The notes: a model not told the origin generated them from the letters alone. 64,000 nucleotides of DNA from an uncultured Candidatus Saccharibacteria bacterium (GCA_964482735.1 CAYZYV010000001.1:80172-144171); one strand, 5' to 3'. Shown: positions 1 to 64,000, counted from the stretch's first letter. Program-made: numbers and translations.

Positions 1-132
1 CTATGTAAATCTCGAAAACCAGAGAAGTAAAAATATCCAACCAAAGCATCTACCTTATCGCAATTAGGTAAAATGCTCTTTAAGTTTGACGAAAGCGTAT
101 TATCACCGGTGTTTGTTATTGATGACGACATA

Positions 133-339
133 TTATTTTAAAAGTTCGTTAGTTGAAACACCTAACGCCTTGGCTAAGCTAGTAATGGTTGAAAGAGTTG
201 GATTATTTTTTCCATTCTCGATATTACTCACAAAAGATCGATCAACACTCAACATGCGAGCGAGTTCTATTTGGCTAATATCTTTTTTGATCCTAAGTTT
301 TTTGAGATTTTCTCCCAACTTTTTGGCATCATCTTTCAT
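133..339 (-). CDS. XRE-family helix-turn-helix transcriptional regulator (68 aa)
   Basis: Translation has the canonical HTH_3 pattern LKKLRIKKDISQIELARMLSVDRSFVSNIENGK. TATAAT lies 6 nt upstream of the ATG on the minus strand. Confidence 0.7.
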   Translation of the reverse strand: MKDDAKKLGENLKKLRIKKDISQIELARMLSVDRSFVSNIENGKNNPTLSTITSLAKALGVSTNELLK

Positions 340-385
340 ACAAAGATTATAGCATAGTTTGTTGTAATATAAAACAACAAAAACA

Positions 386-420
386 CCTCTCGAATTTGAG
401 AGGTGTTTTTGTTTGTAAAC
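386..420. terminator. Bidirectional rho-independent terminator, downstream of tRNA-Gln
   Basis: Perfect hairpin aaaacacctctc-gaattt-gagaggtgtttt flanked by A/T runs on both strands. Confidence 0.5.
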
Positions 421-445
421 TAGCTATCTTTGAGCTAGCTCAAGT

Positions 446-519
446 TGGCTGCGAGACTAGGACTCGAACCTAGATTAGCGGAGCCAGAGACCGCTGTCCT
501 ACCATTAGACGATCTCGCA
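446..519 (-). tRNA. tRNA-Gln (anticodon CUG), CCA encoded
   Basis: The reverse complement folds as a cloverleaf with U1:A72 and G73, the Gln identity set. D arm is GTCT/GGAC, anticodon loop is CTCTGGC with G37, T arm is CTAGG-TTCGAGT-CCTAG, and the 3' end is GCCA. Confidence 0.6.
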
Positions 520-565
520 ATAAAAGATCACAACAAAATATTACCACAAAACCTTAAAAAAACAA

Positions 566-1327
566 TTGTATTACTGGCTATTTTGGGGTAAAATACAAAA
601 CATGAATGAAGATAAAAAATATGGATATAAAGAAATAACAGCGGAAGATATTAGAAACGGAGGAATAACCCTTAACGCTATTGACGGAGAGGAGAAAAAG
701 CTATGCATGATTGAAGACGAATTTCGAACAGGAATGGATATCGTAAAAGACCTCCCGCCTTCTGTCACTTTTTACGGATCAGCAAGATTAAAAGAAGATC
801 ATCCTGAATACATCAGAGCATATAAATTAGCTTATCGTTTAGCAAAAGAACTTGGTTTTATCGTTATCACAGGTGGTGGTCCAGGAATTATGGAGGCTGC
901 AAACAAGGGTGCAAAAGATGCAGGAGTAGAATCAATTGGTTTAGCAATAAGACTACCTCACGAGCAACACACTAACCCTTATGTAACAAAAGAAGCTACT
1001 TTTAATTTCTTTTTCGCTAGACAAGTTTGTATGTCTTATACCACAGAAGCTTGTATCTTTTGCGCAGGAGGTTTTGGAACATTAAATGAACTTTTTGAAG
1101 TTTTAACTATTCTTCAAACAAAGAAAGTTGGAAAGTTCCCTGTAATCTTATACGGAGTAGAATTTTGGACACCTCTTAAACAAATCATAAAAGACTTTTT
1201 GGAAGATAAATATGAATTAGTTGGTGAAAATGACGATCAGATATTTGTTATAACCGACGACGAAGATGAGGTTTTAAATATCGTAAAGAAAACAGGTACA
1301 AGAGACGGAAGCGACGCCCTTTACTAA
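566..1327 (+). CDS. LOG-family protein (cytokinin riboside 5'-monophosphate phosphoribohydrolase / TIGR00730-like)
   Basis: GGGPGIMEAANKGA and the PGGFGTLNELFE motif are typical of the LOG / lysine-decarboxylase-like family. True start may be the internal MNEDKK at 602. Confidence 0.75.
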   Translation: MYYWLFWGKIQNMNEDKKYGYKEITAEDIRNGGITLNAIDGEEKKLCMIEDEFRTGMDIVKDLPPSVTFYGSARLKEDHPEYIRAYKLAYRLAKELGFIVITGGGPGIMEAANKGAKDAGVESIGLAIRLPHEQHTNPYVTKEATFNFFFARQVCMSYTTEACIFCAGGFGTLNELFEVLTILQTKKVGKFPVILYGVEFWTPLKQIIKDFLEDKYELVGENDDQIFVITDDEDEVLNIVKKTGTRDGSDALY

Positions 1328-1355
1328 AGAATAAAATCATAAATCCCACAAGTAA

Positions 1356-3041
1356 TTACTTGTGGGATTTATGATTTTTTATACAAGCGTTTACAAAAGC
1401 ATTAAATAAAGGATGTGGCTCCAGAGGCCTTGCATTAAATTCTGGATGGAACTGAGTCCCTAGGAAAAATGGATGTTTATTTTTTGGTAATTCAGCTATC
1501 TCGCACAAAAGTCCATCTGGAGATTTGCCTGAAAAAACCATTCCTGCTTTTTCTAGTTTGTCTACATAAGCATTGTTAACTTCATAACGATGTCTGTGTC
1601 TTTCAGAAATTTCTTTTTTACCATAAGCTTTTTTGGCCACACTGCCATCTTTTAGAATTGCTTTATAAGCACCAAGTCTCATACTTCCACCCATTAATCT
1701 TTGTTTTATTTTTTCCTTTTGATCTTCCATCTCATCAACTATCAAATTTTTTGAATTTGGATTTATTTCCTTTGTGTTAGCATCCTTTAATCCGAGAACA
1801 TTTCTAGCATACTCTATCACCATTAGTTGCATTCCATAGCAAAGACCAAAATATGGTATCTTGTTCTTTCTAGCATATTCTATTGTCTTGATTATTCCTT
1901 CTATTCCACGAGAACCAAAACCTCCTGGAACTATTATTCCATCATATTGTTTTAGTTCCTTTAATTTTCTAGCGTCTTTTTCATATTCTGTTGATGATAT
2001 CCATGTTAAAGTTGGTTTTCGTCCATAGAAATATGAAGAATATTTGACTGCCTCTATAACACTCAAATACGAATCTGAAAAAGTAAAATCTCCCGTATTA
2101 AAATACTTACCAACGACGGCTATCTTTAATTCTTTTTTTAAATCATACGTGGATTTTGCAAATTTCTGCCAAGGAGTAACACCTCTGTTTTTACGATAAG
2201 GCAGACCTATAGTTTCGCTAATGATTTTACCTAAATTTTCTTTTTCATAATTGCGTGGAATGTTATAAATACTATCAACATCGGGAGATGAAATCACTCT
2301 GTCCTTAGAAATGTTACAGAACATTGAAATTTTCTCTTTTCGAGGGTCGTCTAGAGGCACTCGGCTTCTCGCTAGTATTATATCTGGTTGTATTCCCGAA
2401 GAATTAAGGGTACGGACGGCATATTGTGTTGGTTTTGTTTTCATCTCCCCAACCTTTGAAGGTATAGGTAAAAATGAAACCATCACAAAGAAGACATCTT
2501 TTGGATTTTTGATTTTCATCATTCTAGCAGCTTCCAAGAAAAGCATGTTTTGGTATTCTCCCACAGTTCCACCTATCTCTATCATTACGACGTTTGCGTT
2601 AGCTTTGTCTCTCGCTTCTTCAATACGACGAATAACTTCTAGCGGTATGTGAGGAACCACCTCTACACATTTTCCACCGTATTCCAGATTCCTTTCTCTT
2701 TTTATAACATTCTCATAAACCCTCCCCGTCGTCATGTAATTAATGTTTGGTAAGGTGGTGTTTAAAAATCTTTCATAATTACCCATATCTTGATCACACT
2801 CATATCCATCATCCAATACAAAAACTTCCCCGTGTTCTGTCGGATTCATCGTTCCCGCGTCTATATTTATATACGGATCTATTTTTATGGAAGTTACTCT
2901 GTGACCTTGATCAAGTAGTATTCTCCCTATAGAAGAAGAAGCCACCCCTTTACCTACACCTGAAATTACTCCACCGACGACAAAGATATACTTACAGTTA
3001 CTTTTCTTGTGTATATTTTTTGTCGATAGTGTGGTCTTCAT
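1356..3041 (-). CDS. pyrG: CTP synthase
   Basis: 561 aa. N-terminal synthetase P-loop GGVISGVGKG. C-terminal glutamine amidotransferase with GLCYGMQL and the HPEF motif. Confidence 0.9.
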   Translation of the reverse strand: MKTTLSTKNIHKKSNCKYIFVVGGVISGVGKGVASSSIGRILLDQGHRVTSIKIDPYINIDAGTMNPTEHGEVFVLDDGYECDQDMGNYERFLNTTLPNINYMTTGRVYENVIKRERNLEYGGKCVEVVPHIPLEVIRRIEEARDKANANVVMIEIGGTVGEYQNMLFLEAARMMKIKNPKDVFFVMVSFLPIPSKVGEMKTKPTQYAVRTLNSSGIQPDIILARSRVPLDDPRKEKISMFCNISKDRVISSPDVDSIYNIPRNYEKENLGKIISETIGLPYRKNRGVTPWQKFAKSTYDLKKELKIAVVGKYFNTGDFTFSDSYLSVIEAVKYSSYFYGRKPTLTWISSTEYEKDARKLKELKQYDGIIVPGGFGSRGIEGIIKTIEYARKNKIPYFGLCYGMQLMVIEYARNVLGLKDANTKEINPNSKNLIVDEMEDQKEKIKQRLMGGSMRLGAYKAILKDGSVAKKAYGKKEISERHRHRYEVNNAYVDKLEKAGMVFSGKSPDGLLCEIAELPKNKHPFFLGTQFHPEFNARPLEPHPLFNAFVNACIKNHKSHK

Positions 3042-3042
3042 G

Positions 3043-3993
3043 TTATCTCTTTAAGTATTTATGGACAGCAAAGAAACTAGATATTCCTCCTATGATAGTT
3101 CCAGAGCCGAGCATTATAATAAATAATTGTAAGAAGTTAGATTTATAGTAAGAAAATAGATTTATTCCTATAAATTCTGTCATTTGATTACCAAGCCATA
3201 TCGAAACAGGAATAAAGATTATCATCGTTGCCAATGAAGCGATAACTCCCACGATGATTCCAGACACGATAAATGGTCCGCGAATATAGTCACCTCCTGC
3301 ACCAACCAATTTCATAACACCTATTTCTTCTCGTGATATATAGATAATTAATTTAACAGTACTAAATGTTATCACCAAAGAAATAATGACTAGAATCAAA
3401 GATACAGCAAAGCCTAATTGCTTGGCTCCATTGATTATCGAAGTCAATCTATCTATAACCATTTTATTCTGACTATAATCTATTTTATCTATAATCATCA
3501 ATTCTCCTCGCGAGATTGTATTTTCACTTTCAAAATACTTAGAAATGCTTTCATATTGAGACGGATCTTTTGCTCTGACATTCAAAGATGCTCCTAGTGG
3601 ATTTTCACCTAATTCTTCGAGGGCTTGTAATGTTAAATAATCGTTAGCATGTTTCTCTTTAAAGTCCATTAATGCTTGGTCTTCAGAAACGTACTCAATA
3701 TCTTTAACTTCTGGTAATTTTTCGAGAGATTCTTTGATATTTAGGATAGATGTTTCAGAAGCATTAGGAACAAAATAAACAGTTACGTCTACCTTATCTT
3801 TTATTTCATTAAGGGAAGCATTAAGAGCTGCTTGTATAAAGACAAGAGAAGTAATAACAAACAAGGTGATTGTCATTATCAGAACGCTAGCAACAGAAGT
3901 AAAACCACTTCTTTTAAAGTTACGACATCCAGATATTACAACTCTTTTAAATTTAATAAAATTCATATTTTTATTATAGCATGTACTTGCCAT
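3043..3993 (-). CDS. ftsX: Cell-division ABC transporter permease FtsX
   Basis: N-terminal TM, periplasmic domain and three C-terminal TM helices. Overlaps the upstream ftsE by 20 nt. Confidence 0.75.
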   Translation of the reverse strand: MASTCYNKNMNFIKFKRVVISGCRNFKRSGFTSVASVLIMTITLFVITSLVFIQAALNASLNEIKDKVDVTVYFVPNASETSILNIKESLEKLPEVKDIEYVSEDQALMDFKEKHANDYLTLQALEELGENPLGASLNVRAKDPSQYESISKYFESENTISRGELMIIDKIDYSQNKMVIDRLTSIINGAKQLGFAVSLILVIISLVITFSTVKLIIYISREEIGVMKLVGAGGDYIRGPFIVSGIIVGVIASLATMIIFIPVSIWLGNQMTEFIGINLFSYYKSNFLQLFIIMLGSGTIIGGISSFFAVHKYLKR

Positions 3994-4699
3994 CTTTATC
4001 GTCTCTTACTATGCGACCATTTTCTAGTGTAATAACTCTCTTTTTAACTTGGTCTATGACTGTCCTATTGTGAGTTGTTAAAATGACAGTTGTCCCCAAT
4101 TCGTTAATTTTCTTTAATAAATTAACAACATCGTTTGTGTTTATTGGATCAAGATTCCCAGTTGGTTCGTCAGCAATAATTATATCTGGTTGAGTAATTA
4201 TTGCACGGGCTATAGCAAGTCTCTGTTTCTCACCACCAGACAACTGATGAGGGAAATTATTTTCTTTTCCATTTAAGCCTACCAATTCTAAGACTCTAGG
4301 GACATCTTCTTTTATCTCATCCTCATCTTTATCTACAGCCTCCATAGCAAAAGCAATGTTCTCATAGACGGTTTTGTTGGGTAAAAGACGAAAATCCTGA
4401 AAAACTGTTCCGATTTTTCTTCTTAATTTAGTTAATTCTTTACTTGTTAGCTTAGTAATATCTGTTGAGTCAAAAAAGATAGAGCCTTTGGAAGGATCTT
4501 CTTCTGCCAAAATCAATTTAGTTAATGTTGTCTTTCCTGCTCCCGAATGTCCAACGATAGAAACAAACTCCCCTTGAGAGATTGTAATATTAATGTCCTC
4601 AAGACAAACATTGTCCGAATATTTTTTTGTTACATTATTAAAATAAATCATTGTCTTTGTTATGATATCACAAATCCTTTTCCGCTTCAATAAAATCAT
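3974..4699 (-). CDS. ftsE: Cell-division ABC transporter ATP-binding protein FtsE
   Basis: Walker A GHSGAGKTTL, signature LSGGEKQRLAIARA, Walker B IIIADEPTGNLD. Likely true start is the internal MIYFNNV near 4651. Confidence 0.85.
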   Translation of the reverse strand: MILLKRKRICDIITKTMIYFNNVTKKYSDNVCLEDINITISQGEFVSIVGHSGAGKTTLTKLILAEEDPSKGSIFFDSTDITKLTSKELTKLRRKIGTVFQDFRLLPNKTVYENIAFAMEAVDKDEDEIKEDVPRVLELVGLNGKENNFPHQLSGGEKQRLAIARAIITQPDIIIADEPTGNLDPINTNDVVNLLKKINELGTTVILTTHNRTVIDQVKKRVITLENGRIVRDDKDGKYML

Positions 4700-5555
4700 C
4701 TAATTCACCATCTTGTAAAACAGCATCCACCTTACTAGTTTCCATTAGGGTGCGATGGTCTTTGATCATTTTATAAGGATGGAGGACGTAAGACCTGATT
4801 TGGCTTCCCCACTCTATTTCTGTTGTTTTTGATATAGAAAAACCTTCTTTTTCTCTCTTTTTATCGTCTTCCTGTTTTTTATAAATTTTGCCCTTCAACA
4901 TCTCCATGGCCTTTTCTTTGTTTTGTTCTTGGGAACGTTCGCTTGTTACGTGGACAGAGATATTTGTGGGTATGTGAACTATCCGGACCGCTGTCTCTCT
5001 TTTGTTCACATTCTGTCCTCCAGGACCCCCAGCTTTCGAAAGTTCTATTCTGATGTCGTCTGGAGATATTTCTATTTCTTTATCATTCTTCTCAAACTCT
5101 GGTACAACTTCTACAAGCGAAAATGATGTGTGGCGAAGAGATTTGGCATTAAATGGTGAGATACGAACAAGACGATGAACTCCAGATTCGTTCTTTAATG
5201 TTCCATAAGCATTTTTACCTATTATTTCTAATGAAACATTTCGATATCCACCTAAGTCGTTTTTATTTTCGTGAATTATGCTATATGAAAAATTTTTTCT
5301 ATCAAGAAATTTCATATACATTCGCAAAAGCATGGCCGAGAAATCTTCTGCATCATCTCCTCCTGCTCCAGACAGGATAGATAAAATACAATTGCCCCTA
5401 TCATATTTGCCGACACCTTGAAGTTGATCTTTTAGTTCATTCATCCTCTTAATGACATTCTGAGCATTAACCTTATCATCCCAAAAGTTAACTTGAAGCA
5501 TTTGATCTTCAAGATTTTTTAATTCTTCTTCTATTTTTATCTTATCACTATCCAT
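4668..5555 (-). CDS. prfB: Peptide chain release factor 2; short N-terminus, no programmed frameshift
   Basis: GGQ motif GGQNVNKRETAVRIVHIPT. SPF tripeptide (RISPFNAK) marks RF2 rather than RF1. The listed ORF's first 20 codons are the antisense of tRNA-Thr, so the real start is taken as MDSDKIKIEE at 5555. Confidence 0.8.
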   Translation of the reverse strand: MDSDKIKIEEELKNLEDQMLQVNFWDDKVNAQNVIKRMNELKDQLQGVGKYDRGNCILSILSGAGGDDAEDFSAMLLRMYMKFLDRKNFSYSIIHENKNDLGGYRNVSLEIIGKNAYGTLKNESGVHRLVRISPFNAKSLRHTSFSLVEVVPEFEKNDKEIEISPDDIRIELSKAGGPGGQNVNKRETAVRIVHIPTNISVHVTSERSQEQNKEKAMEMLKGKIYKKQEDDKKREKEGFSISKTTEIEWGSQIRSYVLHPYKMIKDHRTLMETSKVDAVLQDGELDDFIEAEKDL

Positions 5556-5630
5556 GGAGCCGAAGGTCAGGATTGAACTGACGACCTGCGGTTTACGATA
5601 CCGCCGCTCTACCAACTGAGCTACTTCGGC
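5555..5630 (-). tRNA. tRNA-Thr (anticodon CGU), CCA encoded
   Basis: Cloverleaf GCCGAAG / TAGCTCAGTTGGTAGAGC / GCGGT-ATCGTAA-ACCGC / GTCAG-TTCAATC-CTGAC / CTTCGGC-T-CCA. Its last A is the A of the prfB ATG. Confidence 0.8.
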
Positions 5631-5659
5631 TTAGTGATTTTTTTAAAAAATCTAAATTG

Positions 5660-5718
5660 AGCCCACGATCGGAATTGAACCGATGACCTCGCCCTTACCA
5701 TGGGTGTGCTCTACCAAC
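5660..5718 (-). pseudogene. tRNA-Thr(GGU)-like 3' two-thirds lacking a 5' acceptor/D arm (pseudo-tRNA)
   Basis: Nearly identical to 5782-5854 from the D-stem 3' strand through the acceptor 3' strand. That stretch is GGTAGAGCACACCCATGGTAAGGGCGAGGTCATCGGTTCAATTCCGATCGTGGGCT. The 5' part is replaced by the 40-bp repeat at 5719-5758. Confidence 0.5.
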
Positions 5719-5758
5719 TCCTGCCCGCAATGCTTAAAGCATAGCTTTTGCAGGCGGG
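5719..5758. repeat. 40-bp GC-rich repeat CCTGCCCGCAATGCYTAAAGCATAGCTTTTGCAGGCGGG (copy 1 of 3)
   Basis: Same sequence at 63161-63199, with a variant at 63123-63160. It contains the crossed complementary blocks CCTGC/GCAGG and CCGC/GCGG. Confidence 0.6.
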
Positions 5759-5781
5759 GAGCTACAAAACTTCATCCGCTG

Positions 5782-5854
5782 AGCCGTTGATCGGGATTGA
5801 ACCGATGACCTCGCCCTTACCATGGGCGTGCTCTACCAACTGAGCTACAACGGC
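5782..5854 (-). tRNA. tRNA-Thr (anticodon GGU)
   Basis: GCCGTTG / TAGCTCAGTTGGTAGAGC / CGCCC-ATGGTAA-GGGCG / ATCGG-TTCAATC-CCGAT / CAACGGC-T. CCA is not encoded. Confidence 0.8.
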
Positions 5855-5944
5855 TTATGGTTTTATTATATTACTATTTTTTTGTCTTTTTTACAATTAT
5901 CCTTGCATTTTTTTGGATTTTGGGTTATTATGCTTTTTATACAT

Positions 5945-6009
5945 CGCGGGATAGAGAAAAGGTATCTCGCAAAGGAATAATAGCTCGAATGACCTAAGGT
6001 TATGAGCCT
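5945..6009 (+). repeat. Partial direct copy of the initiator-tRNA 5' end plus an inverted copy of its anticodon arm
   Basis: 5945-5969 is CGCGGGATAGAGAAAAGGTATCTCG and matches tRNA positions 1-25 at 6059 with one change. 5993-6009 is CCTAAGGTTATGAGCCT, the reverse complement of the anticodon arm at 6083-6099. Confidence 0.55.
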
Positions 6010-6058
6010 GTTCCTTAAAAGGTTAGTTTTTGCATTTAAGTTTAAAGTTTGTACATAT

Positions 6059-6129
6059 CGCGGGATAGAGAAATGGTATCTCGTAAGGCTCATAACCTTA
6101 AGATCTTGGTTCAATTCCAAGTCCCGCAA
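6059..6129 (+). tRNA. tRNA-Met (CAU), initiator-like with a C1:A72 mismatch
   Basis: CGCGGGA / TA / GAGA-AATGGTA-TCTC / G / TAAGG-CTCATAA-CCTTA / AGAT / CTTGG-TTCAATT-CCAAG / TCCCGCA / A. Unpaired C1-A72 resembles bacterial tRNA-fMet, but the anticodon stem has only two G-C pairs. Confidence 0.65.
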
Positions 6130-6212
6130 CATTTATTTATAACCTATTTTAATAGAGGGTTTTTAAGGTTGAAAATATATTAAAATATGCTATATTTATA
6201 TCGCACAGATAG

Positions 6213-6290
6213 ATGTTGGTGTAGCTGTTTTGGTTAGGTTATATGTGAAATATGTCGGTGTAGCTGTTTTGGTTAGGTTATATGTGAAAT
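6213..6290 (+). repeat. 2 x 39-bp tandem repeat, a degenerate copy of the tRNA-Met 5' end and leader
   Basis: Unit ATGTYGGTGTAGCTGTTTTGGTTAGGTTATATGTGAAAT occurs twice. The third unit runs into the real tRNA, ATGTCGGTGTAGCTCAGCTGGTTAGAGC. The D loop CAGC is replaced by GTTT in the decoy copies. Confidence 0.7.
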
Positions 6291-6292
6291 AT

Positions 6293-6366
6293 GTCGGTGT
6301 AGCTCAGCTGGTTAGAGCGTGGGACTCATAAGCCCAAGGTCGGAGGTCCGAGCCCTCCCACCGACA
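6293..6366 (+). tRNA. tRNA-Met (CAU), elongator-type
   Basis: GTCGGTG / TAGCTCAGCTGGTTAGAGC / TGGGA-CTCATAA-GCCCA / GGAGG-TCCGAGC-CCTCC / CACCGAC-A. Resembles Bacillus elongator tRNA-Met. A lysidine-type tRNA-Ile2 is less likely given the tRNA-Ile(UAU) at 36116. Confidence 0.7.
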
Positions 6367-6367
6367 C

Positions 6368-6586
6368 ATGAAAATAAAGAAAATACAAAAAATTAGTTTA
6401 ATATCATTTCTGTCTTGCATGATTCTATGTACCTGTTTGGCTATATTTATGATTTGGAACGAACCAAAGGATTTTGGCGTAATTAATCAATTAACTCTTA
6501 CCTTCTTTATTATTGGGTTAGCTTCTTTTTTAACATGGATTACTGTTATAATATTAGAAATTAAAAGGGGTATTGAAAAAAAATAA
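6368..6586 (+). CDS. Hypothetical small membrane protein (72 aa, two predicted TM helices)
   Basis: ORF starts 2 nt after the tRNA-Met 3' end. Only hydrophobic helices, no recognisable motif. Confidence 0.3.
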   Translation: MKIKKIQKISLISFLSCMILCTCLAIFMIWNEPKDFGVINQLTLTFFIIGLASFLTWITVIILEIKRGIEKK

Positions 6587-6651
6587 GTTTTAGGTTAAGA
6601 TAATACTTGCAGAAAAGAAAAACATGCTTTGTTAAAAAACAAATAACACAT

Positions 6652-6725
6652 GCAGCCGTAGCTCAACTGGTTAGAGCACCCGCCTGTCACGCGGGAGGTT
6701 GAGGGTTCAAGTCCCTTCGACTGCG
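6652..6725 (+). tRNA. tRNA-Asp (anticodon GUC)
   Basis: GCAGCCG / TAGCTCAACTGGTTAGAGC / CCCGC-CTGTCAC-GCGGG / GAGGG-TTCAAGT-CCCTT / CGACTGC-G. Anticodon arm identical to E. coli tRNA-Asp. Confidence 0.85.
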
Positions 6726-6735
6726 CAAATAAAAA

Positions 6736-6765
6736 AAGAAGCCTAAATGGCTTCTTTTTTTCAGT
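6736..6765 (+). terminator. Rho-independent terminator after tRNA-Asp
   Basis: GAAGCC-TAAAT-GGCTTC followed by TTTTTTT. Confidence 0.55.
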
Positions 6766-7060
6766 CGAAGGGACTTGAAAGACGGAGCACGACGGTGCGA
6801 GGCGGGGTCGCGAGATTTTTCAGCAGAAAAATACTTGTGACCAAGTCCCTCGTTTTGTATTTTATTTATATATACTGGGTGATTTTGTTTTTTGCATAAG
6901 AAGGGACTTGAACCGGGGGCTTGCGAAGCCCGCGACAGCGGAAAGCCCGAGTGGAGGTCAATGAAGTGAGATATTTTATGAGTGATAACGAAATAAAATA
7001 TCCACGAGAGTGACCAAGTCCCCCATTTTGCCTGCGTAGGGACTTGAACAGCGGAGTCAT
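6766..7060. repeat. Non-coding block of tRNA-derived fragments and mini-elements (GGGACTTGAA motif five times, both orientations)
   Basis: Inverted copy of the tRNA-Asp 3' end (CAGTCGAAGGGACTTGAA) at 6762-6780. TIR-like GGGACTTGAA / TTCAAGTCCC pairs bracket cores at 6770-6848 and 6899-7020. Confidence 0.55.
6941..7012. repeat. ~62-bp hairpin element, copy A; copy B at 39911-39985
   Basis: GAGTGGRGGTC...GTGAGATATTTTATGAGTGRTAACGAAATAAAATATCCACGAGAGTGACC, about 90% identical between the two loci. Contains a perfect stem GATATTTTAT / ATAAAATATC. Confidence 0.6.
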
Positions 7061-7171
7061 ATTTTTCTAACAAGAAAAATAGACGAGTTAGTGACTAGAC
7101 AAAAATTTTTGACAAAAGTGTTTTTTGAGAATAAGCTATAATTAAAATAAACCTTTTAAAAACTTAATAAC

Positions 7172-8539
7172 ATGGAAACAGAGAAGCCTAAAATTTTTGT
7201 ACTAGACACGAATGTTCTACTACATGATTCTTTATCTATCTTTTCTTTTAAGGAGCATAATGTTTATATCCCCATAGAAGCAATCGAGGAACTCGATAGG
7301 GTTAAAAAGGGAAATGATACATTAAACTACAACTCAAGAGACTCCGCCAGAAACCTTGACGAAAAATTCCCACCAGAAAAACTTTTCGACGGTGGAGCTT
7401 CGTTGGGAGAAGGCCTTGGGTTAATCAGAATTATAATGAGTTTTCCATACAATCCAGAGGTTGAAAAATACTTTTCTCCTCTAGAAGTTAAGAATGGTTA
7501 TTTACAAAAAAATGTAGATCACCATATCATTAATACCGCCTACTGTTTATCTAAAGAAGAAAAAGGTAGCGAGATTATTCTTGTTTCAAAAGACGTAAAT
7601 GTACGATTAAAAGCAAAATCTCTCGGTTTAAGAGCCGAAGATTACAAAGCCGATAAGGTAGTAGATGTTAACTCTTTATACAGAGGGGCTAGAAAAATAA
7701 TAGTTCCTAAGGAAAAAATAGATCAGCTATACAAACTGAAATATTTTGAATTTTCAGGGAAAGAAAGATTGGACCCTAATGAATGTTTAATACTAACAAC
7801 GCACGGGGTAATGGGGGTGAATCAGACAGCACTTGGAATTCACGAGGATGGAATTATAAAATTGGTAACAAAAGATGGAGTTTCTGCTTTTGGAATAAGG
7901 CCTAAAAATTCAGAGCAAGCATTTGCCTTGTCATTCTTATTGAATCCAGCAATAACCCTAGTAACAATTATAGGCAAGGCTGGAACGGGAAAAACAATCC
8001 TTTCTATCGCTGCCGCTCTTGATCAGGCAATGGAAAGAGACGGGGAAGAATTATACGAGGAGGTATTATTCACAAGGCAAACAATATCACTTTGTGATAA
8101 CGACATCGGTTTTCTTCCCGGAACAGCAAAAGAAAAAGTTAACCCGTATATGCAAGGACTTTATGATAATCTTGGAGTCATAAAAAGCGACACAAAAAAT
8201 ACCAACAAGGTACAAAGATTGCAAGATGAAGGAAAAATAATAATTGAACCACTTTCTCTGATAAGAGGAAGGAGTTTAGCAAAAAAATTTTTCATCATAG
8301 ATGAGGCACAAAATCTTACACCTGGTGAAATAAAAGCAATAATCACTAGGGCCGGAGAAGGAACAAAAATAGTCCTTATTGGGGATATTTCTCAAACTGA
8401 CACTCCCCTATTAGATGAAAGATCCAACGGCCTTAGTGTTCTAATAGAAAAAATGCGTGGACAAGATTTTTATGCTCATGCCGTCTTAAAAAAGGGCGAG
8501 CGAAGCCATATGTCCGAAGTCGCGGGAAATCTTCTCTAG
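7172..8539 (+). CDS. PhoH-like ATPase with N-terminal PIN domain (PhoH2/YlaK type)
   Basis: N-terminal PIN-like acidic residues (VLDTNVLL). C-terminal PhoH P-loop GKAGTGKT and Walker B IIDEAQNL. Confidence 0.8.
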   Translation: METEKPKIFVLDTNVLLHDSLSIFSFKEHNVYIPIEAIEELDRVKKGNDTLNYNSRDSARNLDEKFPPEKLFDGGASLGEGLGLIRIIMSFPYNPEVEKYFSPLEVKNGYLQKNVDHHIINTAYCLSKEEKGSEIILVSKDVNVRLKAKSLGLRAEDYKADKVVDVNSLYRGARKIIVPKEKIDQLYKLKYFEFSGKERLDPNECLILTTHGVMGVNQTALGIHEDGIIKLVTKDGVSAFGIRPKNSEQAFALSFLLNPAITLVTIIGKAGTGKTILSIAAALDQAMERDGEELYEEVLFTRQTISLCDNDIGFLPGTAKEKVNPYMQGLYDNLGVIKSDTKNTNKVQRLQDEGKIIIEPLSLIRGRSLAKKFFIIDEAQNLTPGEIKAIITRAGEGTKIVLIGDISQTDTPLLDERSNGLSVLIEKMRGQDFYAHAVLKKGERSHMSEVAGNLL

Positions 8540-8588
8540 TTTTTAAAAACATAAAAAGGGCTGACATCTGTCAGCCTCTTTTTTTATT

Positions 8589-9200
8589 TTATATTACCTC
8601 CAATTCTTCAAAAAAGTTTTCGTACATCTTTATAGCCCTCCTTGCTTCATTTTGATTGAAAGCAAAATCAGAGCCTTCGTGAGCTATTTGATTTCTAATC
8701 AAATGAGCCTTCCATGCGTCATCAACATATTGCACCCCTCCACCTTGTGCATCTTTTAATAATTCACTTAAACTTTCTCCTACAAAATTCTTATCGCGCA
8801 AAAATTCTTCCATCATAGTATCTGCTTCTATTACAGCAACTCTCCAATCTGAAGGATTTAAACTTTCTACCAAACTTAAAACATAGTGCCATCTAGGGTC
8901 TGCACTTTTTTCCTTTTGTTTTTTCTTGTACAACGCATCAGCAATAGCTTGATCTATTCGTTCTCTTTCATCCTGTCTTAATTCTCTGGTCCTAATTAAC
9001 GTATATGTAATAATTGCAATACAAAAAACAGATAACAATCCAGATATTAAACCTATTAAATCCCAAGTTTCTCCGTCTAGAACATAAGACAATATCAGGT
9101 TTAACCATTCCCTGACCTGGCTGAAAATATACTCTATGTTTAGATAGTGTGGTGTAAAAAGAGGCTTCTCTACTACTTGGTTTATTATTTCATTTTGCAT
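8589..9200 (-). CDS. Hypothetical membrane-anchored protein (203 aa)
   Basis: ORF with one TM segment. No motif recognised. Terminator hairpin GGGCTGACATCTGTCAGCC at 8550-8585 separates it from phoH. Confidence 0.35.
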   Translation of the reverse strand: MQNEIINQVVEKPLFTPHYLNIEYIFSQVREWLNLILSYVLDGETWDLIGLISGLLSVFCIAIITYTLIRTRELRQDERERIDQAIADALYKKKQKEKSADPRWHYVLSLVESLNPSDWRVAVIEADTMMEEFLRDKNFVGESLSELLKDAQGGGVQYVDDAWKAHLIRNQIAHEGSDFAFNQNEARRAIKMYENFFEELEVI

Positions 9201-9208
9201 AAAAATTA

Positions 9209-10630
9209 TTAATCACTAATTTCTTTTTCAAAATCCTTACCTATTGTAAACAAAACATCTTCTCTCAAAAATGGTGCTGTAATTTGAAGACTAAATGGAA
9301 GACCTGAATTATTTTTCCCTGCAGGAATAGCTATTGCAGGAAGGTCGGCAAGGTTAGCTGGTGCAGAGAAGATGTCGCTAAGATACATTGAGACTGGATC
9401 ATTCAATTTTTCTCCCAGTTTAAATGGAAGGAAAGGAACAGCTGGAGTTACAAGAGCATCAACTTCTTCAAAAGCTTGATACAAAGAATCTTTAATCATT
9501 TTTCTTACAAACAACGCTTTGTTGTAGTAAGCATCATGATACCCATGAGAAAGCACATACGTTCCCAAAAGAATTCTACGTCGAGCTTCTTTGCCAAAAC
9601 CTTGCCCACGGCTTTTTGTATAAGTTTCAAAAAGATTATCAGCCTTGGCTGAAAGACCATAACGAATACCATCATATCTAGCCAAGTTGCTTGAGACTTC
9701 CGCTGGCATAATTATATAATAAACGGCCAAAGAATATTTTAGAATGGGTAGATCAATATCAATAATTTCATACCCCGCTTTCTTTAGCTTCTCACAGTTC
9801 TGATTAAAATTATCTAGAACTTCCTTGTCCAAACCTTCTCCTGTTAAAAATTCTCTAGGTACTCCAATCCTTTTTTTAAGTGTTTTGTTTTTTATTTCTC
9901 TCTTTTCATCTTTAATTGAAGTGCTATCTTTTTTGTCATATTTAGATATGGCATTAAAAATAATTTCAACATCTTTGACAGTTCTACCCATTGGCCCCAC
10001 TTGATCAAGAGAACTCCCCATAGCTATTATTCCAGACCTCGAAACTGCTCCATATGTTGGTTTTAGCCCTACAAGCCCCGTAAATGCCGCTGGTTGCCTT
10101 ACAGAACCACAGGTCTCCGTTCCTAGGGCGATAAGAGCCATATCACCAGCAACCGCTGATGCTGAGCCCCCTGATGAACCACCTGGAACACAGGACTCAT
10201 CTAATGGATTTCTGGTTACTCCGAAAGCACTAGTTTCTGTTGAAGAACCCATAGCAAATTCATCCATATTTGTTCTTCCTAGTATTATGACACCTTGTTC
10301 TTTTAGTTTTTCTATCACAAAAGAATCATATGTTGCAACATAATTTTCTAGAATTTTAGAAGCAGCCGATGCTTTATGACCTTCACAAAGAATGTTGTCT
10401 TTGATTGCCATAGGAATACCAGTTAGCAAAGTGTCCTTCCCTTCTTTGAACATGTCTTCTGCTATTTTAATTGACGCCTCTAAATCATTAAAAATTTCAA
10501 GATAAGCATTTATAGTAGAATTTTTCGTTTTAATATTATCTAAATAAAAATCAACTAAATCTCGAACAGTAATTTCTTTATTCTTTAATAATTCGTGAGC
10601 TTTTTCAATTGTAAGATTTTTTAGATCCAT
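9209..10630 (-). CDS. gatA: Glutamyl-tRNA(Gln) amidotransferase subunit A
   Basis: Amidase signature GGSSGGSASAVA with the Ser-cisSer-Lys context. Start trimmed to MDLKNLTIEKAHELL, because the upstream 43 codons of the listed ORF cross a tandem repeat. Confidence 0.85.
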   Translation of the reverse strand: MDLKNLTIEKAHELLKNKEITVRDLVDFYLDNIKTKNSTINAYLEIFNDLEASIKIAEDMFKEGKDTLLTGIPMAIKDNILCEGHKASAASKILENYVATYDSFVIEKLKEQGVIILGRTNMDEFAMGSSTETSAFGVTRNPLDESCVPGGSSGGSASAVAGDMALIALGTETCGSVRQPAAFTGLVGLKPTYGAVSRSGIIAMGSSLDQVGPMGRTVKDVEIIFNAISKYDKKDSTSIKDEKREIKNKTLKKRIGVPREFLTGEGLDKEVLDNFNQNCEKLKKAGYEIIDIDLPILKYSLAVYYIIMPAEVSSNLARYDGIRYGLSAKADNLFETYTKSRGQGFGKEARRRILLGTYVLSHGYHDAYYNKALFVRKMIKDSLYQAFEEVDALVTPAVPFLPFKLGEKLNDPVSMYLSDIFSAPANLADLPAIAIPAGKNNSGLPFSLQITAPFLREDVLFTIGKDFEKEISD

Positions 10631-10680
10631 CTTTTTGTATTTTGTTTTATCTATTATTTTTCTTTTTAAAGATTTAACGC

Positions 10681-10792
10681 TCCTTCTCCATTCCTTATTC
10701 GTGTCATTCGTTCCCGTTCGTGGATTTGCGTCGTGTTTGCCTCCTTCTATTCGTGTCATTCGTTCTCATTCGTGTATTTGTGTCGTGTTTGC
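10681..10792. repeat. 2 x ~52-bp tandem repeat in the gatC-gatA spacer
   Basis: CTCCTTCTATTCGTGTCATTCGTTCYCRTTCGTGKATTTGYGTCGTGTTTGC appears twice, and each unit contains TTCGTG sub-repeats. Confidence 0.55.
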
Positions 10793-10795
10793 ATT

Positions 10796-11086
10796 TTACA
10801 TTATCTTTTTAACTTTTATAAACCCATCTTCTGTTTCTGGTGCATTCGAAAGAATTTTATCAGTATTTTCTTTTGAGTTATTGGTGACCACATCTTCTCT
10901 CATAACATTTCTCGTAAAATAATCATCTTTATTTTTTACCTCATCTGTCATTTCTCCAGAAACCTCCTGAACTTGTCCTACATAGGCCAAAATAGACTGG
11001 AAGTCTTTTGCAATACCTTCCATTTCTTCTTCGCTCATATCTATACGTGCCAAATCGGCAAGTTTTTTGATTTCTTTACTATCCAT
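10796..11086 (-). CDS. gatC: Asp/Glu-tRNA amidotransferase subunit C
   Basis: 96 aa. MDSKEIKKLADLARIDMSEEEMEGIAKDFQSILAYV matches the GatC N-terminal pattern. Sits directly upstream of gatA. Confidence 0.7.
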   Translation of the reverse strand: MDSKEIKKLADLARIDMSEEEMEGIAKDFQSILAYVGQVQEVSGEMTDEVKNKDDYFTRNVMREDVVTNNSKENTDKILSNAPETEDGFIKVKKIM

Positions 11087-11123
11087 ATATTAAAGAATAG
11101 CATATTTTAAGGTGATTTAAAAC

Positions 11124-13310
11124 TTAACCTTGTATCATTTTTAAAAACTCTTGTTCGGAGATTGTTTTTATTTTTAGTTTCTCTGCTTCTTTTATTTTAC
11201 TTCCTGGGTTCTCTCCTGCTAAAACATACGAAGTGTTAGAAGAAACTGTTCCGGAAACCTTTCCGCCATTTTCTATTATTTTCTTCTTCGCCTCCTCTCT
11301 TGATAAAGTAGGCAATGTTCCAGTCAATACAAAAGTTTTTCCTGTAAAAACTCCTACTTTTTTCTTCTCAGTAATTATTTCTACTCCATTTTCTTTTAAT
11401 TTTTCTATGAAATGTAGGTTGTTTTTGTCTTTGAAAAATTCATATATACTTTTTGAAACTACAGGACCAATGTTTTCTATGCTATTTATTTCTTCTTCTT
11501 TAGCTTCTATTAAATTATCTAAAGTATGAAAGTACTCCGCCAAATCTATAGCTGTTTGTTCCCCTACATGAATAATTCCAAGGGCATAAATAAATCGCCA
11601 AAATGGAACCTTTTTATGTTCTTCGATTGAATTTATTATATTTTCTGCTGATTTATCACCGAATCTTTCTAGACCAGCAAGATCACTTTTTTCGAGGGTA
11701 AATAAATCAGTCGCATCACTGATAAGTCCCTCTTCTTTTAATCTATCCAAAATCTTAGGCCCTATTTCATAAATTTCAAAAACATTCACAAAGTGTTGCA
11801 AACCTCGCCTGTTTCGAGCTGGACAATTTTTATTTGTACAATAAAAAGCTACAGAATTTTTAGCTGGTGAAAAGTTGTTCGGAGAAAAGACTAGCGAGTC
11901 TCGACGGAGCGAGCTTGCTTGAAAGCAAACTGCTTTGCTTTCAAGGTGCTCACGAAGTGATGTGCCGATGTCTTTAGACAGGCACAAACGGGCATTTTTC
12001 GAGTGAATTATATCCGTGCTTTTCGAGGAATTACTTAAACCAGCAATCCTATCCACTCTTCCCCCACATACTGGACAAGAACTTGGCATCTCAAAATTCT
12101 TTTCTTTGCCAGAGCGTAAATCTTTCAAGACTTCAACAACTGCTGGTATAACATCACCGGCCTTTTCAATAATGACAGTGTCTCCTATTTTAACGTCCAA
12201 TCTTTTAATCTGATCGTAATTGTGCAAAGTAGCTTTAGAGACAGTTGATCCAGCTACCAAAGTTGGTTCAAAATGTGCCACAGGTGTTAGAACCCCAGTT
12301 CTACCAACATTAACTGAAATACTCTTAAGTACGGTTGCTGCTTGTTCAGCTTTGTATTTATAGGCAACTTTGAATCTTGGAGCCTTACCTACGATACCGA
12401 GAGTTTCTTGAGTTTTTAAATCTTCTATCGAAATAACTATGCCATCTGTTCCAAAAGGTAAACTTTCTCTAACCTTCTCAACTTCGTTTATAAAATCAAA
12501 AGCCTCGTTTAATACTCCAACTTTTTTAACATATTTATGAGTCAAAAATCCCCACTCTTTAAAGTATTTTTGCTTTTCAGATTGTGTTTGAATTCCTATA
12601 TTAGAATTAACTATTTCCCAAGGATAAAAGCTAAGTTTTCTTTCTTTAACTAGATTTGGATCAAGCTGTCTAAGACTTCCTGCCGCAGCGTTTCTAGTGT
12701 TAGCAAAAGGAGATTTACCGAGCTTCGCTTGTTCTTCGTTTAATTCTTCTAAAACTTTTTTAAGCATTATAACCTCCCCTCTTATCTCTACTTTATCAGG
12801 ATAATTTCCTTTTAGTTTTAAGGGGATAGCTTCTATCATTTTTAAATTTTCAGTCACATCTTCCCCAATCAATCCATCTCCCCTCGTAGCTCCTCGGACA
12901 AAAACTCCGTTTTTATAAGTTAAAATAGCAGTTAAACCATCTAGCTTTAATTCACAAAAATAATCTGTCTTTTTATTTGTAAGTTTATAAATTCTTTCTT
13001 GCCAATCTTCTACTTCTTCAAAAGAAAAAACATCATTTAGGCTTGTTGCCCTTGATTCATGTTTAACTTTACGAAAAGATTCGAGAGGTTTACCTCCCAC
13101 TCTTTCAAGAGTTGATTTTTCTTCTTTTACATCAGGATATTTTTTCTCTAGCCCCCTTAGTTCCCTAACCAGAGAATCATAAACTTCATCTGAAACAGAC
13201 GGACTATCTTGTTCATGATATTCTTTCTGATATCGAGAGATAAGTTCTCTTAAAAATTTTATCCTCTTTAAATCCTGAGAATAATCTTGTGGTAATTTAA
13301 TCTTTGGCAT
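11124..13310 (-). CDS. ligA: NAD-dependent DNA ligase
   Basis: Adenylation motif ELKLDG, OB domain, Zn finger CPVCG...CTNKNC, HhH and C-terminal BRCT. The Zn finger carries an insertion of about 60 aa; see the repeat at 11878-12032. Confidence 0.9.
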   Translation of the reverse strand: MPKIKLPQDYSQDLKRIKFLRELISRYQKEYHEQDSPSVSDEVYDSLVRELRGLEKKYPDVKEEKSTLERVGGKPLESFRKVKHESRATSLNDVFSFEEVEDWQERIYKLTNKKTDYFCELKLDGLTAILTYKNGVFVRGATRGDGLIGEDVTENLKMIEAIPLKLKGNYPDKVEIRGEVIMLKKVLEELNEEQAKLGKSPFANTRNAAAGSLRQLDPNLVKERKLSFYPWEIVNSNIGIQTQSEKQKYFKEWGFLTHKYVKKVGVLNEAFDFINEVEKVRESLPFGTDGIVISIEDLKTQETLGIVGKAPRFKVAYKYKAEQAATVLKSISVNVGRTGVLTPVAHFEPTLVAGSTVSKATLHNYDQIKRLDVKIGDTVIIEKAGDVIPAVVEVLKDLRSGKEKNFEMPSSCPVCGGRVDRIAGLSNSSKSTDIIHSKNARLCLSKDIGTSLREHLESKAVCFQASSLRRDSLVFSPNNFSPAKNSVAFYCTNKNCPARNRRGLQHFVNVFEIYEIGPKILDRLKEEGLISDATDLFTLEKSDLAGLERFGDKSAENIINSIEEHKKVPFWRFIYALGIIHVGEQTAIDLAEYFHTLDNLIEAKEEEINSIENIGPVVSKSIYEFFKDKNNLHFIEKLKENGVEIITEKKKVGVFTGKTFVLTGTLPTLSREEAKKKIIENGGKVSGTVSSNTSYVLAGENPGSKIKEAEKLKIKTISEQEFLKMIQG
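11878..12032. repeat. GC-rich palindromic mini-element inserted in-frame inside the ligA Zn-finger region
   Basis: Local GC far above the surrounding gene. Perfect 12-bp hairpin CTTGAAAGCAAA-CTGC-TTTGCTTTCAAG. Shares GAGCGAGC, AAACTGCTTTGCT and ATATCCGTGCT with the recG and tmRNA-region elements. Confidence 0.5.
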
Positions 13311-13313
13311 ATT

Positions 13314-13781
13314 TTATTCGTAGACTATTTTAATTTGTCTTTCTACTGTTCTTATATTGTTTTTATTACAGATATTATAACCGTTCGCTATAATAGTAGT
13401 GGAAGGATCATTTTTGGTAGTTTGGATTCGATAACAGGGGTCCTGACTTTCCCCAATATTTCCAGAAGGCTCGATGTCATAACTTCCATCGATATTAGGA
13501 TCTACTGTCATATCAAAACCACCACAATTCCATGAATAACTTTCAAGATTTAGAAAATCTGGAATAGTGTCTTTTATTTCCATATCAAATAACAGCGCAC
13601 AGTCCGAAGCTGTATCTGCCATATAAAATGCAGTTTGAGAATCTCTAGACAAAGAAGAGAGAACTATTTGTTTATAAATTGCATTAGTAATACCAGCCGC
13701 AATAACAGAAATAGCGCTTACTATTATCACAGTAAACAAAATAGCATAACCTTTTTGATTTTGATTAAATGTTTTAAACAT
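13314..13781 (-). CDS. Pilus-associated protein with hydrophobic N-terminus (PilX-like minor pilin candidate)
   Basis: 155 aa with an N-terminal hydrophobic helix and no strict GFTLxE. First gene of the pseudopilin run. Confidence 0.4.
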   Translation of the reverse strand: MFKTFNQNQKGYAILFTVIIVSAISVIAAGITNAIYKQIVLSSLSRDSQTAFYMADTASDCALLFDMEIKDTIPDFLNLESYSWNCGGFDMTVDPNIDGSYDIEPSGNIGESQDPCYRIQTTKNDPSTTIIANGYNICNKNNIRTVERQIKIVYE

Positions 13782-13784
13782 AAG

Positions 13785-14402
13785 TTATTGCCATTTTGAT
13801 AAGGTAGTGGTTAACACTCTCGACTTATTTAAATTACCATTTTTCCAAGATACTTTTGCCGTTACTACCAACTGATCATCCCCCTCACTGACAACGGTTA
13901 ATGTTCTTTTAAAATTTGTTCTAGTCTTTCCAGATATTCCACTTGGATGATTGTTAGTCAAATAGAAAGAGTTACTTGTTGCCGTTTCATCTAGGTATAA
14001 ATATCGACAATCATCACTTGAACAAGTAAAGATATTTGAACCACTAGGCACGTTGACATCTATTGTACATCCCACAGAAGTATTGTTGCATTCGACATTA
14101 GTGTATTTAGTATAAAAATTAGTCCAAGCTGTGTTTATGTCATTTTCTACATTTAAAAAGACGCTGGTGTCCCTATCGTTTCTAACAAAATCAATGGCCT
14201 CTTGTAATAAATAATTTGCAGTAATCTCATCTCTTGCATATTTAGTTGCGAACAAACTATCAGATACCACAGTCATCAAACCAACAACTACAAAAGTCAA
14301 AATAAAAATAGCCGTCAACGCTTCTACCAAAGTAAAGCCACCATTTTTATTTTTAATGTCTTTAATTACCGTTATGTTGTTTTTTATTCTATTTATTATC
14401 AT
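13785..14402 (-). CDS. Prepilin-type minor pilin (pseudopilin)
   Basis: N-terminal class III signal GGFTLVEALTAIFILTFVVV (G-F-T-L-x-E). Confidence 0.6.
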   Translation of the reverse strand: MIINRIKNNITVIKDIKNKNGGFTLVEALTAIFILTFVVVGLMTVVSDSLFATKYARDEITANYLLQEAIDFVRNDRDTSVFLNVENDINTAWTNFYTKYTNVECNNTSVGCTIDVNVPSGSNIFTCSSDDCRYLYLDETATSNSFYLTNNHPSGISGKTRTNFKRTLTVVSEGDDQLVVTAKVSWKNGNLNKSRVLTTTLSKWQ

Positions 14403-14409
14403 AAAATCA

Positions 14410-15006
14410 TTAAAAATTCCTTTGTGATGCCATTGTTTGAATCATAAAAGAAGCTGGTTTGCCTTTAACATCAATCGTCCCTTTTAATAAAATATAAACA
14501 TTAGCTTGAGTTGAGTCATATGGGTTAGATCCTTTTACAAAAAACGTTAATTTATTGATATTAATATCAGAGGAGACAATCTCTATACAATCACTATCTA
14601 ATGTTCCAATACATCTCTGAATAGTATAGCTATCCACCTCTGTATCTCTTTTATGTAATTTATAGCTGACCCTTTCTTCCGAAAGACTGCCGTCATTTAA
14701 TTGTGGGACAAAAGAAAATAAATTCGCCCCCAAAGGACAATCTTGGGTATCAGTTATAAGATCAGGAACTGCGTCACCACAGTAATAATTCACACCCATT
14801 CTTATAGATCTAGTCATACTCTCCATTGCAAAATTAACATTATCCATTGAAAAACGAAGTCCTCGAGAATCCTTAGACGCCCCCATTAAAGCTATGAGTG
14901 ACCCGATAGAAGAAATGACAATTACAACAAAGACGGTTGTTGCCACCATAAGCTCTACTAGAGTGAATCCACCTTCGTTTTTAATTTTATTTTTTATATT
15001 AAACAT
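14410..15006 (-). CDS. Prepilin-type minor pilin (pseudopilin)
   Basis: N-terminal GGFTLVELMVATTVFVVIV. Confidence 0.6.
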   Translation of the reverse strand: MFNIKNKIKNEGGFTLVELMVATTVFVVIVISSIGSLIALMGASKDSRGLRFSMDNVNFAMESMTRSIRMGVNYYCGDAVPDLITDTQDCPLGANLFSFVPQLNDGSLSEERVSYKLHKRDTEVDSYTIQRCIGTLDSDCIEIVSSDININKLTFFVKGSNPYDSTQANVYILLKGTIDVKGKPASFMIQTMASQRNF

Positions 15007-15007
15007 A

Positions 15008-15694
15008 TTATTCTGATACGCTTATTTGCCCACTATTTGAGATCCGAATAGTTCTGATAGTCTCAACCCCTCCTGCAGTATTTTTAACATCTATTTTTAC
15101 ATAAACTACGTCTTCCATACCTATAGAGCAATAACCACTTAATGGATTTTCTTTGTAACAAAAAAACGGCTCTGGGTTAGGTCTATAAAAAACAATATCT
15201 AAGGCATCATCTCCGACCAAAGTACCTATCTCAGAATCACTGGCTCCATATATTTTTATACTTGATATTTCATCTGAACTTAATATCTTTAAAATTTCTA
15301 TACATTCATCTCCGTCGATTGGATCACCACATCCATTATAAGCTCCGTAATCATATCCATAGTTTTTATCACCCATTTCAGCAAACACCACAAACGATTT
15401 ATTGGAACTTTTATATTCATCTCCTGAAACTAGAGGGTTTATACTGAATCTAACTCCATAACCTCCAAGAAAAACATCATTTACCCCCCTAACCCCAATT
15501 GCGTAGCTTTGAGCCTTTCTGATAGAAAGTGCTATGTCATCAACTAAATTTTGAGTCGACATTGATGAATTAAATTGCCCATAGTTAAAAACAGTAACAG
15601 TACTAATCACCACAAAGATACTTATAACCACCATCATTTCTAAGAGGGTTGCACCTTTTGTGTATTTATTTTTGTTACCAAATTTAAACATCAA
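15008..15694 (-). CDS. Prepilin-type minor pilin candidate
   Basis: N-terminal KGATLLEMMVVISIFVVIS, a degenerate GxTLxE prepilin motif. Confidence 0.5.
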   Translation of the reverse strand: MMFKFGNKNKYTKGATLLEMMVVISIFVVISTVTVFNYGQFNSSMSTQNLVDDIALSIRKAQSYAIGVRGVNDVFLGGYGVRFSINPLVSGDEYKSSNKSFVVFAEMGDKNYGYDYGAYNGCGDPIDGDECIEILKILSSDEISSIKIYGASDSEIGTLVGDDALDIVFYRPNPEPFFCYKENPLSGYCSIGMEDVVYVKIDVKNTAGGVETIRTIRISNSGQISVSE

Positions 15695-15697
15695 AAA

Positions 15698-16513
15698 TTA
15701 AAAGGTAAAAATGTTAATTAAGGTATTAAAATTAAATCCAAAAAGAAAAGTGATTAGAATTCCAAGAATAAGAAATGGGGCAAAAGGAATTTCTGTTTTA
15801 AACCCAACTTTCTTTTTATTAAATATCATCATAGCTAGGCCTACAATAGCCCCTATCCAAAATGCAAGAATAACTGCAAATACCCCACCAGATAATCCAA
15901 GCATCCAACCTATCCCTATCATTAATTTTACATCCCCAAACCCCATCAATCTTCCTTTAGAAAATAGCCAGATTAAAACAAATGGTAATGCAATAATTGG
16001 ACCTGCAAAAATGTCTAGGAGTGCTGCCCAAGAAAAGATATTTCCAAATAGTAATAGATTTGAAATTGTTACCAAGAAAGATAGAAAGATAAACGGAAAT
16101 ACTGTTTTATTTGGGATAATTTTATGTCTCAAGTCATACACAAACATAACTATCAACAATGAAAATAGAATTAAATAGATAGAGGCATACCCGACATATA
16201 ACCAATAAGAAAAGAATAGGAATGGAATAAACTTAACAGAAACTGATAAGAATATTAATCCTGTTAGTATTTCAACTATTGGATATTGAGGAGAAATACG
16301 ACTTTTACATTTTCTGCACCTGCAACCTTGAATAAAATAAGATATCACAGGAATAAGTTCGAACCATCTCAATTTATGCCCACAAGTCATACACATAGAA
16401 CTGTCATTAACAATTTTTCGCCCCGAGTTAAGACGATAAATGACTACGTTAAGAAAACTCCCTATAATCGTTCCTAAAATAAATATAAAAATTAAAATAA
16501 GTATTGGTGTCAT
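15698..16513 (-). CDS. pilD: Prepilin peptidase (A24 family)
   Basis: Polytopic membrane protein with a cytoplasmic Zn tetracysteine (CMTCGH...CRCRKC). Conserved Asp-containing MGFGDVKLM motif. Confidence 0.85.
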   Translation of the reverse strand: MTPILILIFIFILGTIIGSFLNVVIYRLNSGRKIVNDSSMCMTCGHKLRWFELIPVISYFIQGCRCRKCKSRISPQYPIVEILTGLIFLSVSVKFIPFLFFSYWLYVGYASIYLILFSLLIVMFVYDLRHKIIPNKTVFPFIFLSFLVTISNLLLFGNIFSWAALLDIFAGPIIALPFVLIWLFSKGRLMGFGDVKLMIGIGWMLGLSGGVFAVILAFWIGAIVGLAMMIFNKKKVGFKTEIPFAPFLILGILITFLFGFNFNTLINIFTF

Positions 16514-16590
16514 ATGCTTTTATTATACCACCTTGTCCCCTAAAAACAAAAACAACCCGAGCAGGGTTGTTTTTAAGACACGTCTTAAAG

Positions 16591-17049
16591 CTAGCAGGTT
16601 GCATCTCCAGAAGCCAAAGTATTTCCTGTTGTTTGTTTTGAAGCCCCCGTTGAATCTACACACCAAGAATTAGAGCTGCTTGTTTTTAAAGGCATAGAAA
16701 CTGCCCACGCAGCACCACCTGTGGTAACTGAGCATACCCCAGTAGATGAACCACTCGCTGATTCTGCTGAAGCAAAAGCACTCCTAATAGTTGCATCTGT
16801 GAACACCCCCGTTCCAGCTGTATCACAAGTCCCATCTGCACTATAATACAATGCAGAACCATAGTTATTGTTTGTATCGTAATACATTTCTGCTTGAGCT
16901 CTCATGTTCGATAAGTTATTTTTAATCGCAGCATCTGCTCCTTTGTTTCTAGCACTATTTAATGATGCTAAAACAACAGATGACAAGATACCAATGATCG
17001 CAATAACAACCAACAATTCGATCAATGTAAAACCTTTGTTTTTGTTCAT
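16591..17049 (-). CDS. Type IV major pilin, paralog 1
   Basis: MNKNKGFTLIELLVVIAIIGILSSVVLASLNSARNKGADAAIKNNL: prepilin leader and N-methyl-Phe motif. Terminator AACAACCCTGCTCGGGTTGTT at 16546-16580. Confidence 0.8.
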   Translation of the reverse strand: MNKNKGFTLIELLVVIAIIGILSSVVLASLNSARNKGADAAIKNNLSNMRAQAEMYYDTNNNYGSALYYSADGTCDTAGTGVFTDATIRSAFASAESASGSSTGVCSVTTGGAAWAVSMPLKTSSSNSWCVDSTGASKQTTGNTLASGDATC

Positions 17050-17168
17050 ATTTATATAAAAATTGAATTCAATTTAACGACCATAGTAATATGTTATATT
17101 ATATCATTCTTTGTATATAAAAAGCAAAATACCCAAGCTTTTAACTTGAGTATTTTTATTCCTAACTA

Positions 17169-17624
17169 TTATGCACCGCAGTCTCCATCCGAATTTGAAT
17201 CTGTACCGGAAACTGAAGCCCCAGTCGAATCAACACACCAGCTACCTCCTGCTTTTAATGCAGCAGATGCGGACCAGGAACTAGCTTTTGCTCCACTCGT
17301 TCCACCCATTACACAAGTAGGAGCAGAGTTTGCAGACGTAATGGAAGCTATCATTGATGTTATGGTAGGGTCCAAGAAGACGCTTGTTGCTGCCGTACAA
17401 CCAGAGGCAGGAAGTGTAGCAACTGTCGCGCTGCTATATCCAGAATTTGTATCATAATACATTTCTGCTTGTGGTCTCATATTTGCCAAGTTGTTTTTAA
17501 TCGCAGCATCTGCTCCTTTATTTCTAGCACTGTTTAATGATGCCAAAACAACTGAGGACAAGATACCAATGATCGCAATAACAACCAACAATTCGATCAA
17601 TGTAAAACCTTTGTTTTTGTTCAT
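17169..17624 (-). CDS. Type IV major pilin, paralog 2
   Basis: N-terminal 48 aa identical to paralog 1, C-terminus divergent. Upstream 80-bp promoter block repeated. Confidence 0.8.
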   Translation of the reverse strand: MNKNKGFTLIELLVVIAIIGILSSVVLASLNSARNKGADAAIKNNLANMRPQAEMYYDTNSGYSSATVATLPASGCTAATSVFLDPTITSMIASITSANSAPTCVMGGTSGAKASSWSASAALKAGGSWCVDSTGASVSGTDSNSDGDCGA

Positions 17625-17742
17625 ATTTATATAAAAATTGAATTCAATTTAACGACCATAGTAATATGTTATATTATATCATTCTTTGTATATAAAAAGC
17701 AAAACCCTCAAGTTTAAATTGAGGGTTTTATATATTTTGCTT

Positions 17743-18192
17743 TTAGCAATCGTAATCGTTGGCTCCTAGGTATCCTGTTATCTGTTTTGAAGCCCCTGTA
17801 GAATCTACGCACCATGAATTGGCAGAGCTTGTCTTTAAAGGAGAAGAGGCTGCCCAACTACCAGCTTGAGAATGACATATTACAGTAGTAGATGTTCCGG
17901 CGGTAGCTGGAGCTGTAACCACAGAAGTTGCTCCAGCGGCACTTTTTGCTGATTCCAACATAGCAGCCACAGGGCTGGTTGTTGTAGTACACAACGTCGC
18001 ATAACTATTGCTATTGTCGTCATAGTGCATCTCAGCTTGTGCTCTGATGTTCGATAAGTTGTTTTTAATCGCAGCATCTGCTCCTTTATTTCTAGCACTG
18101 TTTAATGATGCCAAAACAACTGAGGACAAGATACCAATGATTGCAATAACAACCAACAATTCGATCAATGTAAAACCTTTATTTTTGTTCAT
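17743..18192 (-). CDS. Type IV major pilin, paralog 3
   Basis: Same N-terminus, C-terminus divergent with a Cys pair. Terminator AAACCCTCAA-GTTTAAAT-TGAGGGTTT at 17705-17735. Confidence 0.8.
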   Translation of the reverse strand: MNKNKGFTLIELLVVIAIIGILSSVVLASLNSARNKGADAAIKNNLSNIRAQAEMHYDDNSNSYATLCTTTTSPVAAMLESAKSAAGATSVVTAPATAGTSTTVICHSQAGSWAASSPLKTSSANSWCVDSTGASKQITGYLGANDYDC

Positions 18193-18305
18193 ATTTTATA
18201 AAATTGAATTCAATTTAACGACCATAGTAATACGCTAATTATATCATTTTTTGTATATAAAAAGCAAAACCTCCAGTTTAGACTGGAGGTTTTGCTTTTT
18301 AATTA

Positions 18306-19517
18306 TTAGTTGATTCCACCTGCGATATTGTAAATTGGAAGCAAAATAGAAGACAAAAGCACACCAACTCCAAGCCCAAGAATAACAATCATAATCGGCT
18401 CAATCAAGCTAACTAAAGTGTCGACAGCTTCATTAACTTCTCGGCTATAGAATTTACCTAACGTCTTAAGAATATTTCCCAAAGAACCGGTTTCCTCCCC
18501 CACCTTGATCATTCCTGACATTATGGATGGTATTTCCTGGTGTTTACTGAAAGCTAAAGATAGAGAACTACCACTTTTTACAGAGTCCGCAATATCTCTA
18601 AGCAGTCTTTCGTAAACAAGATTACCTACCACAACACTTGTAAGTTCTATTGCCCTAACGATTGGAATACTAGCGGAAAGCATAGTATCCATATTGTCTG
18701 ATATTCTTGATAAATATAATTTATTATAAATATTTTTAACAACAGGCAATGTAATTTTTAATTTATCAAAATAAAGTCTACCAGATGGTGTTTTAGAATA
18801 TCTAATAACATACACCACGAGAACTATAACTATAACTAGCAAGAAAATACCATAATCCACAAACAAATTACTGACAGCGATAATCAATTTAGTAGAAAGA
18901 GGAATTTCTGTTCCAGATTCGGCAATAATAGCAGCGAGTTTAGGCACGATAAATGTAAACATCAAAACCATCACGATCACGAATATTCCGACAACGAAAG
19001 AAGGATAGATTAAAGCATTTTTTGTCTTGGAAGTAAGTTGATATTGTCTATCCAAATAGTCAGCTAAATATGCAAAAACCTGAGTTAATTTACCTGACTC
19101 CTCCCCTGACTTAACCATATTAACGTAAAAGTCAGAAAAAGCTTCTTTATGTTTTGACAATGCAACAGAAATATAAACTCCAGATTTAATATCTTCAGCG
19201 ACTTCATTAAGAATAGAAGCCAACTTTTTATTGGTGGTATTTTCGGCAATAAGATTAAAAGCTTTAAGGGCAGACACTTGTGATTCAAACAAAGTAGACA
19301 TCTGACGAGACATCATCACGATATCTTTCATGGGGATACTTTTCTTTTCAAAAATAGAAAGATTAAAAAGGCCTTTTTTCTTTGTTGTTTCAGTTAACGA
19401 AGAAACAATATAACCTCTTTTTTGAACAGCGGCAATCGCCAAATCCTTATTGATGGCCTCTACAGAACCAACCTTGCGTTCTCCTTCTGCTGTAATAGCT
19501 TCGTAATTAAATAACAT
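18306..19517 (-). CDS. pilC: Type IV pilus assembly platform protein (GspF/PilC family)
   Basis: 403 aa, two GspF repeats and three TM segments. Terminator hairpin at 18262-18300. Confidence 0.85.
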   Translation of the reverse strand: MLFNYEAITAEGERKVGSVEAINKDLAIAAVQKRGYIVSSLTETTKKKGLFNLSIFEKKSIPMKDIVMMSRQMSTLFESQVSALKAFNLIAENTTNKKLASILNEVAEDIKSGVYISVALSKHKEAFSDFYVNMVKSGEESGKLTQVFAYLADYLDRQYQLTSKTKNALIYPSFVVGIFVIVMVLMFTFIVPKLAAIIAESGTEIPLSTKLIIAVSNLFVDYGIFLLVIVIVLVVYVIRYSKTPSGRLYFDKLKITLPVVKNIYNKLYLSRISDNMDTMLSASIPIVRAIELTSVVVGNLVYERLLRDIADSVKSGSSLSLAFSKHQEIPSIMSGMIKVGEETGSLGNILKTLGKFYSREVNEAVDTLVSLIEPIMIVILGLGVGVLLSSILLPIYNIAGGIN

Positions 19518-19527
19518 AAAAATTTAA

Positions 19528-20589
19528 CTAAAACAATTGTTCTAGAGCTTTAGGATTAATAGAATGATCATACGCACTTTCAAGACTAATTTCTCTTCTT
19601 TGGACCAAATCTATTAAACATCTATTCATGTCGACCATGCCCTCTCTCGAGGAAGTTTCTAGTACTGTGTCTATTTCGTGTGTTCTCTTTTCTCTTATTA
19701 AGTTTGCGATTGCTTTGTTATTTATCAAAAGTTCATAGGCAGGAACTCTTCCCCCTGAAACTCTTGGTATCAATCTCTGAGAGAAAATTCCGAGCAAGCT
19801 GGATGCTAACTGCAATCTAATTTGATCTTGTTGGTCTGATGGGAACGAGTCAATAATACGATCTATTGTTTGAGAAGCATTATTAGTATGAAGAGTAGAT
19901 AAGACCAAGTGTCCTGTCTCAGCTGCTGTCACAGCTGCTGCAATAGTTTCTGGATCCCTCATTTCTCCTATCAAAAGAACATTGGCATCCTCACGAAAAG
20001 CAGACTTAAGAGCACTCAAGAAAGTTTCAGTATCTGTTCCTACTTCTCTTTGACTAATTATTGATTTATCTGGTTTATAAATAAATTCAATAGGTTCTTC
20101 AATCGTTACTATGTGTCTAGATGATTCACTATTAATAAAATTTATCATTGTAGACAATGTAGTTGATTTACCTTGACCAACCGGACCAACCACCAAGAAG
20201 AATCCTTGTTTCTTCCTAGAAAAATCTTTAAGTATTTCGGGCAAGCTTAATTCTTCAAAAGTTTTTGGCTTTGGAATTAGACGAAGAGCCACTGAGGGAG
20301 TTCCTCTTTGGTAAAAAGCATTTCCTCTTAGCTGAGTTTGTCCTTCATTTAAATTGCTAGAGAAATCTATAACTTTATTTTTTCTAAAAATAGCAATCCT
20401 CTCTTGATCCAAAAGTACTTCAAGTATTCCAAAAACGTCCGCTTCTGTTGTCTCTTTGAAATTTACAAGAAAGATAAGTTCTCCATCTATTCGAATAGAT
20501 GGTTTAATACCAGTTCCTATGTGTAAATCGGAACCGTTTTGATTAATTAAATTTTCCAATAAATCATTAAATAGCTGCTTGTAGTCCAT
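19528..20589 (-). CDS. pilT: Twitching-motility / pilus retraction ATPase
   Basis: 353 aa. Walker A GPVGQGKSTT, Asp box, Walker B and His box typical of PilT-type secretion ATPases. Confidence 0.8.
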   Translation of the reverse strand: MDYKQLFNDLLENLINQNGSDLHIGTGIKPSIRIDGELIFLVNFKETTEADVFGILEVLLDQERIAIFRKNKVIDFSSNLNEGQTQLRGNAFYQRGTPSVALRLIPKPKTFEELSLPEILKDFSRKKQGFFLVVGPVGQGKSTTLSTMINFINSESSRHIVTIEEPIEFIYKPDKSIISQREVGTDTETFLSALKSAFREDANVLLIGEMRDPETIAAAVTAAETGHLVLSTLHTNNASQTIDRIIDSFPSDQQDQIRLQLASSLLGIFSQRLIPRVSGGRVPAYELLINNKAIANLIREKRTHEIDTVLETSSREGMVDMNRCLIDLVQRREISLESAYDHSINPKALEQLF

Positions 20590-20623
20590 ATGAAGTAATT
20601 ATACTATATCGAAAGTTATTTTG

Positions 20624-22411
20624 CTAGAAATTATAAACTTCTTGCAATGGAATTTCTCCTTTTATGCTTTTTATGATTGCATCTTCCTTAATAGTTAACA
20701 TCCCTTTCTTTCTGGCAATTTTATAAATTTCTTGTTCTTGTGGAGTTTTTAAAATAATCCCTTGCATTTCTTTATCTACCATAAAACCTTCGAAAAGAGC
20801 AATACGTCCAGATAGTCCAGTAGGGTTGTCTTGGCTTGGTTGCGCTTCGTAAATAGTATTGCTGTTAATATTGAGTTTGCTCTTATATTCCTCTGGTAAA
20901 TCTTCAAATTGCTTATCAATAGCATGTCTCACTGACTCGTCTATAGGAATTTCATGTTTACAACTAGGATGAATTCTCCTTGCTAGTCTTTGAGCCATAC
21001 AAAGAATCAAAGTTGGTGCTATCAAATAAGGGTCAATTCCCATATCGATAAGACGAGGTATCGCTCCGACAGCACTATTCGTGTGAAGAGTAGAGAAAAC
21101 CAAGTGACCTGTAAGAGCGGCTTGAATAGCTAGTTCTGCTGTTTCCCTGTCTCGGATCTCTCCAACAAGAATGATGTTTGGGTCTTGACGAAGAATGGAT
21201 CTCAATCCTGTAGCAAAAGTATATCCAATTTCAGGCATGATTTGAGACTGGTTAACTCCATCAATCTTGTATTCAACCGGATCTTCTAGCGAAACGATAT
21301 TTTTATCTTCTTTATCTATCTCACTAAGCATCGAATAAAGAGAAGATGTCTTACCTGAACCAGTTGGTCCTGTCATTAATATGAGACCATAAGGTTTCTT
21401 TAGCGCAGTTCTAATCATTTTGATATTCTCTTCTGAAAGTCCAAGTCCTTCGAGTGTAAAGATACCCTTCTCTGCATCCAAGATACGAATAGCTATTTTT
21501 TCTCCGTAATAAGCTGGCATTGTAGAAACACGGAAGTCAATCTTTCTTTCATCTATTCTTGCGGAAAAACCCCCATCTTGTGGTTTCCTTTTTTCATCTA
21601 GTCTCAATTTTGACAAGATTTTGACACGAGCAATCACTCCATTATAAACAGATATTGGAAGAACAAGAGAGGTGTGGAGAACACCATCTATTCTAAATCT
21701 AACCTTAACTTTATCGCCAGAATTTTCTATGTGAATATCGGATGCTAAACTTTCTACGGCACTTCTTAGAATAACTGCTACGATTTTTATAATCGGAGCA
21801 TCTTCAACAATTTTTTCTTCTTCCCCCGGTTTTAGAGTGTCCGATGTCTTAGAGTTTTCTATTACAACACCCTGATCAATCGCATTCGCAATTTCAGAGT
21901 CAAGCTCATTTAAGGCCTGATCAACCTCAATATCTTTATTTCCTTCGTAAGCATAAACCAAATTACGATAGGAAGAATTTTTGATTAAGTAAAGTTTAAA
22001 GGGCTTATTTAATTTAGCCGTAATAAACGTAAGGGCATCAACAGCTCTAACATTTTCGGGATTAACGATACCAACTTCTAGATAAGTATCAGTTAAACTA
22101 ATAGGAACAAACTTGTATGTTTTTGCTGCATCTACTGGAATAAGCTTTAGAGTTGCAGCTGGAACTTTTTTAACATCTATATCTTTTATTGGTATACCAA
22201 AAATAGCCTTTCTTGCTTCAAGGATTTGGTCTTCATCGACTTTAAGCTCAGTCAAAGCATCATCTAAATCACCATTATATTTCTCATCTGCGAGTTTTAA
22301 AGCCTTTGATTCAAGGGCATCATCTATTACCCCTCTTTTTTTTAACTCTTCTATAAATAACATACTAATTTGTTGCAAAAGACACTGTGTCTCCACAGTA
22401 AGAGATTCCAT
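20624..22411 (-). CDS. pilB: Type IV pilus assembly ATPase (GspE/PilB family)
   Basis: 595 aa. N-terminal GspII-like domain, Walker A GPTGSGKT and a tetracysteine-like region. Confidence 0.85.
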   Translation of the reverse strand: MESLTVETQCLLQQISMLFIEELKKRGVIDDALESKALKLADEKYNGDLDDALTELKVDEDQILEARKAIFGIPIKDIDVKKVPAATLKLIPVDAAKTYKFVPISLTDTYLEVGIVNPENVRAVDALTFITAKLNKPFKLYLIKNSSYRNLVYAYEGNKDIEVDQALNELDSEIANAIDQGVVIENSKTSDTLKPGEEEKIVEDAPIIKIVAVILRSAVESLASDIHIENSGDKVKVRFRIDGVLHTSLVLPISVYNGVIARVKILSKLRLDEKRKPQDGGFSARIDERKIDFRVSTMPAYYGEKIAIRILDAEKGIFTLEGLGLSEENIKMIRTALKKPYGLILMTGPTGSGKTSSLYSMLSEIDKEDKNIVSLEDPVEYKIDGVNQSQIMPEIGYTFATGLRSILRQDPNIILVGEIRDRETAELAIQAALTGHLVFSTLHTNSAVGAIPRLIDMGIDPYLIAPTLILCMAQRLARRIHPSCKHEIPIDESVRHAIDKQFEDLPEEYKSKLNINSNTIYEAQPSQDNPTGLSGRIALFEGFMVDKEMQGIILKTPQEQEIYKIARKKGMLTIKEDAIIKSIKGEIPLQEVYNF

Positions 22412-23039
22412 TTATTTTTGCACAGGCTTTGTAAAAATATACTGTCTTTGATTTTAATTCTGAAATACTTTTTAGAAATGTTCCTACCATTGATTGTTGC
22501 TTAACAACACTAGTTGAGCTTCCTAAAGCTTCTGTTTCTCCATATTCAAAATAAGTTTCTGTTACCCCCTCTGTAGTAGCAAGAGATCCATTCAAAACAG
22601 CCGTTTTGTCGGTAATTTGAGTAGCTTGGCTTGTAGAAACAAACTCTGTGATAACACTTTTAGCTACAGCAGACTCATCTATAGGAGCAAATGGGTTTTG
22701 GCGTCCTGGTGTTGCTGTACCGATAGACACAGAATTGCTTTTTAGTTTTTTGAAGAGATTGTTGCTGAAAAAATTGATATCTATTTTTATATTTTTTAAA
22801 GAAGCCAAAGTCGACAGGAAGGAAATGTCTGAGCTTATTTTACTATTTAAGGATGAACCTTGATCAGCTGTCTTTGTATCTTCTGCGGCTGTAGCACTAG
22901 ATGATAAATTACCTTGAGCAACCTTTACCACCTCTCCTGTTCTTAATTCATTGGCAAAATACAAATAACCAACACCCAAAACCACAATAGAGAATGCTGT
23001 TAGAAAAAATTTACTTTTATTTGAGCGTTTCTTTTTCAT
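22365..23039 (-). CDS. Hypothetical secreted/membrane protein within the T4P locus
   Basis: N-terminal TM. No motif recognised. Its 3' end overlaps the pilB start by 47 nt. Confidence 0.35.
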   Translation of the reverse strand: MKKKRSNKSKFFLTAFSIVVLGVGYLYFANELRTGEVVKVAQGNLSSSATAAEDTKTADQGSSLNSKISSDISFLSTLASLKNIKIDINFFSNNLFKKLKSNSVSIGTATPGRQNPFAPIDESAVAKSVITEFVSTSQATQITDKTAVLNGSLATTEGVTETYFEYGETEALGSSTSVVKQQSMVGTFLKSISELKSKTVYFYKACAKINGISYCGDTVSFATN

Positions 23040-23040
23040 A

Positions 23041-23679
23041 TTATTTTAGCCAGTAGGTTTCTACTTTTAATGAATATTTATAAATACTTGGATCTATGAT
23101 TGTCTTCTTTTTTTGATCAACTAAAGGATCTTGAGATCCTGAATCTGGTACATTGAAAGAAATTGATTTAACGTCTACTATTCTTAGATTGTTTTCTAGG
23201 TCTTGTAAAAAGTCTAAGAAAACTCCATATTTACCTTCAATTGTAAATGAAATTGGGAAGATTCCATAAGGCAAGTAACTTGATGGGTCATTTTCTGCCA
23301 CTGCCTTTCCTCCAGCACCAGAAGAACTTCCACCTTCTGTAGAATTAGCCTTTATTCCTACCGAAGAATCAAATCTAATATCACTAATCGGCATACCGTG
23401 CATATTTGCAATTTTCTCTATTTCTAATATCAATTCGATATTATTTATAGTGCTAGGAAGTAAGTGATTTAACTTTTCTCTGTCTTTTTCATTGATTTGC
23501 TTATATGAGTCAACAAGTTCGTCTCTTGTCTTTTGTAAATCTGTCGAATTGTTAAGCGCTGAGTTATAGGTAGTTACGTTAGTTCTTAGTTCTTTAACAT
23601 CACCATAAAGCGGATCTATCAAAAAGAAAAATACCAATACGGAAGCTGTTAAGAATAAAATTGAAGAAATTAATTTCAT
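23041..23679 (-). CDS. PilO-like pilus biogenesis protein
   Basis: N-terminal TM followed by a coiled-coil (DVKELRTNVTTYNSALNNSTDLQKTRDEL). Sits between a pilN-like gene and pilB. Confidence 0.5.
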   Translation of the reverse strand: MKLISSILFLTASVLVFFFLIDPLYGDVKELRTNVTTYNSALNNSTDLQKTRDELVDSYKQINEKDREKLNHLLPSTINNIELILEIEKIANMHGMPISDIRFDSSVGIKANSTEGGSSSGAGGKAVAENDPSSYLPYGIFPISFTIEGKYGVFLDFLQDLENNLRIVDVKSISFNVPDSGSQDPLVDQKKKTIIDPSIYKYSLKVETYWLK

Positions 23680-23682
23680 ATA

Positions 23683-24366
23683 CTATATTGTTGGTTCTTC
23701 TGAATCATTGCTTGGTAATTTCGACTCAATTTCAACATTCTTATTTTGATCAGATACTTCTTCAGATGTTGATTTGACTGATGGAATCATTAAATTCTTT
23801 TCGTATGACAAAAGCTCAGGTTCTATCTCAAAAGATAGATTGAAAGATATGTAGTTATTCTTATCTCTCGTCAAATCAGAAAATAGCACATTCTTAAATG
23901 ATCGTCCTTTTGTAGTATTAAAAGCATCAGATTGTTGAGCAATCGAGCGATAGTCTTTGGCTATACCTTTTATGCTAACAGCATGTGCATTAGTCCCAGA
24001 TTGATATTCAAAAGTCCTGTATTGAACAGATGGGATGGTTATTTCTGACAACCTACTAAATAACGGGGTCAAAACTATATGCCCTGCTAGAATTTTAGTT
24101 GCCGCCTCTGATCTCTTGTTAAACAATTCGAGCTCTTCTAGGGTATCTTTTTCAAAAGTATCTCTCGTCTTAGAAAGAGATGATGAAAGACTGCTTTCTT
24201 GCTTGATTAAATAAGTTTTATATAAATAAATACCACCAGAAGCCAATAGGGTAACAATAAACAAAAATAAAGCTATCATAGTAAATAAGCTTCTTGGCTC
24301 TTTAGAGGCACCTGTTGAGGATATTTCTTTTTTAGGTATGAAAGATGTTTGAAATGAATTGTCCAT
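23683..24366 (-). CDS. PilN-like fimbrial assembly protein
   Basis: Short cytoplasmic N-terminus, one TM (LFTMIALFLFIVTLLASGGIYLY) and a periplasmic domain. Directly downstream of pilM. Confidence 0.5.
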   Translation of the reverse strand: MDNSFQTSFIPKKEISSTGASKEPRSLFTMIALFLFIVTLLASGGIYLYKTYLIKQESSLSSSLSKTRDTFEKDTLEELELFNKRSEAATKILAGHIVLTPLFSRLSEITIPSVQYRTFEYQSGTNAHAVSIKGIAKDYRSIAQQSDAFNTTKGRSFKNVLFSDLTRDKNNYISFNLSFEIEPELLSYEKNLMIPSVKSTSEEVSDQNKNVEIESKLPSNDSEEPTI

Positions 24367-24372
24367 ATTTTA

Positions 24373-25506
24373 TTAAGATAATTGATGAAGTGCTAAACCT
24401 AAGGCTACCGAAAATTCAGGTCCACTAGTTTGCAATACGGGCTGTATAAAAGCAGGAGTTTCTGTCTTGGAAAAAGGATCTGCATAAACAACATCAGAAC
24501 GGAAATTTTCTCTTGATGCCTCAAGAAAACCTTTTAGCATAGAACCTCCTCCAGTTAAAAATATTTTACTGACATCTCTATTATACTTCTTTTGATAATT
24601 AAAAACAATACTATTTATATCTGTGTATATGTATTGAATGGACATTTTAACAATTTTTTCTATCCTAGGATCCATAGAGGCATCTAACCCCACACTTCTC
24701 TTCAATCTTTCTGCTTCATCAAAAGTTAGATTGAGGGATTGAGAGATATTTCTAGTAATATCTTGTGAACCTCTGTTTACCACGTGAAAAACTCGAAGAA
24801 TCCCATTTTCAATTATGGAAACTTTAACTTTAGATGCACCAAAGTCTATGATCATAACAGGGGCTAGTTCGTGTCCTAGTATAGACCTTATATTACTAAA
24901 TATCTCCATTTCAAGTGATTCACAAACAAGAGATGTTTTTTTAACAATATCTTTGTATTGGGCTATCGTGTCGTTATGAATAGCCACAACCAAAACATCT
25001 ATTTTATCTTTCATCCTATTCTCCTCTTTTGTTTCTTCAAACGAACCTCCATCATCTGGAATTACAAACCAATCAAGGGTAACTTCTGATATCGGAACGG
25101 GAATATATTTTCTAGCTTCTATTGGAATTATTTTAGCCATCTCCCCTTCAGCGATTTTGTTGGGTAAAGATAGCGTAAAAATTAAACTCGAAAGTGACGG
25201 AATTGAAACGACAGCATTGTTGATAGTAACATTTGATTCTTTCATTAAATCAGTAATTGCTTTCGCCACATCTTCAGATTTTAGATTAGTCACACTTCCA
25301 ACTTCAGTTTTATTATAGGGACCAAGGGCTAAAACTCCGTATGTTTCTAGTACGGGTTTACCTCCTTTCTTTTTGAGCTGGACAATTTTCACGTAAGAAG
25401 AACCTATGTCAACTCCGATAGCTTGTTTTTTTGAGCTATCATCTCTAAAAGATTTAATCAGTCCAGACAAACCTTCTTTAATAATTTTCTTAAATGACTC
25501 ATCCAT
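24373..25506 (-). CDS. pilM: Type IV pilus assembly protein PilM (actin-like ATPase)
   Basis: GVDIGSSYVKIVQL phosphate-1 motif, FtsA/PilM fold length. Confidence 0.8.
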   Translation of the reverse strand: MDESFKKIIKEGLSGLIKSFRDDSSKKQAIGVDIGSSYVKIVQLKKKGGKPVLETYGVLALGPYNKTEVGSVTNLKSEDVAKAITDLMKESNVTINNAVVSIPSLSSLIFTLSLPNKIAEGEMAKIIPIEARKYIPVPISEVTLDWFVIPDDGGSFEETKEENRMKDKIDVLVVAIHNDTIAQYKDIVKKTSLVCESLEMEIFSNIRSILGHELAPVMIIDFGASKVKVSIIENGILRVFHVVNRGSQDITRNISQSLNLTFDEAERLKRSVGLDASMDPRIEKIVKMSIQYIYTDINSIVFNYQKKYNRDVSKIFLTGGGSMLKGFLEASRENFRSDVVYADPFSKTETPAFIQPVLQTSGPEFSVALGLALHQLS

Positions 25507-25562
25507 AAATTGTAATTTTCATTAACCTTTTCATTATAACACAATTGTAATAAAATAAATAC

Positions 25563-26231
25563 ATGAGAACACTCATAATAATGGGAAAAATTGGTAATTT
25601 TATTCTAGACATATTTTTTCCTGTCCACTGCCAAGGTTGTGGTCTAAAAGATAGCGTTTTGTGTGATGAATGCTTACTCAAAATAAAACTTAATGGCAGA
25701 GAAACTGAAAAAAATATCATTTCTGTTTTTGATTATCGGGACCAGTTAATAAAAAATATTATTTGGAATCTCAAGTATCACAAACAAAAAAGTTTAGGAA
25801 AAAAGTTAGGACAAATATTGTTTGATTTTTCTAAAGATCAAATTTCAGAAATGAAATTTTTAACGGCTGGAAAACCTATTATAGTTATTCCGGTTCCTTG
25901 TTCAAGAAAAAGATTGATGGAACGTGGTTATAACCATACTGAAATTTTGGCAAAATGGTTTTGTAATGAAGATAAAAATAGTCTTGAGTTCATAAAAAAT
26001 GCCGTCTTTAAAAAACTTGAAACTAAACACCAAGCAAAAATAACAAACAAGAGAGAACGCCTACAAAACATAAAAGACACTTTTGGAATTAACCCAAACA
26101 TTTCTTTAAAAGGAAGGAGTATTATAGTAATCGACGATGTGACAACTACAGGGGGCACTTTCTTAGAGATTTTAAAAATACTCAGGAAAGCTGGGGCTAA
26201 AACTGTGCTTGGGGTTGCCCTTGCCCATTAG
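25563..26231 (+). CDS. comF: ComF-family phosphoribosyltransferase (competence protein F)
   Basis: N-terminal Zn-finger cysteines (CQGCG...CDEC) and C-terminal PRTase motif IIVIDDVTTTGGT. Confidence 0.75.
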   Translation: MRTLIIMGKIGNFILDIFFPVHCQGCGLKDSVLCDECLLKIKLNGRETEKNIISVFDYRDQLIKNIIWNLKYHKQKSLGKKLGQILFDFSKDQISEMKFLTAGKPIIVIPVPCSRKRLMERGYNHTEILAKWFCNEDKNSLEFIKNAVFKKLETKHQAKITNKRERLQNIKDTFGINPNISLKGRSIIVIDDVTTTGGTFLEILKILRKAGAKTVLGVALAH

Positions 26232-26389
26232 TTGGTGCTTTTTCTACTTTGACTGCATTATATTTGTCTACTGTTTTGTAATAAACATATTCTTCTAGCT
26301 GTTTTGAGAAAAAATAGAAAATAATTATGTTAGCTATCACCCCGAGTAAAATAAAAGTTCCGTAACTTTTTAGAGAAATTTTCATCATC

Positions 26390-27340
26390 TTACAAAGTAT
26401 CCAATGCTTCTTCTACTAGATCCATAACCTCATCTGCTAGATCCATTGCTTCTTCATAGTCTTCATCATTGTAAGCTGTTCTAGCATCTTTGTATGTATC
26501 ATTTGCCTCGTCAATCAAATCGTTAGCATCATCTACATCTTCATCATCATCCTCTGCTTCGTTGATTTCATCTTTTGCATCACTTATCGCAGTCTTAGCT
26601 TCATCAATTGCTTCTTTTGCATCAGACTTGTCTCCTCCACCTAGGTTATCATAAACATCTTCTCCCGTGCTGTAAGCATCGTCTGCTAGGTCTAGGGCTT
26701 TGGTATAATTATTCTTGAAAAAATAATTTACAGCATCAAACAAGTCACTTTTTGCTTCCTTAATGTCTGCTTCTTCATTTTTTGTACTTCCGCTTGCGTC
26801 TTCTATCGCATCTTCTGCATCGTTAATCATTTCTATTGCACTTTTTATTTTGTCAGCGGCCTTTTTCTGATCTCCTGAATAACTGGTAGTGCTTTTTGCA
26901 TTTGCTAATTCTTGTTTAAGAGTTGATATTTGGCTATTTAAATCTGCAATTGTGGATGCTTGACTGGCAAGAGTTGTATCATTAGTAGTCGTAGGTGTTG
27001 TAACCGTACTTGAAGTAGAAGAAACCAATGAATTATATTTTGTTTTTGATTTTGCACCAAAATAACCTTCTGCTGGATAAACTCCGTTAGTTATTTGCCA
27101 AATCATAACAGCTTCTTTAGTTTTTGTACCATAAAAATTAGTCTCTTTACCTTTTGAACCATTTCCTGAGACGGCTATTTCAAAACCATTATCGTTTAAA
27201 TACTTTTGAAGACAACGAACATCTTCCCCCTTGTCATTCTCCTTGAGGTCACGAGTAAAGTTACAATTAGCAGCTTCAGCCTTAAAACCAACAACAGCTA
27301 TTGCTAAAATAAATAAAAATTTCAAAAATTTTTTAAACAT
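26390..27340 (-). CDS. Secreted protein with peptidoglycan-binding (PG_binding_1) domain and acidic coiled-coil tail
   Basis: Signal peptide. DVRCLQKYLNDNGFEI...YGTKTKEAVMIWQ is the PG_binding_1 pattern. C-terminal D/E-rich repeats. Confidence 0.5.
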   Translation of the reverse strand: MFKKFLKFLFILAIAVVGFKAEAANCNFTRDLKENDKGEDVRCLQKYLNDNGFEIAVSGNGSKGKETNFYGTKTKEAVMIWQITNGVYPAEGYFGAKSKTKYNSLVSSTSSTVTTPTTTNDTTLASQASTIADLNSQISTLKQELANAKSTTSYSGDQKKAADKIKSAIEMINDAEDAIEDASGSTKNEEADIKEAKSDLFDAVNYFFKNNYTKALDLADDAYSTGEDVYDNLGGGDKSDAKEAIDEAKTAISDAKDEINEAEDDDEDVDDANDLIDEANDTYKDARTAYNDEDYEEAMDLADEVMDLVEEALDTL

Positions 27341-27467
27341 ATAAAATAAAAGATTAAATAAGGTTAATAAAGGACATTTATATTATCTCACAAAGACCAT
27401 TTTTGAGCAATTTAATGCCTTGTGATTAAAATAAACAACCTAGTAATCCATACTAAGTTCATTATTT

Positions 27468-27490
27468 TGTTGCGGAGACGCAGGGATTCG
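27468..27490 (-). repeat. 23-bp exact direct repeat of the tRNA-Ser 3' end (att-like remnant)
   Basis: GTTGCGGAGACGCAGGGATTCG is identical to 27666-27688. Shuffled fragments of the T arm also occur at 27588-27612. Confidence 0.6.
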
Positions 27491-27635
27491 GTCACGAGTT
27501 ACTAAATTTTTTATTTCGCTTTGCTCATAAAAAATAAAGTACTCTCGACCCCGACTCGGCAGTTTGAAAAGTTTTTCAAACTTTTCTCTGCCTGCGTCTT
27601 TCGAATCCCGCCCCGCACACATACGCCAAAAATCG

Positions 27636-27664
27636 ATACCTATGTAAACGGTATCGATTTTGGT
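27636..27664. terminator. Hairpin terminator downstream of tRNA-Ser
   Basis: AAATCGATACC-TATGTAAAC-GGTATCGATTT, an 11-bp stem with A/T runs on both sides. Confidence 0.45.
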
Positions 27665-27669
27665 CGTTG

Positions 27670-27756
27670 CGGAGACGCAGGGATTCGAACCCTGGAGCCT
27701 TTTTACGGGCTACCTCGTTAGCAGTGAGGCGCTTTCGACCACTCAGCCACGTCTCC
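27670..27756 (-). tRNA. tRNA-Ser (anticodon GCU)
   Basis: GGAGACG / TGGCTGAGTGGTCGAAAGCG / anticodon loop CTGCTAA / long variable arm GGTAGCCCGTAAAAAGGCTCC / AGGGTTCGAATCCCT / CGTCTCC-G. Confidence 0.85.
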
Positions 27757-27915
27757 AAAATTTTTCACTTTTACCGTTAAGACTTTCTACACATTATCAC
27801 AAAATTAATTATTTCTCAACGGGATAAATAAAAAACCTCCCATGACTTTTGTCGAGGAGGTTTTAAAAAAATATAACCCTATTTGGAATTCTTCTTTGCC
27901 ACTTTTTTAGGTGGC

Positions 27916-28038
27916 TTACTTTTTGGTTTTGGAGGCCACGGATTCTTTTGTCCGCTTTGTCACCCTTTTTGGTGACTTGCTTTTTGGAGACCGGGGGTTC
28001 TTTTGCCCGCCAGCGCTTCCAGTATTTGCTCCTGCCAT
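27916..28038 (-). CDS. Candidate 40-codon Lys/Ser/Pro-rich small ORF lying on a 2 x ~60-bp tandem repeat (uncertain: peptide or structured RNA)
   Basis: Hand translation gives MAGANTGSAGGQKNPRSPKSKSPKRVTKRTKESVASKTKK. Starts 12 nt after the radical-SAM stop on the same strand. The underlying DNA forms two repeat units, each with a 6-bp hairpin (GCCAC-TTTTTTA-GGTGGC and GTCAC-CCTTTTT-GGTGAC). Confidence 0.25.
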   Translation of the reverse strand: MAGANTGSAGGQKNPRSPKSKSPKRVTKRTKESVASKTKK

Positions 28039-28049
28039 TTTGTTATTTT

Positions 28050-29192
28050 TTAAAAATTAAACAAATTTGAGAAGAAAAGATATTCTCTTTTTAATTCTTC
28101 TTTACCATAAAGGCTAAACCATTTTTGAGCCCCGAGAGAGTACAATTCTCTAAAATTAGAATTAGCTTCTAATTCAGAGACGTTATGGCTTTCGTTTCCG
28201 AATAATTCTTCCAGTGTGTATTGCATACAATACGGCAACCTGTATGTCGCATCCGCGTCGATAAGAAAAGTCTCTGCTATACACATACTTATAGGAACAT
28301 ATTCGATTCTAATACCATCAATAAGGAAGCTGACACAACTAGAATCAACTAAGACCGTATCTTTTTTGATTTTATTATTTCTCGTAGTTAACATGAACTT
28401 TTTTAAATCTTCTAGTTTATAAAATCTTAGAAAGATTTTACCTTCTCCGGCAAAGGAGTAAATTTTCTTGTATTGATTCCAAAAGGCACTATAATCATCC
28501 AAGACAAAATCGGAATCCTTTGTAACAACTTCAGACGCAGGAGTTACATGTATTTCGTCAACAAGATTATTAGCCAACAAATAATTAGCTGTTTTCTCAA
28601 AATCACAAAAGTTAATTTTTGTGAGAGTAAACAAGCTAGTTACTTTTTTAGCGTAAGACCTCGCCTCTCTTAGCCCAACGACAGCCTCTTCAAAAGACTT
28701 GTTCGAATTTCTCTGAATGTTATGAACTTTTTCCATTCCATCTAAAGAGATGTCAATCCAATCAAATAAGAGACTGCTTTCTTTTAAAATCTTTCCTTGT
28801 TTAATATAAGAGCCATTATCCAATAATCCGATACAGATGTCTGGTCTTGTCTCTTTTATTTTTTTCATTACGGGAATATGCCATCCTTGTAAGATTCTCC
28901 CCTCGTGAACAACAAAAGAATTTTTTGGAAGCTGAGATACAATGTTTAAAATTTTTTGTTCTAAACAATTATTCTCAGATATAACACGAGAAGACTTTTC
29001 TCTTTGAAAAAAACAATGTTTGCAGTTAAGATTACAAGTCCTTTCCATTATCAGAGAACAGATTTTTGGATATTCTCTTTCTAGAGATTTTTCAAGGCCC
29101 CAAATGTTCTTGTGGAAAATATGACTTGAGGTCATTATTTGAAACCATTTATCTATTGTTCCCATATATCTAATTTTTAAATTTTTAAACAA
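28050..29192 (-). CDS. Radical SAM domain protein
   Basis: CNLNCKHC = CxxxCxxC cluster near the N-terminus. 380 aa. C-terminal region has scattered Cys but no canonical SPASM spacing. Confidence 0.7.
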   Translation of the reverse strand: MFKNLKIRYMGTIDKWFQIMTSSHIFHKNIWGLEKSLEREYPKICSLIMERTCNLNCKHCFFQREKSSRVISENNCLEQKILNIVSQLPKNSFVVHEGRILQGWHIPVMKKIKETRPDICIGLLDNGSYIKQGKILKESSLLFDWIDISLDGMEKVHNIQRNSNKSFEEAVVGLREARSYAKKVTSLFTLTKINFCDFEKTANYLLANNLVDEIHVTPASEVVTKDSDFVLDDYSAFWNQYKKIYSFAGEGKIFLRFYKLEDLKKFMLTTRNNKIKKDTVLVDSSCVSFLIDGIRIEYVPISMCIAETFLIDADATYRLPYCMQYTLEELFGNESHNVSELEANSNFRELYSLGAQKWFSLYGKEELKREYLFFSNLFNF

Positions 29193-29382
29193 CTTTTGAT
29201 TAAATTATAAATAAATATACTAATTGGTCAAATAAAGTCAGATAAAATAACAGATAAACGTTAATTTAATCATTGGTTTACAACGTGTTTTGTTAATATA
29301 CTATAGTGTTGTCAGTTTAGTTGACATTTTTAATTAATAGAATACAATATAATTATTAATCTTTTAGGAAAAATAAGAAAAA

Positions 29383-30120
29383 ATGAGCACAATTATTAAC
29401 ACCTTAATGGATCTTGGCCTTACAAACAAAGAAGCCAGTCTTTATTATGCCCTACTAAGGAAAGGAAGGTCTACTGTCCTAGAATTAGCCAAGGAATCTG
29501 GTCTTAAAAGGCCAACGGTTTATTTAACTTTGGATTCATTGAGAAATAAAGGTTTAATTTTAAAAATACCATACGCCAAGAAATCAGTTTATATAGCAAA
29601 GGAGCCGGACGAGTTTTTCAGAGATACTTACAACAAGATAAAGAGAGCTGGTGACAATCTGTCTCAAATAAAAGCCCTTTCTAAAAAGGAAGATAAGGTT
29701 TTTGTTAGATATTACGAAGGAGAGGGAGAGGTCAAAGAATCACTTTTCTACAGAATAGAAGAATTAAAAGGAACCGAAGACGTTGGTTTTTTTGCTAAAG
29801 CTGAAGAGATTAGTCCTTTTTTAATAAAATCATCACACCAATGGAGAGAAGAAAGTAAACACAGAAATATAAAAGTGAAAGGAATTGCTCCTTTTCACCC
29901 TACATTAGAAGAATTTAGAAAAACAGATAAAAATCTAGATCAAGTTTTTAAATCTATACCGATTAGTCTGTACTCTTCTAACTGTTCCATAGATGCCACT
30001 GATTTATTTGTAAGGATTGTTTTATTTAACGAAAATCAATCAGTTATTATAGAAAATAAAGAAATTGTAAAAACAATAAAACAAATTTTTAATATCTGTT
30101 GGGAAAGTATTAAAAATTAA
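29383..30120 (+). CDS. TrmB-family transcriptional regulator (sugar-specific HTH)
   Basis: N-terminal LGLTNKEASLYYALLRKGRSTVLELAKESGLKRPTVYLTLDSL, the TrmB wHTH pattern. Divergent from the radical-SAM gene. Confidence 0.55.
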   Translation: MSTIINTLMDLGLTNKEASLYYALLRKGRSTVLELAKESGLKRPTVYLTLDSLRNKGLILKIPYAKKSVYIAKEPDEFFRDTYNKIKRAGDNLSQIKALSKKEDKVFVRYYEGEGEVKESLFYRIEELKGTEDVGFFAKAEEISPFLIKSSHQWREESKHRNIKVKGIAPFHPTLEEFRKTDKNLDQVFKSIPISLYSSNCSIDATDLFVRIVLFNENQSVIIENKEIVKTIKQIFNICWESIKN

Positions 30121-30156
30121 TTATTTCTCAACGAGGTTTTTTGATATAATAATTCC

Positions 30157-30873
30157 ATGAGAATATCAGTTTTAATCATTGCGCATAATGAGGAAGAAAT
30201 AATTAAAAAATGTCTTTACTCTGCTATAAACCAAACCGTTAAACCAGATGAGATTATTTTAGTTGCCCATAATTGTACAGATAGGACGATTGAAATTGCT
30301 CAGGAGTTTAAAACAATAAAGATAATTCGATTTGATGGACCTCGAGGCACTGCTTACCCTAGAATAGAAGGATTGTCTCACGTATCGAATGAAAATGACA
30401 TAATTCTATGTATAGATGGTGATTGTGTAGCTAAAGAAAACTGGGTTGAAGAAATGTCGCACACTTTGAATCTCAACAACAACATTTTGGTTGGAAGTTA
30501 TATCAAATTTAAGGGCGATTTATTTTTATCAATTTCTAATATATTTAATAAAATAAAATGTAAAACTTCTGGAGAAAAAGCAGTTCGCTGGCTATGGGGA
30601 GGAAGTTTCGCCTTTTGGAATAAAGATAAGGATTTAGTAAAAAATATATTTGAAAAAACAATAGAATTATCAAGGGATTTACAACTTAGTAGAAATCCTG
30701 AAGACTTCTTACTTGCAAAGTTTTTAAAGAAAAAAGGAAACATAGAAATCACAAATAAAACTTTTGTGGTAGCTATGGCTAAAGAAAAATCTATTTTTGA
30801 ATCTTTCAAAAGGAATAGAGAGAATAACAAAAATGCTGAAAGGATAGAAAAATACTTTTTAACCTTAAAATAA
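30157..30873 (+). CDS. Family 2 glycosyltransferase
   Basis: VLIIAHNEEEII...DGDC: GT-A fold with DxD-like motif. Confidence 0.7.
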   Translation: MRISVLIIAHNEEEIIKKCLYSAINQTVKPDEIILVAHNCTDRTIEIAQEFKTIKIIRFDGPRGTAYPRIEGLSHVSNENDIILCIDGDCVAKENWVEEMSHTLNLNNNILVGSYIKFKGDLFLSISNIFNKIKCKTSGEKAVRWLWGGSFAFWNKDKDLVKNIFEKTIELSRDLQLSRNPEDFLLAKFLKKKGNIEITNKTFVVAMAKEKSIFESFKRNRENNKNAERIEKYFLTLK

Positions 30874-30945
30874 AGGTTATTTTGCTTGACAAAATCACAA
30901 AAACGTGTATACTCTATATGAAAACCTTAAAAAACATTTACAGCT

Positions 30946-31287
30946 ATGACAAAAACACAAGAAAGGTACTCGGATGAGGACCTTAATTTCTTCCGCGGGA
31001 TTATTCTCGAAAAGCTTTCTGCAGCAAAAGCTGAGTACAAAATCCTTACAGGAGCTGCGTATGATGATGACCCCAAAGATCTTGGGGAACGATCAAAGGA
31101 TGATGAGTCGAAAGACTTAAATTCCATCCTAGCGAAAAGGCAGAAAAAGTTCATTGAGGGACTGGAAGGTGCCCTCATAAGAATCGAGCAGAAAACTTAC
31201 GGGATTTGCCGTAAAACCGGCAAACTAATCCCAAAAGAGAGGCTTATCCTTGTTCCTCATGCTACACTGTGTGCCGAGGAAAAATAA
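30946..31287 (+). CDS. DksA/TraR-family protein
   Basis: Coiled-coil N-terminus with the DDDPKD acidic tip motif and a C-terminal C-x-C finger remnant (GICRKTG...HATLC). Confidence 0.55.
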   Translation: MTKTQERYSDEDLNFFRGIILEKLSAAKAEYKILTGAAYDDDPKDLGERSKDDESKDLNSILAKRQKKFIEGLEGALIRIEQKTYGICRKTGKLIPKERLILVPHATLCAEEK

Positions 31288-31352
31288 TTTATCTCAAAAA
31301 GACGTAAAGCGCCCAAGCAATATAGCAAGGGCGCTTTTTTTATTTTTAATAT

Positions 31353-32567
31353 TTATTTTTCTTTAGATAATCGTAATGTTTCTTTGGCGATTTCTTCCAT
31401 TTCATCTGTTTTGACAATCAAAACCTTGGCCTTGGAATCTTTTTTACTTATTTCTACTTCTACTCCTTCAGACTTATCGTTTATTTCATTATCTATTTCT
31501 ATTCCCAAAAATTCCATATCTTTACATATTCGGTCTCTCATAATAAAAGATCTTTCCCCTACTGTCCCAGCTAAGATTAGAAGATCCAAGCCTCCCAGGA
31601 TAGCAGACATCTTACCAATCTGTTGTTTTACTCGATTAACATAAACACGTAGTGCCAAAGCAGAATCTTCGTGTCCGTCTTTTTCGTATTGTAACAATTC
31701 TCGGATATCAGAGCTTTTACCTGAAAGTCCAAGTAGTCCACATTCATTATTTAAATACTTTTCCATTTTTCTAGGACCCTTCTTTAATTTTTCAGACAAG
31801 TAAAGAATAGCTCCTGCATCTATATCTCCAACTCTCGTTGCCATGACAAGACCAGGTAAAGGTGTGAACCCCATTGAAGTATCTATACTCTGACCATTTT
31901 TAACAGCCGTTACACTTCCCCCTCCGCCCAAGTGACAAACAACAATTTTTTCTGGAAGATTACCTAGTGTTTTCTCTGCTTTAGAGACAACAGACTGAAC
32001 CGAGATTCCATGATATCCGAACATTTTCAATCCAAGTTTTCGGCTATCATTTATTGGAATTGCATAAAGCCTACCGTGATCAGGAATAGTTGAGTGAAAT
32101 GCACTATCAGAAACTCCATAGATTGGGAATTTTTCACCAAAGGATTTTCTTATTGTTTTTATTTCTTCAAGAGCTGGTCCTAGGTGAAGTGGAACTTTTT
32201 TTAAAGCCACTTTTGCAAGTTTCATGTATTCTTTATCTATAAGACGGTTGGTCAAGAAGTAATCTCCTGGGGCAACAATTCTTATCCCCACACTATCAAT
32301 GTCTGACTTTTTTTCTATAATTTTATTTTTTACCAACGAATCTATAATAAAATTTATAGCCTCAACATAATTCTTTTTTGTTATTTCTGTTTTTTCTTTT
32401 TTATCATCAAAAAATTCAGTTACAATCGGACTGCCATTTTCCATTTCGAAGTGAGCAGTATATACTCTCTCTTCATCTTTATAAAATGCATACTTTTTTG
32501 ATGCACTTCCTGTATTTACAATCAAATATTTCTTTTGCATAAGTTTTTTCAATGTAATAGTTTGCAA
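31353..32567 (-). CDS. ackA: Acetate kinase
   Basis: 404 aa. VLIVNTGSASKKYAFY, VCHLGGGGSVTAV and GTVGERS motifs of the acetate/propionate kinase family. Confidence 0.85.
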   Translation of the reverse strand: MQTITLKKLMQKKYLIVNTGSASKKYAFYKDEERVYTAHFEMENGSPIVTEFFDDKKEKTEITKKNYVEAINFIIDSLVKNKIIEKKSDIDSVGIRIVAPGDYFLTNRLIDKEYMKLAKVALKKVPLHLGPALEEIKTIRKSFGEKFPIYGVSDSAFHSTIPDHGRLYAIPINDSRKLGLKMFGYHGISVQSVVSKAEKTLGNLPEKIVVCHLGGGGSVTAVKNGQSIDTSMGFTPLPGLVMATRVGDIDAGAILYLSEKLKKGPRKMEKYLNNECGLLGLSGKSSDIRELLQYEKDGHEDSALALRVYVNRVKQQIGKMSAILGGLDLLILAGTVGERSFIMRDRICKDMEFLGIEIDNEINDKSEGVEVEISKKDSKAKVLIVKTDEMEEIAKETLRLSKEK

Positions 32568-32833
32568 TAAAAATAATTTGATTTTCGCTGTCGCGTAGTT
32601 TCCCTTATCGTCTGTTCGCTTAAAAGCTCACATCGACGATTTCTTTCAGAACCAGACAAATCGTAAAGTAGTTTACGATTTGTCCCACTCTGGGGTAAAG
32701 CGCAAGAAAATTAAATTATTTTTATGAAAAACTATCCATTATATTTATTTTTTAAAATTAATAACCAATAGAGTATAGCACTTTTTATCTCTTTGTGCTC
32801 ATCAATTGTTAAAAATTTTGGTATAATGAACAT

Positions 32834-32965
32834 ATGAAAATAGAACTATCAAAAGCACAAACCATAATACTTCTTATGATTTTTATTGCTATTGGTGGAA
32901 TAGTTCTATATAGCGATACCAACCCAAACAATTTTTCACCCCTAGACCATGTATTTAAACGATAA
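32834..32965 (+). CDS. Possible 43-aa membrane peptide, leaderless-like
   Basis: MKIELSKAQTIILLMIFIAIGGIVLYSDTNPNNFSPLDHVFKR. A TATAAT sits 6 nt upstream. Overlaps the recG start by 17 nt. Confidence 0.25.
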   Translation: MKIELSKAQTIILLMIFIAIGGIVLYSDTNPNNFSPLDHVFKR

Positions 32966-35219
32966 AATAGAATCTCATTTTCGAATAGATATTAACCAAA
33001 AGAAAGCTCTAATAAAGCTAGGGCTTAATACTATTTCTGATTTGTTATTTTACTTTCCTTTTCGGTACTCAAACATAAGTGAATTCAGAAATATCAATAC
33101 TTTAGAAGATGGAGAATTGGTGACCATCATCGGCAAGGTTTCTAATCTTAAGACCAAGAAAGGGTTTAAGAGCAAAATCCCTATGGGACAAGCAACAATT
33201 ACTGATATGACAGGAAAAATAAACATTATCTGGTTCCACCAGCCATATTTAGCAAAAATGATAAAAGATGGAGCAACTGTTAAGGTAACAGGTAAGGTCT
33301 CAAATAGCAAAACTTACGGATTAACTTTAACTAATCCAGAAATTAGTAAAGAGGATATTTTGCCAATAGATATTAGTGATTCTTTGTTTAATAACCAGGA
33401 AAACATTTCTCAATTTGGCTTCCCTATATACGGAGAAACAAGAGGCATAACTTCTAAGTGGATTTATCATGCTATTAATAAAATCCTTAAGCAAGACTTT
33501 ATAAAGGGAATTTCAGACTATTTACCAAAAGAGATTTTAGATAAATACAAATTACCAACCCTTCACACTGCTCTTGTCTGGATACACACCCCACAAAAAA
33601 AAGAACATGCTGAAATTGCAAGAAAAAGATTCGCTTTCGAAGAAGTTTTCTTTATCCAATTGTCTCGATTACAAGAAAGAAAAAGGTACGAGGAGCTATT
33701 TTCTTATAAATTAAAAATAGACAATGACGATATCAAGGACTTCACTTCTCGTTTTCCATTCTCTCCCACCCTCGCACAAAAAGAAACCATTAAAACAATT
33801 TTGGATGATTTAAAGAAAGATAAACCAATGTCTCGTCTTATCGAAGGTGATGTTGGAAGCGGAAAAACTTTTGTCGCTGCGACAATTGCATATTCGGTTA
33901 TCAAGAATAGACCAGCTGGCCAAGATTTTGGAAATATTCAAGTCGCCTATATGGCTCCGACAGAAGTCTTAGCTACTCAACTCTTCGAAAATTTTATAAA
34001 ATATTTTGATCATACTGGAATATCCATAGGTCTAATTACTTCTTCAGGATGTCGTAAGTTTCCTAGCAAAAGTGCTGCTTGGGAAAATGGGAAACAAATT
34101 CACACTTGGACAACTATTTCTAAAAACCAGTTATTAAAATGGGTTAAAAATGGAGAAATACCTATTGTTATCGGAACACACTCTCTGATTTCTAAATCAG
34201 TTGATTTTGAAGATTTAGGTTTAGTTGTTATTGATGAGCAACATCGCTTTGGAACAAACCAAAGAATGAAACTAGCTAAAAAAGAAGGCCACTCCCCTCA
34301 CTACCTTTCCATGACTGCCACCCCTATTCCTCGAACTCTCGCTTTGACTATCTACGGAGATCTTGATTTATCTATCATAGACGAAATGCCAGCCGGAAGA
34401 AAAAAAGTTATCACTGAAATAGTTCCTGAAAATAAAAGGGAGTTGGCCTACGACAAAATTCGTGAAGAATTAAAAGCTGGCCGTCAACTTTATGTTATTT
34501 GCCCAAAAATCGAAAATGGAGATGGTGGCGAGATCGAGATTATTGATTCCGAGAGACCAGCGAGTGCGACGGCACGAGCTCGAGGAATTTTTCAGCAGAA
34601 AAATATCCGTGCTCTCGGAATCAATAATCTCGATCTCAAAAGCGTATCTTCCGAAGCAAAAAGATTAAAGAAAGAAGTTTTCCCTGAATACGAAATTGCA
34701 ATTATGCACAGTAAAATGAGTAAACAAAAAAAAGAACAGGTCATGAAAGACTTCGAAGATCATAAGATTGATATACTCGTCTCAACTTCTGTAATTGAAG
34801 TTGGAGTTAATGTTCCAAATGCCACAGTTATCGTTATCGAAGGAGCAGAAAGATTTGGGCTCGCTCAACTCCACCAGCTTCGTGGAAGAGTTATTAGATC
34901 AACTTATCAATCGTATTGTTACCTGTTTGCTAATGCAAAAGCGGATAAGACAATCGACAGATTGAAAGCACTTACCAAAGCTGCTAATGGTTTTGAACTT
35001 GCCGAATTAGATTTACAACTTCGAGGAGCAGGACTTCTTTCTGGAGACAAACAATGGGGTGTAAGTGACCTAGCTATGGAGGCTATGAAAAATATAAAAA
35101 TGGTAGAAGCTGCCCGTAGTGAAGCAAAAGAAATCATAGAAAAAGACGTTGAACTGAGAAATCACCAAACCCTTGCAAACACATTAAAAAACAAGCATCT
35201 AAACTTGCATTTTGAATAA
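32949..35219 (+). CDS. recG: ATP-dependent DNA helicase RecG
   Basis: 756 aa. Wedge domain, helicase motifs DVGSGKT, DEQHRFG, SATPIPRT and HQLRGRVIRS. Carries a 36-aa in-frame insertion encoded by the element at 34530-34637. Confidence 0.9.
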   Translation: MYLNDKIESHFRIDINQKKALIKLGLNTISDLLFYFPFRYSNISEFRNINTLEDGELVTIIGKVSNLKTKKGFKSKIPMGQATITDMTGKINIIWFHQPYLAKMIKDGATVKVTGKVSNSKTYGLTLTNPEISKEDILPIDISDSLFNNQENISQFGFPIYGETRGITSKWIYHAINKILKQDFIKGISDYLPKEILDKYKLPTLHTALVWIHTPQKKEHAEIARKRFAFEEVFFIQLSRLQERKRYEELFSYKLKIDNDDIKDFTSRFPFSPTLAQKETIKTILDDLKKDKPMSRLIEGDVGSGKTFVAATIAYSVIKNRPAGQDFGNIQVAYMAPTEVLATQLFENFIKYFDHTGISIGLITSSGCRKFPSKSAAWENGKQIHTWTTISKNQLLKWVKNGEIPIVIGTHSLISKSVDFEDLGLVVIDEQHRFGTNQRMKLAKKEGHSPHYLSMTATPIPRTLALTIYGDLDLSIIDEMPAGRKKVITEIVPENKRELAYDKIREELKAGRQLYVICPKIENGDGGEIEIIDSERPASATARARGIFQQKNIRALGINNLDLKSVSSEAKRLKKEVFPEYEIAIMHSKMSKQKKEQVMKDFEDHKIDILVSTSVIEVGVNVPNATVIVIEGAERFGLAQLHQLRGRVIRSTYQSYCYLFANAKADKTIDRLKALTKAANGFELAELDLQLRGAGLLSGDKQWGVSDLAMEAMKNIKMVEAARSEAKEIIEKDVELRNHQTLANTLKNKHLNLHFE
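34530..34637. mobile_element. MITE-like palindromic element (108 bp, perfect 26-bp TIR) inserted in-frame in recG
   Basis: Left arm GAGATCGAGATTATTGATTCCGAGAG (34530-34555) is the exact reverse complement of the right arm (34612-34637). The 56-bp GC-rich core contains CGACGGCACGAGCTCGAGG and the hairpin ATTTTTC-AGCA-GAAAAAT, also present at 6812-6830. Confidence 0.65.
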
Positions 35220-35221
35220 AA

Positions 35222-35252
35222 AAAGGGAGAACAACTCGTGCTCCCCCTCGCA
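35222..35252 (+). terminator. Terminator after recG
   Basis: GGGAGAACAACTCGTGCTCCCC hairpin. Confidence 0.45.
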
Positions 35253-35450
35253 TACCATCAGATTATTCTGGTGATATTTTTTATCTTTCATAAAATCTTT
35301 TCTATTCTTATTCAGAATAAAACCCGCTTTCGTTTGTAACTACTAACGACAATTTATTTCAGATAGAGCTTGATCCTTTAATTGAAGAAGATTGCTCGAT
35401 TCTATCTCCGGATAAAATCAAAGTACCACAGCACAAACAAAAAATCAACC

Positions 35451-35485
35451 ATTATCACTTTGAAACGGCCGTCAGATATGATAAT
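35451..35485. promoter_or_regulatory. Palindromic site ATTATCA-N19-TGATAAT containing the AACGGCCGTCAGAT core, upstream of the wHTH gene
   Basis: Inverted arms around the CGGCCG palindrome. A near-copy lies downstream of the gene at 36011-36049. Confidence 0.5.
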
Positions 35486-35494
35486 ATATAAAGT

Positions 35495-35992
35495 ATGAAA
35501 AATGATATTAGTTTAAATGTTGAAGATAAATTACAAAGTATTGGTGATTTATTAATAGCAATGCTTTGTAGCGCTAGAAATTCAAAACGTTTTCGTTCTA
35601 TAATTAGAGAAAGAGAGTTTATGAGATACAACAAGGAAAGTGTTCGCGTTTCCCTAACTAGACTAAGCAAGAAAGGATATGTAAGAAATTTAAACGGTGA
35701 GTGGAAAATAACCGATAAAGGAAAAAAATACTCACAATTTAATAACAAAAATGAATACATGTCTTCACCTTTTGAGAAAAGAGCAGAATGTAATACTATT
35801 TTATCTTTTGATATTTCAGAAAACTCAAGAAAAATAAGAAACTGGCTTAGAAACCAACTAAAAATTTTTGGGTATAAAATGCTACAGCAAAGTCTTTGGA
35901 TTGGACCAGGACCATTACCTCAAGAATTTCTAAAAAAACTTAAAGAATTAAAAATTCGTGAAAATATAAAAATATTCACAGTTAGTAAATAA
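35495..35992 (+). CDS. Winged-helix DNA-binding protein with C-terminal Cas2/VapD-like motif (paralog A)
   Basis: wHTH pattern VSLTRLSKKGYVRNLNGEWKITDKG. C-terminal ILSFDISENSRKIRNWLRNQLKIFGYKMLQQSLWIGPGPLP resembles Cas2 beta1-alpha1-beta2 (YDI...R..L..L..G.R.Q.SVF). Paralog at 50916-51395. Confidence 0.5.
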   Translation: MKNDISLNVEDKLQSIGDLLIAMLCSARNSKRFRSIIREREFMRYNKESVRVSLTRLSKKGYVRNLNGEWKITDKGKKYSQFNNKNEYMSSPFEKRAECNTILSFDISENSRKIRNWLRNQLKIFGYKMLQQSLWIGPGPLPQEFLKKLKELKIRENIKIFTVSK

Positions 35993-36010
35993 AAAATAAT
36001 TTTTACATTC

Positions 36011-36049
36011 TTATTATCATTATTAACGGCCGTCAGATGATGATAATAA
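36011..36049. repeat. Second copy of the AACGGCCGTCAGAT palindromic site (TTATTATCAT-N16-ATGATAATAA)
   Basis: Perfect 10-bp inverted arms. Direct repeat of the site at 35451-35485. Confidence 0.5.
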
Positions 36050-36115
36050 ATAAAAAATAAATCTATCTTTGGAAGATATATAAATAAACTTTTTAACCTA
36101 TTAAAATTACTTTTG

Positions 36116-36189
36116 TCCGTCCTCTAGGATTCGAACCTAGGACCCCAGAGGTATAAGCTCTGTGCTCTAACCAGCTGAGCTAAGGACGG
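36116..36189 (-). tRNA. tRNA-Ile (anticodon UAU)
   Basis: CCGTCCT / TAGCTCAGCTGGTTAGAGC / CAGAG-CTTATAC-CTCTG / CTAGG-TTCGAAT-CCTAG / AGGACGG-A. Anticodon TAT read directly from the loop. Confidence 0.75.
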
Positions 36190-36240
36190 AAGTCTGGTTT
36201 ATTATTTAAAACTAAACTATTACAACCATACACTTCCCGC

Positions 36241-36273
36241 CTAACCAAAACAGCTAAGGACGGAAGTCTGGTT
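36241..36273 (-). repeat. Degenerate duplicate of the tRNA-Ile 5' end plus 5' flank (decoy copy with a GTTTT D loop)
   Basis: CTAACCAAAACAGCTAAGGACGGAAGTCTGGTT at 36241-36273 versus CTAACCAGCTGAGCTAAGGACGGAAGTCTGGTT at 36169-36201. Same CAGC to GTTT substitution as in the tRNA-Met decoys. Confidence 0.6.
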
Positions 36274-36386
36274 AAAGACATATTAACCAAAAAAACAGTT
36301 ATTTGCAAATTTTACCGAACACAATTAAAGAAACAAGGCCTTGAACAGTTAATTATAAAAACCTTACTTTCGTAAGGTTTTTATAA

Positions 36387-38273
36387 TTAATCTTCTTTTT
36401 TCTTTGGGATTATTCCGTTGGCAATTAGAATATCGTTATATTCTTTTTGTTCTAGGGTCTCTACTTCAATAAGCTTCTTGGCTATCACATCTAGAACATT
36501 TCTCTTTTCTGTGATTACCGTTCTAGCCTTAGCGAAAGCGTCTTTCATTATCTTTGAAACTTCTTCATCAATAACAGCGCTAACCTTCTCTGAATATTCT
36601 TTATCATCTACGCCTTGTCCAAAGATCGTTCTTCCACCATCGCTTTCGAGAGCTATTGGACCAATATCATCACTCATCCCCCATCTTGTAACCATAGCTC
36701 TGGCTAAACTAGTTGAGACCTGAAGATCGTTTGATGGGCCTGTAGTAATATCACCAAAGACTTCTTGCTCTGCAACATAGCCTCCGAGAGACATAGCGAT
36801 ATCATCAAGGAATTCTCTCTTGCTTTGCAATTTCTTTTCTTCCAACGGAAGCTTTAGTGTGTAACCACCAGCATGCCCACGAGAAACAATAGAAATTTTA
36901 TGAACAGGGTCTGCATCAGGAAGACATGAAGCAACAAGTGCATGCCCTGCTTCATGATAAGCAACAATTTCTTTCTCTTTGCCAGTTAACAAGTGACTCT
37001 TTCTCTCTGGACCCATCATGACTTTTTCAATAGAACGAATAAGATCATATTGAGAAACCTTTTTCCTGTCTTCCCTTGCTGCAAGAATTGCCCCTTCGTT
37101 CATAATTGAATATAGGTCTGCTCCAGAAAATCCTGGTGTACGTTCAGCAATCACTTTGAGATCAACATCCTCAGCAAACGGCTTCTTTCTGGCGTGAATA
37201 TTTAAAATTTCTTCTCTATCTTCTCTGTCAGGTAAATCAAGCAAGACTCTTCTATCAAAACGTCCTGGGCGAAGAAGAGCAGGATCAAGAACGTCAGAAC
37301 GGTTTGTTGCCGCCATAACAATCACCTTTTCGTTAGGTTCGAAACCATCCATTTCTACGAGTATCTGGTTTAAAGTTTGTTCCCTTTCATCATTTCCTCC
37401 TCCTACACCAGTTCCTCTCACTCGTCCAACAGCATCTATTTCATCTATAAAAATTATTGATGGAGCAGCTCTTTTGGCCATTTTAAATAAATCTCGAACA
37501 CGTGATGCTCCAACCCCAACGAACATTTCAACGAATTCTGAGCCAGACAAATGGAAGAATGGGACTGAGGCTTCACCGGCAACCGCACGAGCTAAGAGTG
37601 TTTTACCTGTACCAGGAGCACCTGTAAGAATTACCCCCTTTGGTATACGAGCCCCAATGTCCAAAAATTTCTTTGGATTTTTCAAAAAGTCTACAATTTC
37701 TTTTAATTCTTCTTTTGCTTCCTTAACACCAGCAACATCCTTAAATGTGACTTTATTATTTTTATCATTTGGATCAGTAATACGAGCTTTTGATTGCCCA
37801 AAAGAGAATGCTTGCATACCCTGTCCTTTCGCTTGTCTTGTTAAGGTCCAAACAAAAAATGCTATCAAAAGAACTGGTAGGGCAAAAGGTAATATTGCCA
37901 ATAAGACATAACCAAAGCTTGACTGATTTTTAATTTCTATAGGAGTTGCAGAAATTGTTTCTCCTGTGATTCCATAGTTAGATAAAGTTTCAGATAAAGA
38001 ACTTTCAGTTTCTTTTTTTGCTTTACCTTTTGTTCCATCTTTAAAATTAATATTAATGTTTTCTCCAGAGATAACAATTTTTTCAACAGAACCGTCACTA
38101 ACACTTTTAGCAACATCTGAAATTGTTAAATTTTTAACTTCTTCTTTTTTCTCTGAAATTAATGTATAAGCCAAAGTAATACTAAAAAATATCAAAATCG
38201 CTATCGTAATTTGATTCATTAGCCCAGGAACCTTTGGTTTTAATTGTTTTTTATTATCTTTACTTGTATTCAT
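36387..38273 (-). CDS. ftsH: ATP-dependent zinc metalloprotease FtsH
   Basis: Two TM segments. AAA Walker [12 protein letters not shown], and the Zn site HEAGHAL. Confidence 0.9.
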
Positions 38274-38358
38274 AAGTAGTATGATTATACCCCAAAAACT
38301 AAATAGTTAAAACAATTCCACCCCTAAGAAAAGTATCTTAGGGGTGTATGTTTAGACG

Positions 38359-38739
38359 TTATTTCTTCTGACGGAAATGTTTTGCAAGGCCTTTCCCTTT
38401 GTTTGCTTTTGCCAAAGGATTAGGCCATGGATTCCAATCTGAATAGAAATAAGTAGGTGGTTTTCTTTTCTCGTCAAAGAGAATGAAATCTTTTTGATGA
38501 AAAAAATTCTTCTTTTCTTTCGGACGAATCGGAGGTTCTGCGTCTTTATGGCTTGTAAGCACACAAAGTTTTAAGTCTTCAAGAAACAAAGGTCTGTACT
38601 CCAAAGAACTCGTGTGGAACCTCTCGTTTCTTTTTTCTAGGTAGGCTTTATGGGCCTCCATAATTTCTCCTATACTAATAGGAGAAACTGTGTCTATTTC
38701 TATCGAAACGACACAAATAAGAACAACTATTAAACTCAC
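38359..38739 (-). CDS. Hypothetical protein (126 aa)
   Basis: ORF only, no motif recognised. An alternative overlapping ORF at 38352-38564 is less likely. Confidence 0.3.
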   Translation of the reverse strand: MSLIVVLICVVSIEIDTVSPISIGEIMEAHKAYLEKRNERFHTSSLEYRPLFLEDLKLCVLTSHKDAEPPIRPKEKKNFFHQKDFILFDEKRKPPTYFYSDWNPWPNPLAKANKGKGLAKHFRQKK

Positions 38740-38855
38740 GGTCTAAGCTTTAATTATTTACCCCCATATATACCACAAAAGAAGTTAAATTCAAAACATC
38801 TAAAAGTCTCTAGGAGTCTATTTGAAAATAATCTATTTGCTGATAACATATAAGT

Positions 38856-39299
38856 ATGGCGATATTTTTGGACAACAGAAAAGCTCACTTCAACTACTCT
38901 ATAGAGGATACTTTTGAGGCAGGGATAGAATTGCTTGGTTTTGAAGTGAAATCAATTAAAAAAGGTCAGGGTAATCTAAACTCGGCTTTTTGTATCGTAA
39001 GAGGTGGAGAGGCTTATATAATAGGACTCCACGTTCCACCATATCAGCCAAACAATACTGACACAACTTATGACCCAGACAGAACCAGAAAGCTCTTGCT
39101 ATCAAAAAAAGAAATTAAGAAACTAGCCGACAAGGATGACATTAAAGGTTTGACTCTAGTCCCCCTTTCAATGTATAGTAAGGGTCCATACATCAAAGTC
39201 TCTGTAGCGGTTGCTCGTGGTAAAAAAGTTTTTGATAAAAGGGAAACAATTAAAAACCGTGACTTGGACAGAGAAATGGCTAGAGAGTATAAAAGATAG
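38856..39299 (+). CDS. smpB: SsrA-binding protein
   Basis: 147 aa. NRKAHFNYSIEDTFEAGIELLGFEVKSIK and the C-terminal basic tail match SmpB. tmRNA follows 16 nt downstream. Confidence 0.9.
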   Translation: MAIFLDNRKAHFNYSIEDTFEAGIELLGFEVKSIKKGQGNLNSAFCIVRGGEAYIIGLHVPPYQPNNTDTTYDPDRTRKLLLSKKEIKKLADKDDIKGLTLVPLSMYSKGPYIKVSVAVARGKKVFDKRETIKNRDLDREMAREYKR

Positions 39300-39315
39300 T
39301 TCGTTGAAAAATTTT

Positions 39316-39704
39316 GGGGATGATCGGCTTCGACAAGTGGAATCATCTTATATATGCATGTAAAGTACTCAGGAATCTTTTGAAACTTCCTGAAAAAGAC
39401 TAAGTGCAAACAAAGTCGCAAAGGTTGCATCACCCTATGCTTCGGCATTCGGTAATCCAGCTTTCGCTTTCGCCTAAACGGCCAGAGCGATGTCTGCTCT
39501 TTTGACACCCGATATAAAGAGTAGGCATCATTCATCGGGTTAAGGTTTTGCAGGTGCTTGTCGCAAAATCTGACAAGTTAAAGCTCGATATTTATCTTTT
39601 TTGTGTGTTCTCTAGGATAAATATTTAAAACCAATGAACACAATAAACATGTAGATTTATTTAGGAGTTTCATTTGCACGCGGGTTCGATTCCCGCCATC
39701 TCCA
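39316..39704 (+). ncRNA. ssrA: tmRNA (ssrA)
   Basis: 5' end GGGGATGATCGGCTTCGAC and 3' end GCGGGTTCGATTCCCGCCATCTCCA form a tRNA-Ala-like acceptor/T arm with the G3:U70 wobble. Resume codon GCA at 39406 opens the tag ORF ANKVAKVASPYASAFGNPAFAFA, with stop TAA at 39475-39477. Confidence 0.8.
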
Positions 39705-39711
39705 CACGTTG

Positions 39712-39748
39712 AAAAAAGAGTCCGTCGCAAGACGGCCTTTTTTCTTGT
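39712..39748 (+). terminator. Terminator after tmRNA
   Basis: CCGTC-GCAA-GACGG followed by CCTTTTTTC. Confidence 0.5.
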
Positions 39749-39751
39749 GTG

Positions 39752-40068
39752 GAGATGAGCGAGCAAACTGCTTTGCTCGCGTGCGGGAATCGAAAGGCTT
39801 TTCCGTACGAACGAAGTGAGGTGGAAAAGCACCCGCGACCGTAGGGCGAGATTCCCGTTTCAATGATGGCGGGAATCGAACCGAGCTCCGACAAAGTCCG
39901 CGAAGCGGCCGGAGCGAGTGGGGGTCGAGCGAGTGAGATATTTTATGAGTGGTAACGAAATAAAATATCCACGAGAGTGACCGATGAACCTATTCTGCTT
40001 TGCTCGCGTGCGGGAATCGAAAGGCTTTTCCGTACGAACGAAGTGAGGTGGAAAAGCACCCGCGACCG
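39752..40068. repeat. Repeat-dense non-coding block downstream of tmRNA
   Basis: Holds inverted copies of the tmRNA 3' end (39752-39762, 39873-39893) and a 9-bp hairpin GCGAGCAAA-CTGC-TTTGCTCGC. It also holds a 73-bp exact direct repeat at 39772-39842 and 39998-40068, plus hairpin element copy B (39911-39985). Confidence 0.65.
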
Positions 40069-40155
40069 TTTAATATTACATAATGGCTGGGATAGAGCTG
40101 GGGAGCTCAAATTGTGTCTATAGGGAGAGAATTAATTATTTAATTCTCTCTTTTT

Positions 40156-41919
40156 TTATTTCACCAATTTCTCTAATTTTTTAATATCTTCCTCAATTGC
40201 TTTAATTCCATTTTCAAAAAACTTAGGATTTCTTATGTTTATACCTATATCTCCAAAAATATCTTCAGGACTTTTACTACCTCCAGCTTTTAGAAATTGT
40301 TCTATTTTGTCTTTAAAATTTTTATCTTTCTTGTATTCATAATACAAAGCATTACTTATAAGACAACCATAAGCATACGAATAGACATAAAAGAATGTCC
40401 GGATATGCCTCCACGATACAAAGAAGTAACCATCTTCGTCAGTAAGATCAAACAAAGGGCCCAGATAATTTTTCATATGCTTATTCATTATTTTGGCGAT
40501 ATCTTCTTTTGTGCAATAACCATCTTTTCTAATCGTTTCGTGCAATTCTTTCTCAAAATTAAAACAAGCTATTTGTCTAAAGATCGTAGCAATACCATCA
40601 TTTATCCTATTGTGTAGGGCAACTATTTTTTCCTTATCAGAAAGTTTTTCATATATTTCTTCAAAAACAAAATTTTCAAACAAAGTACTGGCAGTTTCTG
40701 CGACAGATATTGTGTAATCAGCATAAATAGCAGGTTGTGTATGGGCCATCTCTGTATGGATGGCATGCCCCATTTCATGTCCTATAGTTAAAACAGAATT
40801 ATAGTTGTCTGCATGATTTAGCAAGACAAAAGTTGGCAAACCATACCCTCCCCAACAGTAAGCTCCTCCCCTTTTCCCTTTTTTAGGATAAACATCTATT
40901 TGCCCATTCTTTAAATAATTGGTAAAAATTTCCAAGTATTTTTCATCAATTTTTTTATATGTATCTGAAAGTAGTTTAACTGTTTCTTCAAAGGAAAAGT
41001 TTTTATTAATTGTTCCGACAGAAGCAGACCTGTCGGCATAGGTTAATCTTTTTTCTTTTAACAACTTAGCTTTTATTTTGTAAAAACGGTGAGCCACTTT
41101 AAAATTATCAGTTACTACCTTTACTAAATTCTCAACGACAGCCTCATCGTTCTCATAACTTTTAACAGTGGCCTGATAAGGCGTTTTAAATCCCCTTAAT
41201 TCATCAGATATTTTCTTCGTGGTATAAACAGCATTAATTTCTGCTTCGCTAAAGTCAGACGCTTCCATTAGTTTTTTATTAATCAAACTATTTAAAGACC
41301 TCCTATCCTTTGTTTTAAGATTAGACAGTATTCCAGAAGCTTTGCTTATAGGAATTAATTCATTTTTAAATTTTATTTCCTGTTTGCTTAAAACCTTGTC
41401 CACACCTTCTGTCCACATTGAAGTCGAAGGGGTGCTTAATAAATTAATCATCTTTTCTTCTGCTTCAGAAAGTGAATACCTTGACTCTTCAAAAACTTTT
41501 TTTAAGAAGTAGTGATATTTGCTAAGAGATTTATCTTTTAAAAACATTCTTTGATCTTTAATATCTATTTTACCCAAAGCCAAAACAAAAAATAAAGTTC
41601 TGTTGCTTATTTTATTTAACCTTTCTTGATATAAATTAATTTTTGCACTTAAAATTTTGTTATCTGAATCAATATCTTTTCTTAAATGAAAATAAAAATA
41701 AGGTTTAGCAAAACGAGGTGTAGTGTTTAATTTTTCATAATCCTTACAAGCCTGTAGTAGACTATTTGGATTAGTAGTATAACTAAAATTATTACGATAT
41801 TTTTTTTCAAAAGATATCGCCTCTTTCTCAAAATCATTAAAATCCTTTTCTATCTGTGGATCATTGTCGTTTTTATAAAAAAGCTTAAAATTCCAGTTTG
41901 TCTTGATATTATTCTTCAT
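40156..41919 (-). CDS. pepF: Oligoendopeptidase F (M3 family)
   Basis: 587 aa. HEMGHAIH zinc motif and the downstream Glu in the M3B arrangement. Confidence 0.85.
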   Translation of the reverse strand: MKNNIKTNWNFKLFYKNDNDPQIEKDFNDFEKEAISFEKKYRNNFSYTTNPNSLLQACKDYEKLNTTPRFAKPYFYFHLRKDIDSDNKILSAKINLYQERLNKISNRTLFFVLALGKIDIKDQRMFLKDKSLSKYHYFLKKVFEESRYSLSEAEEKMINLLSTPSTSMWTEGVDKVLSKQEIKFKNELIPISKASGILSNLKTKDRRSLNSLINKKLMEASDFSEAEINAVYTTKKISDELRGFKTPYQATVKSYENDEAVVENLVKVVTDNFKVAHRFYKIKAKLLKEKRLTYADRSASVGTINKNFSFEETVKLLSDTYKKIDEKYLEIFTNYLKNGQIDVYPKKGKRGGAYCWGGYGLPTFVLLNHADNYNSVLTIGHEMGHAIHTEMAHTQPAIYADYTISVAETASTLFENFVFEEIYEKLSDKEKIVALHNRINDGIATIFRQIACFNFEKELHETIRKDGYCTKEDIAKIMNKHMKNYLGPLFDLTDEDGYFFVSWRHIRTFFYVYSYAYGCLISNALYYEYKKDKNFKDKIEQFLKAGGSKSPEDIFGDIGINIRNPKFFENGIKAIEEDIKKLEKLVK

Positions 41920-41952
41920 AAATATAATAATATCATATTTTTCTTTCTTTGT

Positions 41953-42480
41953 TTGACTTCGTTGTTTTTGAGAGATAATATGATATTAAACAGTTTAAAT
42001 AGAAAGATTATGGAGATAAACCTTGACGACATAAGGACTTTTAAGGGGCCTTATGAGGAAATTCCAGACATTGATCCTATAGGACTACAAGTATACAACT
42101 TGATATTCTTGGGAGAGATGAATCTGGTAGAAAAAATATCTTATACTTTATATGTCAGATGTACAAAGGAAGCAGAGGAAATTTACAAAAGTTTATCTGG
42201 GGGTCAAGAGATGGACGAGGTGGCAAATCTAGACGAAAAGTTGTTCGAAATTTTCACTCGTGGAAATAAGAAAGAAAAACGTGAAACTGATAGGATTGCA
42301 ACTGCCTTAGAAAAAGCAGACTCGTGGTATTCATTTTTTTCGTCCCAGGTAAGACAAAGATTTTTCTTACCACCACACAGAGGACTTTTCTATTTGCCAG
42401 GGTACTTAATTTTATCTTTCTCTTCTACTAGAGAACAAGGGATTGATATTTTTTCTAATCGTAAAGAGTTTTTGGTTTAA
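41953..42480 (+). CDS. Hypothetical protein (175 aa)
   Basis: ORF followed by terminator AAACCGCC-N10-GGCGGTTTTTTT at 42481-42515. No motif recognised. Confidence 0.35.
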   Translation: MTSLFLRDNMILNSLNRKIMEINLDDIRTFKGPYEEIPDIDPIGLQVYNLIFLGEMNLVEKISYTLYVRCTKEAEEIYKSLSGGQEMDEVANLDEKLFEIFTRGNKKEKRETDRIATALEKADSWYSFFSSQVRQRFFLPPHRGLFYLPGYLILSFSSTREQGIDIFSNRKEFLV

Positions 42481-42585
42481 GAAACCGCCTACAATTCTCG
42501 GCGGTTTTTTTATTTTTAAATTGTTTGACACTCCACATTAACTGGTTTAAGATATAAGCAAAACCAAATTAAAAACAATATAATC

Positions 42586-42912
42586 ATGGACGAAAAAGAC
42601 GAAGAAGATATATCTAAGAATTGCTTAGGTATCTTCAAGAAAGTAGGATTTGTCTTTTCTACCCCAGAAGGAGTTATTCCTGATTTAGGGGAAATAAAGG
42701 ATGGGCGCATAGTGATCCGTGGAAGGATAGAGGTTTCAGCAAAAGATAACAACAATTTTGTTCTTTCTTTTGTCAAAAAAAACCAAAACAAGGAAATCCG
42801 AGATCTAGACAGGAGCCCTGATCTAGAGTTATACGAGGACTGCGGACTCTTTGGATATCACTACGCAATAGTAGTTCCTAGAAACCAAATTACCCTGGCC
42901 AGAATGGCCTAG
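42586..42912 (+). CDS. Hypothetical protein (108 aa)
   Basis: ORF followed by a bidirectional terminator at 42920-42965. Confidence 0.35.
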   Translation: MDEKDEEDISKNCLGIFKKVGFVFSTPEGVIPDLGEIKDGRIVIRGRIEVSAKDNNNFVLSFVKKNQNKEIRDLDRSPDLELYEDCGLFGYHYAIVVPRNQITLARMA

Positions 42913-42979
42913 AGCTGTATATAAAAAGACCTGTTTTGCTTAAGGCAAGACAGGTCATTTTTATTTCGAACCCAGTATA

Positions 42980-43243
42980 TTACATTTGTGGTTCTGTTGG
43001 TGTTTGAGCTGGGGTTACTGGAGCTTCTTTGGTTTCTACTTTTTTATCACACTTTTTGCATGAAAAAAGAGAGAAAATGCTATAGATTGCAGATATTCCA
43101 ACTAGAATATATATTATCCTAGAAACAAGTGCACCCTGCCCTCCGAAGATAGAACCAACATCAACTCCAAATAATCCTACTAGAAGCCAGTTAAGACCTC
43201 CGATTATTAGAAGCACAAAAGTTATTAAGCCTAAATCTTTCAT
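42980..43243 (-). CDS. DUF378-family small membrane protein
   Basis: GGLNWLLVGLFGVDVGSIFGG matches the DUF378 GLNWGLVG signature. Two TM helices. Confidence 0.6.
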   Translation of the reverse strand: MKDLGLITFVLLIIGGLNWLLVGLFGVDVGSIFGGQGALVSRIIYILVGISAIYSIFSLFSCKKCDKKVETKEAPVTPAQTPTEPQM

Positions 43244-43422
43244 TTTTTTAAAAATAATAGTTATTATAATAAATATCGACTCATTTTTACTAATACATAT
43301 ATTATACCAAACAATCTATTTTATTAACAATCAAGCCCCTAAAACCCATTTGCTATATTCCATCAAATATGCTAGTATTTGGCTTAGGTAGGTAATCTAT
43401 TTATTTCTATCGGAATTATAAA

Positions 43423-43932
43423 TTGAGAGAACGAATCAACAATCAAATAAGAGCAAGTGAGGTCAGAGTGATCTCAAATGAAGGAGTCAATCTAGGCGTT
43501 TTTAGTATTAAAGAAGCTCTAGAAAAAGCTGTTTCTGCTGGTTTTGATTTGATTGAAGTCTCTCCCAACACTAATCCCCCAATAGTAAAAATAGCAGATT
43601 ACGGTAAGTACAAATACGAACAAAAAAAGAAACTGCAGAAATCTAAAGCTGGCGCTAAAACAACCGAAACCAAGTCAATTCAAATAAAGATTGGTACAGG
43701 TGATAATGATTTAGCTCTCAAGGCCAGAAAGGCTTCTCTTTGGCTTAAAGAAGGACATCGTATAAAAGTAGAACTATTTGTTTCCGGTCGTTCTAAATTT
43801 ATGCAAGAATCATTCTTAAAAGAGAGATTGGACAGAGTACTTCACTTAATTACCGAAAACTTTAAAATAGCAGAGGATTATAAAAGGGGTCCAAAAGGTC
43901 CAACAATTACAATAGAAAAAGATAATAAATAA
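43423..43932 (+). CDS. infC: Translation initiation factor IF-3
   Basis: INNQIRASEVRVISNEGVNLGVFSIKEALEKAVSAGFDLIEVSP... matches IF3 N- and C-domains. The true start may be a non-ATG codon upstream. Confidence 0.85.
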   Translation: MRERINNQIRASEVRVISNEGVNLGVFSIKEALEKAVSAGFDLIEVSPNTNPPIVKIADYGKYKYEQKKKLQKSKAGAKTTETKSIQIKIGTGDNDLALKARKASLWLKEGHRIKVELFVSGRSKFMQESFLKERLDRVLHLITENFKIAEDYKRGPKGPTITIEKDNK

Positions 43933-43937
43933 GTTTT

Positions 43938-44129
43938 ATGTCTATCAAAACAAACAAATCACTAACCAAGAGACTAAAGGTTACCAAAAACGGTAAGGTT
44001 TTATCTAGGGCTCCTGGGTTTAACCATTTTAATGCTAAGCAATCAAGAAAAAAACAACTTAACGGTCGCAAATCTGTAGAAAAGAAGTTTTCTAACAAAA
44101 TCAAGAGAACTTATTTACCAAACGCTTAA
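43938..44129 (+). CDS. rpmI: 50S ribosomal protein L35
   Basis: 63 aa, KTNKSLTKRLKVTKNGKVLSRAPG. infC-rpmI-rplT synteny. Confidence 0.85.
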   Translation: MSIKTNKSLTKRLKVTKNGKVLSRAPGFNHFNAKQSRKKQLNGRKSVEKKFSNKIKRTYLPNA

Positions 44130-44149
44130 TAATAAATTAATAAAATACC

Positions 44150-44491
44150 ATGACAAGAGTTAAAGTAGGAGTAATAAAAAACAAGCGAAGAAAGAACATC
44201 TTATCACAAGCAAAAGGATTTCGTTTTGGTCGTAGCAAGAAAGTTATTCAAGCTAAAGATGCATTGTTGCACGCTGGTAGCCACGCCTTTGCACACCGAA
44301 AAGATAAAAAAGCTGATGCAAGAAGACTTTGGACAACTAGAATCAACGCTGCTCTAAGACCCCTAAACATATCTTACAGTAAATTCATTGACGGTCTTAA
44401 GAAAAAGAACAGTATCATTGACCGAAAAATACTTTCTGACCTAGCAAAAAACAATCCCGAAACTTTCGAAAGAATAGTAAAGAGTATTTAA
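44150..44491 (+). CDS. rplT: 50S ribosomal protein L20
   Basis: MTRVKVGVIKNKRRKNILSQAKGFRFGRSK...RRLWTTRINAA matches L20. Confidence 0.9.
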   Translation: MTRVKVGVIKNKRRKNILSQAKGFRFGRSKKVIQAKDALLHAGSHAFAHRKDKKADARRLWTTRINAALRPLNISYSKFIDGLKKKNSIIDRKILSDLAKNNPETFERIVKSI

Positions 44492-44541
44492 AAAAAATAA
44501 AAACCCTTCAACACAAATCGAAGGGTTTTTATTTTTTTAAA

Positions 44542-45963
44542 TTAACATTCAAGATAGACAGTCTCCCCTGCAACAGGGGCTCTAGCCTTTACACCAAGAG
44601 AATCATTAATCCTCTGTGCAAGAAACATGGCTGATTTCGGTTCTCCCATCACTGCATAAACCTTTTCTAGGGTTTTAGAATTTTCTTCTACAAAAGATAA
44701 CAGTCTATCAGAATCTTTATGTCCAGAATATCCATCTATAAAAACAACTCCAGCCTTTACCTTCACTTCCGCTCCCATTATGCGTATCTTTTTAGCTCCA
44801 TCTTGGATAGTTCTTCCAAGAGTCCCCATTGTTTGATAACCAGTAAGCAAGAGGGTGTTTTTCCGATCTGGAAGATAGTTTCTTTCGTGATGCAAAATTC
44901 TTCCACCGTTAGACATTCCACTACCAGCTATCACTATCTTAGGTGGAGGTACTTCTAAAATCCCCTTTGACTCTTCAGTTTCTGGTGTTTTTCTTAAACC
45001 TGGAAAATCAAAAAGTTGATCACCTGAAGCAATTAATTTTTTGGCAGTTTCATTGAAATAGTCTCCGTACTTTAAGTAGATATTAGTTAACTTAATAGAA
45101 AGCGGTGAATCCAAATAAATAGGCATTTGAGGGACTATTTTATTCTCGACTAGAGAGTTTATTTCATATAACAGTTCTTGTGTTCGTTCCAAAGAAAAAG
45201 TTGGGATAATTAATGTTCCACCTTTTTTATAATTATCTTTGATAATTTTTTCAAGTTTGTGTTTTCTTTCTGTTCTTTCTTCGTGATTTCGATCACCATA
45301 AACAGATTCCATAATTAGATAGTTAACATCTTTCAAAACTTCTGTATCTGGCAAAAGAGGAGATGGAGAATTCCCAAGGTCTCCTGTAAAAACTATTTTT
45401 TTATCATTATAAACAAGCTCTAGCATACCTGATCCTAGTATGTGCCCAGCATCTCTAAAAACAAATTTAAAACCATGGTCAACATTAATCTCTTGTCCAT
45501 ATTTAACTGTCTCCCAAAGTTCAAAAGCCCTGTCTACATTCTTGTGAGTAAATATATCTTCAATAATAGGATCCTCATCTCTCAATAGTAACTGAGCGGT
45601 ATCGGACAACATTTCTCTTGTAATAAATTTAGTAGGTTCTACAGAGATTATTTTACCCTTAAAACCTTCATGAATAAGCTTGGGAATACGTCCAATATGA
45701 TCAACATGGCTGTGGGTTACAAATAAAATATCAATCTCACTGGCATCGTATGGAAATTTTGTCCAGTTTAATTCATCAATAAATTTTTCCCCCTGAATTA
45801 ATCCACAATCAATCAAAAATTTCTTACCATTCCCTTCTAAAAGAAAATTAGCCCCAGTAACTGTTCCCGCTCCAGAGCAAAACGTTAGCTTTAGATTTTT
45901 ATCTTTTTCCATTCCTCTATTATACACAATCGTGTTAAAAAAATGAAATAAAAAATCCCCCAC
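44542..45963 (-). CDS. Beta-CASP family metallo-beta-lactamase-fold ribonuclease (RNase J-like)
   Basis: HSHVDHIGRIP (HxHxDH) motif, then beta-CASP motifs and C-terminal H. Confidence 0.7.
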   Translation of the reverse strand: MGDFLFHFFNTIVYNRGMEKDKNLKLTFCSGAGTVTGANFLLEGNGKKFLIDCGLIQGEKFIDELNWTKFPYDASEIDILFVTHSHVDHIGRIPKLIHEGFKGKIISVEPTKFITREMLSDTAQLLLRDEDPIIEDIFTHKNVDRAFELWETVKYGQEINVDHGFKFVFRDAGHILGSGMLELVYNDKKIVFTGDLGNSPSPLLPDTEVLKDVNYLIMESVYGDRNHEERTERKHKLEKIIKDNYKKGGTLIIPTFSLERTQELLYEINSLVENKIVPQMPIYLDSPLSIKLTNIYLKYGDYFNETAKKLIASGDQLFDFPGLRKTPETEESKGILEVPPPKIVIAGSGMSNGGRILHHERNYLPDRKNTLLLTGYQTMGTLGRTIQDGAKKIRIMGAEVKVKAGVVFIDGYSGHKDSDRLLSFVEENSKTLEKVYAVMGEPKSAMFLAQRINDSLGVKARAPVAGETVYLEC

Positions 45964-46257
45964 AAGATAATGTTTTTGAGCAAAAATCTTATGGGGAATT
46001 CCTTATTAGGACTATCAAATAATGTATTACCCTAGCTCTTACGCTAGGTGGGAATAGGAGTGATACGAATTTGTTAACATTAATACGTCACAGCATCGCA
46101 TAACCACCGGACATCCCATTTTAAATTGTTCTAGGTAATACACCTTGAATAATCCTATCTAAAGTATACTCCAAGCCTAGTTATCTGCAAGACTATTTTA
46201 TCAAAACATCACGTTTTTGATACAAATTCAAATAAAATTTTGAACGAAGATTATAAG

Positions 46258-46788
46258 CTAAAGGCTTTTGGAATCAGTATTTTTTCTTTGAGTAAATTTC
46301 TCATAAACCGTCTCATAAGAATACAATTCTGGTTCTGAAAACCAGTAATCAATCTCCTTTTCTGCGTCTTCTTGACTACCTGAAGCATGAATAATGTTGC
46401 ATATTCCAACTTTTTCACTATCTGCATAATCAAAACTAATGTGTGCATAATCTCCTCTGATAGTTCCAGGCAAAGAAGCCTTTGGCTCTGTGACCCCTAC
46501 CATCTTTCTAACCATAGCGACAGCCTCTATTCCTTCTATAACGAAAGCAATAACAGGACCTTCACACATCATTCTAACTGTCATATCAAAAGCTTCTTGA
46601 CCTCTTCTCGTTATCATCTTGCCTATTTCTTCATAATGATGATAATAATGCTTCTGACTAGGTTGCAACATTTTAGCTCCAACAATTTTAAAACCAGCTC
46701 TTTCGAAACGAGTTAAAATTTCTCCAACGATACCTCTCTGGACTGAATCTGGTTTAAACACAATCAAAGTTCTCTCTATTTTTGCCAT
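46258..46788 (-). CDS. ndk: Nucleoside diphosphate kinase
   Basis: ERTLIVFKPDSVQRGIVGEILTRFERAGFKIV and NIIHASGSQEDAEKEIDYWF, with the active-site His in NIIHAS. Start trimmed to MAKIERT. Confidence 0.85.
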   Translation of the reverse strand: MAKIERTLIVFKPDSVQRGIVGEILTRFERAGFKIVGAKMLQPSQKHYYHHYEEIGKMITRRGQEAFDMTVRMMCEGPVIAFVIEGIEAVAMVRKMVGVTEPKASLPGTIRGDYAHISFDYADSEKVGICNIIHASGSQEDAEKEIDYWFSEPELYSYETVYEKFTQRKNTDSKSL

Positions 46789-46857
46789 ATAAAAAATATA
46801 TTCATGATTAACTAAGTAATAAGTAAAAAATAGCACAAAAACCCCAAAAAACAAAAT

Positions 46858-49602
46858 TTAATTTCTGTATTTGTCGAGTATTTCATCCTCCACTTCTTCT
46901 CTTGGCCTTCCATATTTTAGATAGGATAATTCTTTAATTTTTTCTACTATATCCGGATTACCACTTTCAAGAAGTGTGTAGTGAGATCTCATACTAAATG
47001 GTCTTACGGGAACACCGTTAATTAGCATGCTCACATATGAACAGAAATTATCGAGTTTCATAATATCAGATGAAGTAAAATTTGGACTTAGTCGAGACTC
47101 TAGTACTTTTGCATCCTCCTGACTTATTCTATATACGATCATAGAACCGACGTTACCAAAAACAGCGTTCTTAATAGATTCTTCTAATTGTGCTACGTAT
47201 TGGTGAGCTACTGTTAGAGAAAGATGATATTTACGAGCTTCAGAAAGTATTGAGGCAATAGAATCAGTTGTTACGTTTTGGAATTCATCTATGTATAAAT
47301 AAAAATCATTCATTTTTTGACCATACATATCTACACGAGACATCGCTGCCATTTGAATTTTACCAACAAGCAATAACCCAATTAAGTTTGCGTTTATTTC
47401 TCCTAGTCGCCCCTTAGCCAAGTTGATTAACAATATCTTTTTATTGTCCATTATTTCTCTAAAATTAAATACAGACTTTTCTTGCAAAACCACAGGCCTC
47501 ATAATATCGTTCGATATAAAATTATCAAATTTTGAAGTAATATACGGAATAAAGTTGGCAATAGATTGATCTCCTGTTGTTTTCTCAGCATTAGTCCAAA
47601 ATTCTCTAATTATTGGATTTCGACATTTAGCTAGGAGTGAATCTCTGTATTCCTTATTACCCAAAACTCGAGTAATATCGAGAAGAGTAGCATGATTTTC
47701 TGGGTCATCCATCGCTAAGAAGGCGCTATTTTTGAAGTATTGTTCAAACATCGGGCCTCCCGTTGTCTTCATATCAAATAATTTATTAAATATACCCATT
47801 AGTTCATTGACCACAAAAGTTTTCTGTTCTGGATATTTAGGATCATATTCAAGCATGTTTAATCCCATAGGTCTCGCTGTATATGAAGGATCGAAATAGA
47901 TAACATCATCTATTCTTTCTTTTGGAATATGACTTAAGATATCTTGGACATCACTTCCATGTGGGTCGATAAAACAACAACCGTTACCGTTTTTGATATC
48001 CTGAATTATCATGTTCTTCAATATCGTTGTCTTACCTGTACCAGTTTGACCTATCACATAAAGGTGTCTTAGCCTATCCTCTGGGGTTATGAAGATTTTA
48101 GTATCCTTACCTCTGTATGAGTTTATTCCAAGCAACAAACCATCTTCCCCCATTTCAAGAGGAGCAGGGCCGTCACCAGCTTTTGATTGTTTTAATTGAG
48201 GGGACTTAATTCCATAAGGAAAGTGGAAGATTGTTGAAAGCTCTTTTAGGTTTAGTGGCATTGAATCATCTTCTGAATAACTTCGATAAGAATACAACCT
48301 GATTAGATTTGCTAAAGAAGATCCTTTGGTTCTTTCAAATTTAAAACCATTTTTATTGGCTTCGCTAAATTGATTAAACGAAGACTCTAGCTCAGACATT
48401 AGCTGATTTGCCCGATCTTCATTTTCAGCTGAAACAACAACCCTGATATTAACCCCCATTACCATACCTTTTGTTTTTTCTTCTATCGATTCGAGGGCTT
48501 TTTCGTCTATTTTTTTATCTTCTTTTTTATCCTTTTCTTCTGTTGAACTAGAAAATAAACCTTTCACAAAAGAACCCATTTCTTTTCTTAAGGTATACCC
48601 AAATGAAGCAGTTGCATCTTTTACAGAAACACCTTTTTTGACTTCTTCTTTGATGCTATTAAACCTCTTTATCGTAGAATCATCTTTCGGACAAATTAAA
48701 AATTGAATTGAGGCTCCCTCACCTTTTCTTTTTAATTTTGAGAAAATATTTAAGATTATATTTAAAGGATCATATTCTAAGAAGTCGTAAGTTTTTATAG
48801 GAAAGACTTCGTAGGATGAGAGCTTGGCTTTAGAAGCTTCAATATGACCATTCTCTGTAAAGATGTTATAGTCATCTGGAACTTCTATAATTTTCGCATC
48901 TAAATGAACCCCTAAAAGTTGTTTTTCAAAAAGATCTGCTTTCTTGGAAGGAACTGCAACATAAATAACAAAATTCTCTGAATTTTCAGGCTGTGCTATT
49001 TCTATCGTAAAATGCCTTTCTTCCTTGTTGTCTCTGTCATCACCGACAGATTGCATCCCAGCATAAAATTGTTCCATGGCCCCCAATAACTCTTTTAAGG
49101 ACTTTTTATTACCTTCCTTATCTTCCATTTCTGGTAATGAGACTTCAAACAATTTCATGTCTAGAGTTTTAAATAGCGGAGTCCCTTCTTTCAAACCGGG
49201 TATATTACTTGTTGTAGCTAGATACTGAACTAGGAAACGATGAAAATCGTCATCCAAATGAGGGTTATTTAACTTCATCACCAAGGCTAAGGTATTAGAG
49301 ATACCCTTCTCAGTTAAAATTCCAAAAAGTTCTTCTATTTTTTTATCATGTTCTTCTGGGTGGAGTTTGAGAACCAATTTTTCTAGCTCTAGTTCTTTAA
49401 TAACAACTTTTTTTTCTAGCACTTCTTTCGGTTCATATTTTTTATATTCGGAAACGACTTGTTCTGCCAAAGATTCTTTATTGGTTTTTTCTCCAGCCTC
49501 TCTCAATACTTTTTCTCTCTCTGCAATGTGTGCTCGCAAAAAAGCAAGCTCTTCTTCCGGGCTTTTAAATTTCGGCGCATTGTTTAAATTTAATCCTTCC
49601 AT
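46858..49602 (-). CDS. Large AAA-like ATPase of the VirB4/TraG/HerA (DUF87-type) class with a ~450-aa unique N-terminal region
   Basis: C-terminal half has Walker A VIGQTGTGKTT, Walker B LYIDEFQNV and a conserved VAHQ. Spacing and context resemble type IV secretion / conjugation ATPases. The N-terminal half has no recognisable motif. Confidence 0.55.
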   Translation of the reverse strand: MEGLNLNNAPKFKSPEEELAFLRAHIAEREKVLREAGEKTNKESLAEQVVSEYKKYEPKEVLEKKVVIKELELEKLVLKLHPEEHDKKIEELFGILTEKGISNTLALVMKLNNPHLDDDFHRFLVQYLATTSNIPGLKEGTPLFKTLDMKLFEVSLPEMEDKEGNKKSLKELLGAMEQFYAGMQSVGDDRDNKEERHFTIEIAQPENSENFVIYVAVPSKKADLFEKQLLGVHLDAKIIEVPDDYNIFTENGHIEASKAKLSSYEVFPIKTYDFLEYDPLNIILNIFSKLKRKGEGASIQFLICPKDDSTIKRFNSIKEEVKKGVSVKDATASFGYTLRKEMGSFVKGLFSSSTEEKDKKEDKKIDEKALESIEEKTKGMVMGVNIRVVVSAENEDRANQLMSELESSFNQFSEANKNGFKFERTKGSSLANLIRLYSYRSYSEDDSMPLNLKELSTIFHFPYGIKSPQLKQSKAGDGPAPLEMGEDGLLLGINSYRGKDTKIFITPEDRLRHLYVIGQTGTGKTTILKNMIIQDIKNGNGCCFIDPHGSDVQDILSHIPKERIDDVIYFDPSYTARPMGLNMLEYDPKYPEQKTFVVNELMGIFNKLFDMKTTGGPMFEQYFKNSAFLAMDDPENHATLLDITRVLGNKEYRDSLLAKCRNPIIREFWTNAEKTTGDQSIANFIPYITSKFDNFISNDIMRPVVLQEKSVFNFREIMDNKKILLINLAKGRLGEINANLIGLLLVGKIQMAAMSRVDMYGQKMNDFYLYIDEFQNVTTDSIASILSEARKYHLSLTVAHQYVAQLEESIKNAVFGNVGSMIVYRISQEDAKVLESRLSPNFTSSDIMKLDNFCSYVSMLINGVPVRPFSMRSHYTLLESGNPDIVEKIKELSYLKYGRPREEVEDEILDKYRN

Positions 49603-49889
49603 CCTGTAGTGAATTTTTTAATTAAATAATAATTATATTATTTGTATTATACCATTATTACTAATTTAAAAATACCTCTTTGAAACGCTCCTCTGGGAGT
49701 CGTTTCTAAGAGGATGTAATAAATGAATAAATGTAAAATTCTAGGCTTACCCCTATACCTATATTTTTATTATTCTGTTTACAGAATATAATCACATAAC
49801 TCCAACTTATTTTAAACATATAGTTTTATATCTTATTCCAACATGTTTTTAAAAACTATAAAAATATAGGTGTGTGGGCGAGGACACCA

Positions 49890-50696
49890 CTAACGAACAC
49901 ACCTAACATAGTTCCCGATACCCTGACTGCGGTCGCTCAAGCCACCACTGACCATGCTCTGGTAGTAAGCGAGCGAGAGAGGCGAAGACGGGACGGGGGT
50001 AGAAGACCAATAGTAGCTCGCAACGAAACCTATTGGTGCCCATGGATCGGCATCTCCATCAGAAGAAGCTTTTGAATTCCATGCATGAGATAAAGTTCTT
50101 GCTTGTTCAATAGAGGGAAGTTTGCCTCCATTTTTAGCACAGGCATCTGCTGCAACATATACACCGCTTGTACTATCTTTCCATGCCATAGTTCGATCTG
50201 TAGTTCTGTTTGTTCCATCTATTTCTACTCCATGAGTATCCCATTTAACTACTCCATTTTCATCTACAGACCATGCTTTTAGTTCACCTGCGTCATATAT
50301 GAGTGCAGTGGCTCCGAAACGTTGATAGATATCGGAAGTGGAATTACTATAACTAAAACATTTAACAATGATTCCTTGGTCAATAAGAGGTTGAACAATT
50401 TTAGCTAAATTACCACTGGTAGAATCTCCAAAGCCTCCATCTTCCTTTAAACCTGTACATGTTAAATTTGCATATCCAACGTTAGACCCTTCAAAGCTAC
50501 CTTTTGTTAACTGATTTAACGCCGCTTGATTATATAGCTGTTTTAAAGTTGATTTAATAGTAGCAATCTTTCCTTTTTCTCTTGCAGAATTTAGCGAGGC
50601 GATAACTACAGCAGAAAGAATTCCGATAATAGCGATGACCACTAGTAACTCAATCAACGTAAATGCTTTGTTGGATTTTAGAGATTCTTTTTTCAC
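49890..50696 (-). CDS. Type IV pilin-like N-terminus fused to a DUF1566 (Lcl C-terminal-like) domain
   Basis: N-terminal KAFTLIELLVVIAIIGILSAVVIASLNSAREKGK prepilin motif. C-terminal WSSTP...YVRCVR is the DUF1566 ending. The 3'-terminal 150 bp are strikingly GC-rich. Confidence 0.6.
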   Translation of the reverse strand: MKKESLKSNKAFTLIELLVVIAIIGILSAVVIASLNSAREKGKIATIKSTLKQLYNQAALNQLTKGSFEGSNVGYANLTCTGLKEDGGFGDSTSGNLAKIVQPLIDQGIIVKCFSYSNSTSDIYQRFGATALIYDAGELKAWSVDENGVVKWDTHGVEIDGTNRTTDRTMAWKDSTSGVYVAADACAKNGGKLPSIEQARTLSHAWNSKASSDGDADPWAPIGFVASYYWSSTPVPSSPLSLAYYQSMVSGGLSDRSQGIGNYVRCVR

Positions 50697-50874
50697 TTTT
50701 TTATTATACCACAGTAGCTCTAAAACTAAACACTTTTCCCCTAGGTCGGACCTAGGGGAATACCACAGTTTTGTCTAGAAATCTCCTTTGGTGTTCCTCA
50801 AAGGAGATTCTCATCCAAAACTGTTTGGTTACCCACTTAAACCTATAAGCTTAAAGACAACTCTTGGCTTTACC

Positions 50875-50910
50875 TCTCTACACTTTTACACAGGTGTGTG
50901 AAAGTGTAGA
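50875..50910. promoter_or_regulatory. 36-bp near-palindrome CTCTACACTTTTACACAGGTGTGTGAAAGTGTAGAG, between the wHTH gene and the pilin-DUF1566 gene
   Basis: Near-perfect dyad. A related copy (CACTTTTACACACCTGTGTGAAAATGTGAG) lies upstream of the wHTH gene at 51447-51476. Confidence 0.5.
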
Positions 50911-50915
50911 GAAGC

Positions 50916-51395
50916 TTAATAATTATTACTCGTTTTGAATATTTTAATGCAATCTTTAATCTTTATTTTTTTTAATCTACACAAGAATTCTTCTGGCAAT
51001 GGTCCAGGGCCCAACCAAAGACTTTGTTGCATCATCTCATATCCAAATATTTTCAACTGGCTCCTTAACCAATCTCTTGTTTTTCTCTGTGGACCGGGAA
51101 TATCAAAAGATATAATTGTGTTTTTGCGACTGTTCTTATTAAAAGGAGATACTATATAAGAAAACAGGTCATTACGAAGAGATTTTTTTATACCCTTTTT
51201 TGTTAATATAATTAAGTCTTCTTTTTTCTTTATATACCCATTATTTTTTAATCGATAAATAGCCATCCTTGATGATTGATTTTTATATCTTTCTTTTTCT
51301 AATCTGTTCATTATTTCTCTGAATCTTTTGGCGTTTTTACCACTAGATAACATAGCAATGATAAAATCAGAAATACTATTGTTAATTATGGGCAT
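50916..51395 (-). CDS. Winged-helix DNA-binding protein with C-terminal Cas2/VapD-like motif (paralog B)
   Basis: Clear paralog of 35495-35992. Shared blocks are ISFDI..R..R.WLR.QLKIFGY.M.QQSLW.GPGPLP.EFL and IKIF. Confidence 0.5.
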   Translation of the reverse strand: MPIINNSISDFIIAMLSSGKNAKRFREIMNRLEKERYKNQSSRMAIYRLKNNGYIKKKEDLIILTKKGIKKSLRNDLFSYIVSPFNKNSRKNTIISFDIPGPQRKTRDWLRSQLKIFGYEMMQQSLWLGPGPLPEEFLCRLKKIKIKDCIKIFKTSNNY

Positions 51396-51446
51396 AATCT
51401 ATAATTTGAATAGTTGATAAATTATCAAACCTTTTTCTAGTATTAT

Positions 51447-51476
51447 ACACTTTTACACACCTGTGTGAAAATGTGA
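51447..51476. promoter_or_regulatory. Upstream copy of the ACTTTTACACA..TGTGTGAAA dyad (putative operator of paralog B)
   Basis: Direct repeat of the site at 50875-50910, centred about 60 bp upstream of the paralog B start. Confidence 0.45.
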
Positions 51477-51478
51477 GA

Positions 51479-52243
51479 TTATTTAGTTAAAATTTCTGGT
51501 TTGTTCTTTGTTATTAAAATAGAGTGTTCAAAGTGAGCAGAGTTTTTACCGTCCCGGGTTCTGATTGTCCAATCGTCATCATCTACCTCTATTTGATGCG
51601 TCCCGAGACAAAGCATTGGTTCGATAGCTATTATCATACCTGGCACAAGTTTAGCTCCCTGCCCTTTCTTACCATAATTTGGAACATAAGGATCTTCGTG
51701 AATTTCCTTACCCACACCATGACCAGCTAAATCTCGAACTATCCCATATTTATTGTTCACAAAAGATTCTATAGCATACCCTATATCCCCTATTGTATTT
51801 CCCCCCACAGCGGCTCTAATTCCAACTTCTAGAGCCTTCTTGGTATCCTCTATTAATTTTTTATTTGAATCAGAAATTCTCCCTACAGCTACGGTCATCG
51901 CGTGGTCGGTAAATAGTCCCTTGTATTTCAAACCAATATCTATTGAAACAATATCTCCTTCTTTTAAGATTTTATTTTTACTTGGGATTCCATGAACAAT
52001 TTCATCATTAACTGATACACAAGCAGATGCGGGGAATGGTGTTCTCATTCCTTGCGGTCGATAATTAAGAAAGGCTGGAATGCCACCATATTCTTTAATC
52101 AAATCATAAACATATTTATCAATTTCCAATGTCGAAATACCAGGCTTAACCATCTTTGCAGTTTTAGATAAAACTTTGGCTATTATTTTGCCTCCTTCTC
52201 TTATCTTTTTTATTTCCTCTTTATTTTTAATTATTATATTCAT
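51479..52243 (-). CDS. map: Methionine aminopeptidase type I
   Basis: 254 aa, pita-bread fold metal ligands (D..D..H..E..E). HGVGKEIHEDP motif. Confidence 0.9.
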   Translation of the reverse strand: MNIIIKNKEEIKKIREGGKIIAKVLSKTAKMVKPGISTLEIDKYVYDLIKEYGGIPAFLNYRPQGMRTPFPASACVSVNDEIVHGIPSKNKILKEGDIVSIDIGLKYKGLFTDHAMTVAVGRISDSNKKLIEDTKKALEVGIRAAVGGNTIGDIGYAIESFVNNKYGIVRDLAGHGVGKEIHEDPYVPNYGKKGQGAKLVPGMIIAIEPMLCLGTHQIEVDDDDWTIRTRDGKNSAHFEHSILITKNKPEILTK

Positions 52244-52361
52244 GCTTAATTTTAGTGAAACTTATTTATTTGTATTTTTAACCTATCTTGATAACACAAC
52301 TTCTCGCCCTGTAGTAAGCTTTGCTTCACTACGGAGTTATTATATTCATTCTATCTTTGAT

Positions 52362-53048
52362 CTATTTTATTATTGTTCCTTTAAAAGTTTTACCTTCTAG
52401 ACAATTTCCCAGGTTCTCCAAGTCTCGTCCATTTAAAATTACAACTTCTTGTTCATTATTTTTTGCTTCACAAGAAGCTATAGGATCAAAAGGTCTATTT
52501 GATCCTGGGATCCAATTGTTATCAGGGAAAAGCAAAAGAAAATCTAACCATGATATGTTCTCAATTGGTTTTGCATTAGGATTTTTATTAGGATCACTAT
52601 CATAGACAAAATCTATATTTGTTAGATTAATAACTCTTTTTGCTCCAAGGCTTTTTGCAGCATGGACGGCAGCCAGGTCACTACTATTGCCAGGTTTCCA
52701 CCCACCTCCGACCAACACAGGCTTTTTTGTCTCAGGTATAGAATCAGGGTCTAGTATAACCTTTTCATAAGCTAAATCCCCTAAACAAATTTTTACAAAT
52801 TCTGCATTAGCCCTAGTTATAGAGATACCAAGCCAGTCAATCTCAGTATTATTAGGACTAATTATTTCTTTTAAGGCATCACCATAAGTTCTTGCTAGCT
52901 TTCCTCCCCCTGTAATCAGCATAAAAGTATACCCTTTCTCTACATACTCCTTAATAAAAGAAACAAAAGTTTTAACAAAATTTGTGTCTATACCATCTGG
53001 CACAATCAATGATCCACCAAGAGACATTACAATTTTTTTGTTTTCCAT
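52362..53048 (-). CDS. pyrH: UMP kinase, archaeal-type (amino-acid-kinase family)
   Basis: VMSLGGSLIVPDGID...FMLITGGGKLARTY...GISITRANA closely parallels archaeal-type PyrH (GGSVL..VVGGGKLAR..GIQITRANA). Confidence 0.65.
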   Translation of the reverse strand: MENKKIVMSLGGSLIVPDGIDTNFVKTFVSFIKEYVEKGYTFMLITGGGKLARTYGDALKEIISPNNTEIDWLGISITRANAEFVKICLGDLAYEKVILDPDSIPETKKPVLVGGGWKPGNSSDLAAVHAAKSLGAKRVINLTNIDFVYDSDPNKNPNAKPIENISWLDFLLLFPDNNWIPGSNRPFDPIASCEAKNNEQEVVILNGRDLENLGNCLEGKTFKGTIIK

Positions 53049-53053
53049 AGTAT

Positions 53054-53653
53054 TTATTTTAAACCTAAAGCTACTAATATATTCTTATGAATATCTTCGA
53101 CTGTACCCTCTCCATCTATTTCAATATAATTAAAATAATCGTCGCTTTTAGCTTTTTCTATCATTGGAAAAACGAATTTATCATATTCATCTAGTCTGTT
53201 TTCTATCGCTTCATTATGATCATCTCCTCTACCTCGAAGAAGCATTCTATCTTTAACGCTCTGCCTAGAAACTTCAAGATTAATAAAAATAGGTTTTTCT
53301 CTTCCTAGGTATTCAAGTAATTCTTTTAGTAGTTCAAGCTGATGAGAGTTTCTTGGATATCCATCAAAAAACATTACTGACTCCTTATCTACGTTTTTAA
53401 TTACATTTGATACAAAAAGAGCATCGGTCAAAAAATCTGGTTGGAATTTACCCTGTCGAACGCTCAAGTCTTTCGCAACTTCTTGAATATAACCATCTTC
53501 ACCAAAAAAGCTTCTGAAAATATCGCCCATAACGATAGATTTTATTAATAAACCTTTCTCTTCAATAATAAATTGTTTTAATAAGTCTATTTGAGTTCCT
53601 TTGCCTGATCCTGAGCGACCGACAAAAATTATTGTTTTTGTATCACTGTTCAT
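53054..53653 (-). CDS. adk: Adenylate kinase (short form, no Zn lid)
   Basis: P-loop GRSGSGKGTQ. Usual secY-adk-map neighbourhood. Start trimmed to MNSDTKTIIF. Confidence 0.75.
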   Translation of the reverse strand: MNSDTKTIIFVGRSGSGKGTQIDLLKQFIIEEKGLLIKSIVMGDIFRSFFGEDGYIQEVAKDLSVRQGKFQPDFLTDALFVSNVIKNVDKESVMFFDGYPRNSHQLELLKELLEYLGREKPIFINLEVSRQSVKDRMLLRGRGDDHNEAIENRLDEYDKFVFPMIEKAKSDDYFNYIEIDGEGTVEDIHKNILVALGLK

Positions 53654-53713
53654 ATTTATGATTATATCATAAAAAACAAAAAGACCCCGACTCAAAGCCG
53701 GGGTCTTTTTGTT

Positions 53714-54988
53714 TTAATATTCTCTCATTGAAAGCTGAGCATCCGTTTTCTTTATAAGGTCTAGAACAACAGAAACTGCAATCAAAAGTGAGGTTCCTCC
53801 AATAGCGAATGAGTCGATACCAGTAGCTGATTTAATAACTAGAGGTAACACCGCTATGACTCCTAGGAACACCGCACCTATCATTGTCACTCTTCCTAAA
53901 ATCTTTGAAATATATTCTACGGTTGATGGTCCTGGTCTAATTCCTGGAACAAAGGCACCATTCTTCTGTAAATTAGTTGCTACTTGTTGTGGGTCAAATG
54001 TTACAGCGGTATAGAAGTAAGTAAACAAGAAGACAAATATGAAGTAACACAAAGAATATATCCACGTACTATTAACAAACCATAGTAATCCTTTTGAGAT
54101 TGCCAAGAGAGTTCCATTAGCCGAAGTCGCTAAGAAGTTTCCAATCATTTGTGGGAACATCAGTATCGACAAAGCGAAGATGATAGGAATAACACCAGCT
54201 TGGTTTACTCTTAGAGGAAGATAAGTCTGAGCTCCTCCTGAAGATGATCCATCTCCTCTTATCTGTCTAGCATAAGTTACAGGTATTGGTCTCTCTGCTT
54301 CTGAAACCATCACAACACCAGCTATGATTAACAAGCTTAATGCACCAAGCAAAAGGTACATTGGTATATCTGCGACGTTAAACGTAAAGAAGAACTGAGA
54401 AACACCTTTTGGAATACGAGAAACTATTCCGGCAAAGATTATCAAAGAAACTCCATTTCCAATTCCAAATTCAGTAACGAGTTCACCTATCCACATGATA
54501 AGCATAGAACCAGCAACAATAACTGAAAGGTTCGCAATCATTTGGAATAGTGATAGCTGACCGATGATTCCTTGTTTTTGTAAAAGAATTACAAGTGCTA
54601 ATCCTTGAACAAGTGCAAGCGGAACTGTAATGTTTCTACTTAATTGTGTAAACTTTCGACGACCAATTTCTCCGTCTTCTTGGTACATCGCCTTTAGACG
54701 AGGAGACATCATAGTCAAAAGTTGCATGATAATCGATGATGTAATGTATGGACTAACTCCCAACATTATTATTGATAAGTTAGAAAGTCCTCCTCCTGAA
54801 AAGATGTTTAGAACACCTACAAACTGGTTATTCGTTAAGAAAGCTTGAAGTTTAGTCGTGTCTACACCTGGAATCGGAATAGCTGATAGAAGTCTAAACA
54901 CCACAAGAGCTCCGAGAACAAATAAGATTCTGTTTCTCAAAACCTTGTCACTAAACATCATTTTAATTTTTATCCAGATGTTTTCCAT
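53714..54988 (-). CDS. secY: Preprotein translocase subunit SecY
   Basis: 424 aa, 10 TM segments, conserved LGVSPYITSSIIMQLL plug/TM2 region. Confidence 0.9.
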   Translation of the reverse strand: MENIWIKIKMMFSDKVLRNRILFVLGALVVFRLLSAIPIPGVDTTKLQAFLTNNQFVGVLNIFSGGGLSNLSIIMLGVSPYITSSIIMQLLTMMSPRLKAMYQEDGEIGRRKFTQLSRNITVPLALVQGLALVILLQKQGIIGQLSLFQMIANLSVIVAGSMLIMWIGELVTEFGIGNGVSLIIFAGIVSRIPKGVSQFFFTFNVADIPMYLLLGALSLLIIAGVVMVSEAERPIPVTYARQIRGDGSSSGGAQTYLPLRVNQAGVIPIIFALSILMFPQMIGNFLATSANGTLLAISKGLLWFVNSTWIYSLCYFIFVFLFTYFYTAVTFDPQQVATNLQKNGAFVPGIRPGPSTVEYISKILGRVTMIGAVFLGVIAVLPLVIKSATGIDSFAIGGTSLLIAVSVVLDLIKKTDAQLSMREY

Positions 54989-54989
54989 G

Positions 54990-55418
54990 TTATTTTATTT
55001 CGCCTCCGAGTTTTTCAATTTGTTCTTTAGCTTTTTCGGAAACAAGACAACCTACGATAGTAATTTTCTTGGTTAGTTCTCCCTTCGCTAAAATTTTAAC
55101 TGAAGGTAAAACACCTCCGACTTTTCGAATTAAGTTCTTTTCAAACATTAATTCTTTTGTAACAGTTGATCCGTTTTCAAAAATTTCCAAGGCACCTAGA
55201 TTTACAGGGGCATTCTTTTTTTCAAAAGTTTTGGTTCTGTAACCTCTCATTTTTGGAAGTTTCTTTATAATATCTCTAAGTTCTGGACGTCTCTTATTAC
55301 CAGCTCGGGCTGTTTGCCCCTTTCCTCCTCTTCCAGAAGTTTTTCCTCTAGTACCTCCTCGGCCAACTTGTCTAGCTTTTTTATTAGGATTTTCCCTTTT
55401 TAAATTATGTAATTGCAT
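54990..55418 (-). CDS. rplO: 50S ribosomal protein L15
   Basis: KRENPNKKARQVGRGGTRGKTSGRGGKGQ matches L15. Start trimmed to the internal MQLHNLKR. No L30 gene between S5 and L15. Confidence 0.85.
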   Translation of the reverse strand: MQLHNLKRENPNKKARQVGRGGTRGKTSGRGGKGQTARAGNKRRPELRDIIKKLPKMRGYRTKTFEKKNAPVNLGALEIFENGSTVTKELMFEKNLIRKVGGVLPSVKILAKGELTKKITIVGCLVSEKAKEQIEKLGGEIK

Positions 55419-55422
55419 AAAA

Positions 55423-56043
55423 TTATTCTGATTTAGAATCCGAAACGGTAGCAGGTTCTTCTGGAGAAACAAAAGAAGCTGTTTTTACTATTGGATTCTT
55501 GTCCTTAAGTTGATAAAGAACCTCGTAAGTCACTCTGGCGTTGTTTAGTTTATTCTTACTACCAGAATGGATTTTACCAGTTACGTTTTTAATTCCAGCA
55601 AGCAAAAGCATATCACGAACAGTACTTCCAGCTACTAATCCTTTGTCATGATTTGGACGAAGAACAAGTTTAGAGCTAGCATATTTTCCACTTACTTCGT
55701 AAGGTAGAGACATGTCTTTTGTTATCTTTATCTTGAACATATTTTTCTTTGCTTGTCTTAGAGCTTTAGCTATTGCTGCAGCTGTATCTCCTCCTTTACC
55801 TGTACCTAAGCCAATCGAGCCTTTTTTATCTCCAATAGCTAGAGCTACTGCAAAAGTCATTCTGCGTCCTCCTGCTACAACACGAGTAACTCGACGGATA
55901 GAAACCATTTTTTGATCAAATTCTGGTTTTGGTCTTTCAAATGATGGTCTTGATCGTCTTTGATTGTCTTGTCCATCTTTTTTAACAAAAGATCTTCTTG
56001 GACCATTGGTTCTTGTATTTTGTTTTGGTTTTGATGTTTCCAT
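55423..56043 (-). CDS. rpsE: 30S ribosomal protein S5
   Basis: VTRVVAGGRRMTFAVALAIGDKKGSIGLGTGKG matches S5. Basic N-terminal extension. Confidence 0.9.
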   Translation of the reverse strand: METSKPKQNTRTNGPRRSFVKKDGQDNQRRSRPSFERPKPEFDQKMVSIRRVTRVVAGGRRMTFAVALAIGDKKGSIGLGTGKGGDTAAAIAKALRQAKKNMFKIKITKDMSLPYEVSGKYASSKLVLRPNHDKGLVAGSTVRDMLLLAGIKNVTGKIHSGSKNKLNNARVTYEVLYQLKDKNPIVKTASFVSPEEPATVSDSKSE

Positions 56044-56094
56044 AAAATTTTAATCAGTTATTTTTCAATTTAAGAAGATAACTGATGTTTATTG

Positions 56095-56439
56095 TTAGAA
56101 TTGAAGTCCAGCTTCTCGCGCAGCGTCAGCTAGAGATTTTACTCGACCAGTGTATTTGAAACCATTACGATCAAAAACGCAATTTTTAACACCTTTTCCA
56201 AGCGCCAACTTTGCTACTTCACTTCCAACTGTTTTTGCTCTTTCGGTTTTAGTACCCTTATCTAATTTTATATCTGAAGCAGAAACAAGGGTTACACTTT
56301 TTTCATCATTTATAATTTGAGCATAAATGTAATTATTTGAACGAAAAACAGAGAGTCTTGGCCTTTCTTCCGTTCCAAAAATTTTAGCACGAATTTTGCT
56401 CTTTAGTCTTATTCTTTTGTCTGTCTTTTTGATAGTCAT
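56095..56439 (-). CDS. rplR: 50S ribosomal protein L18
   Basis: [18 protein letters not shown]... matches L18. Confidence 0.9.
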
Positions 56440-56475
56440 AATTTTAATTTAAATTAATCTTATTGATGTTAGATT

Positions 56476-57012
56476 TTAGGAAGCTTTCTTACCTTGTTTT
56501 CGGCGAATAACTTCATTATCGTAACGGAAACCTTTACCTTTATAAGGTTCTGGTTTTTTGTTTGATCTAACAAGTGCGGCAAAAGAACCGACTAATTCTT
56601 TGTCTATTCCAGAAACAGTTATGTTGTTCTTCTCAGCTGTAACAGTAAGACCTTTTGGTATAGATATTTTAACTGGATGAGAAAAACCAAGTGCTAAGAC
56701 TAGATTATCTCCAGATACCTCTGATTTAAACCCTACCCCTTCAAGTATTAATTTCTTCGCATAACCTTCAGTTACTCCTAATATCATGTTTTTAACATGT
56801 GAGGCATAAGTTCCCCAAAGAGCATTCGTCTTTTTATCGTTTTCTTTTTTAGGAGTGAAAGTTATTTCATTACCATTAATGTTAATGGTAATTGCATCCT
56901 TAAGCTCTCTTGCAAGAGAACCTTTTGGACCTTTTACATTAAGAATGCCGGCAGAAAAATTGACTTCTACACCAGCGGGAATTGTTATGATTTGTTTTCC
57001 TATTCTACTCAT
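56476..57012 (-). CDS. rplF: 50S ribosomal protein L6
   Basis: MSRIGKQIITIPAGVEV matches L6. Confidence 0.9.
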   Translation of the reverse strand: MSRIGKQIITIPAGVEVNFSAGILNVKGPKGSLARELKDAITININGNEITFTPKKENDKKTNALWGTYASHVKNMILGVTEGYAKKLILEGVGFKSEVSGDNLVLALGFSHPVKISIPKGLTVTAEKNNITVSGIDKELVGSFAALVRSNKKPEPYKGKGFRYDNEVIRRKQGKKAS

Positions 57013-57037
57013 ATTTTTTAAAAAAATTATTGGTGTT

Positions 57038-57427
57038 CTACCACATCTTAAATAATACTTCTCCTCCGACCATTTCTTTTCTAGCTTCTTTGTCTGTCAA
57101 AATACCCTTAGGAGTAGAAAGAACTGTTATCCCTCGATAACCTCTTGTACCCTTTAAGTCTTTGATTCCTTTATAAACACGGCATGAAGACTTAGAAACC
57201 CTTTTTGTATCTTTTACTTTTGGTTCTCCATCTTCTTCGTAAGATAATTCCAATTCAATCACAGGGAAACCTTTTTTCATCTTTTTAGTTATATTCTTTA
57301 AATAACCTTCTCTGACTAGGCATTCTGCAATTGAATATTTTATATTTGAATGAGAAACAACCACAAGTTCGTGCCCTTTTAGGCTTGCGTTCTTGATCGT
57401 ATTTATCATGTTTGCAATTTGATCCAT
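57038..57427 (-). CDS. rpsH: 30S ribosomal protein S8
   Basis: DQIANMINTIKNA...ITVLSTPKGILTDKEARK matches S8. Confidence 0.9.
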   Translation of the reverse strand: MDQIANMINTIKNASLKGHELVVVSHSNIKYSIAECLVREGYLKNITKKMKKGFPVIELELSYEEDGEPKVKDTKRVSKSSCRVYKGIKDLKGTRGYRGITVLSTPKGILTDKEARKEMVGGEVLFKMW

Positions 57428-57546
57428 TCCGTTAGAAGTAAGTTCTAGTTCAGGACTTTAACCTACTGTATTTTAATTCTAAAATTGATAACTTAATTGT
57501 GATCCACTAATATTGTGACCGCAGTATTAGTAGCTTCCTTGTGTTT

Positions 57547-57732
57547 TTACCAAGAAGATTTTCTTACTCCTGGGAGCATACCTTCGTTAGCTAATTCTCT
57601 AAAACAAATTCTGCAAAGGCCAAAATCTCTCATGTAGCCATGAGCTCTTCCGCACTTAAAACAGCGATTCGTTTCTCGTGTGCTAAACTTAGACTTTTTC
57701 AAGTGTCTAGCTATAACTGATGTTTTTGCCAT
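57547..57732 (-). CDS. rpsZ: 30S ribosomal protein S14 type Z (zinc-binding)
   Basis: 61 aa with CFKCGR...CRICFR. Confidence 0.9.
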
Positions 57733-57965
57733 CCTAAATAAAAATTAAATATATTAATTAACTACCCTTCTGTTTAAAAGAGTAGATTACGACTTTAGTT
57801 AATAAAAATCACTCGCAGGTGATATCTCGTTTATTTTCTTACTTGTCTAAAAATCTTTATTTCTAGGCAAAAAAGGAGACAAACGGATCAAGACCTACTC
57901 AAAAATACTAGCAAATAAAGCCTTTTTTGTCAAACACAAGACCTAATTATTCAATAATAATAAAA

Positions 57966-57993
57966 CCCAAGGCATTACCCTCGGGTTTTATCT
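57966..57993 (-). terminator. Internal hairpin between rplE and rpsZ (attenuator/terminator-like)
   Basis: AAACCCAAGG-CATTAC-CCTCGGGTTTT with one mismatch, immediately after the rplE stop, inside an unusual 267-bp spacer. Confidence 0.4.
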
Positions 57994-57999
57994 TAGAAA

Positions 58000-58539
58000 T
58001 TATTTTTTGAATGGGATTCCAATCGTTGCAAAGAAATCAGTTGCTTCTTCTTTGTTTTTAGCTGTAGAAACCAAGGTGATAGCCATTCCAAAGACATCTC
58101 TCAACTCTTCGTCTCCTGTCTCAGGGAATATAGTGTGCTCTTTGATACTCATAGTTAGGTTACCGATATTATCAACAACTTTTTTGTCTATCCCTCTAAA
58201 GTCTTTTGTTCGAGGAATCGCTACGTTGATAAGTTTATCCAAGAATCCATACATGCGGGCTCCACGAAGGGTTACCATAACTCCAACAGGATCCCCTTGT
58301 CTTATCTTAAAGCTTGCTATAGATTTCTTGGCGCTTTTTACGGCTGGTTTTTGTCCTGTTATTTTTGCGATTCTATCTGTAACCAAGTCGTTATAGTCTT
58401 TGCTTCTCTTTAATCCCGAACCCGTACCACTGGAAACAACCACCTTTAACAATCGAGGTGCGGACATGACATTCTTGTAACCATACTTCTCTTTAAGAAT
58501 GCTGTATGATTTTTTTTCTTTTTGTTTTACTGTTTCCAT
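58000..58539 (-). CDS. rplE: 50S ribosomal protein L5
   Basis: Matches L5 in sequence and in operon position. Confidence 0.9.
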   Translation of the reverse strand: METVKQKEKKSYSILKEKYGYKNVMSAPRLLKVVVSSGTGSGLKRSKDYNDLVTDRIAKITGQKPAVKSAKKSIASFKIRQGDPVGVMVTLRGARMYGFLDKLINVAIPRTKDFRGIDKKVVDNIGNLTMSIKEHTIFPETGDEELRDVFGMAITLVSTAKNKEEATDFFATIGIPFKK

Positions 58540-58560
58540 CTTTATAATTTAAAATTATTA

Positions 58561-58779
58561 TTAATCTTTTTTTGCTACGTTTGATACATCAATTGGCATC
58601 GCAACTTCTAGTATTTGGCTAGGATCTCCTTTTTTCTTCGATTTGTGTGCTTTCTTTCGAAGATTTACTCCTTCTACTATAACTTTATTTAAACTAGGAA
58701 GTGCTCGAACAACTTTTCCTTTCTTCCCCTTACTTGCTCCAGCAATAACTATTACATTGTCTCCTTTTTTGATTTTCAT
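58561..58779 (-). CDS. rplX: 50S ribosomal protein L24
   Basis: MKIKKGDNVIVIAGASKGKKGKV (KOW motif). Confidence 0.9.
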   Translation of the reverse strand: MKIKKGDNVIVIAGASKGKKGKVVRALPSLNKVIVEGVNLRKKAHKSKKKGDPSQILEVAMPIDVSNVAKKD

Positions 58780-58793
58780 ATTATTAAAAGAAA

Positions 58794-59165
58794 TTAAACA
58801 ACTTCTTGAGCTAATGAAATAATTTTTTGGTATCCTCTTTCTGCAAGTTCTCTAGGAATAGGACCAAACACACGACCTCCTTTAGGATCCATTTTACCTT
58901 TATCCAAAACAACAGCGGCATTATCATCAAATCTTATGTATGAACCGTCTTTTCGGCGAAAAGCTTTAACTGTACGAACGATTACGGCCTGACAAACATC
59001 TTTTTTCTTAACTGCCTTTCTAGGTTCTGCTATTTTGATGGAAAGGACAACCTTATCTCCAATTTTGGCATAACGCTTCTTGGAAGAACCAACAATCTTG
59101 AAAACCTTCCCGATTTTACCTCCGGCGTTGTCAACGATATTTACTATTGTTCCGTCTTGAATCAT
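58794..59165 (-). CDS. rplN: 50S ribosomal protein L14
   Basis: MIQDGTIVNIVDNAGGK matches L14. Confidence 0.9.
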   Translation of the reverse strand: MIQDGTIVNIVDNAGGKIGKVFKIVGSSKKRYAKIGDKVVLSIKIAEPRKAVKKKDVCQAVIVRTVKAFRRKDGSYIRFDDNAAVVLDKGKMDPKGGRVFGPIPRELAERGYQKIISLAQEVV

Positions 59166-59169
59166 ATAA

Positions 59170-59415
59170 TTATCCTATTATTTTAAATTTTTTATCCTTA
59201 GAAATTGGTTTTGTTTCTTCAATTTCTACTAGATCTCCGACTTTTTTAGCATTCAATTCATCATGGGCTTTGTAATTCTTGGTTTTCTTTATTCTCTTAC
59301 CGTATTTTTTGTGTTCAACAAATCTTGTAACTTTAACAACCACGGTCTTGTCCATTTTATCTGAAACAACAACTCCCTTTATTACTTTTTTTGAATTTTT
59401 TATTTGTTTTTCCAT
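59170..59415 (-). CDS. rpsQ: 30S ribosomal protein S17
   Basis: [19 protein letters not shown]...HDE matches S17. Confidence 0.9.
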
Positions 59416-59421
59416 AAAATT

Positions 59422-59838
59422 TTATCGTGCTACTACACGAGTACTTACTGGCAACTTTGTTCCAGCCTTTCGAAGAGCTTCTTTTGCTGTTGCTTCTGGA
59501 ACTCCATCCACTTCAAAAATAATACGACCTGGTCTTATGTACAAACAATATCCTTCTGGATCTCCCTTACCTTTACCCATACCTACATTTGCAGCTTTTT
59601 GAGTAAATGGTCTATCGGGAAAAATTCTAATCCACATCCTTCCTATTTTACCAATAGTTCTTGATGTTACCTTTCTAGCTGATTCTATTTGGTTAGATCT
59701 GATTCTACCTCCTGTGACGGCTTTTAGTCCAAAAGAACCAAAAGAAACATCTACGCCTCTAGTATCTGCGGAAGCCTTGGACATATCCTTACGTCCTGTT
59801 TGCCATTTTCTATATTTTACTTTCTTTGGAATTAACAT
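59422..59838 (-). CDS. rplP: 50S ribosomal protein L16
   Basis: MLIPKKVKYRKWQTGR matches L16. Abuts S17 with no room for L29. Confidence 0.9.
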   Translation of the reverse strand: MLIPKKVKYRKWQTGRKDMSKASADTRGVDVSFGSFGLKAVTGGRIRSNQIESARKVTSRTIGKIGRMWIRIFPDRPFTQKAANVGMGKGKGDPEGYCLYIRPGRIIFEVDGVPEATAKEALRKAGTKLPVSTRVVAR

Positions 59839-59863
59839 AAGCTTTTTAGTATTATTCTATAAA

Positions 59864-60568
59864 TTATTGGCGGGCTTCTGAAAACGAACCTCGCTTGTTG
59901 TTTGCGACGTTATTGTTTTCTCGAAAAACTTCACCACGATAAATCCAGACCTTTATTCCTATATCTCCATAACTCATATGAGCTTTTTCTCTTGCAAAAT
60001 CAACATCAGCTCTGAAAGTTTGTAGGGGGATTGAACCTCTTTTGATTTGTTCACTCCTAGCAATTTCTGCCCCTGCTAATCTTCCTCCTAAATAAATACG
60101 AGCACCTTTTACTCCGCGAGTAGCTATAACTTTCTCTATCGCTTGCTTCATCACTCTTCTGTAAGGTAATCTCTTTTCTAGGCCTTCTGCAATAGAACAA
60201 GCAACAATAGCAGCATCTGCATCTGGGTTAACTACTTCTACTATATCCAATTTAAAATCTTCGGCAGTCTTAACTCCTTTCTTTATCAAAGCTTTCATCA
60301 TTTCAGCTTTTAGCTTGTTTACTCCGTCTCCACCTCTTCCAATAATCATTCCTGGTCTTGAGGTGTGAATTATAACCTTAGTTGCTTTTGCATTTCTTTC
60401 TATTTCAATTCTGGAAATATAAAAGCCTCTAAGTTTCTTAGTTAAAAACTCACGAATAATTACATCATTTTGCAATAAATTCTTGTATTTTTTATCAGCA
60501 AACCATCGTGATTTCCAATCACGTAGTGTTACCAATCTATGAGCGTATGGGTGAACTACTTTTGACAT
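59864..60568 (-). CDS. rpsC: 30S ribosomal protein S3
   Basis: KH domain and GxxG. IHPYAHRL, GRGG and RLAGAEIAR blocks. Confidence 0.9.
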   Translation of the reverse strand: MSKVVHPYAHRLVTLRDWKSRWFADKKYKNLLQNDVIIREFLTKKLRGFYISRIEIERNAKATKVIIHTSRPGMIIGRGGDGVNKLKAEMMKALIKKGVKTAEDFKLDIVEVVNPDADAAIVACSIAEGLEKRLPYRRVMKQAIEKVIATRGVKGARIYLGGRLAGAEIARSEQIKRGSIPLQTFRADVDFAREKAHMSYGDIGIKVWIYRGEVFRENNNVANNKRGSFSEARQ

Positions 60569-60584
60569 AATATTTCAGTACTAA

Positions 60585-61049
60585 TTATTCGTTAGCAACC
60601 TTCTTTTTACTAGTTTTTTTCGACTTTGTATCTTTTTTAACAACTTTTTTCTTAGGTTCTTTAACTTCTGCTTTTTCTGCCTTCTCTTCCTTTACCGCTT
60701 CAACTTTCTTTGATTTTTTTGCAGACTTTTTCTCAGATAAACTAATCTCTACGTGGCTTGTTCTCTTGTTGATACGAGAAGCACTACCTCTAGCGCGAGG
60801 CATAATCCTCTTTAGAACAACACCTTTGTTAACTACCATGTTTTCTACTACCAAATCCTCTTCGTTTACTCCAAGATTCTTGGCATTAGAAATAGCTGAA
60901 ACTAATAATTTCTTTATTGGTAATGATGCCCTTTTTGGTAAATTATCAAGAATAATAAGAGCTTCGGCAACCCTCTTGCCTTTTATGAGTCCCGCTACAA
61001 GGGCAACCTTGCGAGGAGACTGTCTATAATTTTTTAAAAATGCTTTCAT
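60585..61049 (-). CDS. rplV: 50S ribosomal protein L22 with Lys-rich C-terminal extension
   Basis: AFLKNYRQSPRKVALVAGLIKGKRVAEAL matches L22. C-terminal approximately 50 aa are K/E-rich. Confidence 0.85.
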   Translation of the reverse strand: MKAFLKNYRQSPRKVALVAGLIKGKRVAEALIILDNLPKRASLPIKKLLVSAISNAKNLGVNEEDLVVENMVVNKGVVLKRIMPRARGSASRINKRTSHVEISLSEKKSAKKSKKVEAVKEEKAEKAEVKEPKKKVVKKDTKSKKTSKKKVANE

Positions 61050-61061
61050 ACTTTATTAATT

Positions 61062-61406
61062 TTACTTTTTCTTTGTATCAGTTGTACTTTTGGCGGCCTT
61101 GGCTGCAGCTATTTCTGCTTCTTTCTTCTTTGCTTCTAATTCTTTCTGCATCTTACCTCCGTGTCTAATGAACTTTCTTGTTGGTGAAAATTCTCCAAGT
61201 CGATGCCCTACCATATCTTCATTAACCAAAACTTCTATGTGATTCTTTCCATTGTGGACTCCAAAAACAAATCCAACCATTTCAGGAGATATAACACAAG
61301 CTCTTGACCATGTCTTAATAACCCCAGTTTCCAAGGGTTTCTTTCCGGCAATCTTTTGCAAAAGCCTTTCGTCTACATATGGACCTTTTTTAAGTGATCT
61401 TGTCAT
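61062..61406 (-). CDS. rpsS: 30S ribosomal protein S19
   Basis: [16 protein letters not shown]...[11 protein letters not shown] matches S19. Lys/Ala-rich C-terminal tail. Confidence 0.9.
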
Positions 61407-61476
61407 AATTAAATTAATAAGCTCATACTGAGCTCGTGAAGTCTATCTTAGCAGAAATAAAAATAAAGTCAAATAT

Positions 61477-61875
61477 TTATAGCAAAGCAATGACCTTTGG
61501 ACCAAAGATAAGTAGACCAACTAGTCCAGCTAAGAAACAGGCTAATAGAACCGCCCCTGCAGAAATATCTTTAATATCTTTTGCCATAGGATGATACCCT
61601 GGGCTTGTTAAATCAGTATCTACTTCTATTGCTGTATTTATTGTTTCCGTAATAATTACAAGAAGGGTAACGATCGCAATCAACGACCATTCAGTAGTGT
61701 TTAATTTTAGAACAAACCCTAAATATATAGCTAAAATCGCAAAAAAAACTTCTGCCCAAGCGTTATGAGTAGTCTTTAACATAATCCACAACCCTCTCCA
61801 AGCGTTATCAGAACTTCTTAATCTTGAAATTATAGAAAATTTCTTTTTTTCTGAAATTTTTTGATTTGATTCCAT
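61477..61875 (-). CDS. dgkA: Diacylglycerol/undecaprenol kinase (DgkA family) inserted between rpsS and rplB
   Basis: Three TM helices. RLRSSDNAWRGL, ETINTAIE and HPMAKDIKDISAGAVL blocks follow the DgkA motif order (E..N.AIE...D......HP.AK..KD.AA.AV). Confidence 0.6.
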   Translation of the reverse strand: MESNQKISEKKKFSIISRLRSSDNAWRGLWIMLKTTHNAWAEVFFAILAIYLGFVLKLNTTEWSLIAIVTLLVIITETINTAIEVDTDLTSPGYHPMAKDIKDISAGAVLLACFLAGLVGLLIFGPKVIALL

Positions 61876-61932
61876 ACGCTTATTATATACTAGTAAAAAT
61901 AAAAATAAAAATATTTTATTAATTCATCAATG

Positions 61933-61966
61933 CATCAAAAAATCCCCGATTGGGGGTTTTTTGATG
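61933..61966. repeat. 34-bp palindromic hairpin CATCAAAAAATCCCCGATTGGGGGTTTTTTGATG (copy 1)
   Basis: Near-identical copy at 63066-63099. The two bracket ORF 61975-63039. Confidence 0.65.
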
Positions 61967-61974
61967 ATAGGTGA

Positions 61975-63039
61975 TTAGTAATTAATCTTATATGTTAAGA
62001 CAGGTTCATCTAAAGCAGGAATGCTTGTTTCTAAAACCGAAAACCCCATAGGAACTAAAACTGTTTTGGTTACAGACATATCTTTGCCTTTCTTATCTTT
62101 ATAATTAAAAGTATAAGTGACTGAATATTCCCTGTCTGAATCAGACTCTAAATCATAAACTGCATCAAAAAGATCATCTGAATCAGTCATACCCAAAACA
62201 CCCATAAAAGATAAATCTAATTTATGCACAACGGCTGGTTTAATTTCAGAAGCTTTCTTGTCTGTATTATCAAGATATTTAAAATCAATTTCAACCACTC
62301 CGTCATCGGCTGATACTGAATCAATCATTGTTTTACCAGCGTCAACAGAGATAGTTTCCGAATAAACATTTTCTCTTTGTTCTGCCCCTGGATAAACTCC
62401 TGTATTTTTATAAGCAATAGTATACTGGATGGTTGCTGGTATCTCCGTATCAGCAATTATCCACAAAGGTTGACCACTGGTTCCAGGTACTGACCAACCG
62501 TTGCTTGGTTTAGTGTATAATTTCACCCTTCCTGTTTTGTCACTATTAGAATCTATATATGTTACAGAACGAATCGTGCTTTGAGTTTTGTCTTCTTTGA
62601 CTGTATCTATCTCGTCTGTTTTTGTTTTATCTGTACTTTTGTCTTCATCTTGTGGAGAATTTTTTTTGGCTGTTATGGAAGGTTCTTCTGTGGGCACTGG
62701 CAATACATCTTTATCTTCAACACTCTCTATTGCATCTTCCTGAACTATTTTTGAGTTAAAATTCAACAATATTTTGATATCTTTTTTAAAACAGAATACA
62801 CATATTAATATAATTATAAAAATACCAGAGCAAATAATTATTTTCACAAAACTCTTTTTACTCTTTTGAGGCAGCCCTTGTTGCCCTTCTAAAAACATGA
62901 AGCCTTCATTGATATCATCATTCGTCCAGCCTGCAGACAAAAGTTTTTGAGTGATATCTTCTTTTAAAGAACCTAATTCTTTTTGTGTTTTAATAAAATT
63001 TATGAGATCTTGATTAATCATATACATGTATTGTAACAC
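61975..63039 (-). CDS. Hypothetical membrane-anchored protein (354 aa) inserted in the S10 ribosomal operon
   Basis: Single N-terminal TM (FVKIIICSGIFIIILICVFCF). Large extracytoplasmic domain rich in T/D/K. No recognisable motif. Confidence 0.4.
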   Translation of the reverse strand: MLQYMYMINQDLINFIKTQKELGSLKEDITQKLLSAGWTNDDINEGFMFLEGQQGLPQKSKKSFVKIIICSGIFIIILICVFCFKKDIKILLNFNSKIVQEDAIESVEDKDVLPVPTEEPSITAKKNSPQDEDKSTDKTKTDEIDTVKEDKTQSTIRSVTYIDSNSDKTGRVKLYTKPSNGWSVPGTSGQPLWIIADTEIPATIQYTIAYKNTGVYPGAEQRENVYSETISVDAGKTMIDSVSADDGVVEIDFKYLDNTDKKASEIKPAVVHKLDLSFMGVLGMTDSDDLFDAVYDLESDSDREYSVTYTFNYKDKKGKDMSVTKTVLVPMGFSVLETSIPALDEPVLTYKINY

Positions 63040-63065
63040 AATTTTTTATCTTCGGACATCAAAAA

Positions 63066-63099
63066 ATCCCCGATTGGGGATTTTTTGATGATAGAGATT
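63066..63099. repeat. 34-bp palindromic hairpin (copy 2)
   Basis: CATCAAAAAATCCCCGATTGGGGATTTTTTGATG. Confidence 0.65.
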
Positions 63100-63122
63100 T
63101 TTCAAATCTATTTTTTTCTTGC

Positions 63123-63199
63123 CCTGCCCGCAATGCTTTCGCATAGGCGATGCAAGCGGGCCTGCCCGCAATGCCTAAAGCATAGCTTTTGCAGGCGGG
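63123..63199. repeat. Two tandem units of the 40-bp CCTGCCCGCAATGC...GCRRGCGGG repeat (copies 2 and 3)
   Basis: 63123-63160 and 63161-63199. The second unit is nearly identical to 5719-5758. Confidence 0.6.
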
Positions 63200-63236
63200 C
63201 CACCTTTCAATAAGTATTTTCTTGTATGAATCTTTC

Positions 63237-63998
63237 TTATTTGCCTCCTTTTCTAGTTTTACCTACACGGCGGCGAGAAACAATCCACATGTTTGAATAC
63301 TTCTTTGGTGTTCTTGTCTTTTGACCCTTTCCGGTTGGTTTACCCCACAAGCTTTTAGCTCTTCGGATACCCCTACCTTGTCGTCCTTCACCTCCACCAT
63401 GTGGGTGGTCTACAGGGTTCATCGCTGTACCTCTGACTGTTGGACGAATTCCTTTCCATCTGGATCTCCCAGCTTTACCAAAATTCTGAAGTTTGTATTC
63501 TGCGTTTGAAACTTCTCCAATTGAAGCCCATGCATTCTCAGAAATTTTTCTGATTTCTGTTGAAGGCATTTTTACGTTCGCATAGCCTAAGTCATTTGCG
63601 ACAACTTGTCCATAAGCTCCGGCAGATCTAACTAACTTAGCTCCATTACCTGGCTTAATTTCAACGTTGTAAACGAATGTTCCTACTGGTATCAATTTCA
63701 ATGGCAATCTATTTCCTACAGTAACTGGAGCCTTTTCTGAAACAACAAACGTATCTCCAACCTTTACTGTCTTAGGAACAACTACATATCTCTTTTCTCC
63801 ATCTTTATAGACAGCTAAGCCTATAAATGCATTACGATTTGGATCATATTCAATTGAAGTAATTTTTGCAGGAATTTCATATTTATTGTATTTGAAATCA
63901 ACAATACGATATGATCTCTTGTGTCCACCACCTTTATGTCTAGTGGTAATTCTTCCTTGATTATTTCTTCCAACTGATCTCTTGAAACCCTTAGTCAA
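63237..63998 (-). CDS. rplB: 50S ribosomal protein L2 (N-terminus runs off the window)
   Basis: GRNNQGRITTRHKGGGHKRSYR, GTAMNPVDHPHGGGEG. The reading frame is still open at the window edge. Confidence 0.9.
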   Translation of the reverse strand: MTKGFKRSVGRNNQGRITTRHKGGGHKRSYRIVDFKYNKYEIPAKITSIEYDPNRNAFIGLAVYKDGEKRYVVVPKTVKVGDTFVVSEKAPVTVGNRLPLKLIPVGTFVYNVEIKPGNGAKLVRSAGAYGQVVANDLGYANVKMPSTEIRKISENAWASIGEVSNAEYKLQNFGKAGRSRWKGIRPTVRGTAMNPVDHPHGGGEGRQGRGIRRAKSLWGKPTGKGQKTRTPKKYSNMWIVSRRRVGKTRKGGK

Positions 63999-64000
63999 TG

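Follow-up and report, generated by a model that had tools for sequence, protein, structure and literature searches.

Do three adjacent genes on one strand make up a single machine, or did they come to lie side by side from separate sources? The question is raised by positions 46858-51476 of the window, the whole 64-kb stretch of DNA that was analysed, where the minus strand carries open reading frames (ORFs) of 159, 268 (with a GTG start) and 914 amino acids. The earlier note took them for a candidate secretion or pilus module, in which a wHTH regulator, a pilin-DUF1566 fusion and a large ATPase could form a host- or cell-contact system; on that reading, the ATPase would power the display or secretion of a pilin-like adhesin without recourse to the 13-26 kb pilus. 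The features themselves, including the palindrome and the hairpins, are all at the coordinates it gave, and its reading of the parts is largely sound: the wHTH protein and its palindromic site are there, as are a type IV prepilin that ends in a DUF1566-like domain and a P-loop ATPase of the type IV secretion system (T4SS) class. The single module is not borne out. With a probability of about three in four, the locus combines two units that are unrelated, the ATPase on the one hand and an insertion with the regulator and the pilin on the other.

A Conserved Gene and a Lineage-Specific Insertion

The ATPase (46858-49602, minus strand) has a stable position. In a sample of 80 species-level loci of its relatives, the gene order is map, ATPase, ndk, and these genes close the ribosomal-protein/secY block. 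Where the flanks are long enough, map lies upstream in 54 of 70 loci and ndk downstream in 57 of 70. The ATPase is also conserved to much the same degree as Map and SecY, the mean identities among relatives being 61.8%, 62.5% and 67.9%, respectively.

The regulator and the pilin do not share this position. None of the 80 loci has the trio; one locus has a regulator homologue and one a pilin homologue, in neither case adjoining the ATPase. Relatives with an 83% identical ATPase have no trio either: map directly abuts the ATPase gene, and nucleotide homology ends at the map stop codon and restarts at the ATPase ATG. A 98% relative carries another pilin at this site, of the LamG type. The stretch from map to the ATPase (49603-51478, roughly 1.9 kb) is thus a lineage-specific insertion. 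A single module can draw on the adjacency of the three genes on one strand and on an arrangement kept in near-identical strains (L089, 99% nucleotide identity), the only relatives in which the trio is syntenic.

The ATPase also has a promoter-like box of its own, which again argues against one module. An extended -10 box, TGGTATAAT (49646-49654, minus strand), lies 43 nt upstream of the ATPase ATG and is likely an ATPase-only promoter. A TGnTATAAT box precedes the gene here and in the six relatives inspected, at 7-8 nt from the ATG (L084/L085, L087, L004, L009) or at about 40 nt (L003), in loci whose upstream genes differ. The nearest -10 box in L086 abuts the annotated ATPase ATG.

The pilin and ATPase genes are separated by an AT-rich spacer of 287 nt (49603-49889, minus strand) with a weak stem-loop at about 49686-49706. 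The complete spacer is present in near-identical strains only, and the 93% relative L003 shares just the last ~90 nt before the ATPase (up to 49693). A scan for intrinsic terminators gave none in the spacer, and pilin transcripts may read through into the ATPase gene.

Family of the ATPase

Judged by its sequence, the 914-aa protein is Pfam DUF8128 fused to an ATPase domain of the coupling protein (T4CP) type represented by TrwB, TraD and VirD4, and belongs to a family of Paceibacteria (CPR). It consists of a helical extension (residues 1 to ~140), the DUF8128 core (~145-470) and the P-loop domain (~480-914), which contains Walker A (GQTGTGKT, 518-525), Walker B (LYIDEF, 769-774) and an ARKY...AHQ motif (789-801). 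TrwB_AAD_bind matches with 28.1 bits (GA 20.5) and TraG-D_C with 22.9 bits (GA 22). PF26449 (DUF8128) is precomputed on every close homologue, and PF10412 and/or other T4CP-type domains on nearly all. The top NCBIfam matches are SXT_TraD, TOL_TraD and CD1115 VirD4-like, at scores far under the curated T4CP cut-offs (52 vs 366).

T4CPs such as VirD4, TrwB, TraD, Cagβ and DotL are the top sequence and profile matches. They share the Walker A/B and ARK...HQ motifs as well as a helical insertion between the Walker motifs, and a Foldseek comparison of the model with Cagβ gives a target-normalised TM of 0.54 at an rmsd of 5 Å. TrwB, however, has two N-terminal transmembrane helices, whereas no transmembrane segment was found in the 914-aa protein, which has a soluble N-terminal region of roughly 470 aa instead. 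Unlike T4CPs, it is encoded by a core chromosomal gene; no relaxase was found near it, and no T4SS genes were found within the 64-kb window.

The earlier note had also compared the ATPase with VirB4 and called its N-terminal half novel. The assignment to the T4SS class stands; by sequence, the protein is closer to the T4CPs TrwB and TraD than to VirB4. In hhalign comparisons, TrwB is matched with 93.8% probability (E = 1.7e-7), and TrwK/VirB4 with 12%, over Walker A alone. The protein is T4CP-like, not of the HerA/FtsK type. The N-terminal half is the known PF26449, with a weak resemblance to the VirB4 N-domain in the model, and its core (207-480) aligns with a T4CP from the T4SS cluster of an actinobacterial plasmid.

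That T4CP, an 812-aa protein of Embleya sp. NBC_00896 (WP_331738717.1), is 25% identical over ATPase residues 207-898 (E = 4e-58), an alignment that spans both the DUF8128 core and the ATPase domain. It differs from the window protein in having one transmembrane segment and in lacking the CPR-specific helical first ~140 residues. Its gene neighbours encode TrbL-like, PrgI, VirB4-like, replication-relaxation and NlpC/P60 proteins; a separate VirB4-like gene adjoins the homologue of the window ATPase.

The likeness to VirB4 is one of structure. TrwK, the VirB4 of plasmid R388, has a two-domain soluble architecture and a similar size, and it is the best Foldseek match of the full model (E = 3.5e-11). 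With the N-terminal half alone, VirB4 is the only family at E ≤ 0.001 and provides the 14 best matches (E 2e-4 to 2e-3). This resemblance is weak (TM 0.30-0.34, E about 2e-4, in a model with a pLDDT of about 77). The profile alignment with TrwK has no sequence similarity outside Walker A, and with the VirB4 HMM the score is 16 bits (cut-off 643). Genuine Patescibacterial virB4 is commonly found near dnaA and dnaN, with virB3/6/8 and trsD (PMC12102498).

The family is already known from the literature as a Patescibacterial T4CP homologue away from virB4. One member, the homologue P0106 (ETB64018.1), is entered in Table S3 of PMC12102498 as "T4CP, t4cp1, 87% coverage, not near VirB4". According to the same study, T4CP homologues occur in 2,918 of 3,035 genomes and are near virB4 in only 148.

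Possible Roles of the ATPase

The ATPase probably descends from coupling proteins of the conjugative type IV secretion systems of single-membrane bacteria, and has lost its membrane anchor and any link to a relaxase along the way. It is now fixed between map and ndk, where it is likely transcribed from its own -10 box. To judge by its family, it would form a ring and, as a P-loop NTPase, recognise a substrate, either DNA or protein, and push it along. Docking may take place through the N-domain, with its predicted VirB4 N-domain-like fold, rather than through transmembrane helices. The reading that we tentatively prefer, at a little under even odds, makes it the second ATPase, now detached, of the non-conjugative T4SS that is near-universal among Patescibacteria.

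A somewhat less probable alternative is a core cytoplasmic translocase that works independently of any T4SS, its T4CP ancestry being merely historical. Such a protein could be a motor for incoming DNA in natural transformation, or could serve in chromosome handling or repair. The housekeeping rate of evolution and operon position fit this role, as do the soluble protein, the lack of a nearby relaxase or T4SS gene, and a weak NCBIfam match to the DNA-translocating ATPase CedD; exaptation has been raised by the authors of PMC12102498. It is weakened by the N-domain, which resembles a T4SS docking domain, and by the failure to find any signal of a partner or substrate, the occasional upstream genes not being conserved. 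RAAC4_OD1_1, moreover, has two separate t4cp2-profile matches; these may be FtsK-like proteins, in which case a candidate segregation motor is already present.

More genomes have a T4CP homologue than have VirB4 (2,918 vs 2,417), which a T4SS-independent role fits equally well. According to PMC12102498, Ca. Southlakia epibionticum can do without a t4cp homologue, one that may or may not be of the DUF8128 family.

The Pilin and Its Likely Assembly Machine

The 268-aa protein (49890-50696, minus strand) starts as a type IV prepilin and ends in an Lcl_C/DUF1566-like domain. N_methyl matches with 32.7 bits (GA 21.2), and Lcl_C/DUF1566 with 27.3 bits, under its GA of 34.9. The prepilin leader, MKKESLKSNKA|FTLIE, has Ala at -1 and Glu at +5, and Cys80 and Cys266 are conserved. 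A search returned 871 homologues; most of the 120 listed have both N_methyl and Lcl_C, precomputed or annotated, and homologues appear in the sources as "DUF1566 domain-containing". Position -1 is Ala or Gly across the family, with Ala in about half of the aligned members. The window pilin is a typical member, without substantive difference, of this large and already annotated CPR family.

Candidate partners are encoded by the type IV pilus cluster at 13785-25506 (minus strand): PilM (24373-25506), PilB (20624-22411), PilT (19528-20589), PilC (18306-19517), three pilins (16591-18192), PilD (15698-16513), and another two pilin-like ORFs whose N-termini are of the prepilin type (13785-15006). 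Because its N-terminus is 51-65% identical to those of the three major pilins of this cluster, the window pilin is most likely a substrate of that machine.

A second copy of the extended -10 box TGGTATAAT (50703-50711, minus strand) lies 6 nt before the pilin GTG and is likely its promoter. The same geometry is found at several other genes in the window, and the pilin mRNA is likely leaderless. Translated most likely from such an mRNA, the pilin-lectin fusion would be cleaved by PilD, assembled by the PilB/PilC machine, and become a variable adhesive subunit of the 13-26 kb pilus.

The Regulator and Its Twin Palindromes

The 159-aa protein (50916-51395, minus strand; paralog B) combines a wHTH with a Cas2-like domain and matches PaaX_M with 44.4 bits (GA 24). 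PaaX likewise has a wHTH followed by a Cas2-like middle domain. The window regulator is half its size (159 aa vs 279 positions in the TIGR02277 model): the match covers model positions 31-150, the C-terminal part goes unmatched, and the score is 20 bits vs 264. No paa genes were found near it. Also unlike PaaX, the regulator has a copy of its own palindrome on either side.

The palindromic site downstream of the regulator (O2, 50875-50912; arms 50875-50892 and 50895-50912, 94% complementary) is the one described earlier. A second is present at 51446-51474, with 0 matches in 100 shuffles. This upstream copy (O1, 51442-51474, minus strand) lies over the promoter of the regulator (TTCACA, 16 nt, TATAAT; 11 of 12 matches), covering both the -35 and the -10 box, and O2 is 567 bp downstream of it. 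Both operators are present only at the regulator's own gene, and the regulator most likely represses its own promoter via O1.

Twin palindromes are general to the regulator family. Paralog A (35451-36047, plus strand; gene at 35495-35992), which is 52% identical and located downstream of recG, has its own pair at 35451-35486 and 36012-36047. The same layout occurs in L001 and in most of 70 metagenome regulator loci, including all of the 45 best-scoring, and 22 of the 70 exceed the 95th percentile of a null that is itself inflated.

The recurrence of the regulator with another pilin raises the possibility that variable adhesin pilins are expressed from the insertion as a site that is both regulated and subject to recombination, with the PaaX_M-like protein controlling pilin expression through O2 and the structured spacer. 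Such a site, whose logic would be comparable to that of pilin antigenic variation, is conceivable although rather unlikely. From the 3' end of the regulator gene through O2 and the spacer to the promoter, L092 is identical; it then continues into another pilin allele that diverges in the Lcl_C half. The 3' flank of L092 differs from that of the window, however, so its locus could be a paralogue or chimeric. The source contig, of 169 kb, has three pilin-Lcl_C paralogues. Contigs of three independent assemblies break off 6-22 nt inside the pilin gene, for which repeated pilin 5' sequence is another possible explanation. Both the breaks and the L092 allele also speak for an insertion at this site.

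Elsewhere, 3 of 54 metagenome loci have a pilin gene that is transcribed divergently from the operator region of the regulator. On the downstream side, in contrast, the neighbour is never a pilin in 60 related regulator loci, and is convergent in 54 of them; paralog A, by recG and a tRNA, has no adjoining pilin. O2 does not overlap the pilin promoter, because it lies about 170 nt upstream of the -10 box. Since the pairing recurs with the L092 allele, some regulatory link between the two genes is still plausible.

The Single Module and Other Readings

That all three genes form one contact system is very improbable, and the synteny data already go most of the way to refuting it. Pilin genes do occur in the T4SS clusters of Saccharibacteria (PMC10633639), but the Patescibacterial T4SS-linked pilins are described as VirB2-like (PMC12102498), a different class from the window pilin. 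The N-terminus of the latter matches the pilins of the 13-26 kb cluster, where PilB, PilC and PilD are all encoded. It is PilB-type ATPases that assemble type IV pilins, together with PilC and PilD, and we know of no T4CP or VirB4 that assembles class III signal pilins.

Least probable of all is a part for the ATPase in anti-phage defence (HerA-like or MADS mad8-like) or in a mobile element: it has PADLOC matches to mad8 (E = 1.3e-11) and HerA models, and HerA defence complexes are among its fold matches, but the PADLOC/HerA matches are confined to the shared P-loop domain, the partner genes of those systems are absent, and its single-copy core position between map and ndk is conserved in 80 species, whereas defence islands are normally variable.

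Structured Region Upstream of the Pilin Gene

The sequence between regulator and pilin had been described as a 220-bp leader with two perfect hairpins. The hairpins are real; the region, of 219 nt, lies upstream of the likely pilin promoter. No Rfam family was found for the long imperfect hairpin at 50765-50824 (top match E = 0.18), whose 26-nt arms (50765-50790 and 50799-50824) are 81% complementary; it contains the perfect 10-bp core reported earlier, ATCTCCTTTG/CAAAGGAGAT, with a loop of 8 rather than 7 nt. The other hairpin, TTCCCCTAGGTC-N-GACCTAGGGGAA (50736-50760), pairs perfectly over 12 of 12 bp (arms 50736-50747 and 50749-50760, 1-nt loop), and the same palindrome occurs twice in L025. 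Folding of the 150 nt upstream of the pilin gives -55 kcal/mol (z = -6.2).

Gene order around the ATPase

The window has a GC content of about 34% and belongs to a CPR genome. On its minus strand, map (51479-52243) is followed by genes for a 159-aa PaaX_M-like wHTH protein (50916-51395), a 268-aa prepilin fused to a Lcl_C/DUF1566-like domain (49890-50696) and a 914-aa ATPase (46858-49602), and then by ndk (46258-46854) and a β-CASP RNase gene (44542-45963). An earlier note had proposed that regulator, pilin and ATPase form one secretion or pilus-like module. It identified the components correctly, but they form no such module. Of most interest among them is the ATPase, which is conserved, without a membrane anchor and derived from a type IV coupling protein (T4CP).

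Evidence against the module is provided by synteny in 80 species-representative loci whose ATPase is 50-72% identical to that of the window. A regulator homologue is present in one of the 80 and a pilin-Lcl_C homologue in one, neither of them adjacent to the ATPase. The surroundings of the ATPase are otherwise stable: where the flank is long enough, map lies upstream in 54 of 70 loci (within 300 nt in 27) and ndk downstream in 57 of 70. Mean identity over the relatives is 61.8% for the ATPase, 62.5% for Map and 67.9% for SecY. The ATPase shows core-gene behaviour.

Two candidates for conserved partners of the ATPase were set aside. A pair of genes of ~350-495 and ~96 aa and a group of small acidic ORFs are found upstream of it in some relatives, in only 2-3 loci, and the window has neither. 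This housekeeping block varies at one more place, the interval between an AA-kinase gene and map, where several relatives (L005-L008, L014, L021, L027 and L037) carry one to three tandem genes of unknown family encoding ~565-597 aa. No such genes occur in the window.

Regulator and pilin as a lineage-specific insertion

Three relatives at 83% identity, the closest informative ones, have map directly next to the ATPase gene with a gap of 46-82 nt; their nucleotide homology to the window ends at the map stop codon and restarts exactly at the ATPase ATG. A 98%-identical relative likewise becomes homologous exactly at this ATG, and its upstream gene encodes a different, LamG-type pilin. Because of these homology boundaries and differing upstream genes, the 1.9 kb at 49603-51478 can be identified as a lineage-specific insertion at a strain-variable site.

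Very close strains carry at this site a LamG-type pilin (L087, 1-938) or another Lcl_C allele (L092, 1-1319). The latter locus shares with the window the end of the regulator gene, the palindrome, the spacer and the promoter; the pilin that follows is nearly identical in its N-terminal half and diverged in its Lcl_C half, and the 3' flank differs. Three independent assemblies break 6-22 nt inside the pilin gene (at the ends of L088, L090 and L091).

Just upstream of the ATPase lies a hot spot for adhesin change, with different lectin-type pilins in closely related strains, and a candidate determinant of host range. Adjacency in this one CPR genome gives no basis for calling a secretion module; pilin and regulator are strain-variable cargo beside a core gene.

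Family assignment of the ATPase

The C-terminal half of the ATPase matches several coupling-protein models: TrwB_AAD_bind and TraG-D_C, both above their Pfam cut-offs, SXT/TOL TraD, and CD1115 VirD4-like. Pfam, hhalign, Foldseek and, on a homologue, CONJscan agree on a P-loop domain of the FtsK/HerA superfamily with T4CP-type motifs. The full-length T4CP models of NCBIfam (TraD, VirD4 and CD1115 models) score below their cut-offs, at 52.4 bits for a cut-off of 366, 36.7 for 647 and 34.1 for 250.

The protein had been described as a VirB4/TraG/HerA-type ATPase. The coupling-protein part of that description stands, since the family profile aligns with TrwB at 93.8% probability (hhalign), against 12% for TrwK/VirB4, where Walker A alone is aligned. 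The VirB4 part does not at the level of sequence: model TIGR00929 gives 16.3 bits against a cut-off of 643, and the Pfam search returned no match to CagE_TrbE_VirB. Nor does the HerA part, an assignment to a HerA/FtsK-type enzyme having been named beforehand as one that would count against a secretion role. In Pfam, DUF87 reaches 19.2 bits (cut-off 23.2) and FtsK_SpoIIIE 17.1 (cut-off 24), and the gene neighbourhoods contain neither NurA nor another HerA/FtsK-type partner. A role as a defence gene was rejected, the PADLOC mad8/HerA matches being confined to the P-loop domain and the context being core genome.

The ATPase also differs from conjugative coupling proteins in its architecture and surroundings. 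Its highest 19-residue Kyte-Doolittle average is 1.42, below the threshold of 1.6 for a transmembrane segment, whereas the same test finds two peaks in TrwB. Only housekeeping genes, and no relaxase or type IV secretion system (T4SS) genes, adjoin it in the window and the 80 relatives, and a virB3, virB6, virB8 neighbourhood was not found in any of them.

The N-terminal half, once thought to be novel, belongs to a described family. PF26449 (DUF8128) is annotated on this half in every homologue listed, the 98%-identical P0001 among them; the assignment of the window protein is by proxy, through this precomputed annotation. Residues 1-470 alone match 1,021 representative clusters, with full-length members of about 900-930 aa. 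All close homologues come from metagenome bins of the Paceibacteria/Nomurabacteria type. A literature search on DUF8128 found nothing.

Within a helical N-terminal extension that is absent from some family members and has no Pfam match, residues 82-122 contain an invariant His/Asp cluster (P82 E83 H85 D86; P114 H115 D118 D119 H121 R122). An HD-type hydrolase in the first 145 residues was considered and dropped, as Pfam gave nothing.

Structure models

The AlphaFold model of the full-length ATPase (pLDDT 75) has its best fold match in full-length TrwK/VirB4; next come HerA and two T4CPs, Cagβ and DotL. The target-normalised TM-score against Cagβ is 0.54 (Foldseek). When the N-terminal half is modelled alone (pLDDT 77.5), significant matches are to TrwK only, with low TM-scores of 0.30-0.34. 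Because of these scores, a VirB4-N-domain-like fold is kept as a lead from modelling and not as a classification.

Relatives and possible role of the ATPase

In the literature found, proteins of this type are mentioned in passing, as T4CP homologues that are rarely near virB4. The homologue P0106, 69% identical to the window ATPase, is ETB64018.1 of Parcubacteria RAAC4_OD1_1, listed in Table S3 of PMC12102498 as "T4CP, t4cp1, 87% coverage, VirB4 proximity: No" (CONJscan t4cp1 profile). According to the same study, 2,918 of 3,035 Patescibacterial genomes have T4CP homologues, and 148 of 5,713 such homologues are near virB4; exaptation, its authors say, "cannot be ruled out" (PMC12102498). A t4cp homologue of Ca. 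Southlakia epibionticum is reported to be dispensable.

The best relative with the full architecture outside CPR is an 812-aa T4CP from an Embleya plasmid (25% identity over residues 207-898, E = 4e-58). Unlike the window protein, it has one transmembrane segment (one peak in the same test), and it lies among genes for TrbL-like, PrgI, VirB4-like, replication-relaxation and NlpC/P60 proteins, the separate VirB4 adjoining it. This plasmid relative in a T4SS-like cluster indicates that the DUF8128 core is ancestral in a T4CP subfamily of single-membrane bacteria.

On a more novel reading, with a probability of only about 0.3, the ATPase would be a domesticated coupling protein that now serves as a T4SS-independent core motor of Paceibacteria; as a separate point, the small PaaX_M-like twin-palindrome genes might form a self-contained cassette with a regulatory or insulating function. 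Such a motor might pull DNA in during transformation, or handle the chromosome. A VirB4-like N-domain could replace the membrane anchor as a docking device.

A T4CP-derived ATPase is here kept as tightly as SecY or Map in ultrasmall, host-dependent bacteria, outside any T4SS cluster and without a membrane anchor. Knowledge of its partner would help to explain what powers the near-universal, non-conjugative T4SS of Patescibacteria, or would point to a new core motor for DNA or protein.

Another anchorless member of the family outside CPR may be an 800-aa "ATP-binding protein" encoded on the Clostridium sporogenes plasmid pRSJ11_1 (L175, 11839-14241), which resembles residues 209-911 at ~23% identity. 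This protein lacks both a Pfam match and a transmembrane segment, and its annotated neighbours do not resemble a T4SS cluster. Similar proteins are found on C. botulinum plasmids.

The pilin

That the pilin begins as a type IV prepilin is confirmed by N_methyl (32.7 bits, gathering cut-off 21.2) and TIGR02532 (31.2 bits, cut-off 16.3). It has a class III signal, KA|FTLIELLVVIAIIGIL (also given as KA|FTLIE); Glu occupies position +5, and the α1 helix is hydrophobic. Members of the family have either Ala or Gly at -1, which suggests that the Ala of the window pilin is tolerated there.

The C-terminal domain covers positions 10-117 of the 117 in Lcl_C (PF07603) with 27.3 bits, below the gathering score of 34.9 (E = 4.9e-6). 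The homologue search gave 871 proteins. Among the 120 listed, most carry PF07603 in precomputed annotation, most combine N_methyl with Lcl_C, and some have DUF1566 in their names. Three pilin-Lcl_C paralogues occur on the source contig. An exact look-up gave no sequence record for the window pilin or for paralogues P0379 and P0361.

The pilin had been assigned to a system distinct from the type IV pilus encoded at 13785-25506 on the minus strand, a view that its residues 6-87 speak against, being 51-65% identical to the three tandem pilins of that cluster (16591-18192). The cluster encodes PilM, PilT, the assembly ATPase PilB (20624-22411), the platform protein PilC (18306-19517) and the prepilin peptidase PilD (15698-16513). 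We read the pilin, from these similarities, as a probable variable, lectin-tipped subunit of this existing pilus.

The three tandem major pilin genes (16591-18246) are nearly identical. Their products share their first 31 residues (MNKNKGFTLIELLVVIAIIGILSSVVLASLN), stay conserved to residue ~48 and have variable C-termini. Each gene has a promoter box followed by a near-identical ~48-nt untranslated leader, unlike genes of the leaderless type.

Regulators flanked by twin palindromes

In the regulator upstream of the pilin (paralog B), PaaX_M alone exceeds its cut-off. With 20.4 bits against TIGR02277 (cut-off 264.55) and a length of 159 aa, it is not a full PaaX repressor (wHTH + PaaX_M + PaaX_C). 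A second copy by recG (paralog A, 35495-35992) is 52% identical to it.

The window has two copies of the paralog B palindrome (50879-50907 and 51446-51474), and the upstream one overlaps a promoter with 11 of 12 consensus positions. This layout recurs at paralog A and at a homologue in locus L001, with another palindrome in each case. Twin-palindrome genes span 35451-36047 and 50875-51474 in the window and 4099-4693 in L001, and are further found in L094-L173.

Among 70 metagenome loci with a regulator, the best-scoring 45 were inspected; all have the same site of ~36-40 bp on both sides of the gene, and in all but two the copies are 494-556 bp apart. Over all loci the start-to-start spacing is 494-567 bp, with outliers of 621 and 637. 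Against a null model that is already inflated, 22 loci score above the 95th percentile.

Across loci the outer arms are shared (TTATCAC...TGATAA type) and the cores vary by paralogue: ACGGCCGT, ACACCTGT, CCGGCCGG or CGATCG. At its end the upstream copy has the -10-like TATGATAAT. The usual form of the downstream copy is TTTGATAA, and in most cases convergent genes flank it. Since the gene downstream of the regulator is convergent in 54 of 60 loci and never a pilin, the family is not dedicated to pilins. Autoregulation would be the simplest reading of this arrangement.

No further operator sites were found in the window save one weak match at 45920-45939. This third match to the paralog B operator has two mismatches and is found shortly before the probable true start of the β-CASP RNase gene; it may be no more than a shared -10-like TGTATAA.

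A literature search on PaaX in Patescibacteria found nothing. We know of no earlier description of a small PaaX_M-like cassette with twin palindromes. These regulators offer a clean, testable operator system where transcription control is almost wholly uncharted.

Transcription signals and hairpins

Several unrelated genes of the window have an extended -10 box (TGnTATAAT) 5-8 nt ahead of the start codon, with box starts at 354, 3981, 16530, 30142, 32819, 50711 and 53669. Their placement points to leaderless mRNAs as a common feature of this genome. The GTG of the pilin is 6 nt after such a box, so that what had been taken for its 220-bp leader lies upstream of the probable pilin promoter; it is more aptly regarded as the 3' region of the regulator gene.

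The ATPase gene has its own -10 box 43 nt upstream. In relatives with entirely different upstream genes a box precedes the ATG by 7-8 nt or by about 40 nt. Transcription is predicted to begin near 51435 for the regulator, near 50697 for the leaderless pilin mRNA and near 49640 for the ATPase. The terminator scan gave no intrinsic terminator between the regulator, pilin and ATPase genes, so read-through is possible.

The palindrome and both hairpins noticed before the pilin are present, with corrections: one loop is of 8 nt and not 7, and the second palindrome copy had been missed. Folding is far from chance for the 150 nt upstream of the pilin (z = -6.2) and for the palindrome (z = -7.4). The spacer hairpins match no Rfam family, either in a gathering-threshold search of the whole window or in an E-value search of 49550-51550.

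The perfect hairpin TTCCCCTAGGTC-N-GACCTAGGGGAA (50736-50760) recurs twice in L025, an unrelated Paceibacteria locus (311-337 and 16597-16623). Either a dispersed palindromic element or a common terminator could account for it.
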